Assembly: GCA_022605425.2 (NCBI GenBank)
Contig: CM061254.1
Coordinates: 1-64,000, forward strand
Reading direction: 5' to 3'
Source of the DNA: Hamiltosporidium tvaerminnensis FI-OER-3-3
Lineage: Eukaryota > Fungi > Microsporidia
Length of the DNA stretch: 64,000 nucleotides
How positions within the stretch are numbered: position 1 is the stretch's first letter; each line of letters begins with the position of its first letter. Under the pieces are notes generated by a model. That model did no database searches, was not told the DNA's origin, and saw only the letters and a program-made list of their open reading frames with translations. A program made the position numbers and the translations under genes. Shown piece by piece: positions 1 through 64,000 of the stretch.

Positions 1-10
1 ACGTATTGCT
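1..10 (+). other. Oxford Nanopore ligation adapter remnant (technical, not genomic)
   Basis: ACGTATTGCT matches the 3' end of the ONT adapter (...CAGTTACGTATTGCT) and directly precedes the telomere. Confidence 0.85.
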
Positions 11-668
11 CCTAACCCTAACCCTAACCCTAACCCTAACCCTAACCCTAACCCTAACCCTAACCCTAACCCTAACCCTAACCCTAACCCTAACCCTAAC
101 CCTAACCCTAACCCTAACCCTAACCCTAACCCTAACCCTAACCCTAACCCTAACCCTAACCCTAACCCTAACCCTAACCCTAACCCTAACCCTAACCCTA
201 ACCCTAACCCTAACCCTAACCCTAACCCTAACCCTAACCCTAACCCTAACCCTAACCCTAACCCTAACCCTAACCCTAACCCTAACCCTAACCCTAACCC
301 TAACCCTAACCCTAACCCTAACCCTAACCCTAACCCTAACCCTAACCCTAACCCTAACCCTAACCCTAACCCTAACCCTAACCCTAACCCTAACCCTAAC
401 CCTAACCCTAACCCTAACCCTAACCCTAACCCTAACCCTAACCCTAACCCTAACCCTAACCCTAACCCTAACCCTAACCCTAACCCTAACCCTAACCCTA
501 ACCCTAACCCTAACCCTAACCCTAACCCTAACCCTAACCCTAACCCTAACCCTAACCCTAACCCTAACCCTAACCCTAACCCTAACCCTAACCCTAACCC
601 TAACCCTAACCCTAACCCTAACCCTAACCCTAACCCTAACCCTAACCCTAACCCTAACCCTAACCCTA
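11..668 (+). repeat. Telomere, (CCCTAA)n / (TTAGGG)n, about 110 units
   Basis: Uninterrupted CCCTAA array at the contig start, in the orientation expected for a left chromosome end. Confidence 0.99.
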
Positions 669-1195
669 CAAACCATAGGCCGTTCTCTAAACTTTCACAT
701 GAACAAATATTACAAGTACTGGATGGGAAATCCCCATTCACACCGTCAAGATACATTTTTATTTACATTAACAATATTAAAGTCAATAAAATAAAATTCT
801 ACAAACTTGCGATAGAGTCTCTATCCGAAGGAACAAGTCGATATATTATCAACATGGATTTCATAAACGATGAAACTGCTGAAATTATCTGCCGAGAAGA
901 CAAAAAAGAAATAATAAACGAAGCATTTATCAAACTTTCTAGTAATTCATTAAGTAGATCACCAGAAATTGACAATAATGGAACTTTACACATCTGCATG
1001 CTTTTTGAAAGAATGAGAAAGATAATCAACAGAAGTACAAACACAAATTTAAAACTAAGACAATTAGCAGTAAGTATTCTATATACAAAGAGATCTGAAC
1101 TGCTCGACGTGTTAAAAAGTGTTAACATTGAGGCCAACGATGTTAATATGGAACCACGATCGGGATCTCTCAGTGATAACCATATAAATGGTTAG
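668..1195 (+). CDS. Retrotransposon ORF1, N-terminally truncated by the telomere (first internal ATG at 854)
   Basis: The frame of ORF 854-1195 stays open for 62 more codons back to the telomere (TNHRPFSKLSHEQILQVLDGKSPFTPSRYIFIYINNIKVNKIKFYKLAIESLSEGTSRYIIN-MDF...). Its C-terminus aligns with the element 2 remnant, and it overlaps the ORF2 ATG. Confidence 0.75.
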   Translation, partial: TNHRPFSKLSHEQILQVLDGKSPFTPSRYIFIYINNIKVNKIKFYKLAIESLSEGTSRYIINMDFINDETAEIICREDKKEIINEAFIKLSSNSLSRSPEIDNNGTLHICMLFERMRKIINRSTNTNLKLRQLAVSILYTKRSELLDVLKSVNIEANDVNMEPRSGSLSDNHING

Positions 1196-3932
1196 AACAA
1201 TTGGATTTATAAACGTGGGCGGTTTATCAAACTTGAAAATAGAAAAAATAAATGAAATTCTTATAAAACACAAACCCGATATACTATGCATTGCTGAGAC
1301 ATGGAGGAATAATATTTTTCCGCTACACAATGATTATAGAATAGTGGCCGTTAAGTCAGCCATAGAGGTTACGAACAGATACGCAAAAAAGGAGGGAATG
1401 ATAATTATATCTAAAAAACATATGGAAGTAAGAAAACTTGAAAACATTACGACGGCAGGCCTCTGCATTAAACACGAACAGACAATACTGGTCTTTATTT
1501 ATAGAGAACATTCAAGCTCTGATGAAAAAATATTAAACGAAGAACTTAGTTCATACACAGATGCAAATATTATCTGCATTGGCGATTATAACTTGGAACA
1601 AAGAGCAAATCTAGAACAAGACGTGCTGAATAACCATGCTAAGTACGGCTTAGCAGAGGTAAACTTGCACACGAAAACTTTTATACATAACGAAAAAAGC
1701 TCTACCCCAGATAAAGTTTTCGCTAATTGCCCAGTCATTACGGATATAAAAACTATAGAAAACATAAATCATAAGCTAATAGTAGCACTTCTTCCAAAGG
1801 CACAGAAATGTGAGCCTCCTAAATACAAAATAAACTTGATTAAAAATTCTGATATAAGAAATATGATAACAAAGAAAATAGAACAATATACGGAAAGGTC
1901 TATAAATATCTTAAAATTTCTAAACGTTAACAATAAATGCTTACTACTACATTCCATACTTATCAAGAGTATGCGAAGAATTGAACGTCGAGAAAGACTT
2001 CATGACCGTTCAAATCCTATTATTCAACATGTAAGAAAGCTGCGCGATAAAGCAAGGAAAACAAATGCGAAAGAATATGATGAATTTAGACGCGAGGTAA
2101 AAAAGCTTGCTAAACGATTTGATAACTCAAGCCTACCACGAACAAACTTAAGATACACAAGCTTACAAGCTTCTGAATTGGAAAAGGTTATCTTATTCAA
2201 TGGCAAGACTGAACGAAAGCATACTAAAAATATAAGAGAATTACTAGATAGTTTTATCTTAGACGGAAATATAAAAGAAACAGAGAAAACTATAAAAGAA
2301 ATTAAAAATTTCTACGGAAAAACCAATATGAAACACAATTACAACCAACAAGACATGATTACAAGCTTCACACTGGCAGAAGTTTCTGCTATGATTAAAA
2401 ATCTGAAATCGGGAAAGTCGGGTGGGATTACAGGAATCAGAAATGAATTTCTTAAAATATGCCCAGAAAACTTTATAAATGAACTTACGAATCTATATAA
2501 TGCAATATTAGATACACAACAAATCCCCGACTCTTGGAAAAGGCATAAAATCAAGCCCATTCCGAAGGATAAAGATAATTTCAGACCAATCGCCTTAATT
2601 GAACAAACGAGAAAGCTTTTTGAGAAGCTATTATTGACAAAGATAGACATAAAGTTGCATAGACAGCAAACAGGTTTCAGAGCAAAACATTCCACTATTA
2701 ATCACGCACTTGCATTAGATACAATTCTAAGACACGTTAACGGAAAATATATTTGTGTAACACTAGACATAAAGAAAGCGTATGACAGTGTCTTTAGAAA
2801 AAACTTGTATAAGAAACTTCTGAGACAACAAAACTTTTCGATCAAAGATACCACATTGATTGCAAACTTGATAGAAAACAACAGCTATACTATATGTCAG
2901 AAAAATACTGGTAATATAAAATTTAAAACGGCTGCCTTGGGTCTACCTCAGGGAAGTATTATCTCTCCTATACTATTTAATATCTTTATAAACGACATTA
3001 TTTCTTATATTCCGAAAAAATATAGATACCACATTTTCTTATACGCGGATGATATAGTCATCTACTCGACATGCATGGTGGCTCTAAATACCATAATTGA
3101 CGGACTTTGCAAACATGCGGCACACAATAGATATTTATTTAATCCCAAAAAATGTTTCTATAATGCAACGAAAGATTTGAACATATTTATATATGGAAAG
3201 AAAATTGAAAAACAGAACCCGCTTAAATATCTTGGGTTTTATTTCAATAACCGCTGTGCCGATACAAACGAGACTTTAAAGACCATACGGAAAAAATCTA
3301 TAAAGGCTGCGGTTATTACAAACAGAGCATTTAAAAGATCAGAATTTAATTCCTTTCATAACTTACCACAACTAAAGCTACGTGCATATAACATGTACGT
3401 TCGTCCACATATAGATTACCACGCTGTACTCTTAGGATGCAATACAACTTTTAACACTGCGGCAGACCGGATACAAAAAGGTGTTATTAAATTTATGTAC
3501 AATATATACTACCGAACCCCTTCCAAGATTATCTATGCGCTATTCCCGATAGAATCAATTCCCCAGAGAGTTGAAAGACTAAGATATAGTCTTGGCGAGA
3601 GAATACTACAAATGAAAAAGACGATAATAAGATTTGCCTTTCTTAGACTATTCAGTAAGAACATCAGAAATATCAAGAACGGAATTAAAACAATTAGAAA
3701 AAAATTTCCTAATATGGACGCTAAAGAAAGATTTAAGAAACTGAACAAAGAAAATCTTAGGGTTAATTTTACTATTTTCCAAGAAATTGAACTTTTAAAA
3801 AAGTATAATTTTCAAAATAGCAACAAAGCCAATTTTGAAAGAATAACAAGAATCTTGAGTCCATTTAGAAAAGAAAAAGAAATTTCAGAAATTTTAAACT
3901 TATTTCAAATGGCAAATATTGCCCGCCCATAG
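1188..3932 (+). CDS. Non-LTR retrotransposon ORF2: APE-type endonuclease plus reverse transcriptase (914 aa)
   Basis: APE motifs: INVGGL, PDILCIAETW, IGDYN, TF..STPD, INH. RT motifs: KSGGITGI.NE, WK..IKPIPK..FRPIAL, QTGFR, LDIKKAYDSV, GLPQGSIISP, YADD, KYLG. C-terminal Y..YVRP.IDY. No RNase H or CCHC knuckle seen. Confidence 0.97.
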   Translation: MVRTIGFINVGGLSNLKIEKINEILIKHKPDILCIAETWRNNIFPLHNDYRIVAVKSAIEVTNRYAKKEGMIIISKKHMEVRKLENITTAGLCIKHEQTILVFIYREHSSSDEKILNEELSSYTDANIICIGDYNLEQRANLEQDVLNNHAKYGLAEVNLHTKTFIHNEKSSTPDKVFANCPVITDIKTIENINHKLIVALLPKAQKCEPPKYKINLIKNSDIRNMITKKIEQYTERSINILKFLNVNNKCLLLHSILIKSMRRIERRERLHDRSNPIIQHVRKLRDKARKTNAKEYDEFRREVKKLAKRFDNSSLPRTNLRYTSLQASELEKVILFNGKTERKHTKNIRELLDSFILDGNIKETEKTIKEIKNFYGKTNMKHNYNQQDMITSFTLAEVSAMIKNLKSGKSGGITGIRNEFLKICPENFINELTNLYNAILDTQQIPDSWKRHKIKPIPKDKDNFRPIALIEQTRKLFEKLLLTKIDIKLHRQQTGFRAKHSTINHALALDTILRHVNGKYICVTLDIKKAYDSVFRKNLYKKLLRQQNFSIKDTTLIANLIENNSYTICQKNTGNIKFKTAALGLPQGSIISPILFNIFINDIISYIPKKYRYHIFLYADDIVIYSTCMVALNTIIDGLCKHAAHNRYLFNPKKCFYNATKDLNIFIYGKKIEKQNPLKYLGFYFNNRCADTNETLKTIRKKSIKAAVITNRAFKRSEFNSFHNLPQLKLRAYNMYVRPHIDYHAVLLGCNTTFNTAADRIQKGVIKFMYNIYYRTPSKIIYALFPIESIPQRVERLRYSLGERILQMKKTIIRFAFLRLFSKNIRNIKNGIKTIRKKFPNMDAKERFKKLNKENLRVNFTIFQEIELLKKYNFQNSNKANFERITRILSPFRKEKEISEILNLFQMANIARP

Positions 3933-3940
3933 TACTACCC

Positions 3941-3962
3941 CACAGCTTTTGGCCAAGTTGTG
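3941..3962 (+). promoter_or_regulatory. 3'-UTR stem-loop with UUGGCC loop (element 1)
   Basis: CACAGCTT-TTGGCC-AAGTTGTG: 8-bp stem with one G-U pair, 9 nt after the stop codon. Confidence 0.7.
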
Positions 3963-4335
3963 AGAAACGTTAAAGCAAACTTAAAAAAAAAAAATAAAAA
4001 ATAATAAAATAAAATAATAGATATACTCATAATGAAAAATATTTTATAACGTAAAAACAAAAATAATAAAATAGAAAAGAAAAACCAAAGATATTTTAAT
4101 TACTTAAACCAAAATGAGTATATCTTATACGTAATAACCACTATTTTGAAACTGTGAGAAAAATTAAATATTTTTTATAACAAAAGAAAAATATAATAAT
4201 TTACTTTATTTGAAAACCATGTGAAAATTTTTTAAGCAATCGACGGATTCGGAATCATTAGCAAAAAATTGATATTTTTTTATTTGCTAGAATATGAACT
4301 TGCAAGAAACCTTCAAAAACATTAAGAAACGTTAC

Positions 4336-4473
4336 GGCAGGGAGCCCGAAAGGGACATTACTGCCATATTTTTATAATTTAAAAATCACCGGAGTTTTAT
4401 GAAATATGTTGACTACCCCGGTCAACATATAATTGTAGTGAGGAGGGGGTGTTGCTCCATTGAGTCTTTCTGG
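4336..4473 (+). other. Structured RNA module (GAAA-tetraloop motif plus a two-hairpin domain), copy 1
   Basis: GGCAG-GGAG-CCC-GAAA-GGG-ACATTA-CTGCC. Perfect 10-bp hairpin at 4404-4430 and a second hairpin at 4442-4458. Confidence 0.6.
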
Positions 4474-4538
4474 AATTTAAATACATTTTTTGTTTTAAAT
4501 TTTCAGTTTGTTAAATTATTTAAATAAAATCCATTTTC

Positions 4539-4697
4539 CCTAATAACAATAATCGTCTTAAGAGATTAGTCATTAAACTGATACAAAGTAGGGGAAGGGA
4601 CTTGTTGAGTATGTTAGAAAGCCTTAACATTCGGGCCAAAGAAGTTAAGGAAGAAGATGCACCTGAAAAAAACCTAGATCTTACCTATGAGTTCTAA
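4539..4697 (+). CDS. ORF1 C-terminal remnant of element 2 (5'-truncated; absent from the ORF track)
   Basis: NNNNRLKRLVIKLIQSRGRDLLSMLESLNIRAKEV aligns without gaps to element 1 NTNLKLRQLAVSILYTKRSELLDVLKSVNIEANDV. Both overlap the ORF2 ATG in the same +1 register. Confidence 0.75.
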   Translation, partial: PNNNNRLKRLVIKLIQSRGRDLLSMLESLNIRAKEVKEEDAPEKNLDLTYEF

Positions 4698-7428
4698 AAT
4701 AGGTTTTATTAACATAGGAGGCTTATCAACAATAAAAATTACTAAAATAAATAACTTACTACAATTACATAAACTAGACATCCTGGGTGTTGCAGAGACA
4801 TGGCGTGATGAAATAATTCCCCTGGATAACAACTACAAGATTCTGACAACAAAGCCATCATTAAGAGTAGACAGTAGGTATTCTAACAAAGAAGGGATGA
4901 TAGTTATAACGCGGAAGAACATTAAAGGAGAGATAATTGGAGAGATTACGGATTTTGGAATTTCAATAAAATTCGATAATCATATCCTTGTCTTTATCTA
5001 CCGTAGCCTGTCTAGCAATGATCATAATATAATAAAACCTGCAATACATGAGTTAACAAATCAAAAAATAATAATACTTGGAGATTATAACCTCGAGCAA
5101 ACTCGTGAATTGGAAGACAAAGTTTTGAATAATCATATGAACTATGGTCTATACGAATTAGATCTCCATGCAAACACATACAAACATAAGAACAAAATAT
5201 CTTCACCTGATAAAATTTTTTCTAACACCCCAATAAGAACAGATGCCATAGAAATTATAACAATAAACCACAAATTGATAATAGCAGAAACCTTTGAATT
5301 GCCTACTTCAGCCATTCCCGGGTATAAAATAAATTTAATAAAAGATAACAAAATAAGAAGTAAAATAACAAAGAGAATTGAAAAACTTGTTACAAAAAAT
5401 AAAGTTATATTGCAAAACCTAAATATTGAGGAGAAATGTAACTTCCTACACAAAATATTACTGAATGCCACGAGAATAATTCGGATCGTAGATAAGAAAA
5501 CAAAAAGAGGTAATCCAATAATTCAACACACAAGACAATTACGAGAAGCCCACAGAAACATACACACTGATACTTATAAGAAACTATGTTCTGACGTTAA
5601 AAAATTAAGAAGAAACTTTATTGAGGAAGAAATGCCTTTGGGTAACTTAAAACATGTTGGTTTAGAAGCATGTGAAGTGGAAAAAATAATAAAGTTCTAC
5701 GGAAAGGCTCAACCCAGAACAAATCTTTACCCTAAAGACTTGATAGACAAATTTGTACTAGATGGAAGGTACAATAAAGTAGAAAACACAATACAGGAAA
5801 TTGAAGATTACTACAGTAAAAATATTGAAAAAGGAGAATTTCGTGAAAACAAGATAACAGAGATCACGCTAGAAGAAGTTCTTAACAATATTAAAAGTCT
5901 TAAATTAGGCAAATCCGGAGGAATATCGGGTATAAGGAATGAATTTCTTAAGATATGCCCTAAAAACTTTGTTTCCGAACTTACAGATTTATTCAATAAG
6001 ATTATAGTAGACCAAGAAATTCCATCGTCATGGAAATTCCATCGAATCCAACCGGTACCGAAAGGAAACGACGACCTCAGGCCCATATCGCTTATTGAAG
6101 AAACAAGAAAACTTTTTGAAAAAATCATCTTAAGCAAATTTAATGTCCAACTTCATAAGCAACAGGCTGGTTTTAAGACAGGACATTCATCGCTTAACCA
6201 CGCGCTTGCACTCGACACACTCTTAAGACACAGCAACGGCGATATGATAAATGTAACACTTGACATTAAGAAAGCATATGATTCAGTTGACAGAAATAAA
6301 CTTTACAGGAAACTAATAAAACAGCAAAAATTTTCTATTAGAGACACAAAACTTATAGCCTACCTTATAGAGAATAACAAATACACTCTGTGCTCAAACA
6401 AAGCCACATCATTAGTGAAGACTGCATCAATAGGACTACCGCAAGGTAGCATTATTTCACCAACATTGTTTAATATATTTATTGATGATATTATTCACTT
6501 TATACAGAAAAGATTTAGACAGATGGTATTCCTATATGCTGACGATATTCTAATATGCGCACCAACGGTCCAAATTGCCCAAAATATCATATTGGGAATG
6601 GAAAGGCACTCAACGATTAATAATTACAGATTCAATCCGGATAAATGTTACTACAATACAACAAAAGATATCTGTATCAAAGTATACAACACTAATCTTA
6701 CAAAACAGAGCCCTCTAAAATACTTAGGTTTCTTCTTTAATAATAGAGGGGCAGACACGTTAAAATCTACCAAGATCATAAGACAGAAAGCTGTTAGGGC
6801 TGCAGTAATAATGAATAAAGTCATGACAAAGAGCATATTTTACAGAGAAGAAGATAAATTCAGAATGAAACTAAGAGGATATACTACGTTTGTGAGACCA
6901 CACATTGATTACTTTTCGCAATTATTAGGCTGTCAAAAAACCTTCCTTGATCAGGTAGATAGAATTCAGAAAGGTATAATAAAATACCTATTTAAGATTT
7001 ACTATCGAACACCCTCAAAGATAATTTACGCACTCTTCCCAATAGAAAATGCTTACCAAAGAGCAATTAGATTGAGGTACAATATAGCGTATAAACTAAA
7101 AAGAGCAAAAAACACAACTATTAGAAAATTATACTATAGGTTTAACTCAAAGAACCTGAAAAACATGAAAAACAATTATGTCAGATACCAGAAAATTTAC
7201 AAAAATGAAAGCTTTAAGATTAAATTAAAAAGAATTTTAAAAGAAAATTTAAGGTTAAACTTCAGAACATTTAGTTGGAGTAACACACTAAAAAAATACA
7301 ATTTCAAAACATGCACTAAAGACGAATTCTCACAGTTTTTAAATGTTATACGAACAGAATACAAAAGAAGAGATCTTGGTGATATTTTATTAAAATTTAT
7401 CTTGATATACATAAGCCTCCCACATTAA
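4687..7428 (+). CDS. Non-LTR retrotransposon ORF2: APE-type endonuclease plus reverse transcriptase (913 aa)
   Basis: INIGGL, DILGVAETW, LGDYN, SSPD, INH, LRPISL, QAGFK, LDIKKAYDSV, GLPQGSIISP, YADD, KYLG. Collinear with 1188-3932. Confidence 0.97.
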   Translation: MSSKIGFINIGGLSTIKITKINNLLQLHKLDILGVAETWRDEIIPLDNNYKILTTKPSLRVDSRYSNKEGMIVITRKNIKGEIIGEITDFGISIKFDNHILVFIYRSLSSNDHNIIKPAIHELTNQKIIILGDYNLEQTRELEDKVLNNHMNYGLYELDLHANTYKHKNKISSPDKIFSNTPIRTDAIEIITINHKLIIAETFELPTSAIPGYKINLIKDNKIRSKITKRIEKLVTKNKVILQNLNIEEKCNFLHKILLNATRIIRIVDKKTKRGNPIIQHTRQLREAHRNIHTDTYKKLCSDVKKLRRNFIEEEMPLGNLKHVGLEACEVEKIIKFYGKAQPRTNLYPKDLIDKFVLDGRYNKVENTIQEIEDYYSKNIEKGEFRENKITEITLEEVLNNIKSLKLGKSGGISGIRNEFLKICPKNFVSELTDLFNKIIVDQEIPSSWKFHRIQPVPKGNDDLRPISLIEETRKLFEKIILSKFNVQLHKQQAGFKTGHSSLNHALALDTLLRHSNGDMINVTLDIKKAYDSVDRNKLYRKLIKQQKFSIRDTKLIAYLIENNKYTLCSNKATSLVKTASIGLPQGSIISPTLFNIFIDDIIHFIQKRFRQMVFLYADDILICAPTVQIAQNIILGMERHSTINNYRFNPDKCYYNTTKDICIKVYNTNLTKQSPLKYLGFFFNNRGADTLKSTKIIRQKAVRAAVIMNKVMTKSIFYREEDKFRMKLRGYTTFVRPHIDYFSQLLGCQKTFLDQVDRIQKGIIKYLFKIYYRTPSKIIYALFPIENAYQRAIRLRYNIAYKLKRAKNTTIRKLYYRFNSKNLKNMKNNYVRYQKIYKNESFKIKLKRILKENLRLNFRTFSWSNTLKKYNFKTCTKDEFSQFLNVIRTEYKRRDLGDILLKFILIYISLPH

Positions 7429-7436
7429 AATGAAAC

Positions 7437-7460
7437 GGTTGACTATTGGCCTAGTTAACC
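7437..7460 (+). promoter_or_regulatory. 3'-UTR stem-loop with UUGGCC loop (element 2)
   Basis: GGTTGACTA-TTGGCC-TAGTTAACC: 9-bp stem with one G-U pair, 9 nt after the stop codon. Confidence 0.7.
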
Positions 7461-7488
7461 TACAACACACAAAAAAACAAACACAAAA

Positions 7489-7702
7489 GGCGGGGAGCCA
7501 GAAATGGACGATACCGCCATATTTAAATATTTGGCTTGATTTACACTGCGAGAAGAGATTGGGGACTAGTAACGAGCGCGAGTTGGCCATGGGAGTTAGA
7601 CCCCCCAAAGACACAGTTGCATTAAAGGGGGTCTTATTGCATATATGAGCGCGGATCATTAATACCCTTTATGTAAGGGCTATACAGTAAGAGATAAGTC
7701 AA
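7489..7702 (+). other. Structured RNA module, copy 2
   Basis: GGCGG-GGAG-CCA-GAAA-TGG-ACGATA-CCGCC. AGACCCCC (7598-7605) is complementary to GGGGGTCT (7627-7634), and TTGGCTT/AAGTCAA could form a closing stem. Confidence 0.6.
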
Positions 7703-8039
7703 TCGTAAAGAGGTGATAGTTTTATTAAAAACTAGCAGTGTGCATAAAAGGTGATGACGACTGACGAGTAGACAAGGATGTTGTTTTCTTGCCTATTAAG
7801 GGTTGTTGTATGATGATCTTTAGGAGTTTTAGCTTGATTGAATATAGCCTGAGCCTAAAAGGAGTTAATTCCTGCTGAATAAAGTATGACAATAGGACCC
7901 CTTGTTTGATGTATAACATAGTCATCGGGTGGTCTTAAGGCTAGGAGAGTAGTTTAGTTAGTTTAAGACTTGTTAATAGTGACCCTAAAACTCTATAGTA
8001 AAGGTGGGTTAATCATTTCTAGAACTTTCTAGAAATATA

Positions 8040-10520
8040 AAAATATTTAAATAAAATTTCTTTTTCCTACTTAAAAAGTTTTTTTAATCTTATTTTATTG
8101 TTTTATTATAATTTCAAATTTTTTATATCTTAATGTTAAATTAAAATTGTTTCCTATCTAAAACATTTTTTATATTTCTTGCAATAATACGTACCTCTTT
8201 TTTATTTTTTTTACACGAAAATTTGAATTTTTTTTATTAAGAACTTAATTTGAATTTTCATTAAAAGTTTTTACCTGATTTTTATATTATCTATTTTGTC
8301 CGTCATAGAAATATTGAACTTATGCTGGTATATGTGTTACACATAAGCTTTGTTTCTATTTAAGATAAATAGTGTTATACTCCAATTTCGTTTTTTTTAT
8401 TTACATGATACTATTTTTTATATTTAGGTATATAAATCAATTATTTACATGTCTCAAAAATATATTTGTTCGTTACCTAAGTCCTTAATTCGGAAAACTT
8501 TGGTTTTCCTATTTTTTAGTGAGCATTCTTGATGTTTTTCTTGGATTAAGTCTAATTGTATTTAAATTTAAATTTTTGATTTGAAAGCAATAAAATAAAA
8601 TATTTTAATGTATTTTACACTTACACTAACTAATTTTTTAGTTCAGACAATATTACATTAAACTTTAAATTTTACAAAACATAAATGGAAAAACCATATT
8701 TTATCTAATTATATTCTGATAGCCTGTATTCAGTTATGGAATCTTCTTAATTCGACATATAAATCTTTAAATTTGTAATATGTAAGGTCAATGGCCATTT
8801 TTCACTCTCTAAACTACCATTTTTCTTTTTATATGAACCTTCTAACATTTACGTAACTAATAATCTCTTTTGGCATATTTTTATATTTTAGTGCCTCTGG
8901 TTTGTTTTTAAAGTTAGAATTTCATTGGTTTTTTGTCTTTCTTAGATTTTCTATATAATATATACGTTTTTAAAAATTCGTTCTAAAAGTGTTTGCTAAA
9001 CCGAAGGTTTGAACAATCGTTATAAAGTCAGTATAGTCTAAATTGGTGCCTCGTAATTCAGTTTGTGTCGTTTTGCAATAGCTTAGATTTATATTCTTTT
9101 CTTTCTTAATCAGCTGTTATTTTTTTCTTAGAACTTTTAATTATTTTTATTTAGTTTTTACTTTATCTAATACATGGTTTACTTTATTTTTCAAAATTTT
9201 ATTTTTTTAAACTCTAGACTGGTTTTTTATAACAATTTTGTATTTTATAAGACGGTTCGAGTATGGTTTGAAAATTTGTTTTTAAAGAAGGTTTAAAGAA
9301 TGCCTAAACTTTCGTTGGTTTTAGGTGTTTGACATTCTTTTAAAATAATTTACTTTTCTTAAGAGTTTTTATGTGTTTTTTTTTAATTTTTTAAACTATT
9401 TTCTAAATTTATTAGAATGATTTTTACTTATTTACTGGAATTTTTTAGTTGTAAAGTTTTTTATTTCTTTTAACCTATACTTACAATTTTTTTAAGTTTT
9501 TTATATGTTTTTACGTGTTCTTTCCCGGTTTTTTACGTTTTCTCTTAAATTTAGCTGTTTTTTCGTGTTTTTTTACAGCTTTTGGAATTTCCTAAATTTT
9601 TTATTTTTTTTTTAAAACTTTTTAAATTTTCAATTTTATAATATTTAGAATTTTAGACTTCCTTTATGTTTTATCTACTTATTTATTGATCGGTATATCT
9701 TCCGAGTGTCTTTTAACGTATTAATAAGAATTTTTTTTGTAAAACTGTATACTAAATGAACAATTATTGGTTTTTTGACAAAAATTTGAAGATTTTTTTA
9801 AAAAATTATCATTTTTAGAATTATAGCTCGGTAAATTTAGAAAAATTACCCCCGTAAAATTATTAAAGCCTAAACCTTGTAAAAATTACTTTTAAACAGT
9901 GCAGGTTTAACATATAGAATTTATTATATATGTTATATATTACTTTACTTTATTTTATTTTGATTTTATCTTTTTAATAGAGCTAGAATTTTATTCTCGC
10001 TACGAAATTCGAAGAATTTCTTAAAAAAAAAATATTTTTGGAAAAAATATTTATGTTACCATTCTTAATTACTATTTTCTGTTTTTATTAAGGAAAAATT
10101 TTGGAAAAATTTTTTAAATACAGTAAATAAAAATATAGATTTGGAAGATTTATGTTTGGTTTAATAAATTTCGAATAACTTCCATCTTTCAACAAAAATT
10201 ACTGTAAACTCTTAATTAAGATTGAATTATCCTTTTTTATAACTTAAATTTTAAGTTCTTTACTCAAAAATAGAAAAGTTAAAGCAAATATTTGCAACTA
10301 AAGGTGATCTCTCTTTAAATTTAAAATATTGTAAGATTTTAACTTGATTCTGTATGTAATAGTAGTTATTTTTTGCTGGTTTAAATTTAATTTTTATTTT
10401 ATAAAAAATTACTTTTTATTTTTATATCCTATTAAATATGTTTTAAACTAACTGACAGCATTCATCTTTAAGGAAATTGAATAAAATATAAATCGTAATT
10501 CAAATAATGGTAAAAAACAT
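8040..10520 (-). pseudogene. Probable decayed coding region (unidentified)
   Basis: Strong T skew on + (A-rich minus strand), short protein-like open stretches, and a hydrophobic start MFFTII*ITIYILFNFL at 10520. Many stops; no family recognised. Confidence 0.25.
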
Positions 10521-11247
10521 ATGTTTTTTGACTATAGTAAAAATAGAAACTTATATTTTTATAAGTATTATTAATTTACCTAAAAAGGAAATACCTTTGT
10601 AAATCTGTAAATATCTTATAAATCTTACTTATATCTAGTTTTACCAACTTAAAAACCCTATAGAGAATTCAGTAATGAATTGTACTAATAAAATTTTGAT
10701 TCAAATTTAGGTTTGTTTACACAATTAAGGAAATTTTGGTTTTCGAAAAAAGTAAATTTAGTTTTGCATGTTTTGAGTTAAAAAGTTACATTTTCTTCAA
10801 ATTTTATTTTTTTTTAAAAAAAATTCGAAGAATGTTTTTTGTAGTATCAAATTTTTGTTGAAAAACTATTTATGTACGTCAATTTTGAAATAAATCAACA
10901 AACCTATAGATTATTATGTTTCTTTTCGAAGAAAAGAAAGCGAAGGCAAGTAATATAGACACTTTTTGTATATATTTAATAAATATTCGTGATAAAATTA
11001 TTATTTATCATTTAAGCTAAAGAAAATAAGTTATACGTACAAAAAATAAATAAATTTTTTATTTTTTCACTTGTTAGATACGGATCATAATGGTATTGTG
11101 GATATCTGACAGGTTAAAGCCTTTATTGATATACCTTGGAATTTTATTCTTTAATAAAATACAATTTATTGACTTTACTTTTCGAAAACCATATACTTAT
11201 TTTTTCTTTAATACTTTTACTTTTCCTATTTAATATATTTTGAATAA

Positions 11248-11435
11248 ATATTCTCAATGAGAATATCAAAAGTGTCTCTCTAATAAAGTTTAAGTATAAT
11301 TGAGATTCTCGAAGAGAATATCAGAATTGAAGTTCATTTAAAAGACATAGGAGGGATATTCTCGAAGAGAATATTAGAATTGTATTATATTTAATGTATT
11401 ATTAATGTATATTTTCGAAGAGAATATCGGAAATG
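11248..11435. repeat. Four palindromic ~27-bp repeats with unique 26-28 bp spacers (period 53-55 bp)
   Basis: Consensus ATATTCTCGAAGAGAATATCAGAATTG at 11248, 11303, 11356 and 11409. Confidence 0.8.
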
Positions 11436-11797
11436 CAAAACTTTTTTAATTTTTATTATTTAAAATGATTTTACATTATTATTTTTTTTGATTAAGCAAT
11501 GACATAGGTAAAAGAAATTTAAAGAAATTTAGAAAGAATTTATTTGTCTATGTGAATTCATGAAATGATATTTTTGAAGATAGTAAAATATTTTTATAGG
11601 CGAGTTTTGTTTTAATTAGGTAAAATATGATTTGTAGGGTATTTATTTTTTTACAATATATTTAGCCTCTCTCTTAGAGATGAGTAAGTTAATAGAGATC
11701 TTATCAAGCTTTAGGAACGTATCATTATTATCTAAAAATTTGCAATTGGTTTAAAAAAAAAATATAAAAATATAAATATAGGTGAATTTTTAATATC

Positions 11798-12230
11798 GTG
11801 GCATCTTCTACTGTGGTACTCTTACTATGTCTATGGGTTAGGGATTATCTATCTCTTAGTAATAATCCTCCGATACCCTGATATATTTCTTTTTCACCAT
11901 ACTAATGTAGAAGCCATGAAACGCATGCCACAAATACGGAACGATTTCGTTCTTACTCTAATATTCGCAGCTGAATGTGCTTTTACTCTTACTATCTACG
12001 CTGATATGGTTTGTTAAAGGGCTTATGTAAGATTATTTGCATAAGTCTGGACATAAATACATAGGGTAGTAAAAAACTAACTCGTTCGATCTCGTATAAC
12101 AGTCGATTTTACTGCAATAAGTGAATTTATTCACTTATGAAAATGTTGATATATAATCGTATTAACATCAATACCTGTTTTACAGTATCTCTAAGGCAAT
12201 GAGCTCGATAACGGGACAATATTGCCTATT
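11798..12230 (+). ncRNA. Candidate structured non-coding region
   Basis: Nested stems 11798-11817/11896-11931 and hairpins at 12019-12048, 12117-12138, 12143-12168 and 12195-12226. The mismatches are G-U on the + strand. Confidence 0.4.
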
Positions 12231-12350
12231 TAGATGGAATACTTTTTTAAAGAATGTATATAAAGCAAGCATTTTTAGATTTAAAAACTTATAATACAAT
12301 AGGGCCTCTTCTATATGAAACTAAATAGAAATTTCGAATTATCTATTTAT

Positions 12351-12488
12351 CCCTAATCTTACCAACCTAACTTGCTCTTTGTGTATCTAACCCTCTCCTA
12401 ATAAACCTCAAATCAAAATCAAATATTGTATATGTCTTTGGAAAAACTAATTTCCGTTTAAATAAATGTGTTCGCCCTAACCCCTAAC
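12351..12488 (+). repeat. Degenerate interstitial telomere-like hexamers
   Basis: CCCTAA at 12351, CTAACCCT at 12387, CCCTAACCCCTAAC at 12475-12488. Confidence 0.5.
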
Positions 12489-15066
12489 TATTTTAAGAAT
12501 CCAAATGATGTATGGATTTACCAAAAGTTTACTCATTAGTAAAAAAACAAAAATTCTCAATTTTTAAATACATTTAGCTTTATTGAAGATTGAAAAAGTA
12601 GGGAATCTAATTTTTCTGCTAAATATTTTTTTTAAATTTTAGTGTTAAATATTGACCAAATTGATATTCTACAATCTTAAATCTCTTTTTCTTTATTCAA
12701 TTTTATTTTGAGTCTAAAATACAAATATTTTGTTCGAGAATGAATCGACATTATTAGCACAACGTGAAGTAACCACAATAATAATTTCAATCTGAAACAT
12801 AAATCAAATATATTTTCAATATTATTTATACAAACTATTTATCTGAGATTATAATTTATTTTGATGAGTCGCTTTGAGTGCTTACGAGAGATTCTCCAAG
12901 GACTTTTATGTTTTTTTCTAATATTGTGTCTTTTTTATAGGTTTGTGCTCAGCCAATTTTTTCTGTGCAAACTCGAAATGATATTTTATAAATAACATAG
13001 GATAGGTCGTTGGAATATATCTTGAAAATTGTAAGAAACAATTTCATTTAAGAATGGGCTTTGAAATTTAAATCAAATCAGTATTTTCGCAATATTTGGA
13101 ACTTCTGAGTTTAGTCTGGCTAATTTGGCAAGAGAACTACTTTGAGAACGTACTATCTTTTGTTCAAATATACATCGAAGCCCTATAGGTTTATTTTTTA
13201 CATGCTTATTAGATAACGAGTTTTGAAGACACTTTGGGCAAATTTTGAAAAAATTTGTGATTTAGAAAATCTTAAATAGAACATTGACTAAAAAGAATGC
13301 AAAAATAAAAAAAATATAGATGGTGCAGAAAGATTAAATGCTCATTTGAACTAAATAAAAAGAGTTAAAATAAAATATCGTTTTAAAAACATTTCGTTGT
13401 ACAATTTTGTATTGGAAATATTTTTTTTGCCTCTGTACTGATACAATTTTATAATATTACAATTTTCAATTGCATTTTTGTCGATTATAATGACTTCGAG
13501 TGTTTTTTTAAGGTGGACAAAACTAAGATGCATTAATTCTCTCGCTTATAAAAAAAAATATTTAGAACGATTAATGCTTAATAGATTTCAGAAGTTTTAT
13601 TTGAATTTTAAGTTATATTACAAGTATATAAGAAAAAACGATTATAATGTTAACATTTGGACGTTGAGTCTATAGTAAGAATTTTTGTTTGAGAAGAACT
13701 AAATTACGCCTTTGTTTTTTCAAAGTCAAAGGTCACTCAATAAAGTTTTTGTGAGCTTGTATAATTTTGAAGTTTACCTTCTAGAGTTTTTATTTTACGT
13801 ACAATTTGATTTATTTGTGTAAATAAATTATATCTAAATCGCAAAAATAAAATACTCTTTTTATCAAGATTCTGTAATTAAGGCGGAAACAATTCAGTAA
13901 AAAAAAATATTTATGTTAGGTATCAATTCCGAATCTAAAGATTTAGTTTACATTGAATAAAATTATATATTGCTTGTTCATATACATAAATTTTCTTGTT
14001 TAGGTTCGCGTATTTAAATTGAAGATTTGAAATTTTTATTGCTGTTGCTTTAAAATTCATTTAAATGTGTTTCTGAATTAGGTTCGAATGTTGTATCAAC
14101 TATCATCTGATTAATCAATTTAAATATAATTTTTTGATTATTTGTCAATAAGCGTTTGTTCTTTTTTTCTAACCTCCAAAAGAAATCTAAACCTAAGGAA
14201 TTTAGAAAATAAAGAGTTTGAGTAAGACAATTGCTTCATCTGAATTGAATGCTTAGGGGTAGAGTATGATTCTTTCAGACTTAATCATATTTAGTTTTTT
14301 TATTTACTAAAGTATTGCAAAAACCAGCTTGGATAAACAAATTTTAACCTTTATTCAAATTTCTTCAAGGATATACAATTTTTTTCAATTTCACTACTTA
14401 CACCTTGGTATGTAACATATTAAATATTTAAATAACTAACCGAACTATGCTCGACAATAATAAAACGTTTAAATTGAACATTATACTGATATGATATCCG
14501 TAAAATGTAACTACAAATTCTGATTTTCAGTTTCTGAAATACGCATAAATATTTGTGTAAGTTTTTGTTTTTTATCACAAAATTATTTTATAAAAGCTAT
14601 TTCAATCTATATCTTATTGTAAAATTAAACGGAATATCTGTTTAATTTTAATGGTTTATGGTTGGAAATTTAATTAAAAAAACCCAAAAGTATTTATTAG
14701 TGTGTTTTTTATTTCTTAAATAATAACTCTTCTTGTAAATTGTTCTTATTTAAGTTCATTTGAAAAGCTATATTATTTTTTGCATTTTTAATAATTTAAA
14801 ATAATTGCTAACGGAATTAAATTTAGAATATTATTTTTAAAACTTCCGCCACGCAAAACGCTGAGCAAATAGTAAAAAGAATTAAATACTTGCAGTAAAG
14901 ATACTCATAATAATTGGATATTGAAAGTATTGATTGTCTATGAATTAATACTTGCAATATATTAAATTTCTTTTGTAGAATATTATTCTTAGAAGTCAGA
15001 AAAAAAATATTTGATTCAGATTAAAGTTAATAAAAGATATGAACAGTAAAAAATTCTTTAATCTAT

Positions 15067-15729
15067 AAAATATTACATAGTATCAAAAAATAGTTGGGAG
15101 TGTTTCTTTATTTCATGATTCAATGTGATTCTAGGTTTAAATAAATAACTGCTAACATCAACACTCTTTTGGTACCCCTTAATAACTTACACCTCAAAGC
15201 CTTTCATTTAAAAAGTGAGCAAAATGACATTAATGGCCGAGGAAGGTGTCTGAAGTGTGATCTTAAGTGGAAGCCAATCTTAGACTACCCAATGATTATG
15301 CAATATTCGAAATACTCTACATTCTCTGAATCTAATGAACTTCTGGTTAAGACATATTTTATGCCTTACATAGATTACACAGATGTGCGACGCCAAGCCG
15401 ACGGGTATATCCGCTACTTAGCTTTTCCTTCTTTAAAGGGTTTTTTTATTGCTAAGTCTTCAAACTCGAGTGAACAAGCCTAGGTTTCGATGCTTTTACT
15501 CGCAATTACCTAGGAATTCGGTTTCGGCCAAGTTACATAAAAACTACAAAATGGATTTGTATAAAAAGTTTCTAAGTTTACTAGACCTTCTTCTGCGAAT
15601 ACAAATCCGAAGGAACAACTAAAATTCTAGTGTGGGTTGATTTTCACAAAAAAATATAACATTGATCTTATTAATTCCATATAGTCATTGCTAAGTAAAA
15701 AGTTTTTTAGGTGGTTATCTTTTCTCCAC
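15067..15729 (-). mobile_element. Family A non-coding interspersed element (diverged copy)
   Basis: Collinear blocks shared with 38217-38943 (CAAAGCCTTTCATTT, TACTCTACA, GCTAAGTCTTC, GTTACATAAAAACTACAAA, GTGGTTATC). Confidence 0.8.
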
Positions 15730-17734
15730 GCTTCTTCATTAATATTTCATATAAAATCGCAAATCAATAGAATTTAACATTTAAAAATTTTGCGTTATTC
15801 TTTATTTTTTTGTGCTATAATAACGAATCATCATAAGCTGATTTCAGTTAAGTTTTGGATTTAACCATTTTGAAGATAATCGATAAAATTTTATTTTTAC
15901 CTCTGAAATTTATTGAAAAATGAATTTATTAAATCTAAAAGTGTTTTTGCTCTTTTGAAAGTTATATATTAAAATATTTAATGGGATAAGTCTCTCATAA
16001 ATACTACTTGTTCTGAAAGTTTACAATTTTTTAGGACATCTTTGTTGTCAAATCATGAAAATCATAGAAAATAGCAGTAAAAATAAAAACTTAGGTGCTT
16101 TGAGGATTTAGAAAACAAAACACTTCTAGAATTTAAAATATTTGCCCTTCATATGAAATGAAAAATTATTTTACAAATTTCTTGTATTGTGGTATATTAT
16201 TAACATCCAAATTTGAATATTAAGTCTTGATATTGCTTATATTTCAAAATAAGTCTATATTGCATATAGTATTTGTAAATTAAATAGTTATTCTACAACT
16301 AAAGTGAAAGAAAAGTCGTGTATAAAATTATTTTAAGTATGAAAGGGCGATTATGTGTCGTATTAGGAAATATTAGATGCGTTGAACTCCTTGGACTATT
16401 TAAAAAAAAAATATTGAAATTTTTAGAGAGCTAAGTGAGCTCGAATATGAAACCTGTAAATAAAATACATATCACATTTAGAATAAGACTAAGGTCTTGG
16501 AATTTAGGAAATCTTGTTATATGTAAAAAAAATTGACAAGAAAATCTAACTATGCAATAAAAAGCAGGAATCCTACAATGAAATTTCTATAAAATTACTT
16601 TACTGTTTTATGTGTATACGATACTTTCAATATAGATAAATAAATATAGTTCTAACCGAAATTTTTTTCAGCTATATTATAGAAAATTTATTAAATTGTA
16701 AACGAAGCATACCATTTGTAAATCTCAATAAATTATATAATTTATTTTTCGATCCGATATAAAAAAAAATCTTTAAACAGTTAGACTGGACTTTATTTGG
16801 TTTAAATGCCCCCAGAACTACTTCATTTTTATAACGGTCTATTCAAAATTTATAACGAACTATAAATTATATTTTTAAAGAAGTTCTTGAAAATCCGCAA
16901 GCAAAACATAACAAAAAAGATAAAACTTGGTCTAGAAACATGATATTCGGCACAGATATGTATTTTTTGGTAAAAAATTTAGTAAAAAAGCATATTAAAG
17001 TCAGAATCACTCCACGGGATTTGCTTTAAATTAGGCAAACAAAAAATTTACGCAAATGATTTGTGGCCAGAGAAACTTGATTTTATTATAAAGTTAGGTT
17101 GACTTATTTCTTATATTTTATTTCAAAATGGTTTATTAGCTGATATAATAAAAAATATATTTGATGTATGATGTCGCTGTTAGAATATAGGCGGTCATCA
17201 AGTCGATTTTACTTTAAGATACAATTGAAGTTTCTTATTTTATTCAAAGGAGAGGAGCTATGGTAAACAAAATATAAATCCAGTTTTAAAGAAAGCATAA
17301 CGAGGGATAGATGTAGGAAATATAAACACAGTGGATGTAGTTTTAATTTAAAATATTTTCAAGGATGTTTTAGTTTATTCTTCGAATATTCTATTTAAAT
17401 CATTAATTAAAGATTGAATGAAAATGAAAAAAATTTCAAACCAAAATATAAAAATCAGTCGAACCATAATGAAGCTAGCTGTATGGAAGTGGAAAAAATC
17501 AAATAAATTAGAAAATTTTTAACAACCAACTAGTCTAAAATCCAAAAAATTGTGACAAATTAATATTATTTGGTTTTAAGTTTTAATATATATTGATGAA
17601 ACTAAAATTTTACAAAGAACATATCAGAACAGTTATCTTTATACAAAAAACAAAAATTTTCCTAAAAACCTCTAAATGAATATTTTTTGAGGTCATATTA
17701 GACATAATAAACTTAAATTATAGAAAATCAAATA

Positions 17735-18690
17735 TTTCTATTTTCATTTCGACATATTTTCCCCATAAACTTCTTCCAGGGCTTTAATGAAAATTTTTTA
17801 GCCACACTTTTAAGTTAGGTTTGAAATTTTTAGAAAGCATTGAAATCGTTCGAATCATTAACTAAGTCAACTCTAACACCAGACCTATCAAATCTTCCAG
17901 ATCGACCTACACGATGAATATAAGTTTCCACCTTTGGTATTCCTTTAACTATTGGAAGATCAAAATTTATAATTAGGTTTACCTGTGAAATATCCATTCC
18001 TCGTAAAAATTTATTTGTTGAAATCAACGTAAGAGCCTTTGCAGTTCTAAAATCATGCTCTAACTTTTTCTTATGCTGCCTTTTAATATCCCCATGAAGA
18101 CATGCTTTTTCATGAAGATCAGCCCCTAATTCTTTTCTTAAAACCTCAACCATATGTTTGGTTGCAACAAAAATTATAGACTGCCCTACTCTTAAATATT
18201 CATATGAAGATTTTATTGCTTTCATTTTTTTTCTTTTCTCTCAGTTTCTAAATAATATGGTTTTATTTCTTCGGGTTTTAAATTTTCCTTTTCATACATA
18301 CAAATGGCTTCCGGCCAAAAATTTTTAATCACTTTTTCAAACGTGGATAGAAAGTAGCAGAGAAAATATTTTTCTTGATTTTTATGACATTTTTAAAATT
18401 CTATATGCATGAGAACCAATACCATCTAAAACCGCATCCGCCTCATCAATAACTATAATTTTAACTGTTGGAGCTTTTTTATTATCCATGCTACATAACT
18501 TCAAAATACCACCCGGACTTCCAACAATAATTTCTTGATTCCCATATTCTACATCCGGTTTTACAATAAAAACTTATAATTTTGGCTCTAAAAGTTTAGC
18601 AATCACACCAAAAACCAGTTGCTTCAAAACTCTTGTTGTTGTCGGGTTACTGCTTGCAAACTACGTTTAGAAACACATTTTTGAAGAAGA
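17735..18690 (-). pseudogene. DBP5: DEAD-box RNA helicase Dbp5/DDX19-like, frameshifted pseudogene
   Basis: Minus-strand fragments in different frames: IIVGSPG, VIDEAD (18436-18447), FSATF, VGQSIIFV, LHG, STN..RGMD, NFDLP, YIHRVGRSGRF. The N-terminal Q/Walker A region was not found. Confidence 0.8.
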
Positions 18691-19688
18691 AAACCTACGG
18701 TGTGTTGTTTTATTAGTTTCGATTTTTTAAGTACCGCTAAATTATCTCTTTTAAAATAGATTTTTTCTTCAAAATTAGATTATATTTGTATTTTAATATC
18801 CTATTTAACAAATGTAATTAAGCAAATTCTTATTTATTTGATTACTTAGAATCTTTATCCAACTATTACATTCTGATTCTTCAATATTTTAATTTCCTAA
18901 TTATTTAAACCAGCTTGTATATATCATTTTATTTTTTTGATAATTCTTTAAAAAAATTATTAACTACTTCTTGGTTAGAATATTCATTTTTCATATTTCT
19001 GGGTGAAAAGGATTTACTCAAAAAAATATTTAAAAAAACCCTTTTTTATAAAATTTTCATAGCAGTTAATTTATTTTTACGGCATTATGTAAAAGCCTGC
19101 TATGCATTATTTAAAGCTGCATTTTTATTATTTTTATAATTCCATAATCTTGTAAATATTTTTTAATTATTTTAGTATTTATTCTTAAGATATGAATTAG
19201 AAGTGAAAGAATTACAATTTATATTTTAATTACTTTATTGTCAGTTTATTTTTTTAATTGAATTTTTCTTAAATAATTTAAAATCTCGAAATAGAAAACA
19301 TATTTTTTTTAATTAAAAATCAAAAATGTGTTACAATATCTAAGGTTTCTAATGATTAATATTTTAAGAAATGGCTTCTGTTTATAACTTAAATGTATTT
19401 AAATACAGGCTAACATAGAAAAATTCAGATGTTTGAAAATATATTGTTTTTTCCTTATCAATCAACTAATTTAAGTTCATATGTTGCATGCTGCGATGCT
19501 TCAAATACAAAATTTTTCTGTAAAGGAATATTTAAATTAATTCTGGCAAACTATATTAAAATAAATGTTTTTCATATAAAGACCTATTAAATCTCATTTT
19601 TTGATAGTTTTTTATAATTATATAGAAATTCTTCATTAAAAAAAACATTGGCGTATATTCGCTATTTTTATATTTAAATACCTCTTTT

Positions 19689-19907
19689 ATGATCACCACT
19701 ATAGCCTTGTACGAGCCTTAGCTGCTCTCTGTAATATTGCTCACCGGTCTTTTTTCAGTTGGTTTATTTACATTTTTGGGTTTAATAACAAGGTGGTTTT
19801 AAAGGGTTGGTTGTTAGCCCTACGCCTAACCTCAACCTGGAAAAACAGATCCTTCTAAGACAAGCAGAATATACACCAAACCAATTCTACTCCCGGTATG
19901 GTGGAAA
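19689..19907 (-). mobile_element. Family B short RTE-like non-autonomous retroelement (internally shortened copy)
   Basis: Homologous to 45491-45724 (GTTGTTAGCCCTACGCCTAACCTCAACCTGGA; CACTATAGCC). Confidence 0.85.
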
Positions 19908-22037
19908 AAAATTAATTCCACCATTTTAAATTACAAAACCATTTTTATAATATACGTATAATAATGTTTTTGATCTTTAAAACCAGTTTTTTGTGTATAT
20001 TCTACACATATAGAAGCCAGGTGTTTTTTTCGGTATTCAGAAAGATATTTGTTACCTATTAATTAGGATATTTTTACCGTATAATTTACGAATGTCAATA
20101 GTGAAACTGAAGAAAAAAGCATTGCAAATGCAAACCCATAATTATTTTTAAATTCGAAAAATATAGGTCACTAAAAACAACATAGACATATTCATATTTT
20201 ACTTTATTAACTAATATCCGGTAGATTTAATAAAAATATTTAATCCAACATATAAATTACATAGAACGGAATATATATATATCATTTTCTAATTTATATG
20301 AATTTAATAAGACATCTCGATTTCTAAATTTAAAACAACAAAATAATAAAATTTAAATTATATTTGAAATTTGATTTAAATGTTCGATAACTACCTAGAT
20401 TAAATCTATCTTTATATTTTAATATAGAAGCTTTGTATATTACGGGTTATTTAAAAATTTATTTATAAAGCGACATATAAACAAATAAATCAATTTAAAA
20501 ATAAAAAGATAAAAAATGTATCGAAAATTGATATTAAAAAACAAGGCAATATTATACTTAAAATTCTTATTTGATTAATGTTATTTTAGGGAGTCGTGTT
20601 GATACTTTTAAATTTTTTTTACATAATAAAAATTTAATAAAATTTTAATTAAGATGCTATCATACTTTGAAATATGTCTGAGAAAAATATTGCATTTATT
20701 TTAATATATGTAATTAATCAAGATAAGAAAATGAAGCTAGGGCTGTGTATATCAATAAAGAAATACTACTTTGATGAGGAAATAGAACACCAGTACAAGT
20801 AATATAGGTATATTTATAATTGTTAAAAGAAATTTTATTCACTTCTTAAACTTAATAAATATTTTTTGGCTCTGAAAAATGGTGTGGATGTTACGATTTA
20901 TTTTACGGGTCAATTTCCTATTTTGAATTTAGGCGATACTACTTTTGGCTTGAAAATATCATGGTTTTGGTTTGCTTGTCCAGTTGTTATATTCTATGCA
21001 AAGCGTATAAATATTTAAAAGTTGGGAAAAGTTTTCTATTTTGTGGCTTTAATTAAATTATATTTAAAATCGGGAAAAAGAAAATCAAAATTTATATAAA
21101 ACGATTATATTTTTCGTTTTTGTTTTTTCATACATCAAAAATGAAAAATTTGTTGTACCTTAAAGGATATTTTTTTTAGAACCTAGAATTTGTATGCTAT
21201 GTAATTTATAGCTTCTGAAAAAGAAGATTATTGAGCAAGATGCTGCTTTGTTTATAAACTCAGATAAAAATAAATTTATTTCAGATAATATTTTTTTAAA
21301 TTAAATCAATGCTCCTTTTTCTTAGATCTAACTTTATTTGGTGTCGAATTAAATTTTTGCAGCAAATGTAGAAATGGAAATATTCACATCATATTTGTTC
21401 ATTACTGAAAAAATATATTGTGGAATACACAATATTTTTAAATGATTTTTTATTCAAGTATCATTATGCTTAACCAAAAATAAAACCTTCAGCACATATA
21501 ATAGAATACATCGATCCTTGGAAAACGGATAAAACTTGGTTGGACATTAAATTCATTTTAGTTCGAGAAATTTGTCAAATATTATATATAAAGATGTTTT
21601 TATGCATTAAAAATAATTTTATTCATGGTTTATGTATTAATATTAAGATTCTACCGAACTGAATATTTTTCGACAATTTTTTGAAGTTAATCTGAAATAG
21701 CTTTTTCAAACCATTAACTCTACAAGTAAGCTGTTGCATAAAATAATAATACTTATTCTATGTATATTTAAATAGGATTTATAAAAGCCTTAATAAATAT
21801 CTCGATAACGACGAATCATTAAATTAAAAAATAAAAATTGCATAACTTCTACTTTAAGTAAAAAAAATTTTAATTCAAGAAAGAAAAAATTAAAAGAGCT
21901 TGATTTTAATAATTAAGCTGGTAACCGATTTTCTTAGAAAATACTAGATTTTATTTTTATTAAAAAATTAAGAATAAAGTAAACATAGCAAGTATTTACC
22001 ATATTTTAGCAATGATTATGTCATAATGAAAAGAAGA

Positions 22038-24093
22038 CTATAAAATCGAAAAATATTCTATTGACAAATAGGAATCCTCGTAGTATTCTTCAGCTTGCTT
22101 GATTATCGAATTGTAAGTAAATTCATAGCCTCTTTTCGCATAAAAAGACGTGACTAAAATAGAATTTCCTAAAATTGCCTTCTCGATATGACTTATTCTG
22201 AATTCAAGGTCTAATAATATTTTTAAGACCTGAATGTCAAAGTCGTGTTTATTTTGCGAAAAATCCATCGAATTTATTGATTCCTTCAAATTTATTATAT
22301 TCTGAGCTTCCTGATTAAAAATAGTTTCTAATCTCTTATTTCCACAAAATTTATCTCTATATATATTTACAAGTGCCGTAGCCTTATCCATATAAATATT
22401 TACGCTACAATGACTGCAAATTAAAGCAAATAATCTCCTTTGTATCAACTTTGAGGCAGATGGATTCGTTAGTTGGCATATAATACCTAAAAAAAGATCG
22501 TTTTTGAATCCATCCTCTATTCTAATATTCGTTTCAAATAAAGATCTAAAAATAAATCGCATTTTTAATTCAAAAAGGAAAATACTAAAATATTTTCCTT
22601 TTTCGATAATAAGAGTAGAGAAATAATGTAAGGTATTTAAAAGTCGGTAGATCTGAATCTTCTCGGGATTTTTTTGAAAAGAATAAAACAATTCTGATAA
22701 TAAATTTCTAGTAAAGAATATTATTTTGTCTATTAAGTTTTTTGAACAACTTTTTTTTTCACGGGATTTATATTTAACCACCTTATTATTGTTTAAAGGA
22801 ATTGAATATGTTATAAGACTTATAACTTTATAAAGATAATGCACATACAGAATATGTCCTTTAAAAATATATTGGAACTGGTTTTCTTTGAAAAATTCTG
22901 TAAAAAAATTTAACTCAGGAAATATTAAATTAATCTTTGTGTTTTCAATATTTTTAAAAGGATTGAGGCAAATATATTCTGTGATTTTTTTGCACCATTC
23001 CGATCTGCTTAGCTTTGAAAAAAAATTATTCTCAAGTTTGACAAGTTTTTTTACCAAACATTAAGATTGTTTTTAAATCCTCGAATGTTTTTACTTCATT
23101 GGGATAGAACTTTGAATTTTTATTTTTAAGATTTTCTAAAATATTTTTCTCGTCTAGGTCATCATCATAATAATTATTTTCGTTGAAATTATCAATACTA
23201 TTAGAAGTAAATATTATACTGAATAATTCTTCTTTTATAATTAGAATATATTCATGATTTACTTCGTTTAAACTTCTTTGTGAAATTTTTTGGTTAAAAA
23301 AAATATTTAAGGAAGGTATATCTGACATCATTTAGTATGTGTTTCTATACAACATATTTTCGTCATCTAAACACAACCATTTCTTCCTTTTGATATTTTT
23401 GCTTATCGAAGGATTACTTGGTATAGTATTTTTCATTGGAACTTCTATTGCTTTATTTAAAGCTAAAAATTCCAGGGCTGAAAAATCCACTTCTTCGGAA
23501 CATATTGTAGAGTTATCAATTATTACTGAATGAGAGCATGTATCAGGGAGGCTACATTCTGGATTTACTTCATTTTGTTCAATATATTTATATTCAAGGG
23601 GTTTTGAAATTTGTTCTTTCATTGCCTTTTCGGGAAAGGCAATATAGAATGCTGGCAGCAGTGTGGATGAATAGAATGCCGTTTCGGGCTCGGTCTGATT
23701 GCTGCATGTCATATGCAATGATTTATCTTTAAAAGAACTATTCTCTTTGTTTACTTTTGAATCACTCGTTTCCTTTATACAACGGTTCTGTGCATGTTCT
23801 TTCCAAGCTTCTTATTTTTTTGGAGTATATTCGGTCTGTAATGTTGTAGTTTTCGGTAGTTGATTACTTGGTTCACTTTGTAAGATTTCTATTTTTGGTG
23901 GTTGACTTAGCTCACTTTGTGATAAGAAAATTTTCGCAAAGCTTAAATAATCAAAACCATCGATTGTATAATCATCGTTGTTTTGATATGTAGAATTTTT
24001 TTGCCAAATTCTTTTGTTATTTCTTTGTTTGCTTGCATTAAGGGTTTCTGTTAGAAAAGCAAAAATTGTGTAAACACTGAATTTAGTTTTCAT
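22038..24093 (-). pseudogene. Fragmented member of a subtelomeric putative secreted-protein family (paralog of 35369-37315)
   Basis: Four consecutive same-strand ORF pieces with a signal-peptide-like start (MKTKFSVYTIFAFL). The last piece shares LIFPEL, G.ILYVHY, EKI..YR.LNT and MRF..R.LF with the 648-aa gene. Confidence 0.8.
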
Positions 24094-25848
24094 GGCTGAC
24101 TTTTTATGTACGTATGTATTATTTATTCAGGTTCTATAGATTTTTTATAATCTGTTAGACATTTTTTTTTCGATTCTAGATTCATTAAGAATTCTGGAAC
24201 AAAAAAAACAATATTTCCATTTTCTACCAGTGTATTTTTGAATTCATAATTTTGATTTAACAAATGAAAAGGTTTATGTATTATAGCTAATAATCTGACG
24301 TTTTTCATTTTAAATACAAAATATTTGAAATTTTTTAGTCTAAATTTGTCAATCAATGTAACTGCTGTTATTCCAAAACATACATTTTGGTTTCTTTTGT
24401 AGGTTAGAGGTTGAAAATATTATGCTTTCATTAACAAAATTTTAAATATAATATGACCATATAGGATATATTGAAGTTTTTTTCGATGAATTTTCATAAT
24501 TTTTAAATGAAGTTTCAAAGTTGTTATTAAAATTACAGAATATTCTAACATTTTTAAAATTTAAATGTTTTCAATTTTTTTTCGAACTTCTTAAAAAAAA
24601 ATTGTTTTTAATATAAATTATTCATATCGTATAATTTCTCATATTTCTTGCGAGTTTATTTTTTTCTTTTAAGACTTTATTTTAATGTATGTATGATAAA
24701 AATAGAAACATAGAAATGTTTTTTGGAGGCTAGGTTATTCCTACGTATTCTTTGATATTTCTATGTCTCTTTGAGTTATATTTTATGTACAGTTTCTAGA
24801 TTAATAGAAATTATATATGAAGTTTGAAATTCTAATAGATTCATGTTTTATTATTTGCTGCATTTTTTCAAATTAAATACCAATAGATTTATTATAATAT
24901 TGCATCCAATTTAAGAATAAAATTTATTTGCTGTATAAAGATTATGACTCTTTAATAAATTAAATTTGTTCCAAATCTAAAAATACGGAAATAAAATATG
25001 ATATCCTTAATACAGGTTTTTTGATTTTCCAAATAAAAATATTGTACTTAATTAAGTAAATTATAAATAAATCATGTTACAAATTTCCAATTAAAGAACG
25101 ATTGATATATTGTAAACAATCCACTAAAAGTAAATTAAAAACATATCACTGTTAATTTAACAATCCTTATATATTTTATAAAAAAGAAATTTTTCATAGA
25201 TCTAAAAATATATCGATTTAGATTTTTTTTAAACGAGAAAATTTTTTCTAACAATTTTAATCTCCATCAATTTAAATTTTAAATTCTTAAATTTACAAAT
25301 TACTATAATTTTTCTTAAGAGCTTTATGATGTCAGATTTTACATGAAGGAAAAGCAAGCATGATACAGGTTTTCCAAAAATTTCATATTTTATGAATCGA
25401 TAAAAAAATATATTTTTTTTCTTATAATTATGTATCTTAAATTTACGAAGATGCATGTATTAGATATAAACAGTCATGAAATTAGCCAATTTAAAGAAAC
25501 TCACAAACTATTTTGCATAAAATTAAATACGAAATGTCAGACTCAATTTATTGCTTTGATATTTATTCTAGGTGTTTAAATAAATCACTCTTACTTTTAA
25601 ATAATGGTTTATATAAGAATAAGTACCAATCTTAAGAAAGAATCATTTTAAATACTATGATTATACTCTAAAAATGGCGTTTTTATTTCATTTTCAAATG
25701 CTTTTTAAATTATGTATCTTGATGTGAGATCGTTGAGTTTTCCTATGTCTATAATCGACGGACTAAAAAAATTGTAGTGATTCTTTGAATAAAGGCTTTT
25801 GTTCGCTTTTTATTATAATCATCGAATTTGAAAATGTAACATATCGCA

Positions 25849-26083
25849 ATTTCCCACCATGCTGGGGGCATAATTGTTTTTGATACTTAGCTGCTTAACC
25901 TAAGAGGCGACTAAAAGGGACTGTCCTCCATGTTGAAGTTGGGCGTAGGGCTAAAAACCCAGCCTTTAAAACCACTTGTTACGAACCCGAAGAAGTAAAA
26001 AAATTCATTGAAAAAGACCAGTATATGGTATTATGGCGGGAACCAAGGCTCTTGCAGAGCTGTAGTGCTGCAGATGAATGAAT
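25849..26083 (+). mobile_element. Family B short RTE-like retroelement with 8-bp TSD
   Basis: Flanked by ATATCGCA (25841-25848 and 26084-26091). 3' end GCTGTAGTGC followed by a GATGAATGAA tail. Confidence 0.9.
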
Positions 26084-29000
26084 ATATCGCACATTAAAAC
26101 GGAATTTCAATAAACAGCGGCCAGATATGTAAATATTAGATTAGTTTTCTTGTCAACTATAAGATAAAACTAGATCGAGCCTTTAATTTTTTTTACACCA
26201 TAGATTTATATTATTTATTACGATACGAAAGCTTTATTGATTTATAGTTTAGAATTTATACCCGCAAAATTCTAGAAACAAATGCCCTAAACCCTACCGT
26301 TCACAAATCTAAATATAGAGTAGCTTTATCTTATAAATAAGGGTATCGCATCTAAAGCTCGTATAGAAGAATAATAATACAGTCAGTCTTTCTTATTCTC
26401 AATTTCCGAGATTTTTTTATTTATAAGAATGGATTAAGTTATGAGTTTTTTATCATTGGAATCTAAAAATTATGCTATTATAGGGTTTTTTATCATGAAT
26501 AAGGAAAAAAAATGTTTTTTTTATATTCAAATCTTAAATACGAATATGAACTGGATTGCAAGTAAAATCGAAGCTTATAATTTTTACTAATAAGAACTTC
26601 TAGATCAAAATACTTGATCAAAACAAATCAATTTCAAGCTGAAACAAGACTCCTTTGATATTTAACTGTGTATATTTAAATTTGCAAAACCTACAATTTA
26701 AAAAACTTTTTTGCATTTCGTACATTTCTTAAACGAGCAATTAAAAAAAATGTTTTTTTCTGTGATGCTATGATAATATTATGAAATTATACACAAATAA
26801 CTTGTGCCTTATATATCTTAATTTTCTTATCATAATTTTATTTGATCACAAATATTGGTAAGATTTGTATTATAAAATCCTGACACTTTTATTCAGCATC
26901 AGCATCTTATTTTTTCAACAAGTAATTGAAGACTATGTAGCTATATAGCAAATTATTAGATCTATAGTATATATTTTGATCTAATATGTATAAAACTTAC
27001 TATAGAATCATTCGGTACAAAAAGAATGTATATTTTATATTCGTGATGTTTTTTTTTTTATAGATAATAGATGTTTTGGCAATGTCTGGGGGCTTTACAT
27101 TGATAAATAAGATTATATGGATGACATCTAAGATGCCCTTTGCCAAAAACATGAAAAATATGCTTTATACTTATGAAATATAATAGATATTGTTTTTATC
27201 GAAAATTTTTACTATAGTAATATTGTAATTAAAATTCAAATTTCTTTTGGTTGCGTTTATGTGTTGGGTTTTTGTGCAAAATTAAACTTATTTAAATGAT
27301 ATAAAGGCTTTTAATACAATCTAGCGAAGTAATTTTTCGTACATATATTTTTTTAAAATGATTCAATAAATATTCTCTGATGGTCATTTTGTAATATATT
27401 ATAATGGGGGTTTCAAGGTAAATTCTACAATTTTCTCTGATATTTTCTGAAATTGTTTAATCTTTTAAAAAAAATGTATGAACTATTTCAAATTAAAATT
27501 CTAATATTTTTTATCTTTATAGAATATTTCGTTGTAAAAGGGAAGAAATTTTACAGAGAATGAAGACTTTTGTTTTATCTTTGGAAATATTTTTACTGTT
27601 TATCTGATCAAATATGGGACCGAAAGAAAATTTTTATGGCATTGAATTATATAATATCACCGCTTCAGATATTTATAGAAAATATTTGTATTGCTTAGCG
27701 ATGATATATTTTTAAATTGTTTGGCACTTATCACAATAAACCACTTTGTTAGTTATATATTCGTATTACTAAAAATGCTTTAGATTCAATTTTTAAAAAT
27801 AAAGGAAGATTTTTTAGCATTTCAGAATTCATAATTATTGATTTCTTAAATAAAATTAGACGGCTTTGTTAGAATATTAATCGTTCTTATGGCGTTTAAA
27901 AATTCTTTTTTATCCAAATGATGATATTTTATAGTTTTTTTTAATTTATTTTACTAGATTGTTCTAAACAAGTATGAGTCTTTGTTTTGTCTTTAAATAT
28001 AATAGATAGTATTCTTTGCTCTGTTCTGTATAGTTTGGATTCAATTGTAGCGTTTAAAGATGGAATTTAATACATATATCAGTCCATACTATAGAAAAAC
28101 ACGGAGTGCTATATGATAGTATTAAATAAAAATGGCTTTCTGGAATGGAAACTATCATTTTTTTGATAGGTTATTGCGGTCAGAACGTGTTTTGTTTAAA
28201 AAGGCAAAGAATGAACGATTGATGAAAATTTTTATTACTTTCGCTAAAAAAGATTTTCGGTAAAATCATAAGTTATTTTCCTACCGATAACAAAATAAAA
28301 CCGCGATTAGGAGAATAGTTTAAAGCTCATGTATTTTAAGTTTCTAAATTAAGGAGTCTTATGAACTATATTTACATGCAAAATGTAAATAGTTAAATGG
28401 GTGTATAAACTAATATATGTACTGAAAAAACATATATAGTGAAATTTACATTTAGAAAACAGATCTGAGAAAATTTTGTATTAAATAGATGTTTATAGAT
28501 AACGAAAGGCGAAAATTTATTTTATCGAGATAGGACAAATAAAGATTACTTAACCCAGTATGCAACATTTTAAAACATAAGCATGTAGATATACAAACAT
28601 AGCTTGCATGATCTTAGCGGCTAAGAATTATGGATTATTATTTTTATAAATTGTTTGTTTTTAGAACTTTTATGATAGAAATTAAATGATTAGGATTCAA
28701 TGCTAGGGGTCAATTTCAAGCACAGAAGCATTCTTTGATCTGCTTTCTAAAATAAAAATTAATTTTATATTGGCTTCTTGAAACAAAAAAATGTGTTCAA
28801 TTTATTGAGATAAGTAGAAAATTACAAGCTGAAAAAATTCGAATATACTTTTTATAAATGCGAATTATGAATTAAAAAGTATTGGAGTAGCCGTCGTTAA
28901 TAAAAGTACGATTAATTTTCATTGAACGATTTTAATTTTTATAAGCTTTACATTTCACTTATAAACTTTCATATTGCAATATCTTGCTCTGGAACTACAA

Positions 29001-32000
29001 TCACAACAAAAAAGTTCTCTTTCAGCTCATTCTAAATATTTTGAGAACGAAAAAATTAAAGTGAACTGAGTGAAATCTTTAGAAACACCAATAGCACGTG
29101 ACACAAAAAAGTATGAAATGAAAGCTATAATTTTTAATTATGGTTTTATTGATGATTTTAGTAATTCATACTCATTCCTGTCAAAACCGCAAAGGAAATA
29201 CAATTATGAGAGAACGGACTATTTATATGCGAATAAAACGAGAGAAATATATTTGCTTCAAGTATTTATACATTTTTAAAGTCTGATTTTGGTTTTTTGA
29301 AACATTATCTGGAAGATAAAAAATTTGTAAAACCCTAATTTACTTGATGAAATTATTCAATAGATCTTTTTTTAATATTTTTAGAGTATGTAACAACTAG
29401 AAATTAGAAAAATTTCGGAAAGGCTTAACCTGTATAAACTTGAAATATTTAATTATTTTCTTTTTAAATTCGAAACATTGTGAACAATAGCCTGATTTTT
29501 CGTACCTCGGATTTAGCTTATCTATGGGATATCCATTGATATTGAAAGTTATATGAATATAAATTTCATTTCGGGTTTCTGTTTTCATCTTCATCATTTA
29601 GTTTATTCACCTTATTGATACATCTGTTACGAATTTGAAATTTTTGCATAACTTATAAGAAAATGATATAAACCCCAGCATACCCATTCAAATAATTTTA
29701 GATCAGAAATAGGAACCTGCGAAATATTGTTAAAATAATTTGCCTGTAGCTCACAAGTATTTAAACTTTGCACTTAATTTTCTAATGCTATTTAAACGAG
29801 GAAAATATTTTTTAATTTATTCTATTCAAGTCATATAAGCCGAATTTTATTTTTTTTTGAGAGATGTCTTGGTTATTCCGATATATAATAATTAAACATA
29901 AATCCTTTGGACTTGTGCCCTAAAAAAATCTAATTTCTATAGCTTATGTAGCAAAAATTTTATTTTCACGATGTATTTATTGATTATCATACGATAAACA
30001 TTAAAGTGCACGATTATTGTTCAAAATAATTAAAATATAGTAGTTACTGTTTATAACGTGATCATCTATGTATTTATTCAGCTAGAAAGGAATTTATATT
30101 TATATCTGAGAAAGTAGATGATGCCTATGTATATTTTTGCGAAGAACGATATGCTTTTGTAATTGCGATACAAGAAAACTAAATAGAATAATTTTTACAA
30201 ACATATATATTTCAAAAGCAAATTTAGCCTTTTTTGTGATTATACGCAAAATCTTGCTTATAGTAATTGTATCTGTATGGTTTTTAGCTACGGAAAAACT
30301 AGTACTACTTTTTTTAGTTGCCAAAAAGGTTCGATTGCAAATTCTTTATCAAATTATGATCTTTACAAACTATTGTACATTTTTTTAATTAGAAAATATT
30401 TCAAATTATAGAGCCTAAGAGTTAGAGTTTCTATCAAAAATGGCAAGTCATAGTGTATATCGAATTATTTAAAACCTAATTTTCTAGTATTCTGTGCTCG
30501 TCTAGAGATTTTTTCAAATAACTTGCTAAAAAAAACTTTAATTTATATACCCAATTAAAGGTTTTAAATTAACAGTTTATCCTCTTTTTAAAAATAGTTT
30601 TATTGATTTATCCAACCTAGCATAGCAGATTCGGGAAAAGAATCAGCCAAGACTATATACCAATGTATTCATATATATTTTGCAGGCTTTTAAATTTTAA
30701 AGAATTAAAAAATGCAGACCGTCTCTGTTTCTTAATCCCTGAGAATAATATTTTACAACTTTAGATATAAATTCTTCTAAACCATTGAGACTTTAAAATT
30801 TGTATTTAGCCGGTTTTACCCGATGAAAATTCCATCTTTAATAAGTTATCTTACTTAATATGTTTATATTTGTAACACAAGATTATTTGAAATTAAGTTT
30901 AATAATTAAACATCATATTCTAAAAGAATTAGGAATATATCTCAAATCAAAATTTTTTGTGAGAATGATAATATAAATTTTATTTCTGCTTAAAAAATGC
31001 AAAATCTGTATTAAGTAAATATAAATATACTCTATCTGAAATATAATAATTTAAGTAGATATGCTATAAAAAGCCCTGATGAAGCTAAAAACTATGCTAT
31101 TTGTGAGGAAATAAAATAAGCGAAATTTTTAAGACTTGGAAATGGGCGATATGAATATCACTTAAAAAATACCGAATTTATTTAACTTTTTTAGAATGAA
31201 TTAATAAATATGTTTCTACCATATTTAATCATATTATATAGAAAAGATATAGTTAGCTAATTTTATTTATCTATTTTTTTATCTGTTTACCGAAACTTTT
31301 TAAAAAATTTTTTACGCTTTTTTTACTCTGAATTTTCAAGATATTCTTTTTTAGAAGTTTGAAAATTCAAATGCTAAGTTTCCTACTTAATTCATTCTTG
31401 ATTATCTAATATATCTGGCATTGTCATTTATTTCTTTTTATAATTAGCGATAAATCTAATGCGTATAGCTATATCTTGTATCTATGCATATTTAATCCTT
31501 TAAGCAAAGTATTTTAAAGATATTTGTTTACTTATATTTTATTACATATCAGTGGGCTTTTTTATTACTTTTTTGCCATTTATAATGTATTATTACTTGT
31601 ATTTAAGAAATTTTTGATTGAAAAATGTATTTAAATCTAAGTACATACTTATAGATACTAATATTAAGCAAATGGAAGCACAAAATATTGGACTTTTAAT
31701 TTAAAAGATCAATATCGAAATATAATAGTGAAAAAAGCAATTACAAAAAAAACCTGAGAATAAAAGATCGAAAAGATAGAATAAGCCAACCAATTAAATC
31801 AAACAAACAATTCTGTTTTTAATTCCTTTGTTTAAACTACAAATGGTTTTAATTCCTTTTATCTTTAAATTCATATGCTTAGTAATATTAGAGACCGAAA
31901 TTCGAGACTGCATTTTTTAAAGATTAAACTTCTTGATATCTTAATGATCGGGTTATTATCTAAAAAAGAAGGCCTTTGCTGGCAATCTTACATTTAATCC

Positions 32001-33230
32001 TTTTTAGTTGCATTGTAGTATTTTTTGTTATTATTCCATAATTATTTCGATTTTTATATACCTAAATTATATTCATTTTTTCTTTTGTAGCATTAACTGG
32101 AATTGATTGTGCTTCTGCAATATCGAATTTATATTCATATTTGATCGCAATTCTAAAAACAGGTTTGTCTTCGAATAAATTTAAAAAATTCTAACCAGCG
32201 CTTTTAAATATTATGTTTTTATTTTCTTAAGGACATCTTTAATTTTATTTTTTTAAGGAAAAAATTTTGAATTTTTAAAGCTTTGGATTATTATAAAAAT
32301 ATATTCTGTAAAATCCTTTTTTAAAAATTACCTTGTATAATTTTGGAGCAAATCAGATATGTTACATAAGCATTTACTAACTTACAATACATTTCTGTAC
32401 TTTTTTTCTCTCGGAATTTACTTTCGGTAAGAGTTTAATTTTTAAGTACATTTGTTAAAGATGCTAGTTTTTAATATATTTCATATCAAAATTAGCAGTA
32501 CGAACAGACTTTATTCTAAATATTCTTTGGATTATAATAATATGTAAGTTTTACAATATTTACTACGAGCTTTTATTTCCGAAATTCCAATTCATTTCAT
32601 ACAAATCCCGTATTAGCTCACAAAACCAATATATTATAATTTTTATTTGTAATCAACTTTAAATTTTTTTTAGAATTATAATTGTCTAAATTTTAGTTCT
32701 CTAAACTCAAAATAAAATTCTTGATGTATTGTTTAACACCCGTAATTTTGAGAAAATTTTAATTTAAGATTTTAGATATTTCCGATGGGCTAGCTTTATG
32801 GAAACCTTGCGGCTTAGGAAACCTATTTTCTTAGAAGGTTTTTCCCGAGTTTCACATTTGCCAATATATTTTTGTCTTTTTGGAAAATTTTAACTGTTTG
32901 GAAATTTACACAATGCCCTTTTGATTAATAATATTACTTTCATGTGAGACATAATATCCTGGGAACAATGTATTTATATTTTTGATAAAGGTGATTTTGA
33001 ATATATATATTTTATATACGTCTTTTGGAGTCACTTTATCGAAATGAATTTGCTAAATATTTAATTAATTTTAAATTTCGATCGGGAATTTTCTCAAAAC
33101 TCCTTCCAAATACATTCCGCTGCTTTTTCTGTTTTTAAATATTTTACCGAGTAGTCGCGTTTTTGGCGTGTCTAAAAAGCCCTAAAATGTTTGCATTCTA
33201 AAATTAAATAGATATTTTTTTTCGGATATT

Positions 33231-33950
33231 GGTAGAAGGAAGATAACCACACAAAAAATAATCCGTTTGGCAATAGGTATGTGAAAGAGGTGTGAAGAAT
33301 ATTGTTCGAATTTTTGATGGGAATAAAACCACACTTAACCTCGGTTTTTCCATGGGAGTTGTTTTGAGGAGAATAGGTCTACGAAATAGCGAAACTTTTT
33401 CTACAAATTTATTTGTAGTTTTTTATGTAACTAGATTGCAGCCCACGGCTGAAAATGTAGGTAATTTCCGTGTAGATGCATGGATGCTATCCTCGCTCAC
33501 TCGTTTTGAAGATAGGCGCCAGGAGATATAAAAAATATAACCATTTAAAGCGGGAAAGTCAAGTAGCAGATTATACCTGTTAAGATGACATTATGTTGTC
33601 TAGGTGGAAACCATCTTAGTCTTTAAATATATCTTTGCTGGAAGTTATTTGGGTTCAGAAAGTGTATAGTAAGTGGGAATACTGCATATTCTTAAGGGGG
33701 CTCGGGGGGCTTCGGCTCTCGATCTACACCATGTAACAAACATTAACGAACACTTGGCAAATGCCATGTCTATAAATTGGGTTCTACACACCTATTACAT
33801 GAAAAGCTCTGGTACGTAGGTATCGTGGGGGGTACTGATGGTGTGTTGGGGTCCAGTTATTTAAGTTTAACATAGAACTGCTTTAATGTCATGAAATCAA
33901 ATATAACACCTGTCACTGTTTTAAAAAGATGTTATATTTTGCAATAAAAA
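33231..33950 (+). mobile_element. Family A non-coding interspersed element
   Basis: Reverse-complement homolog of 38217-38943 over its whole length. Confidence 0.85.
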
Positions 33951-35368
33951 TTATTTGCGAATATTTCTCTTATTCAAGCATTCCTAAATTAGATTGTGAT
34001 AGCACTTTCTTTTCATATTATTTCGACTATTTTAACTACATTTAATTTAATTTTTGATCAATTTAGGACATAGTTAAACCTTTTATTTCGATATAATTAT
34101 GGTCTTTAAAGCGAAGTGAAAGCATTCAGTTCAAAAATCTTGATAAGAATATTCCGAGATAAAATTGAACTACAAAATGAAAATTATTGCATAATTCAGA
34201 ATAATTAATCAGATATATTCATTATGAATATGTGTAAAAACCGATAACACGCATTGGTGTAGGAATCAGTATTCGGGATTGACTTTAAATCGTTCGCACT
34301 AAAAAGTGGAAAGTATAGCTATAAGCTACTGTGTAGTGTCTTATGTATGTGTATGGCGTGAAGACACTTCCTTATGTGTTAATTGGGTGATTTTTGTTAT
34401 AAAACACCATAGGTTTCATCATAAAAAACTACAAAGAATAAGAACTCAAAAAAAATATCCAGTCGATAGTACACAAAAAGACAGGCGAAAAAATTTCCTG
34501 GGATTGGCGAAAAAGCGTAGTTTCGGAATAAATCCCGAATAGAGCAGTTAAAGAGCGCTGTTATGTGATATTAGATTTGCATAGATTCAATCAATCAACA
34601 TTTTTCTTAAAGCTAATAAAACGATGGAAGATGGTGGCCAATAAGTAACTACAAAAAAAATTTACCTCTTTGCTATAGATATTTTTATAACAACTGAGGA
34701 AAGAAGATAGATATAAATCAAGAGTCTGAATCTGAAAAAAGAAATATTGCATTAAAATGATAAAAATTATTTTAAAGAGAGAAAATTTGTGGAACAAGAA
34801 TTTTATTACCAAAAATATTTAATACTATAAATATTTCATAATCGTAATATTTTAACAAGGTATTCATTCGGTAATCTTTGCTTAAAAGCTCATCATATTA
34901 TATATTTTTAAAAAAAGAAATCAAAGGTGGTTTTTTTAAATCAGAAAATAAATAATAACAAGTTTGGATATTTTGAAGCATAAAATATTCGGATATAACA
35001 TAAATCTAATGAGGATTTATGATTTGTCTCTATAAATTTTACTGTGCAAGAGGTTTAGGAAACAAATATTGTGTTTCCTTGCTATAATTACACATATTGA
35101 CGGGAAAGTTCTTGGATTATCTGTAATTTATAATAATAAATGCGGGTTTCAATTCAATAAGAACGAAAAAAAAACAATAAAACGTAAGAAACGAGACAAT
35201 ATTAAAAATATCTGTTTGGGCTACCAACTAATTTTTATCCCGAGATTCTCAATTAAATAGATCAATATTGAACTAATAGGCGTAAAAAAATTAAACATGT
35301 ATATAAAAGCATTTAATATCAGTAATTTGATAAAATATATTGTTAAGAATTTTTAAGGGACAAAAATT

Positions 35369-48370: not shown

Positions 48371-51300
48371 GGCTTTTAAAATTTGGTTCGAATAAAAAAA
48401 AAATACAAATTTATTTAAATTTTATTAGTTCAAGTTTTTCTAAAAATCATTTCTTAAAGTATTAACATGCAAAATACATCTTATTTTATTTCTTCATTTA
48501 AATATCAGATAAAACAGAAGAATCTTTATTTGTTTATATAAAAGTAATAGCTTTATGTCGTTTAATGAAAATACTTGAATAACTTTCTAATTGAATAAAT
48601 TAACTTTATTACTAAGATTATATTTATGAAAATAGTGTTATTTTTTTTACCTAACTTTAACTTAGTGTTTTTCTTGTATCTCTGCATTATGTATATAGGA
48701 TAAATACTAGATTTATATTAAAATATACAGTAAACTACGTTTAAATATATATAAATTAATATACCAACCCAAAATACACAATCTAGAAATTTAGAATATA
48801 AATAGTATTCAAATGTTATCAGTTAAAAATATTTTTAGCTATGAATAGACACAAACAGCTAAACTGTTATAAAAAGAATAATCAACTACCTATTTTAGTA
48901 GTAACATCTCTTAAACGAAATCTACTAATAAAAAGTTTTGTCAAGATCTATATAAATAATCTTAGAAGCTAAATGAACATAGAATCAATGATATAAATAT
49001 AGTTGATCAAGATTTTGTACTTACAATGATTGTTGAATTGTTTGGTAAAATATCTAAAAATCATTACAAGTTTTTTAAAAGTTATTAACATGCTTGTGCA
49101 ATATTAAATGTACATTTGGTTTCGTTTCTTTTAACATAGAAATGGAAAATATACAATCAATAATGTTTAGATACTTCAAAGTTCTATAAAAAATTACCGT
49201 CTGCTTACCTATTCTTGAAATTTCAATTCAGTTGGTTTTTACTGTGATTTTAAAAATCAATAGATATAATTCTAATAATAATAAAAAATAACTATTTGTG
49301 TATAATCAGTTAAACATATCTGAAATATTTAAAAAATATCTTAGAATTTTTATTCCTAAACAATAAATACTAATTGAAACGAATAATAAATTTAAATAAT
49401 AGTAAACAAAAAAATTCGAAGTATTTCTTTGATAGACAAAAAACTTAAGATACATTATCAAAAGCACAAGGAACCTAAAGAAGAGTTATGGAATTTACTA
49501 TATAGAGCAAAAATCATGAGAAATTATAGAGAAATTAAATGCATACCAATTAAAATAAGGTTTCGGGTAAAATCAAAATATTTAACTTTAACGTTTGCCC
49601 AACATTTCGAAAATCAAATTGCGGACTTAAAAAAAAAATGACATATTTGTAAAATAAATCAAATAAAAGAAGAAAATGGGTTGAATATGGCATTAAAAAG
49701 GAGATTAGAAAAACTCTGAATTGAATATTTCAAATTAGAAATGTTTAAATTATGTTGGAAAAAACTAAGCCGAAACTATACAGGATAAAAATATATGAAA
49801 ATTTTGGATATTTATATGAAGAAATCTCAGATTTTACAGATATTATTTATTGCGAATTAATCAAGAGTGGCTTAGGCTTACTTGAATTATTTATAAAATT
49901 CTAGTTTGACATTTCTCTATCATTTAAATTTTTCCTCCACCATTTAAACGTTTCACATCTTTCCTCTAAATTCGACTCATTATTCATGTATATTATCGAT
50001 TCTTCTGTGATAAAAGTATCTAAAATAGGAGTAAGATATTTTTTGTATTTACTTGTTAAAAATCTTCTTAAGTTAACCGGCTATCTTATATTAAGCAAAT
50101 TATGGTATCTTTAGAAATTGTCAGATTAGGTTTCAAAAGCCAAATTTTCTTTAATCTAGTACAACTGAATATTCTTTACGTTTATTTAAGTTCAACTGGG
50201 AGCAAAATGTGATTAATTTAAAAAGTTTCTTTTGAATAATTGTGCTTTTTTGTGTCTTAATACATGTTTATTTATAAAAAAAGCTTCTATTTTAAGTATA
50301 TACATAAAAGGATCACTTTTCTAATTTAAAAAATAAATTGAGAAAAAAATTATGTATATTCTTGTCGAATAGAATTTTTAAGCCAAAAAAATAATTATTC
50401 TTTCAAGTATAAACCAGTAAAGTTTTTTTCCGGAGTTACAATACATTGTAGGTTTCTTTGGTTTTTATGCTTAATTATGATTTTGTCTAGTAAAATTAAT
50501 ATAGTACGTAAATCTTCGAACCAAAATAGCATTTTAGATTTAATATAACCATATAAAATTATTATTGTTAGCTATATTTTTATCGGGAATATATATTATC
50601 TTATTTTAAAATCAAATACCCAATCAATTTTTTCGTGTAAATATTCCTCTAAAAAAATTATTCATCGTTAAAAAGTCTAAATATTTATTATATTCAAAGC
50701 TCGTTTTTTTATTAAAAAATTTTAAGTCTATAGACTACATTTCTATAAAAATATTTATTAATGGTTGTAAGAGAAAATATTAAAAGTTTAATATGTTGAT
50801 TCCGTTTTCAATAAATCTAAAATTAATGAAAAGTGATTTATTTGATTCAATTAATAGAATAGCAACAAAAAGATAATAAAGAGAAATAAAAAATTATTAT
50901 TGTGATAATACTATCCGAAGAACTATCTTTTTATATATAAGCACAAATGATACATAAAATCGCTATTTGATTGTTATTTCGAAATGAAAGTCGAATCTGC
51001 AACTCACTCTATCTATTGCTTATTATAAAAATAAAGACAAAATACGCCACACATAAAATAAAAAAGCATTAGATCAAAGTATGAGGCTTAAAATAAACGT
51101 TTCAATATTATAAATCATGAAGGTAATAGAAAAAACGATTACTAAAGAGATAAATAAATCGATATTCTAAAATGTTACAATAAAAGCCAATTTTACAGGT
51201 TTTAGAATACAATTTCAAAGAAGCTAAGCCTTACTACAAGCATATAAGACATATGTCTGTGGAAAGGTATAAATTCAACTAAATTTAAATTTAAGAAAAT

Positions 51301-53175
51301 ATAAGTCACATCCAAGAATATCCAAGTAACATTAGGATCTCCGGGAAATGAAAAATTATTTATTTTGATTTCTCTTTGATAAATATAACCCACGCGTTAA
51401 AATATGAAAAAAGTGTATCTAATTGTGAGAATTTAACCGATTTCGTAGTTTAGAACAATTTTAACTTCTTCAATTATTGGCGGCATAAAAAATCATTTAG
51501 TATATAGATTGATTTTACAAACAAAAAAAATTGAAATCATTGAAAAAAGGTAGTTGCCAATTATAATCGTTTCTGAAATTTACTCGAAATATATTTCCAT
51601 AACACCAATTATAAAATTTGCTATGCATTGCGAAAATTTTCTCAAACTTTTAACAGATATAGTTTCCCTGAAATACCACGGTCGAATTGCAATAAAATAA
51701 TGCATGTAATATGTACATGAATAAATTATGTATAAAATTTGATGTTAGAAATAGCTACAATCGACTTATAAACTTCGAAACTAGTACAATTAACAACTTG
51801 ACAAATCATGAGGCTTTAAAAAACATGAACTTTGTCTTATGAAGAATGTTTTCTATCGCAGTATTAATAGCTAATAATTCATGTAACGGCCCCAGTATCC
51901 TGATCTCAAAGATAATGTTACGAAAAATAAATTGGTAACAGCAGAAGATAGTTCAAGGATTGTAAAAACAATTCCTGGATATTTTTGAAGAAACAGTTAA
52001 TTCTGATAGAAATATTTGGCTTTGTTCTGTTTCTCCAATATAAAATGTATCTCTTTCAAAGACTTAATTCTATAATTACAGTACTCGAAAATATTAGTTC
52101 TTTTTAGAAAACCGAATAATTTAATACAATCATAGAGAAGTATGGAGTAAATATATTTCTAAATATGGGATATGCCTGTGTTTAATATAATGAATCGACC
52201 TTTTCCCATAATATCATGCCTTTATCGCAAAGAGCTTTGATACAAACAAGAATACAAAGAAAAAATTTTAGAATGTCGCTTGAAATGTATTTGGATTACA
52301 TTTGAGTCTGTTGGTAATCATTCATTTGGTTTTAAATTAAAATAAATTAGGTGCACTGTGAAAAAATACATCATGAAATATTGAGAGCAGAATCGAATTA
52401 AAAGTAATCGAGTTTGTTTCTCTAGTAATATTTTATTGCAAGTTCTAATTTTTATTTTTTTTCTACTCTAATTTGAGTTTAATATTATTTATTTGCTATA
52501 GAGTAAGTCTTGGATAGAAAACAACAGCGAAGAAGATGAGGTAAATTTTTAAAAAAAATGTGATAACATCATTTTTACGATATTTTAATACCAAATGCAT
52601 CATATATATCTTAATAGCTGATTAACATTTCTTATTCAAGTTTTTTTGATCTTGTCTTCGAGAATTGGAAAAAGAAAGAGATGCGTATTCCCGTAAGTCT
52701 AATATGTAAAAAGGTTCACGTATAATTAAATATTTTTGTTTCTCATGGTTCGAAATACTTTTAAATGGCGTATAGTAAAGTTTGAAGGAATATTTGTTGA
52801 GTATTGTGACTTAAAAATCGCGTTTTAACTAATATTAGATTCTGATGATATAATTCGTACGCAAAAAAATGATTAAAACTTTACACACTTTTATCGTTAG
52901 ATTGGATATTTTTATTCTAAAAAATTTTTCATTGGTCTTATGAAATAATTAAATAAAAAATTATTTTAAGATGTTTCTATTTTATTAGTTGTTTGAGTGA
53001 TATAGCTAAATGCAACCATATTACGATAAATTTGTTTAAAGTACATTTATTACAGATTTATAAAATTAAAATTTTCTTTACCAACTAGAATATTTTATTT
53101 ACAGGTTTAGGCCAAATCTTTCAGTTTTTGATTTATTAATTTGATTTATTATTTAATGTTTTTAATTCGCTAATT

Positions 53176-53413
53176 TTCTCCACCATGCCGAGAGCAGACT
53201 TGGCTTGGAATATTCTATGCCTGTATTAAGAGGCGACTAAAAGGGACTGGTTCTGCATGTTGGCGTTGCCTTTAGGGCTAACAACCCTCCCTTTAAAACC
53301 ACCGCGTGTTACGAAACCCGAAAAAGTAAAGAAACCCACTGGAAAGAAACTGGTGGGTGGTATTACTGAGGGAGACCGAGGCTCGTTTAGAGCTTCGGTT
53401 CCGGGGATGGATG
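53176..53413 (+). mobile_element. Family B short RTE-like retroelement with near-perfect 12-bp TSD
   Basis: Flanked by AATTCGCTAATT / AATTCTCTAATT. Contains AAGAGGCGACTAAAAGGGAC and GGGCTAACAACCC. Confidence 0.88.
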
Positions 53414-55576
53414 AATTCTCTAATTCTATAAAAATATAAGCGATTCTGATTTTTTAAAAGATTTAAAATGCATGATCGGTAATTTGGAATTTTTATGAAT
53501 TAAGCAGAAGAAAGCTATTAGAAATTGAACAATACATTTTCGAGTTTTAAGTATGAAAAAATAACAGTAAAAATATTTCTTTGATAAGCCATAATTTATA
53601 GTCTTAATTGCATTAATTCAAAATAGTGCTATTGTTGCTTATACGAATAATATAAATCTATATCTTCTACTGAAAATGATCTTATGTTTTTTATTTTTGT
53701 ATGAGCAGCTATTTTCACTTCAATGTTCCTAACCCACCAAAAAAATTTAATTAGGTACTTTTGAAGTAAAATTGGATTTTATTGTGTAACTTTTAGTTTA
53801 TTGCTGTATGTATCCTTATGATTGTATCTTGGAAGTAATTCTGACAAATTATCCTAATTTCTCTTTATATTTTGGAGCTCTCTGTATGCGATTTTATTAT
53901 ATCCAAGTTTGATCTATTAGAGGGTAATCAACGATTCAACATTTTTAAAATATCTACACTTATCGGAATAAAGATATATTTATAACTGTTCATTCATTTG
54001 GCTGGCGATTTAATTTAAAAAATAGAAAGTATTTTTCATAATCTTTTATAATAGTAGTATAGAGTCTAAAATCCTTTATTTTTTATTATTGAAACAGTTC
54101 AGCTTAAATTAAATTCGAAAATGATTTGTTAATATGTTAATCTATAAATCAAATTCAAAATAGTTACTCTCGATATATTACAAGTATATTTTCAAAATCT
54201 ATATAATGTATAATATTAAGTATCGATATATTATAAATAGCTAGTATATAAAAAATCAAAGAAAAAATAATCATTTTTCAAGATAGAACTGTAGTACCAG
54301 TCATAAACCAAACCTTTGTTGTATAATTTAAAAGTCAAAAATATCAAAATCATCCTCGAAACATATAGTAAATATTTTTTACTTAATTTAAATGAAAGTA
54401 GTTATTAAATGTAATTATATTTCATGCTTAAAATATTTTTCTAATCCCCTTATAAAATCCTTAAACTACTGCTTTATTTATTAAAGTTTCTTATTTAATT
54501 TATATTTTGTGTTGTATAACCAAAAAAATCTTTTAAATATGATTAATTAATATAAATTCTAATTTATCTGTATTTTAAACTTTGATTGTCAAAAACTATT
54601 CCATAAATTATGTTTCTTTCTTAAATATTATTTTTTAACCAAAAAATTATTTAAAAAAAATATTTTAATGAGTGTTTCATTCTTCATTTTTTTATATAGC
54701 AGATTATAATCAATTGATTAAATATAGCTATGATTAACAATCCAATTAGTTAAAAAATATATGAAAATTCTTTTACTTAATTAATTAAATATAGTAGAAA
54801 TTAACAGTACAATTCGTTAAAAAAATTTTTAAGATTCTTTTATTTGATATTATTTTACGTATAGTACATATTTCTCTCAAGTATTTAATTTTAATACTCT
54901 TTGCTGATATGTAATTTTGCAATCAAATATACCTGTATTTAATCAGACATTATTAGTATTTCATTATATTTAAGCCAAAATGAATTTAGAAAAATAATGT
55001 AAAAATGAGTTAGGTCATATTTATAAATGTAGTGTTGAGATAATCCCTTATGTACAATCTAATGTTTTCAGCATTGTTTTTATATTAAGCCTGAAAATCT
55101 GTACTGCTATTTAAGATTCAAAATTATTATCATAGAAAGTTTCCAATATGTATTTAAAGTCAAAAATATAAAATTTGCTAATTATTGTTTAAGTAATCTT
55201 ATTAATATCAATCTATTTTTCCTTTTTCCTTACAAAAGTCAGTGAAAATATAAATTAAATTATACAATGTGAATACCAAGGAAATAATTTTAAAAAATGA
55301 AATCTAAAACAAGGGTGGGAAATAATTCATTCAAATAAATTTTTTTTTCTTTACCCTTCGAAGTAATTTATTTTTTAAATTTCATTCAGCATTAAATGTG
55401 AATTTAAGAGCATTTTCATTCATATGAAAAGTGTGTCGGATTTCACAAACATTTTATATTAAATTTGTTTCTTCTCAAGTTCTTAGTTTTATACTTTTAA
55501 AATAATTTATTTACAAAATCTCACTTTGTTCAAATACATACCAATTATTTTATAAAAAGGTCCAAATTTCTATTAA

Positions 55577-55787
55577 ATTATATTTCATCATTCATTTATA
55601 ACAATTTTCTTTAACATCCAAAATAAAAAATTTTATAACGTTAATATGTATCTTATTATATTTCATCATTCATTTAATACAATTTTCTTTCTCCTTCAAT
55701 ATGAAAAATTTTATAACGTTAATATGTATCTTATTATATTTCATCATTCATTTATAACAATTTTCTTTCTCCTTCAATATGAAAAAT
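55577..55787. repeat. 78-bp tandem repeat (~2.7 copies) overlapping a gene start
   Basis: Units start at 55577, 55655 and 55733. Confidence 0.85.
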
Positions 55788-56120
55788 GATTCGGACGAAG
55801 ATCTTTATTTTAGCAAAAAAGAAAGAAATATTTATGAAATGGAAATAGAAAATAAAGAATTAAGAGAAAATCTATTTGAAAATAAAGAAATCGGTTATAC
55901 AAAAGGTATGAACTTACAAGAAAAATATAAAAATATAATTTATGTTTTATTTGGATATTTACATACTACAAATACATGTAAAACCAGTGTAATTGAGTGT
56001 TTAGCTGATTTAATTTATGAGAATGAAAATTTGGATTTTCTTGAAAATCGTGTTTCTTATATATTAAAGAATAGAATTTCAGATTTGAAAGAGATAATAA
56101 ATTTATTAAAAAACATTTAA
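55779..56120 (+). CDS. Hypothetical protein (113 aa)
   Basis: Open frame with acidic, coiled-coil-like composition. GY..G motif present but no family assigned. Confidence 0.7.
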   Translation: MKNDSDEDLYFSKKERNIYEMEIENKELRENLFENKEIGYTKGMNLQEKYKNIIYVLFGYLHTTNTCKTSVIECLADLIYENENLDFLENRVSYILKNRISDLKEIINLLKNI

Positions 56121-56375
56121 ATTTGTATTTCTTATATATTAAAGAATATATTATTACAGATATAAGCGAATTCCAACTATCAAATAAGCATTTAAATTTG
56201 TATTTCTTTTTTAAAATATTTTTTTTGATAAAATTATGAGTAAAAAATATAATAAAAATCCGAATTTATAAAGCTAGAAAAATAAATACAAATTTAAATC
56301 TACGAAAAACCAAAATACGGTTATTTTTGAAACAAGTTTAAGAAAAAAAAGATAATTTTTGTTTCAAGAAGTAAA

Positions 56376-56567
56376 ATGCTTGCAGGACTGATAAAATTCA
56401 TAATATTTATTATACTTCTTATATTCTTAGCAGCTTTACTCATGAAATTCGTATTGGGTGTCGCCATCTTTGATACTCTTATTTCTAAACAATATTCTGA
56501 AAAAATCAATTTATGGAAGGTTTATGGATCTGATTTGATTGAAAAAATAAAAAGTAATGTTTTTTAA
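56376..56567 (+). CDS. Small single-pass membrane protein (63 aa)
   Basis: Long N-terminal hydrophobic segment followed by a charged tail. Confidence 0.6.
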   Translation: MLAGLIKFIIFIILLIFLAALLMKFVLGVAIFDTLISKQYSEKINLWKVYGSDLIEKIKSNVF

Positions 56568-56881
56568 AAATAAAATTAGAGTTGTAACGTTTAAGAGTAA
56601 ATTTTTTTTATTGATTGATTTTAAAAGTTAAAAAGGAGGATTAAAATTTTATTTTAATGTAGAAAAAAATTGTAATTCTTATATCCTATTTTGTATCGAT
56701 TTTCATTTTAAAATTATTTTATGAAAATTTTAAAAATCAAAATTAAATTTTAAAGGATTCTTTATTGCGCTTTTCCTATTTTTAAAAATATATTTTGAAA
56801 ATAACTTAAACGAATCAAACGAATTCAAAAAATATGAATATTTATATAAAAACCAAAATACTTTATTTACCTAATATTATA

Positions 56882-57046
56882 TCACTTTAGAAGTCCATCT
56901 GCTCCACCGCTCTTACCACCACTTTCTTCATCTGAACCGGTAGAATTACCACCTTTCTTAATTTTTTTCCATCCAAATATACCAGCAGGTATAGCAAGTA
57001 CTACTAAAATAAGAACTATAATAATAATAAGTATTTTCATATTCAT
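56882..57046 (-). CDS. Small membrane microprotein (54 aa; below the ORF-track cutoff)
   Basis: MNMKILIIIIVLILVVLAIPAGIFGWKKIKKGGNSTGSDEESGGKSGGADGLLK*. Locally GC-elevated, with mostly A/T third codon positions. Confidence 0.7.
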   Translation of the reverse strand: MNMKILIIIIVLILVVLAIPAGIFGWKKIKKGGNSTGSDEESGGKSGGADGLLK

Positions 57047-57683
57047 ACTTTACAATTATTTCCTTATTTTATACTTTTAATTTAAAAATGTAACCATTAA
57101 TTTTGCATTTCAACTTAGATATGACTTTTGATTTTTCAATATATTTTTTTGATAGCTTTGTACTTTTATTCTAAGAATTATTTCTTATTTTTTTATTCAT
57201 TTTTTTTCTATCAAAATAGATTTTAACCAATAATTTTATTGATTTTTAGATAAAAATATTGAAGAATTTCAAAAATTCAGAATACTAGGTTTTTTTAATG
57301 TAACGAATTAAAAGTATTTAAAGGAGTAATGAGTATTGTGATGGGTATTATTGTAGAGGATTAGTTTATAATAATGGAAAGAGGATACTGTAATTTAATA
57401 TTGATGTTTAATACGTTTAAATGAGTTATTAAATACAGTATTACTGCTTTAAAATTTTATATTTTTTTCTCACACAAGAGATAATACAAGAATACTGAAA
57501 TAATTAGGTATCATTTATTTATTTACCGTTTCGTTTATTTACCGTTTCGATTATTTAATGAACATTTGGATTATTTATTTAAATTTATTTTTTTACATTT
57601 ATCTTTTAAATATTTTGTAATTCTTTACAAGTTTTTAAATTTTTTTATAGAGGAAAGAAAAATATATTTTAAATAAAAATGTA

Positions 57684-57823
57684 GGCTGTATTGGCTCAAA
57701 CACAAATAATTGTTTTGATTCCTATTAGCCGTGCCTTTAATATATTCTCAGTGGCGGAAAACTTTATAAAAAGAATTCCGTAGCATTGAGAATTACTTTT
57801 TGATTCGAAGGGGTAAGTTCGAA
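57684..57823 (+). ncRNA. Candidate small structured RNA (snRNA/snoRNA-like, unassigned)
   Basis: Hairpin 57684-57730, long hairpin 57744-57793 with G-U pairs on +, a U-rich ACTTTTTGA segment and a terminal TTCGAA/TTCGAA stem. Confidence 0.35.
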
Positions 57824-58149
57824 AAAAATATAAATTTTGAATTTTAGAAAATATTTTTATGAATTTGAATTTATTTAAAAAATTTTTTATGAAGTTTGGA
57901 ACGAATTTGGTTAAAAAAAATTAAAATAGTTTTATTTTACGGTAATTCATATTAAAGCAATTAAAATTTTTGAAGGAGTAAAAATATTTTTTTATTCCAA
58001 TTTTGAATCCGAATCTAATGTTTTAACAATATATAAATAGAAATATTAATACAATACTTGTTATATTAGCTTAAATATTTAAATCGCAGATTCTTTGTAA
58101 ATATTTTATATATTAAATTTCCTTTGTACTTACAATCTCATCATATTGC

Positions 58150-58209
58150 TGTTTATTTTGTTTATTTTGTTTATTTTGTTTATTTTGTTTATTTTGTTTA
58201 TTTTGTTTA
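58150..58209. repeat. 9-bp tandem repeat (GTTTATTTT)n, about 6.5 copies
   Basis: Seen directly; lies just 3' of the WD40 gene stop. Confidence 0.9.
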
Positions 58210-58240
58210 AATTACTTAAATTACTTAAATATGCTTGTAT

Positions 58241-59719
58241 TTACATTCTAGTCATATCACCGATTCTATCTGAATATTCCTCTAAATCTACGTCTTCTCT
58301 ATCATTAAGCATTTCAAATAATGCAATTGTATTTTCATTATCTTCTTCATTTTCATTTGTATTTGTGAATTCAAATGGTGAATAGACATAGAAACAGTTC
58401 TCGATACCGGAACAGAAGATGTACGGATATAAAGGATGCATGATAGTTGTATTAATGTTACCTCTGAATCCTTTTAAAACATTTGAATCTGTAAAAATGG
58501 CCGGATTACAATTTTTAAAAGAATATTTAGAAAATATAGAATCTTTATAATTTATGGTACTTTCATAAGTTTTTAATTTTGGGAATATTGGTTGCTCTTT
58601 ATATTGAATGTTTTCATAACCAAATGAATTAATATTGCTTGTAATATTCCTATTTACTGTATAATCTAGAAGATTGTAAGATCTATATTTGGTATTTGTA
58701 GTGTATGAATTATTTTTTAAATTAGTGCTTTTCAAATTTATATTTTTTGTCGAATCGTATGGTTTTAAATCGCTAATACTGTTTTTTTCTATATAATTAA
58801 TATTTCCGTTAAAGGAAATATTTTTATTGGAAGATTCATTTTTTACAATATTGTGTTTTTCTTTAAAAAAATCATGAAAAGAATTTTCTGGGTCGGGTGG
58901 AAATTTCCAGTAAATAACAGCTTTGTTATCTGAACCTGATAGTATAAAGGAGTCTGATGGTCCTCCAAAAGAATAATTCTTCATTGTACAAACGTGTTTG
59001 ACATTTTCATTATAAAAAATATGAGTAGGACTGGTATGTTCTTTAGAATAAAGAAGGGGAAGAAAATAAAAAGGAGAAACTAAGATGTACCTACCATTCT
59101 GGTTGAAAACGCAACTGGAGATAGAAAGTCGGTGATTTCTATTCTTGTATATGTTTGTATCGTAGATAAGTAAAGGAGCGCTGAGATTTCTTCTATCGAA
59201 TAGTTCCAATTTACCTTCGTTTCCAGAAATCACAAGAGTTGAATCGAAAGGATTAAACGAAAGTGAAGTTAGATTTTGGGATGTTGCCAACATCTTTATA
59301 CGTTTTTTTACTCTTTTATCGTACATAAATAGTCCATTTGTGGAAGCCACACCAAATATATTTGGTGAATTGGAACAAATATCTATTTTATGACATCTAT
59401 GACTTGATCTCTCGGTTTTATACTTAATTTTACACTTTACGGTATCATAAACATGTGCAAACCCATCCAAACTACAAGAAAATATTTCAGTATCCGACAT
59501 TCCAAACTTCAGCGAAAATACATTGTTTCTATGTCCAATCAACCTACACACTTCCTTACAAAACACATTGTCTAACAAATCATGCACAACAATTTTTTGG
59601 TCATCACTTCCACTAGCCAAATACTTTCCACTTTGAGATATTGATAAAGCATTAATACATCCACTATGACTGTAAACCTTCTTAAAATATTTAAACTGAT
59701 AGTTGTGTAACTCAAACAT
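58241..59719 (-). CDS. WD40-repeat protein, DCAF5/WDR22-like (DDB1-CUL4 associated factor)
   Basis: HSGCINAL..LASGSDD, GHRNNVF, FDRR (WDxR-like), CTMK.YSFGG..D.FILSGSD and LKG.R...N...CSGIE match the DCAF5/DCAF8 pattern. CCC motif upstream of the ATG. Confidence 0.85.
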   Translation of the reverse strand: MFELHNYQFKYFKKVYSHSGCINALSISQSGKYLASGSDDQKIVVHDLLDNVFCKEVCRLIGHRNNVFSLKFGMSDTEIFSCSLDGFAHVYDTVKCKIKYKTERSSHRCHKIDICSNSPNIFGVASTNGLFMYDKRVKKRIKMLATSQNLTSLSFNPFDSTLVISGNEGKLELFDRRNLSAPLLIYDTNIYKNRNHRLSISSCVFNQNGRYILVSPFYFLPLLYSKEHTSPTHIFYNENVKHVCTMKNYSFGGPSDSFILSGSDNKAVIYWKFPPDPENSFHDFFKEKHNIVKNESSNKNISFNGNINYIEKNSISDLKPYDSTKNINLKSTNLKNNSYTTNTKYRSYNLLDYTVNRNITSNINSFGYENIQYKEQPIFPKLKTYESTINYKDSIFSKYSFKNCNPAIFTDSNVLKGFRGNINTTIMHPLYPYIFCSGIENCFYVYSPFEFTNTNENEEDNENTIALFEMLNDREDVDLEEYSDRIGDMTRM

Positions 59720-60758
59720 TAGATGGGAATCTATTTTTTATTTTTTTAATCCGTAAAAATAATGTTATCTTAATTTATCATCAATTATTAAGCAATATAA
59801 TCTTTAATTGCTAAATTTTAAAATATATTTTCATAATTTTACTTAAAGAAAACTATTTATTAAAAGAGATCTTATAAGATAAAATGTATAAAAGAATTAT
59901 ATTTTACATTTTTATATGATTATACTAACTTTCATCTCTCATTTCAAATCTTTAAAATATAATTTTGTGTTTCTCAAAAGTATATTAAAAAATTTTGAGA
60001 AAATCTTAAATTTAAATGTGAGAATCGGAAAAAAGATTATAAGCTGCTGGTTATAAATAAGAAAAAATCAATTTTAATGATTTTGTTATTTCTTAGATCT
60101 GGAAAACCAGTACACTGTAATTATTATAAATTTATATTCAAAAAATATTTTGATTTTACTTGTTTCGACTAAATTTGTTAACTTTTTACAAATAAAATAC
60201 TTTCTTTTGTATATTTTTAGTATAAAGAACAAATAAAGATTGTCCTTTGAATTCATTTTTTTAGAAATAAAATGTTAAATTTTATTTTCTCATTGTAAAG
60301 AACGGATTATAAAGTCTTTTGAATCAATTTTTACAAATTAAATGTTAAATTTTATCTTTCTCACTATAAAGAAAGGATTATAATTGAGTTATTAATCCAT
60401 TTCTCTGAATTCATCTTTTTAAAAATAAAATATAAATTTATACTTTTTAAAAAAACAGATAATAATTGTCTTTTATTTCTTCTCATAATTTAAAATATAA
60501 CATTTGTCTATTCATTCCTACAATTTTAAACAGATTTTGTCACTATTTTTTACTTATTTTTATATTAATTTATTTTTAAAGAATTAGAATCGGACTAGCT
60601 GATACAATAGCTTTATATAATTTGTATTTTGATTTGGTTTATAAATTTTTATAGTAGAAATATTTTTAAATTAAAAATATATCTCCTTTATATAAATAAT
60701 CTTTCATTTTTATTTTTTTTAAAAACTATAAATATTTTTCAAATCAAGAAAAAAGTAT

Positions 60759-60990
60759 GTATAATTTTACTTATCAGTATAGTTTGTACTTAAGATTATA
60801 ATTTTACTTAAGATTATAGTTTTATTCATTATTATAATTTTACTTATCAGTATAGTTTGTACTTAACAATATAATTTTACTTAAGATTATATTTTTATTC
60901 ACTATTATAATTTTACTTAAGATTATAGTTTTATTCATTATTATAGTTGTACTTAACATTTTAATTTGTACCTAACAGTATAATTTTTTT
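60759..60990. repeat. Degenerate AT-rich tandem repeat (~19-20 bp subunits)
   Basis: Recurring TATAATTTTACTTA(AGAT/TCAG) units. Confidence 0.75.
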
Positions 60991-61528
60991 AACAGAGAAA
61001 CTAAAAACCTAGATTTACAACTTTAAATGGTAAACAATATAACCTTTGTGTAAATAAATAAATTAATATTTATTATTTGTGATTATAAATGTGTTTTTAT
61101 TTAGAAAAAAATTGTAGATTTCTAATAATAAATATAAATTTATTTTTTTAAATAGGAAATTAAATAAGAAGAAGATAAATTGTAGTAAATAATGTTTTTT
61201 CTTTTGTATTTCAATATCAATTGAATTTTAGATAGGAAGTTAAATATGAAAATATTTTTAATTGAAGTAAAAGATATGTTCTTCTTACCAGATTAGTTTT
61301 TAAAGAACTAAATCTGTAAAATTTTTAATTTAATGAAAACTAATCTTTTATTTAGGGTAAAAGTATTTTTTTTATTTAAATTCCTATTTAAATCTCTATA
61401 ATTGTAAAAAAAAAGTATTTTTTTCTTTTCTATATTTCTTCTAAGATATAAATAAATTATTGAAGCTAAACTATAGAAGTAATGAAAAGAAAATTTATAA
61501 TACAGAATCTAATAATTACAAATAATTT

Positions 61529-61735
61529 TTATTTGATAAAATTCTGAGTTAAAATATTTTTACCATTTTTATATATTTTCTTCTACCCTCTTAACTATTT
61601 ATTTAATAAAATTCTGAGTTAAAATATTTTTACCATTTTTATATATTTTCTTCTACCTTCTTAACTATTTATTTAATAAAATTCTGAGTTAAAATATTTT
61701 TACCATTTTTATATATTTTCTTCTACCTCCTTAAC
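61529..61735. repeat. 70-bp tandem repeat, about 3 copies
   Basis: ATTCTGAGTTAAAATATTTTTACC at 61541, 61611 and 61681. Confidence 0.9.
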
Positions 61736-61755
61736 CACTAAATTACAAATAATTC

Positions 61756-62478
61756 CTTTATTTAAAAGTATCACATCTTTTTAAAATAGTGGCAAGTGTT
61801 ATATTTGTTTTTATGACATTAACGCAGTTCTAGGTTTAACATAAATAACTGCTACCCCAACACTCCATCGGCAACCCCTGCGATACCTACGTTTCAAAGC
61901 CTTTCATCTACCAGGTGTGTAGAACCTAAATAATAGGCGAGGCAGTTGCCCGAAGTAAGTTAATGTCCGTTGCATGGAGTGTGATCGAAGGCTGAAGCCA
62001 CCCCCCCCTGGGCTCCCCCAAGACTATGCAGCATTCCCACTTACTCTACACTTTCTGAACCCAATAAACTTCTAGCTAAGATATATTTCAGAGATTTACA
62101 TGGGGTCCACCTAGACAGTGCAATGTCATACCAACAGGTATACCCAGCAACTTAGCGTTCCCGGCTTATAATGGTTTTTAATCTTCTTTGTTAAGTCTTC
62201 TAACCTGAGTGAGCACGGCTTGTTTTTATGCTTTTACATGGTAATTACCTACATGTTCAGCTGCGGTCTGCAATCTGGTAACATAAAAAACTACAAATTA
62301 ATTCTAGAAAATTTTTCTCCATTTCTTAGACCTCTCCTCTTCATAACAACTCCCATGGAACAACCGAAGATTTAGTGTGGTTTAATTCCCACTAAAAATC
62401 CAAACAATGATCTTCACACCAGTTTCACACACTCATTGCCAAGCAGAAAGTTTTTTATGTGTTTATCCTCTCTCCTCA
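61756..62478 (-). mobile_element. Family A element (young copy)
   Basis: Long identical runs shared with 38217-38943. Confidence 0.9.
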
Positions 62479-63409
62479 ACTGCATTAAAATAAAATAAAT
62501 AATTTATTTCAATTTTTTATAATATTTATGTGAATAGAATATTATTTTATGTTTTTTTTTATTAAAATAAAGGTATTTTCGTTTGCCAAATATTATTTAT
62601 TTTACCTTTGATTCTACTTTTTTTTCCTTTTTATCTCAAATATAATTTTTTTATTCTTTCATGAATATATAAGTCATATATACTTATACAGCCATACATA
62701 CTTATTCAACCATAAGTATTTATACAGCCATTAGCAAATTTATTTCAATGTTTTATATTTCTTATGAATAACTTTTATTTTTCTTTGGTTTTTTTATTTT
62801 ATATTACAAATCTACAAATCCACAAATCAAAATTTCTTAATTTTTTAATTTAAATATTTTTTATCATTTTGTTGTTATTTTTTTTGATCATTTTTCTGCC
62901 ATTTTTTTAATTTTATAACTGTCAATCAGTAGTCTTAAAAGGGATATATTATTTAATTAAAAACCGTTATAAAAAAAGAGAGGTATTTTTATAATTGGAT
63001 TTGGATTTCTGCGATTTGAGTTAGATTTATAGAGATAATATTTATATTTTTAAAATTTGATTTATATTTCTGCGATTTTATTTAGATTTAGAATTTGATT
63101 GTATTTTTATAATTTTATTTATATTTATGGGATTTTATTTATATTTTTATAATTTAATTGTATATTTAGAATTTGATTTAGATTTCTGTAATTTGATTTA
63201 TATTTTTACGATGAAATTCATATTTAGAATTTGTTTATAGGTTTGCAATTTAATTGTATTTTTCTAATTTAAAGTTGCATTTTTATTCAAATTTGTGTTT
63301 TTAAGATTTTTATTTATAAGTATCAAGTTTCTTTAGGAAATTAAAAAAATAATTTTATAGTTCAAATCAAAATAAATAAATAAATTTGTATAAATTTAAC
63401 TCAAATTTA

Positions 63410-63529
63410 AAAATATATCTATTTTAGTAAAAAAAAATATATTATTATTATATACAAATTTTAAAATTTTTATTATTTTTACTTTTTTTGGTAAAAAAAT
63501 ATTTTTTTTTACTAAAATAGATATATTTT
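63410..63529. repeat. Perfect 31-bp inverted repeat with 58-bp spacer
   Basis: AAAATATATCTATTTTAGTAAAAAAAAATAT (63410-63440) and its reverse complement (63499-63529). Confidence 0.85.
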
Positions 63530-63822
63530 ATTTATTGTTCCAGTTTATTTCTATATTCTTTTATAGATAAAAGAATTTTAAAGAAGATCTACTGATTAAT
63601 CTTAAATTATTTTTTTTAATTAAAAATATAAAATTTTATTTAAAGATACAAGTCAAGATAAATTTTGACTTTACAAAATATATTTTGAATGATAAATAAT
63701 CTGATTGGTTACTAGAAAAGTATTTTTTTTTCCTTTTTTATATTTTTTATATAAATTTATTTACCGTTTAGTATTTTTTAATTTAATTTTATATTTTTAT
63801 ATCAAATTAGATATCAGAGGGT

Positions 63823-64000
63823 ATGGAAAGTAAAGAAAATATAAAAATATCCAAAATACCGACACACCTACCTAAAAGTAATATTTTAGTATTGATATGG
63901 CAAGATGTAGGTAGTTTATATTCCATTTTTGGAGATCATAAAAAATCAATACATTCTTATGAACGCGCATTGCAACAGAATGAAAGAAATGCTATCATCT
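63823..64000 (+). CDS. TPR protein, possibly Cyc8/Ssn6-like co-repressor (5' part; runs off the window)
   Basis: MESKENIK...IWQDVGSLYSIFGDHKKSIHSYERALQQN fits the TPR consensus W..lG..y...G....a...Y..AL..N. GGG directly before the ATG. Confidence 0.75.
   Translation, partial: MESKENIKISKIPTHLPKSNILVLIWQDVGSLYSIFGDHKKSIHSYERALQQNERNAII

Follow-up and report, generated by a model that had tools for sequence, protein, structure and literature searches.

The chromosome ends of Hamiltosporidium tvaerminnensis carry head-to-tail stacks of LINEs with an APE endonuclease fold, which belong to a clade that is restricted to the genus Hamiltosporidium and is strictly subtelomeric. We consider it probable that these elements are added by target-primed reverse transcription onto ends that retain a vestigial telomere, and that telomerase then caps them. 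The assembly analysed comprises 21.64 Mb in 17 contigs, and the window is the 64,000-nucleotide stretch at the end of contig C9, in which all features described below, from the telomere inwards, lie on the + strand.

The contig starts with ten non-telomeric bases (ACGTATTGCT, positions 1-10), which we take to be probably the remnant or tail of a Nanopore sequencing adapter. They are followed by the terminal telomere array (CCCTAA)n at 11-668, a perfect (CCTAAC)109.7 with the C-strand reading inward and the G-strand TTAGGG toward the tip. Arrays of this kind, 130-1700 bp long, are present on 13 of the 17 left contig ends, and a search of the first 10 kb of the 17 left ends found no CCCTAA array of at least 3 units beyond ~1.7 kb, while TTAGGG arrays were absent altogether. 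In the window the array is joined to the outermost element, A, at a CCTA microhomology (665-668). Comparison of this healing junction (...CCCTA/CAAACC) with the copy of A on contig C4 (...catCCTA/CAAACC) identifies the cap, at the level of sequence, as a de novo telomere addition at CCTA inside ORF1. The 13 telomere junctions all differ in sequence; the telomere of C12 is joined to a body D (see below) at a TA microhomology, and that of the left end of C1 is healed inside a LINE from an unrelated dispersed family. The telomerase-type capping proposed in the earlier note agrees with the junction in the window and with the presence of TERT, whose RNA-binding domain was found with 72 bits at C4:420294-420659, within an open frame of 911 aa. 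The genome search gave no match for Ku, consistent with microsporidia having lost classical end joining (PMC6635534).

Element A (668-4543) consists of an ORF1 remnant (668-1195), an ORF2 of 914 aa with APE endonuclease and reverse transcriptase (RT) (1188-3932), a 3'UTR with a terminal AAATAAA at 4522 (3933-4537) and a CCCTAA tract (4538-4543), ending in ...TTTTCCCTAA. It begins at codon 177 of the 351 of ORF1, precisely at the telomere boundary, and its 99.2% copy at C4:5933-9805 belongs to an element with a complete 351-aa ORF1 (C4:5408-6463). Element B (4542-8069) is likewise 5'-truncated, with ~57 codons of ORF1 kept (about 4542-4694), an ORF2 of 913 aa (4687-7428), a 3'UTR with AAATAAA at 8049 (7429-8065) and a CCTA tract (8066-8069), and ends in ...TTTTTCCTA. 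The 3'UTRs are long (600-640 nt), and the two ORF2s are 50% identical across their full length. We thus recover the arrangement first noticed here, in which two intact ORF2s sit directly inside the (CCCTAA)n cap with their 5' ends tipward and both elements are cut inside ORF1. The 3' junctions had been described as having neither a telomeric array nor an obvious target-site duplication (TSD), which is correct, but they are not bare, as A and B each end in a partial telomere unit. The A-B junction (4514-4970) is spanned, with 0 differences, by contigs from two independent public runs, which excludes an assembly chimera at this point. At C1:58905-62430 lies a 92% copy of B that shares both its ends with B in the window and has different flanks. 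The 99% identical copies of A on C9 and C4 also have different flanks, the 3' end of A adjoins different DNA in different public samples, and ORFs are intact in members of the clade; these sequence features together point to recent activity.

On the centromere-proximal side of B lies an ORF-less 4.4-kb partner element, DX (8070-12480), with a body D (8070-11757) and a conserved 3' module X (11758-12480), ending in AAATAAATGTGTTCGCCCTAA. DX has 99% identical copies on C9 and C12 with different flanks, again a sign of recent activity, and the C12 copy (C12:1696-5294) lacks 812 nt at its 5' end, where the C12 telomere forms the cap. A 12-nt telomeric tract (CCCTAACCCCTA, 12475-12486) leads from the 3' end of X to an ancestral subtelomeric block (12487-18129) that is truncated on its distal side. 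Compared with three homologues (C13 of another strain's assembly, C17, and H. magnivora), this block has lost its distal 4.8 kb, and in place of the missing ~4.8 kb the window has the telomeric tract followed by DX, B, A and the telomere. The truncated block under the stack argues for terminal loss and subsequent additions.

Genome-wide, all 53 ORF2 matches of the LINE clade (18 clusters at 16 contig ends) have their 5' end toward the tip and are no more than 190 kb away from a contig end, as is the case for all 32 copies of X; the copies of D are all polar too. With arrays oriented tip-to-centromere, the ORF1 and ORF2 segments of 17 regions are all on the + strand. As a control, 69 of 138 matches to other RT families were polar, and these families are dispersed, with 30% of matches within 200 kb of ends, a zone that makes up 31% of the genome. 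The confinement to chromosome ends with a single polarity, the head-to-tail stacking, the variable 5' truncation and the lack of TSDs, anticipated from the window, thus extend to the genome. The median distance between copy and contig end is ~51 kb, which indicates that most arrays are internal relics and that the DNA distal to them must have come otherwise. An element lies directly beneath the cap at only 2 of the 13 telomere-bearing left ends, and the searched elements are absent from 6 of these 13. The clade therefore looks like a means of occasional chromosome healing rather than the main system of end maintenance.

The ~20 distinct 3' junctions follow one pattern, in which AAATAAA is followed by 8-14 nucleotides, CC, a telomeric tract of 2-18 nt and then other DNA; the 3'-end motif has 17 occurrences on the + strand against one on the - strand. 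The tract continues in telomeric phase from the terminal CC of the element at every 3' junction, and its proximal edge can have any repeat phase. At several junctions the telomeric sequence amounts to no more than 2-4 bases or a microhomology of 2 nt, and one X-A junction has only the TA microhomology. No poly(A) tail or A-run was found at the 3' junctions, where the elements end in ...TTTTCC(C) before the telomeric tract, and neither TSDs nor nested or interrupted targets were seen among the ~20. The tract adjoins either a truncated host block or the 5' end of the next element, which may be full-length or truncated. Elements abut the preceding 5' terminus exactly, in three cases at the ORF1 ATG, and further landing points are 5' ends truncated within ORF2, at amino acids 452, 480, 561, 565, 639 and 736. 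Given tracts of 2-18 nt, priming looks telomere-templated, as in Athena, and not sequence-independent, as in HeT-A. The successive addition onto chromosome ends first envisaged is supported by the truncated block beneath the stack, with priming of this different kind.

In full-length elements the first base lies 0-3 nt from the ORF1 ATG, and they are directly preceded by the 3' end of a neighbour, with an AAATTT-like and a CCC-like motif that resemble microsporidian start signals (PMC2803860). From these motifs, each element would supply, in its 3' end, the core promoter of the neighbour on its proximal side, as HeT-A does. The truncated form of B and two composites (X-A' and E-LINE with DX) recur with identical internal junctions and different flanks: X-A' is found at C5 and at C6, where the downstream DNA differs, E-LINE-DX at five ends, and truncated B at C9 and C1. 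As truncated B and some of the composites share their ends in two contexts, not every junction represents an independent erosion event, and read-through or composite retrotransposition, or recombination, is needed to account for these recurrences.

The architecture is that of a two-ORF LINE with an N-terminal APE fold and an RT. The ORF2s of A and B match RVT_1 (E ~1e-31), with LYADDI, containing the YADD motif, in the alignment, and the PDB sequence matches are R2 and group II intron RTs. Exo_endo_phos is matched weakly, at 20.5 bits where the cut-off is 24.5; the AF2 model of the endonuclease (pLDDT 85) has the L1, TRAS1 and R1 endonucleases as top Foldseek matches, with TRAS1 EN (1wdu) structurally no closer than L1 EN. 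Residues E37, Y105, D133, N135 and D175 are invariant among members that are only 40-50% identical, and the N of INVGG and H195 are conserved in all sequences that cover them. Only the SDH motif is changed, with its Asp replaced: the LINE clade reads INH or MNH, and two Logan relatives read TEH and TGH. This conservation suggests that the nuclease is used, which pure end-priming would not need. TART and TAHRE also retain an APE domain. Outside the genus, the closest relatives are APE+RT(+RNase H) proteins from arthropods and metagenomes (E ~1e-25).

In the mechanism that we favour, a chromosome end would lose nearly all of its telomere, or would break in the subtelomere and gain a few telomeric bases. 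The 3' end of the element RNA, ~10 nt past AAUAAA and terminating in CC(C)UAA, would then pair with the G-strand ...TTAGG-3', so that priming would start from a natural 3' end rather than from an endonuclease nick. The ORF2 RT would extend this end, leaving the 3' end of the element facing the centromere and its 5' end as the new tip. The tip would be full-length at the ORF1 ATG, which we propose is because the transcripts have almost no leader, or else incomplete or eroded, as 5' truncation may reflect incomplete cDNA or later erosion. Telomerase would cap the tip at a small microhomology, and repeated rounds would produce the polar head-to-tail arrays.

Insertion in the manner of the TRAS/SART elements of Bombyx and Tribolium (R1 clade), where the APE endonuclease nicks the G-strand of duplex telomeric repeats and the distal repeats form the cap, is in our view a less likely alternative. 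Those elements also combine APE and RT in a host with telomerase, and the endonuclease fold here matches LINE nucleases including that of TRAS1 (1wdu), with conserved catalytic residues; in both systems orientation is fixed relative to the repeat, and all the present junctions run on in telomeric phase from the terminal CC. The short tracts could be what remained on the proximal side of the nick, or could derive from long internal tracts by later trimming. However, random nicks in arrays of 130-1700 bp would leave hundreds of bp, whereas the ~20 tracts are all at most 18 nt, without flanking arrays, and 2-4 telomeric bases or a 2-nt microhomology are too little for a repeat-specific site; SART1 requires at least 3 repeats (PMC7265360). 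Even the youngest junction, A-B (A being 99% identical to its sibling), has CCCTAA only, and TRAS1 EN is no closer a structural match than L1 EN. TRAS/SART elements have a repeat-specific endonuclease, insert within long arrays and carry poly(A); the present elements depart from this class in array insertion (tracts of 2-18 nt, no internal arrays in 17 end regions) and in poly(A).

Far less probable is that ordinary LINEs gathered in the subtelomeres, with polarity and stacking produced by block duplication and the cap by erosion into a resident element and telomerase healing. Blocks are indeed copied between ends (window positions 8882-12481 match C12 at 99%), composites are common to C5/C6, C4/C15/C1 and C2/C13/C14, and healing at arbitrary sequence is common, including that in the unrelated dispersed LINE at the left end of C1. 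This reading is nevertheless largely refuted by the junction anatomy: ~20 junctions with differing flanks share one polarity, without nested targets or TSDs, new elements abut the preceding 5' terminus exactly, and a telomeric tract is present at every 3' junction. In addition, other LINE families in this genome are dispersed and unpolarised, and the junctions of A vary between samples. There is also a low probability of a concatemer or template-switch origin, in which a single event would produce many of the head-to-tail junctions. The RT would leave the 5' end or interior of an RNA for the CC(C)UAA 3' end of a second one, or would copy read-through transcripts that run across neighbours, and the arrays would overstate the number of separate end additions. 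The identical composite junctions in different flanks (X-A', E-LINE-DX, truncated B) and the weak or ambiguous terminator with a promoter motif at each 3' end (PMC2803860) fit such a route, but it leaves unexplained the variable length and phase of the tracts beside truncated host DNA, as well as the end restriction, and an end-directed first step is still needed. It modifies rather than replaces priming on vestigial telomeric ends.

Among known systems, sequence comparison places Athena/Coprina of bdelloid rotifers, fungi and others as the best match for the junction anatomy. These elements are likewise found at termini with the 3' end facing the centromere, have a short telomeric stretch at the 3' junction and telomerase-capped 5'-truncated copies, and coexist with telomerase (PMC5537684, PMC8557442). 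They differ in having a Penelope-like RT without endonuclease, and that endonuclease-deficient class is ruled out here by the APE domain in a two-ORF LINE. Drosophila HeT-A/TART/TAHRE (Jockey clade) are also head-to-tail with 5' ends tipward, variable 5' truncation and long 3'UTRs, TART and TAHRE also having APE and RT; for the HeT-A-type promoter in the 3' end of a neighbour, the motifs may point to a Hamiltosporidium counterpart. Drosophila, however, has neither telomerase nor short repeats and has oligo(A) junctions, whereas Hamiltosporidium has TERT, (TTAGGG)n caps and telomeric tracts instead of A-tails, and its elements are occasional rather than the sole system. A telomerase-replacing system of the Drosophila type is ruled out by TERT and the (CCCTAA)n caps. 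Giardia GilM/GilT and Chlorella Zepp likewise form one-way head-to-tail LINE arrays between subtelomere and telomerase repeats, with long 3'UTRs and 5' truncations read as terminal erosion (PMC5537684, PMC10088271). GilM/GilT differ in belonging to the CRE clade and are given no APE type (PMC10088271). Zepp is classed as L1-like, and neither it nor GilM/GilT has the junction of AAATAAA, CC and telomeric tract; the host phylum is also another. Zepp carries poly(A) tails. The fungal MoTeR/FoTeR/Cnl1 elements (CRE clade) are likewise telomere-associated non-LTR elements with the 5' end toward the terminus (PMC12857005), but their single ORF carries a restriction-enzyme-like endonuclease (REL) at the C-terminus, and they insert in telomere repeats. 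The domain search detected no REL domain in ORF2, which has an N-terminal APE domain instead, and the CRE clade was rejected accordingly.

Overall, the interpretation given in the earlier note is partly supported: it stands for end restriction, polarity, stacking and the cap, and is revised in that the junctions carry short telomeric tracts and the elements look like occasional healing. The outward-pointing, end-stacked strategy is known from fruit flies, rotifers and Giardia, and is apparently unreported for the microsporidian phylum. It is possible, and we put it forward tentatively, that a clade of APE LINEs has convergently acquired an Athena-like priming that starts from vestigial telomeric 3' ends, as back-up healing alongside telomerase in a lineage without Ku or classical end joining, with one 3' terminus serving as polyadenylation signal, telomere-pairing primer site and core promoter of the next element. 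If this is true, the triple-duty terminus would make the arrays self-sustaining, and they would have built much of the subtelomeres.

The window, the left end of contig C9 with the chromosome tip at base 1, carries a perfect (CCCTAA)n telomere array (11–668) followed on the plus strand by two LINEs, A (668–4543; ORF2 1188–3932, 914 amino acids) and B (4542–8069; ORF2 4687–7428, 913 amino acids), which confirms the stack beneath the telomere described in the earlier note. Bases 1–10 resemble what we take to be the tail of a Nanopore adapter and, if this reading is right, the contig begins at a physical DNA end. Both ORF2s match RVT_1 (E ~1e-31 each) and, weakly, Exo_endo_phos, and they are 50% identical to each other end to end. 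ORF1 shows a CxxC...CxxC finger, recognised by eye, and Pfam returned nothing significant for it. B is followed by DX (8070–12480), a partner element without an ORF, composed of a body, D (8070–11757), and a conserved 723-nt 3' module, X (11758–12480). An Rfam search of bases 1–16000 matched no family. The A|B junction is bridged without any difference by public-run contigs from two studies, so that an assembly chimera, a risk raised in the earlier note, is discounted for this junction. In two other public runs the 3' end of A runs into other sequences and B occurs only in a C1-type context, the comparison being made on contigs only. Genes are sparse on the proximal side of the array: the 56 kb from 8000 to 64000, at 20–30% GC, have only three ORFs of at least 150 amino acids, one of them encoding a WD40 protein on the minus strand (58241–59719).

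The whole assembly was searched (21,638,905 bases in 17 contigs, C1 to C17, with 34 contig ends). With the ORF2 of A as query, 53 of 53 matches have their 5' side towards the nearest contig end, and they form 18 clusters at 16 ends, all at most 183 kb from the contig end. The same polarity is found for X (32/32, all at most 190 kb from an end), for D (23/23, within about 190 kb) and for all matches of the A and B 3'UTRs, which are subtelomeric. The other RT families of the genome, taken as control, point to the nearest end in 69 of 138 matches, with 30% of matches within 200 kb against a genome share of 31%. End restriction and polarity belong to this LINE clade, and not to LINEs generally or to the assembly, as had been predicted for copies of a telomere-extending system. 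At least one element of the clade is present at 21 of the 34 contig ends, the anatomy of the right ends being taken from search coordinates and individual loci, and most copies lie tens of kb away from the tip. Other LINE families give more than 130 RT matches on all contigs in both orientations, many in frames of ~1250 amino acids with near-equal scores, which suggests a recently active dispersed family.

Within the arrays all coding segments lie on the plus strand in tip-to-centromere orientation, stacked head-to-tail. Many elements are 5'-truncated, with ORF2 beginning at amino acid 452, 480, 561, 565, 639 or 736, and no TSDs, nested insertions or internal telomere arrays were found at the junctions and end regions examined, in agreement with the variable truncation without TSDs that had been proposed. 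The 3' junctions had been regarded as bare, which holds for arrays and TSDs, but short telomeric tracts are present. Element 3' ends consist of TAAATAAA, 8–14 nt, (T)CC and the tract, which may be CT, TA, TAA, CTAA, TAAC, TAACC, TAACCC, CTAACCCCC, TAACCCCTA or TAACCCTACCC, or TAACCCTAACCCTAAC in another strain's assembly. Proximal to the tract there is either the ORF1 ATG of a full-length element (three times), a truncated element or non-element DNA; at one junction, from X to A at window position 2893, TA alone is in common. A loose regular expression for these ends was unspecific (6 plus-strand versus 12 minus-strand matches), whereas a tighter one gave 17 versus 1. Genome-wide, TAAATAAA-N6-16-CCTAACC has 13 matches versus 7 in the reversed control; nine of the 13 are real element ends and the remainder is at chance level. 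An equal junction anatomy is found in a second H. tvaerminnensis assembly and in the congener H. magnivora. Some composite junctions occur more than once, with flanks that differ (X joined to an A-type unit, a LINE of subfamily E joined to DX, and truncated B), and blocks have clearly been exchanged between chromosome ends. In a C13 homologue from another strain, a piece of ~165 nt (5437–5600), made up solely of the end portion of an F-like 3'UTR, lies between a full element of the F member and host DNA, and looks like an element almost wholly eroded before the next addition.

The cap itself was formed within an element. A copy of A at C4:5933–9805 (99.2%) is preceded by the remainder of ORF1, which starts at C4:5408 and encodes 351 amino acids, and the window copy begins at ORF1 codon 177. 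Window base 665, where homology with C4 sets in, was considered as the 5' terminus proper of A and rejected, because the C4 ORF1 extends 528 nt further upstream and the window copy is thus truncated. At the same site C4 reads ...catCCTA|CAAACC and the window ...CCCTAACCCTA|CAAACC, which indicates that the window array was seeded at a 4-nt microhomology within ORF1. The left telomere of C12 is joined at TA to D position 813. At the left end of C1, the telomere junction lies 105 nt ahead of a 776-amino-acid open frame (951–3281, in the unit 846–3281) that contains an RT domain only and belongs, 5' end tipward, to a dispersed LINE family with full ORFs of ~1250 amino acids; here too a telomere was seeded within a LINE, this time one of an unrelated family. 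Of the 13 left ends examined, only C9 and C12 have an element of the telomeric clade directly beneath the cap, and the telomere junctions are different sequences at 13 of 13, which indicates that de novo telomere addition is common in this genome. TERT, whose presence the earlier note had left to be checked, is represented by an RNA-binding domain at C4:420294–420659 (minus strand), inside a 911-amino-acid open frame. A search of the whole genome detected no Ku domain, and Ku is absent from microsporidia generally (PMC6635534).

Proximal to X, the block at 12487–18129 is 98% identical to part of the C13-equivalent contig of the second H. tvaerminnensis assembly (GCA_004325075.1), and C17 and H. 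magnivora have homologues as well. Each of the three homologues extends ~4.8 kb further tipward, and this distal part is absent from the window, where its place is taken, from centromere to tip, by a 12-nt telomeric stretch, DX, B, A and the telomere. Had the elements simply been inserted, the distal 4.8 kb would still lie on the tip side of the stack; terminal loss with subsequent additions takes the fewest steps: the chromosome end would lose distal DNA, and elements would then be added on.

An AlphaFold model of ORF2 residues 1–240 (pLDDT 85) matches the L1, TRAS1 and R1 endonucleases, and in the alignment of the clade the catalytic N, E, Y, D, N, D and H are kept, the Asp of the SDH motif being Asn, so that the predicted nuclease is probably functional, which is the strongest point in favour of integration by a TRAS/SART-like nick in the telomeric duplex. 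We consider this route less likely, as all tracts are at most 18 nt long against arrays of 130–1700 bp, several hold no more than four telomeric bases, and SART1 requires at least three repeats (PMC7265360). Among published patterns, the closest is found in the Athena elements, which have no endonuclease and whose short telomeric sequence at the 3' end is interpreted as addition to an uncapped end; L1 with a defective endonuclease has likewise been reported to add to chromosome ends in cells deficient in NHEJ (PMC5537684). Addition to chromosome ends, as first proposed, is largely right, and the truncated block under the stack supports it; it has to be amended for the telomeric tracts, the apparently intact endonuclease and the occasional role of the elements. 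The LINE system looks like occasional end healing followed by reshuffling, and not like routine telomere maintenance.

DX is AT-rich and 4.4 kb long; the ~13 copies of D and the 32 of X are without exception subtelomeric and polar. DX frequently comes right after subfamily E LINEs (C2, C13, C14, C16 and C3), as joint mobilisation or read-through would produce. Within D, at 11305–11386, lies a loose tandem repeat (26 bp, 3.1 copies), with no sign of anything beyond a degenerate repeat. The 4.9 kb between the C4 telomere and the ATG of A (C4:497–5404) contain no ORF of at least 100 amino acids, and their terminal bases resemble an element 3' end (TTAAACGAAAATTTTTCTTTCCC); the single other copy (92%, C2:1784905–1788206) is also polar.

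Full-length elements are essentially without a 5' leader, and directly ahead of them is the terminus of the distal neighbour, an AAATTT-like stretch and then CCC. Microsporidian start signals take this form, with 5'UTRs of less than 7 nt and AAUAAA as poly(A) signal (PMC2803860). Given this resemblance, the element 3' end may double as terminator of its own RNA and promoter of the proximal neighbour, by analogy with HeT-A. As signs of recent activity, near-identical copies occur in different flanks (A in C9 and C4, DX in C9 and C12), and several clade members have intact ORF1 and ORF2. The best protein match (99%) is a 'reverse transcriptase' of H. tvaerminnensis. Beyond the genus, the clade is represented only by two distant proteins from the Logan collection of public contigs (P0010 and P0011), whose contigs stop ~50 nt past ORF2, before any 3' junction. 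A PDB sequence search matched only R2 and group II intron RTs, giving no clade assignment.

For H. tvaerminnensis, telomere-associated LINEs are not mentioned in its genome paper (PMC10542269) or in a comparative study of microsporidian genome architecture from 2025 (PMC12449221); for Microsporidia sp. MB, a 2026 paper reports telomeres flanked by LINE repeats, with nothing further (PMC13174016). The known telomere-associated retroelements comprise SART/TRAS, GilM/GilT, Zepp, MoTeR, Tx1-1_ACar, Athena and HeT-A/TART/TAHRE, with no microsporidian case (PMC10088271); those known from fungi are REL-type (PMC12857005). The Hamiltosporidium LINEs are a new lineage with a new combination of features inside this class: they are APE-type LINEs like TART and TRAS, have short telomeric tracts at their junctions like Athena and form polar stacks like HeT-A. 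Features previously seen apart are now combined, with a functional-looking telomerase present. End-adding retroelements are central to ideas on the relationship between telomerase and retrotransposons, and every independent case makes plain which features recur. The finding gives a concrete annotation to so far unexplained Hamiltosporidium subtelomeric repeats. It also raises the questions of how often ends are healed by retrotransposition versus telomerase, whether the endonuclease is required, and whether subtelomeres, a frequent location of host-interaction genes in parasites, are built by such elements. The host is an intracellular parasite without Ku, its assembly is near-complete and many isolates have been sequenced, so that these questions are testable with existing population and long-read data.

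Follow-up and report, generated by a model that had tools for sequence, protein, structure and literature searches.

A covarying RNA hairpin in the 3' non-coding regions of chromosome-end LINEs of the microsporidium Hamiltosporidium tvaerminnensis

Introduction

Stringent LINEs such as eel UnaL2 (L2 clade), as well as R2, carry short conserved structures in their 3' untranslated regions (UTRs) that let the reverse transcriptase (RT) pick its own RNA, and in the UTRs of both groups structure is conserved more than sequence. At chromosome ends, the Drosophila elements HeT-A, TART and TAHRE and the Penelope-like, endonuclease-deficient Athena elements build head-to-tail terminal arrays with their 3' ends facing the centromere, and short telomere repeats at the 3' end of Athena pair with the G-overhang. 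To our knowledge, none of these terminal elements has been described to carry a small conserved hairpin comparable to the one reported below, in which the internal loop is invariant. In SART1Bm of Bombyx mori, the element's proteins recognise their own 3' UTR, also in trans, telomere-like letters of the UTR can start reverse transcription by annealing to the target, and stem-loops lie inside the UTR and not at its very end (PMC7265360).

Here, we analysed a window of 64,000 nt (the whole stretch of DNA under study) at a chromosome end of Hamiltosporidium tvaerminnensis, in which a (CCCTAA)n tract is followed by three head-to-tail, 5'-truncated LINEs of the type encoding an APE-like endonuclease and RT (APE+RT). 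Hamiltosporidium, a parasite of water fleas, is a microsporidium with a large genome. Like SART1Bm, its LINEs are APE+RT elements aimed at telomeric repeats; unlike SART1Bm, which has a poly(A) end and inserts within (TTAGG)n, they end in C-strand telomere repeats and have no poly(A) in their genomic copies. The hairpin described below shares no sequence similarity with the SART1 hairpins, and the recognition function that has been demonstrated for SART1 is one that we only propose for it. UnaL2-type stem-loops adjoin the 3' end of their elements, whereas this hairpin lies 200-1,100 nt upstream and a different hairpin is terminal. As in HeT-A, TART, TAHRE and Athena, the elements form head-to-tail terminal arrays with their 3' ends pointing inward; unlike that group, they keep an APE-like domain, and Hamiltosporidium retains telomerase-type (TTAGGG)n caps (the window tract; PMC10542269). 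We found no description of the motif or of telomere-associated Hamiltosporidium LINEs in the genome paper (PMC10542269), in two surveys of microsporidian transposons (PMC7313128, PMC4202319) or in general literature searches.

Results and discussion

Three LINEs at a chromosome end

The following features define the layout of the window:
11-667, forward strand: (CCCTAA)n terminal tract, capping the 5'-truncated element 1
1188-3932, forward strand: ORF2 of element 1, 914 aa, APE-type endonuclease and reverse transcriptase
4687-7428, forward strand: ORF2 of element 2, 913 aa, APE and RT
8054-12487, forward strand: 5'-truncated copy of a third LINE family (family H), consisting only of about 4.4 kb of non-coding 3' region

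Elements 1 and 2, which belong to families A and B, have the same orientation, and their ORF2 proteins, each combining an endonuclease/exonuclease/phosphatase-type domain with a reverse transcriptase, are 50% identical. ORF1 is present in element 1, 5'-truncated, and is represented by a tail remnant only in element 2; a domain search with ORF1p returned zinc-ribbon matches, all of them sub-threshold. In the protein collection, the only close relatives of ORF2 were annotated reverse transcriptases of H. tvaerminnensis and H. magnivora, and the other relatives reached at most 33% identity in partial alignments. A tRNA scan of the window detected no tRNA.

The third element was considered as a SINE-like non-autonomous element, and this was rejected since the same region is contiguous with an intact ORF2 in other copies. 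The ORF2 of family H, 41% identical to that of element 2, is free of internal stops at C2:1800134-1802836 and C16:183326-185794 and has one TAG at C13:49541-52243. In the copies on contigs C13, C2, C16 and C3, similarity runs unbroken from this ORF2 through a long non-coding stretch to the hairpin. The non-coding 3' region of the family is about 4.75 kb long and contains tandem repeats; the repeats at 11248-11435 fall within the window's copy of this region.

A hairpin shared by the three elements

A small hairpin occurs once in the 3' non-coding region of each element:
4336-4365, forward strand: hairpin copy 1, in element 1 (family A)
7489-7518, forward strand: hairpin copy 2, in element 2 (family B)
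12195-12226, forward strand: hairpin copy 3, in family H, located with a covariance model

In copy 1, a GGAG/ACAUUA internal loop separates the 5-bp outer stem from a 3-bp inner stem, which is capped by a GAAA loop, and copies 1 and 2 are each followed by an AUAUUU tail (4366-4371 and 7519-7524). The initial annotation had reported two 36-nt stretches, hairpin and tail together, with six differences, four of them in two compensatory pairs and two in the internal loop, and it was accurate on every count. Over the 30 nt of the hairpin, copies 1 and 2 differ at six positions. Two base pairs account for four of them, outer pair 4 being A-U in copy 1 and G-C in copy 2, and inner pair 3 being C-G and A-U, respectively; the 3' strand of the internal loop accounts for the remaining two. 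Copy 3 has the same architecture, with A-U in place of G-C at outer pair 5, UGAG as the 5' loop strand, a 4-bp inner stem that includes a U-G pair, and an AUAA loop.

The fold proposed initially was reproduced by RNAfold, which adds a G-C pair between the last G of GGAG and the C of ACRWUA and leaves a bulged A beside the inner stem, that is, an extension of the inner stem. Copies 1 and 2 fold with -14.1 and -14.0 kcal/mol (z of -3.7 and -3.0 against dinucleotide shuffles), and their reverse complements fold less well (-11.5 and -9.4 kcal/mol); the local fold of copy 3 has -10.4 kcal/mol (z of -3.8). Within longer contexts, pair probabilities were 0.99-1.0 for copy 1 (628-nt UTR) and 0.90-0.97 for copy 2 (645-nt UTR). 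When full 3' regions were folded, six of seven families retained the hairpin in the minimum-free-energy structure (pair probabilities 0.77-1.0); the family H hairpin is absent from the minimum-free-energy fold of its 390-nt context and folds locally.

Pairing is kept while sequence changes

Ten families were compared, with ORF2 proteins that match the ORF2 protein of element 2 at 33-56% identity. Their hairpins are 80% identical, and the 60-nt flanks on the two sides are 54-58% identical, compared with 55% for shuffled sequences. As remarked early on, the flanks of copies 1 and 2 do not align, save for the AUAUUU tail and a few short blocks.

Standard pairs fill 94.6% of the pair cells in an alignment of 26 distinct sequences, and when the 3' partners were slid by 1-3 columns as a control, only 26-64% were paired. 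None of 500 shuffles reached the observed covariation score or the observed number of double-changed cells, a count that ignores relatedness. The variants were therefore mapped onto a phylogeny built from the 345 C-terminal residues of ORF2, with stops read as X and no frames repaired. This tree joins the B clade, with G-C at outer pair 4, to the C clade, which has A-U there (support 0.94). G-C recurs at this pair in the F/J/x54 group (support 0.97 with x53), in which J has a G-U intermediate. Family H alone has A-U at outer pair 5, and inner pair 3 reads A-U in B but U-A in D. A fourth inner pair, additional in x54 and H, is C-G in the former and G-C in the latter. On this tree, at least five independent double substitutions preserved pairing, over 8 or 9 pairs. 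In addition, seven distinct sequences contain G-U pairs. Together, these data substantiate the structured RNA motif with compensatory changes that had been suggested from two copies.

The letters of the internal loop behave differently from those of the helices. Its 5' strand GGAG (UGAG in H) and its 3' strand ACRWUA are nearly invariant. The terminal loops vary: five families have GAAA, GCAA, GUAA or GAGA, and the remaining families carry UAAC, GAAU, AAUA, AUAA or a 3-nt loop. A GNRA tetraloop, once listed as a defining feature, is thus present in about half of the families and cannot define the motif. The UAAC loop is a member of the UMAC class, whose fold mimics that of GNRA loops. Inspection of the alignment gave no kink-turn: the strand layout, with 1 nt and 2 nt beside the tandem, is unsuitable, and a G-A/A-G tandem can form only with ACGAUA or ACAAUA, not in the ACAUUA or ACGUUA families.

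These data show that the hairpin is an RNA-level structure of the sense strand under purifying selection, and that the constrained part is the asymmetric internal loop, while the letters of stems and terminal loop are free as long as pairing is kept. Energies, loop types and G-U pairs all favour the sense strand. A fixed internal loop between free helices would fit a protein-binding site more than a tertiary RNA contact.

The initial annotation had raised two other explanations. The first is a short conserved peptide, suggested by similar 12-residue peptides that the window copies 1 and 2 encode in the one frame. We give it a negligible chance, as in-frame stops lie 1-20 codons away on both sides of nearly all copies, TAA falls inside the motif in the same frame in the UAAC families, and indels of 1 nt and longer shift the frame between families. 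Moreover, the substitutions track pairing and not codon position, and no open frame spanning the motif is conserved across copies.

The second is a self-cleaving ribozyme, of which the hairpin would be a part and which would process element transcripts. As in loop B of the hairpin ribozyme (RF00173), the internal loop lies between two short helices and shares a few letters of its 3' strand, and there is a loose letter likeness that extends to the outer stem; the loop sizes differ, however, and neither a loop A domain nor a junction is present. Rfam was scanned three times at E <= 10, twice with short input sequences, and the earlier impression that the motif matches no known family was upheld: across Rfam, with its hairpin, hammerhead, HDV-like, twister, pistol, hatchet, SRP and other families, only chance-level matches were obtained (E 0.2-10), with bit scores far below gathering, none of them a ribozyme or SRP and none covering the hairpin meaningfully. 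With lax filters, too, no ribozyme family appeared at E <= 10. Only about 45 nt are conserved, conservation ends about 15 nt past the hairpin, and no second domain, junction or pseudoknot partner accompanies it. Furthermore, the hairpin lies inside the 3' region, far from the element ends, where cleavage would have no obvious purpose. A processing ribozyme is thus very unlikely.

Placement in the 3' region

In all families, the hairpin is located 3' of an ORF2 stop and 5' of the same element's 3' terminus, which assigns it to the 3' region of the upstream element rather than to a 5' leader; the 5'-end location that had been left open at first is thereby contradicted. The ORF2 stop and the hairpin are 46-68 nt apart in families B, D, E, x53 and x54 (60 nt in element 2); in family A this spacing widens to 403 nt, and in family H to about 4.47 kb. 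On the other side, 200 to about 1,140 nt, including a variable region, separate the hairpin from the 3' terminus.

The spacing of 403 nt in family A is due to 353 nt of A-rich sequence between the two copies of a 9-nt direct repeat. This sequence occupies 3973-4325 in element 1, with the repeat GAAACGTTA at 3964-3972 and 4326-4334; it is common to all family A copies, separates a stop-proximal block from the hairpin, and has the appearance of an insertion or duplication.

Among sequencing runs, none recorded as RNA contains the sequence that was searched for, and four host-labelled RNA runs, which hold no parasite reads, gave 0-2 stray reads, in the A-rich part only.

A fixed distance from the stop codon, as co-translational capture would have it, was considered and is weakened by families A and H. 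Because the hairpin lies at widely varying distances from the stop codon and from the 3' end alike, the anatomy does not dictate a strict model of either kind, be it initiation-site or co-translational capture.

The variable distance from the 3' end would be tolerable if the hairpin acted during or after reverse transcription, either as a pause or boundary for the RT or through a cDNA complement that aids second-strand priming, and a stable local hairpin forms on both strands, as such a role might use. We nevertheless regard this role as quite unlikely: the single-stranded loop letters are almost invariant and, with the G-U pairs and the GNRA/UAAC loops, speak for sequence-specific reading of sense RNA and not for mere stability, and the 5' truncation points of copies are not clustered at the hairpin.

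Occurrence in Hamiltosporidium genomes

A degenerate pattern matched 13 times in the genome, and its reversed control did not match. A covariance model, R1, built from 13 variants, found 26 sites, of which 25 were real after inspection; the remaining one, a weak match at C7:329607, was rejected as chance in apparently ordinary coding sequence. Both results put the resemblance well above chance. The same model detected 10 further strong copies at 8 loci in 4 other H. tvaerminnensis and H. magnivora assemblies, so that the search of this and related genomes envisaged in the initial annotation yielded 25 and 10 copies, respectively. In public metagenome contigs, a 20-letter structured pattern gave five matches, all in the same GC-rich bacterial gene and without inner-stem pairing, which we attribute to chance.

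All 25 genome copies lie at most about 125 kb from a contig end, and in every one the 3' end of the element faces the chromosome interior, copies at low coordinates being on the forward strand and those near high ends on the reverse strand. Every model match with E < 0.001 falls within these LINEs, and the covariance model found no hairpin outside them in the genome.

The hairpin copies and the ORF2 copies of the LINE group, at 13 or more contig ends, all lie near these ends and point inward. Exceptions to this pattern are a few weak ORF2 matches (25-31% identity), including C1:621216 and the near-end matches at C7:929054, C5:1150881 and C15:1436809. The weak matches probably belong to other LINE groups.

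The family H copies on C16 and C3 have a largely open ORF2, have lost the outer stem (CC to AA) and have lost GAG from the loop; the decayed hairpins are found in locus L062 (about 7470-7510) and in L063 (reverse strand). The hairpin is thus lost from older, more internal copies, showing that the motif decays once a copy is no longer under selection.

The restriction to these LINEs also bears on whether the hairpin is read by host factors as an mRNA-level regulatory element, namely a stability, export or localisation signal, or, together with the tail that follows it, as a proximal 3'-end processing signal. The hairpin is followed by a semi-conserved tail of about 10-15 nt (UAUUUA-AUA) that looks similar to the start of the box at the element terminus (see below), with which it has UAUUUAAAUA in common. 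Alternative polyadenylation has been reported for this species (PMC10542269), and the short distance between stop codon and hairpin in five families would suit such a signal. The distances in families A and H would not, however, and the lack of any copy outside these LINEs is unusual for a general host signal. We consider these two forms of host reading, taken jointly, possible but rather doubtful.

Element ends and arrays

The 3' ends of the three elements in the window are as follows:
4517-4543, forward strand: 3' terminus of element 1, with box TATTTAAATAAAAT (4517-4530), a pyrimidine run and CCCTAA (4538-4543)
8044-8069, forward strand: 3' terminus of element 2, with box TATTTAAATAAAAT (8044-8057), a pyrimidine run and CCTA (8066-8069)
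12457-12467 and 12475-12487, forward strand: 3' end of the family H copy, with box-like TTTAAATAAAT and CCCTAACCCCTAA, respectively

The order of features at the end is the same in every family: the box TATTTAAATAAAAT follows a short hairpin and precedes a pyrimidine run, after which come one or two C-strand telomere repeats of variable length. Copies of the same family diverge beyond these repeats. The letters of the terminal short hairpin differ by family, an example being 8017-8034 in the window. The box contains AATAAA, and the genomic copies carry no poly(A). The terminal stretch of the window's family H copy spans 12456-12487.

In full-length arrays of other Hamiltosporidium assemblies, the ORF1 ATG of the next element directly follows the upstream 3' terminus. 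The ATG abuts the upstream terminal CCTAAC(CC) at L053:463-491, L056:676-704 and L059:1693-1723. The TATA-like terminal box and the C-rich letters are where a promoter with a very short leader would sit, and the 3' end of an element may drive its downstream neighbour, as in HeT-A.

Since upstream 3' regions may hold promoters in such arrays, the hairpin could also be envisaged as a DNA-level element, for example a subtelomeric protein-binding site or a cruciform that forms part of a HeT-A-like promoter for the downstream neighbour. This has only a slim chance of being correct, because the compensatory changes keep pairing and not letters, and wobble pairs and loop types differ between the strands. 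Moreover, it is the TATA-like box that is found at the junction, from which the hairpin is 200-1,100 nt away.

On contig C13 (L040:2298-2480), two terminal boxes lie 163 nt apart. The pair looks like an extremely 5'-truncated copy, of about 160 nt of 3' end, stacked behind a longer copy.

A candidate recognition site

On balance, we favour, with modest confidence, the reading that the hairpin is a cis-acting recognition site for the RT or ORF1p of the element. The LINEs form a Hamiltosporidium-specific APE+RT group that accumulates head to tail at chromosome ends, and the internal loop would be where a protein encoded by the element docks, be it the ORF2 reverse transcriptase or ORF1p. Docking would mark the element's own RNA for assembly of the retrotransposition particle, as in stringent LINEs. 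Reverse transcription would then start 200-1,100 nt downstream of the hairpin, at the 3' terminus, where the terminal C-strand telomere repeats may anneal to the G-rich chromosome end or position the RNA on it. As in the recognition stem-loops of other LINEs, the hairpin occupies a sense-strand 3' non-coding position and is conserved by compensatory changes while its flanks diverge. It does not adjoin the 3' terminus as in UnaL2, and this separation from the start of reverse transcription counts against a recognition site; a host RNA-binding protein would be an equally possible partner.

A bolder form of this proposal, which we hold only tentatively and think rather improbable, takes the whole 3' region for a miniature telomerase RNA, in which the hairpin would anchor the RT and the terminal CCUAACCCUAA would align on the G-rich overhang. 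Whole elements would then be added to chromosome ends without cutting, and the TATA-like terminal box would serve as promoter for the neighbour added earlier. If true, a microsporidium would possess a HeT-A/TART-like end-extension system alongside telomerase.

Stem-loops in the 3' UTR that mark LINE RNA are already known, and the Hamiltosporidium hairpin is unusual in its distance from the start of reverse transcription. Taken alone, the hairpin is what would be expected of a stringent LINE, and is useful rather than surprising. It is a small, strongly covarying RNA element without an Rfam family that marks a whole group of chromosome-end LINEs, and its covariance model provides a simple marker for these LINEs, and hence for old chromosome ends, in related genomes. 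If the internal loop is the docking site of the RT, it would offer a 30-nt handle on template choice by a telomere-directed LINE.

Besides the hairpin, a TTGGCC block is found shortly after the ORF2 stop of elements 1 and 2 (3941-3962 and 7437-7460). It recurs in families A, B, C and F and is probably a second conserved element of the 3' UTR.

Follow-up and report, generated by a model that had tools for sequence, protein, structure and literature searches.

The window analysed here is the first 64 kb (64,000 nucleotides) of contig 9 in the genome of Hamiltosporidium tvaerminnensis, a microsporidian parasite of water fleas, whose assembly comprises 21.64 Mb in 17 contigs with about 24% GC and TTAGGG telomeres. 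Because positions 16-668 consist of about 108 CCCTAA units, the chromosome tip lies at the left, and the window's plus strand corresponds to the C strand. Reading inwards from the tip, the telomere is followed by a first element, a second element, the 3' region of a third, the short tract CCCTAA CCCCTAA CT (12475-12489) and then other DNA. The features of this stack, all on the plus strand, are as follows.

16-668, plus strand: terminal telomere array on the C strand, its 5' end forming the tip of the chromosome, about 108 CCCTAA units in all
665-668, plus strand: CCTA microhomology at the junction of the telomere and element 1
669-4540, plus strand: element 1, 5'-truncated, 99% identical to a full-length copy on contig 4 (~5405-9805)
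668-1195, plus strand: C-terminal half of element 1 ORF1
1188-3932, plus strand: element 1 ORF2, with APE endonuclease and reverse transcriptase (RT)
3933-4540, plus strand: element 1 3' UTR
4517-4540, plus strand: conserved 3'-terminal motif of element 1, with AATAAA at 4523-4528 and the terminal CCC at 4538-4540
4541-4543, plus strand: telomere-register tag of element 1, TAA, in which the T is common to sister copies and the AA is ambiguous
4544-8067, plus strand: element 2, 5'-truncated within ORF1, its ORF2 50% identical to that of element 1
Up to 4697, plus strand: remnant of element 2 ORF1
4687-7428, plus strand: element 2 ORF2
7429-8067, plus strand: element 2 3' UTR
7983-7988, plus strand: internal CCCTAA of the element 2 3' UTR, for which a GGGTTA-like stretch some 30 nt further downstream is a potential pairing partner
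8044-8069, plus strand: true 3' terminus of element 2, with AATAAA at 8050-8055, CC at 8066-8067 and the tag TA
8070-12477, plus strand: element 3, of which the 3' region alone is left, with AATAAA at 12461-12466 and CCC at 12475-12477
12478-12489, plus strand: innermost tag, forming with the preceding CCC about 2.3 degenerate telomere repeats (12475-12489)
12490-18129, plus strand: subtelomeric segment truncated at 12490, with a 98% identical paralogue on contig 13

Both ORF2 reading frames in the window are intact and encode proteins of about 913 amino acids; the ORF2 protein is 99% identical to a Hamiltosporidium tvaerminnensis reverse transcriptase. The RT domain is recognised with confidence (RVT_1, E 1e-31), while the Exo_endo_phos match is weak and below the cut-off, and a PDB sequence search with ORF2 returned RT matches of the R2 and group II intron type and no endonuclease match. 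An AlphaFold2 model of the endonuclease region (pLDDT 88) has as its best PDB fold matches the endonucleases of L1, TRAS1 and R1Bm, and residues N9, E37, Y105, N135, D175 and H195 are invariant across seven elements that are only 24-50% identical. The copies show variable 5' truncation with intact 3' ends. On the strength of the modelled fold, the elements are assigned as two-ORF non-LTR (LINE) retrotransposons with a predicted N-terminal APE-fold endonuclease and a central RT.

The telomere joins element 1 at CCCTA|CAAAC, position 668, as a preliminary description of this DNA had noted. The full-length copy on contig 4, whose ORF1 encodes 351 amino acids, reads CCTACAAACC at the corresponding point; since this copy has CCTA within ORF1, the telomere was added onto an already 5'-truncated element 1 at a 4-nt match. 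The live telomeres observed in this genome measure 500-650 bp, and a gene for a TERT RNA-binding domain is present. The genome thus retains telomerase alongside these elements, as the TERT gene and the 650-bp CCCTAA cap attest. Ahead of the repeats, positions 1-10 of the window read ACGTATTGCT at the contig start, which looks like a remnant of nanopore ligation adapter, namely its tail, retained in the contig; if so, the read would have begun at the physical end of the DNA.

The 3' ends of the three elements

CCCTAA occurs seven times on the plus strand within 669-12489, against 1.6 expected, and two of the occurrences, at 5730 and 5958, are those already cited in the preliminary description as grounds for caution. 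That caution was well placed, for a single hexamer proves nothing, and the significance of CCCTAA at the junctions arises from the comparison of copies. At the first junction CCCTAA lies at 4538-4543, directly after TTTT. Three other copies of the element 1 3' UTR are found, on contigs 4, 5 and 6; in these the homology runs about 560 nt beyond the A-rich tract, and in all four copies it stops at CCC(T), with flanks that are all different. The loss of homology at this point in the three other copies identifies the hexamer as the true 3' end of element 1, as had been proposed. The contrary outcome that had been envisaged was that other copies would stop in the A-rich tract that follows the UUGGCC hairpin; the aligned copies run past that tract to the CCC(T) of the hexamer. 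Here AATAAA begins 18 nt ahead of the last C. The AA at 4542-4543 is ambiguous, and may represent tag, element 2 or the start of a poly(A) tract, because AA stands at the corresponding break point in the contig 1 copy of element 2 as well. CCCT alone certainly belongs to element 1, and the tag of this element is anything from T to TAA.

On contig 5 (~122587-124943) and again on contig 6 (~884957-887300), the truncated 3' end of an element 3 family member is joined to an element 1 copy whose truncation point is ORF2 residue 563; the 3' flanks of this chimera differ between the two loci. It may reflect a segmental duplication, or a co-transcript retrotransposed as a unit. Nothing else in the genome matches the flank of the contig 5 copy, and an empty-site comparison there gave no insertion footprint.

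Homology to element 2 ORF1 does begin right after the first CCCTAA, as had been described: the C-terminus of the ORF1 of a relative aligns from about 4542-4545. The second CCCTAA (7983-7988), by contrast, is not the 3' end of element 2 for which it had been taken, as the sister copy on contig 1 stays homologous for 81 bases further, to 8069. The two copies share at 8067-8069 a terminal motif of the element 1 type and then diverge. It had also been remarked that the two 3' regions were of similar length, at 611 and 560 nt; the former figure holds for element 1 (3933-4543), but that of element 2 is about 641 nt, because the contig 1 homology reaches 8069. A hairpin between the internal CCCTAA at 7983 and the GGGTTA-like stretch downstream was considered and rejected, its stability being no better than that of shuffled sequence (z about 0).

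Element 3 was recognised because 8054-12480 is colinear, at 91-93% identity, with positions 52382-57026 of contig 13, which there follow an ORF2 of a third family. The 3' region of this family, of about 4.6-4.8 kb, is AT-rich and without an ORF, which is unusually long for a LINE, and it holds tandem sub-repeats around 11226-11432. On the proximal side, the paralogue of 12490-18129 on contig 13 sits 4.6 kb proximal of the array on that contig, and both contig 13 and the orthologue in H. magnivora read straight through the point at which contig 9 switches to repeats and element 3. The innermost junction (12475-12489) is probably the relic of a very short healed telomere.

A common terminus and the bases that follow it

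All families share a terminal motif, TAT-T/A-T/C-AAATAAA followed after 7-8 nt by TTCC(C), of which the variant in the third family ends in CGCCC. A genome-wide scan with this motif yielded 16 real ends and eight chance hits, and a reversed control pattern also gave eight hits; because the chance hits equal those of the control, the set of element ends is close to complete. Contigs of H. magnivora carry the same element ends. After the terminal CC the bases continue as TAACCCTAA... for 1 to 14 nt, in the register of the C-strand telomere repeat. Among 20 independent junctions from the two Hamiltosporidium species, the bases that match in register beyond CC total 90 nt, where 11.7 nt would be expected and the maximum in 200,000 simulations was 34. 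Matches of 5 nt or more are found in half of these junctions (10/20; p about 2e-26), and the chance hits match for only 0-2 nt. Tag length clusters by family (permutation p 0.02), and tags stop at 7-8 nt with the sole exception of the innermost junction on contig 9. This clustering and ceiling fit a defined RNA end. No poly(A) tail or run of A follows the terminal CC(C) at any junction examined, and none of the roughly 20 junctions retains a proximal repeat tract of more than about 2.3 repeats.

The position of the polyadenylation signal is also informative. AAUAAA begins 17-18 nt ahead of the last C in 11 of 13 ends, and in H. tvaerminnensis the mean distance from A[A/U]UAAA to the mRNA 3' end downstream of it is 20 nt (PMC10542269). 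Because the spacing matches that of the mRNAs of the species, the predicted cleavage site falls within the tag. Next to 5'-truncated ORF2s, where any telomere must already have been lost, tags of 7 nt are present, and these would derive either from the RNA or from a fresh telomerase seed. More generally, the tag bases may have been copied from the RNA, added by telomerase as a seed or left over from a former telomere. The fixed register across families that are 24-50% identical argues that the RNA tail pairs with the G strand.

The preliminary description had offered two accounts of the hexamers, either that the RNA ends in CCCUAA and uses it to anneal to the TTAGGG overhang or that they are what is left of eroded telomeres, and both hold in part. 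For the first, CC(C) and the register recur in all families and in both species, but the full CCCUAA is not needed: CC(C), or CCCU in element 1, is fixed to the element, and what follows of the repeat is anywhere from 1 to 14 nt long. For the second, the innermost junction does look like such a relic, with about 2.3 degenerate repeats on a truncated segment, much as at a healed break. It is nevertheless highly improbable that all of the hexamers are nothing but telomere left over from successive erosions, with no role in pairing and nothing encoded by the element. CC(C) belongs to a motif that every copy and family has conserved, and its spacing from AAUAAA is fixed; the register is fixed to the element; and random relics would be expected to vary widely in length and phase, rather than to cluster by family beneath a ceiling of 7-8 nt.

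Full-length elements start at the ORF1 ATG, or no more than 3 nt from it, right after the motif and tag of the element upstream (L047:1690-1730, L048:670-710, contig 11 at about 660092, and contig 4 at 5380-5410). The idea that the motif is instead the 5' end of the downstream element was rejected, as it stays with the upstream 3' UTR whatever follows. By analogy with HeT-A, the 3' end of the upstream element may serve as a promoter for the next. One might go further and suppose that the motif is solely an expression signal, a poly(A) site and/or a CCC-box promoter for the next ORF1, whose likeness to the telomere is coincidental. This would account for AAUAAA at the expected distance from the end and for full-length neighbours that begin at ATG directly after the motif, but we regard it as extremely improbable, since it explains neither the TAACCCT continuation past CC in 10 of 20 junctions with unrelated flanks nor the confinement to chromosome ends in a single orientation.

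Two conserved hairpins follow the ORF2 stop codon in most families (in the window at 3933-3975, 4325-4370 and 7430-7520), a short one with a UUGGCC loop and one of the form GGC-A/G-GGGAGCC...GGGAC...GCC, and they recur in copies that are otherwise unalignable. They may be candidate binding sites for the RT. An Rfam scan of positions 600-13000 gave no match at E up to 1, and so neither a ribozyme nor a hairpin family.

Orientation of the arrays and how they begin

All 53 ORF2 matches in the genome have the 5' end toward the nearer contig end, and all lie within about 185 kb of a contig end, the elements being arrayed head to tail with their 5' ends tipward. Many of the arrays are located 10-180 kb from contig ends, so that addition to ends would require later burial by other DNA. 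On contig 13 an intact element lies proximal to one with a stop codon, and the rule that the outer element is the younger is therefore not strict. At the end of contig 15 no telomere is found, and the sole element there is a decayed member of another family.

Two arrays reveal what lies beneath them. That on contig 9 sits on the terminal truncation of a segment that continues in contig 13 and in H. magnivora. The element 1 copy on contig 4 sits on a truncated subtelomeric repeat with at least eight other copies; the five of these that were examined all continue upstream, and the contig 4 copy alone is cut off. No target-site duplication was seen around this full-length copy, the DNA upstream of it is unrelated to the repeat downstream, and there is no insertion footprint. 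Judged by these paralogues, the contig 9 and contig 4 arrays appear to be truncations capped by an element and not insertions.

The repeat beneath the contig 4 copy (9806-10697) is itself polar. It recurs at over 40 further sites, and many contig ends have it within about 170 kb; copies near contig starts are on the plus strand, those near contig ends on the minus strand, and at least nine are 93-95% identical. Also on contig 4, the telomere sits directly on a block (498-3820) that is internal on contig 2 (1784905-1788206; 92% identity), which looks like another healed terminal truncation or a subtelomeric exchange.

The conserved endonuclease keeps another explanation in play, namely site-specific insertion of the TRAS/SART kind, in which APE would nick the G strand at the base of the telomere or at a resident tag, the RNA tail would pair with the nicked strand, and the short tags would be a split or duplicated target. 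The endonuclease fold and catalytic residues are conserved in all families, which argues that they are used; the sharp ceiling of 7-8 nt on the tags could be that of a target-site duplication; and some intact elements lie proximal to more decayed ones. TART keeps its endonuclease too, however, so that conservation is not decisive for nicking. Random nicking in telomeres of about 100 repeats would leave long proximal tracts, where about 20 junctions show 2.3 repeats or fewer, and every insertion would have to strike the last one or two repeats. Moreover, on contigs 9 and 4 the distal flank does not resume the interrupted sequence, the paralogues show truncation, and the contig 4 full-length copy lacks a visible target-site duplication. 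For these reasons nick-dependent insertion is considered unlikely.

A proposed route of addition, and known telomere-associated elements

The reading that we favour, and regard as reasonably probable, is that the 3' end of the element RNA pairs with, or supplies, a short G-strand seed on nearly bare chromosome ends, the elements stacking outward and telomerase recapping the stack. The transcript would be cut about 20 nt after AAUAAA, leaving an RNA end, itself inferred, of CC(C) and a few telomere-complementary bases. This tail would align with a G-strand 3' end bearing at most about two repeats, whether an eroded, a broken or a freshly seeded end, and reverse transcription would start there without copying a poly(A) tail. 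At an end devoid of telomere bases the tag would be copied from the RNA, and at one with a leftover seed the seed would be retained. The 5' side would be truncated by further erosion or by incomplete copying, and the truncated element would then receive either another element or a telomerase cap. The primer is taken to be an end nearly without telomere because the junctions keep about two repeats at most, compared with 500-650 bp in live telomeres; the overhang of a normal, long telomere, which the preliminary description had implied as primer, does not fit, as no junction keeps more than about two repeats.

Arrays might also be built within single events, if the RT ran off or stopped early on one RNA and jumped to the 3' end of another. 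Several downstream neighbours extend all the way to the ORF1 ATG, separated from the element upstream by nothing more than TAAC or TAACCC, an arrangement hard to obtain by slow erosion. Yet decay differs within arrays (on contig 11, for example, from one stop to more than 12 stops), and such template jumping is judged very unlikely. It would in any case still require a tagged RNA 3' end, and so would modify the proposal of pairing at nearly bare ends without replacing it. A more speculative extension of that proposal, which we put forward tentatively and think rather doubtful, is a two-tier system of repair, in which telomerase would serve normal ends and a guild of APE-LINEs, whose RNAs would acquire through poly(A) cleavage a tag resembling the telomerase template (CCUAACCCU), would rebuild lost ones, the motif perhaps also driving the next element. 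If true, this would amount to a LINE-based intermediate between telomerase telomeres and those of Drosophila.

Retrotransposons dedicated to telomeres have been described in insects, Giardia, Chlorella, rotifers and some fungi. Among known systems, the closest in function are Athena/Coprina, in enzyme TRAS/SART, and in architecture HeT-A/TART and Zepp; each known system differs from the present elements in a defining feature. Athena and Coprina (Gladyshev and Arkhipova 2007, summarised in PMC8557442) are endonuclease-deficient Penelope-like elements that reside at chromosome termini, coexist with telomerase, and end 3' in short reverse-complement telomere repeats thought to prime on G-rich overhangs. 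The Hamiltosporidium elements share with them the terminal location, the reverse-complement telomere bases at the 3' end (here at 20 junctions) and the presence of telomerase. In place of a Penelope-like RT without endonuclease, however, they are two-ORF LINEs with a conserved, predicted APE endonuclease; the hammerhead ribozyme motifs of Athena and Coprina have no counterpart among Rfam ribozymes in 600-13000; and the tag is only about 1.3 repeats or less. An ordinary APE-LINE has here acquired a device known from Penelope-like elements that lack an endonuclease: its 3' end matches the telomere repeat.

TRAS and SART are telomere-repeat-specific LINEs of the R1 clade in Bombyx and other insects. 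They resemble the present elements in combining APE and RT, in their fixed orientation to the telomere repeat and in a 3' UTR that determines where reverse transcription begins; the TRAS1 endonuclease, as noted, is among the best structural matches to the ORF2 model. Osanai et al. (2004) reportedly found that telomere-like bases after the SART1 tail sharpen initiation. TRAS and SART nevertheless lie inside long repeat arrays with repeats on both flanks, whereas the proximal side here has 2.3 repeats or fewer, and they end in poly(A), which is missing here.

With HeT-A, TART and TAHRE of Drosophila the elements have in common head-to-tail stacks at chromosome ends, 3' ends that face the centromere and inner members that are variably 5'-truncated. 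Addition to ends, which the two arrays seated on truncations suggest here, and a promoter in the upstream 3' end, which is a possibility here, would be further points of likeness to HeT-A and its relatives. The junctions in Drosophila are, however, of oligo(A) and not telomere-register tags, and Drosophila is without telomerase, where the present genome has a TERT gene and a 650-bp repeat cap. Drosophila-like stacking at ends with telomerase still present would place this organism between two ways of end maintenance.

In Zepp of Chlorella, copies truncated at the 5' end are capped directly by telomere repeats, as element 1 is at position 668, though Zepp ends in poly(A) and the elements here do not. 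Cnl1 of Cryptococcus forms subtelomeric LINE arrays in a telomerase-positive host (bioRxiv 10.1101/2021.08.11.455996). Such arrays in a telomerase-positive organism are a feature shared by Zepp, Cnl1 and the present elements. MoTeR and FoTeR belong to the CRE clade and have a restriction-like endonuclease. They are telomere-restricted non-LTR elements of filamentous fungi with TAACCC-type flanks, and 3-7 full repeats follow the 3' ends of FoTeR (PMC7367193, PMC12857005). The fungal lineage, the restriction to telomeres and the TAACCC-type flanking repeats are thus shared, but the endonuclease here is of the APE type and the tags are shorter.

A 2023 survey of telomere-dedicated retrotransposons lists none from Microsporidia (PMC10088271), the H. 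tvaerminnensis genome papers (PMC10542269, PMC12449221) make no mention of such elements, and a literature search found no description of them in Microsporidia. The elements explain part of the subtelomere structure that has hampered the assembly of large microsporidian genomes, and their many independent junctions offer material for studying the priming of reverse transcription at DNA ends. The nearest ORF2 matches outside Hamiltosporidium are unnamed or generic entries. Two relatives of ORF2 outside the genus were found in Logan assemblies (SRR30862795 and SRR18067263), on contigs that extend about 50 nt past ORF2; they are 29-33% identical, have 42-52% GC, and keep a short endonuclease in which TEH or TGH replaces the usual SDH motif.
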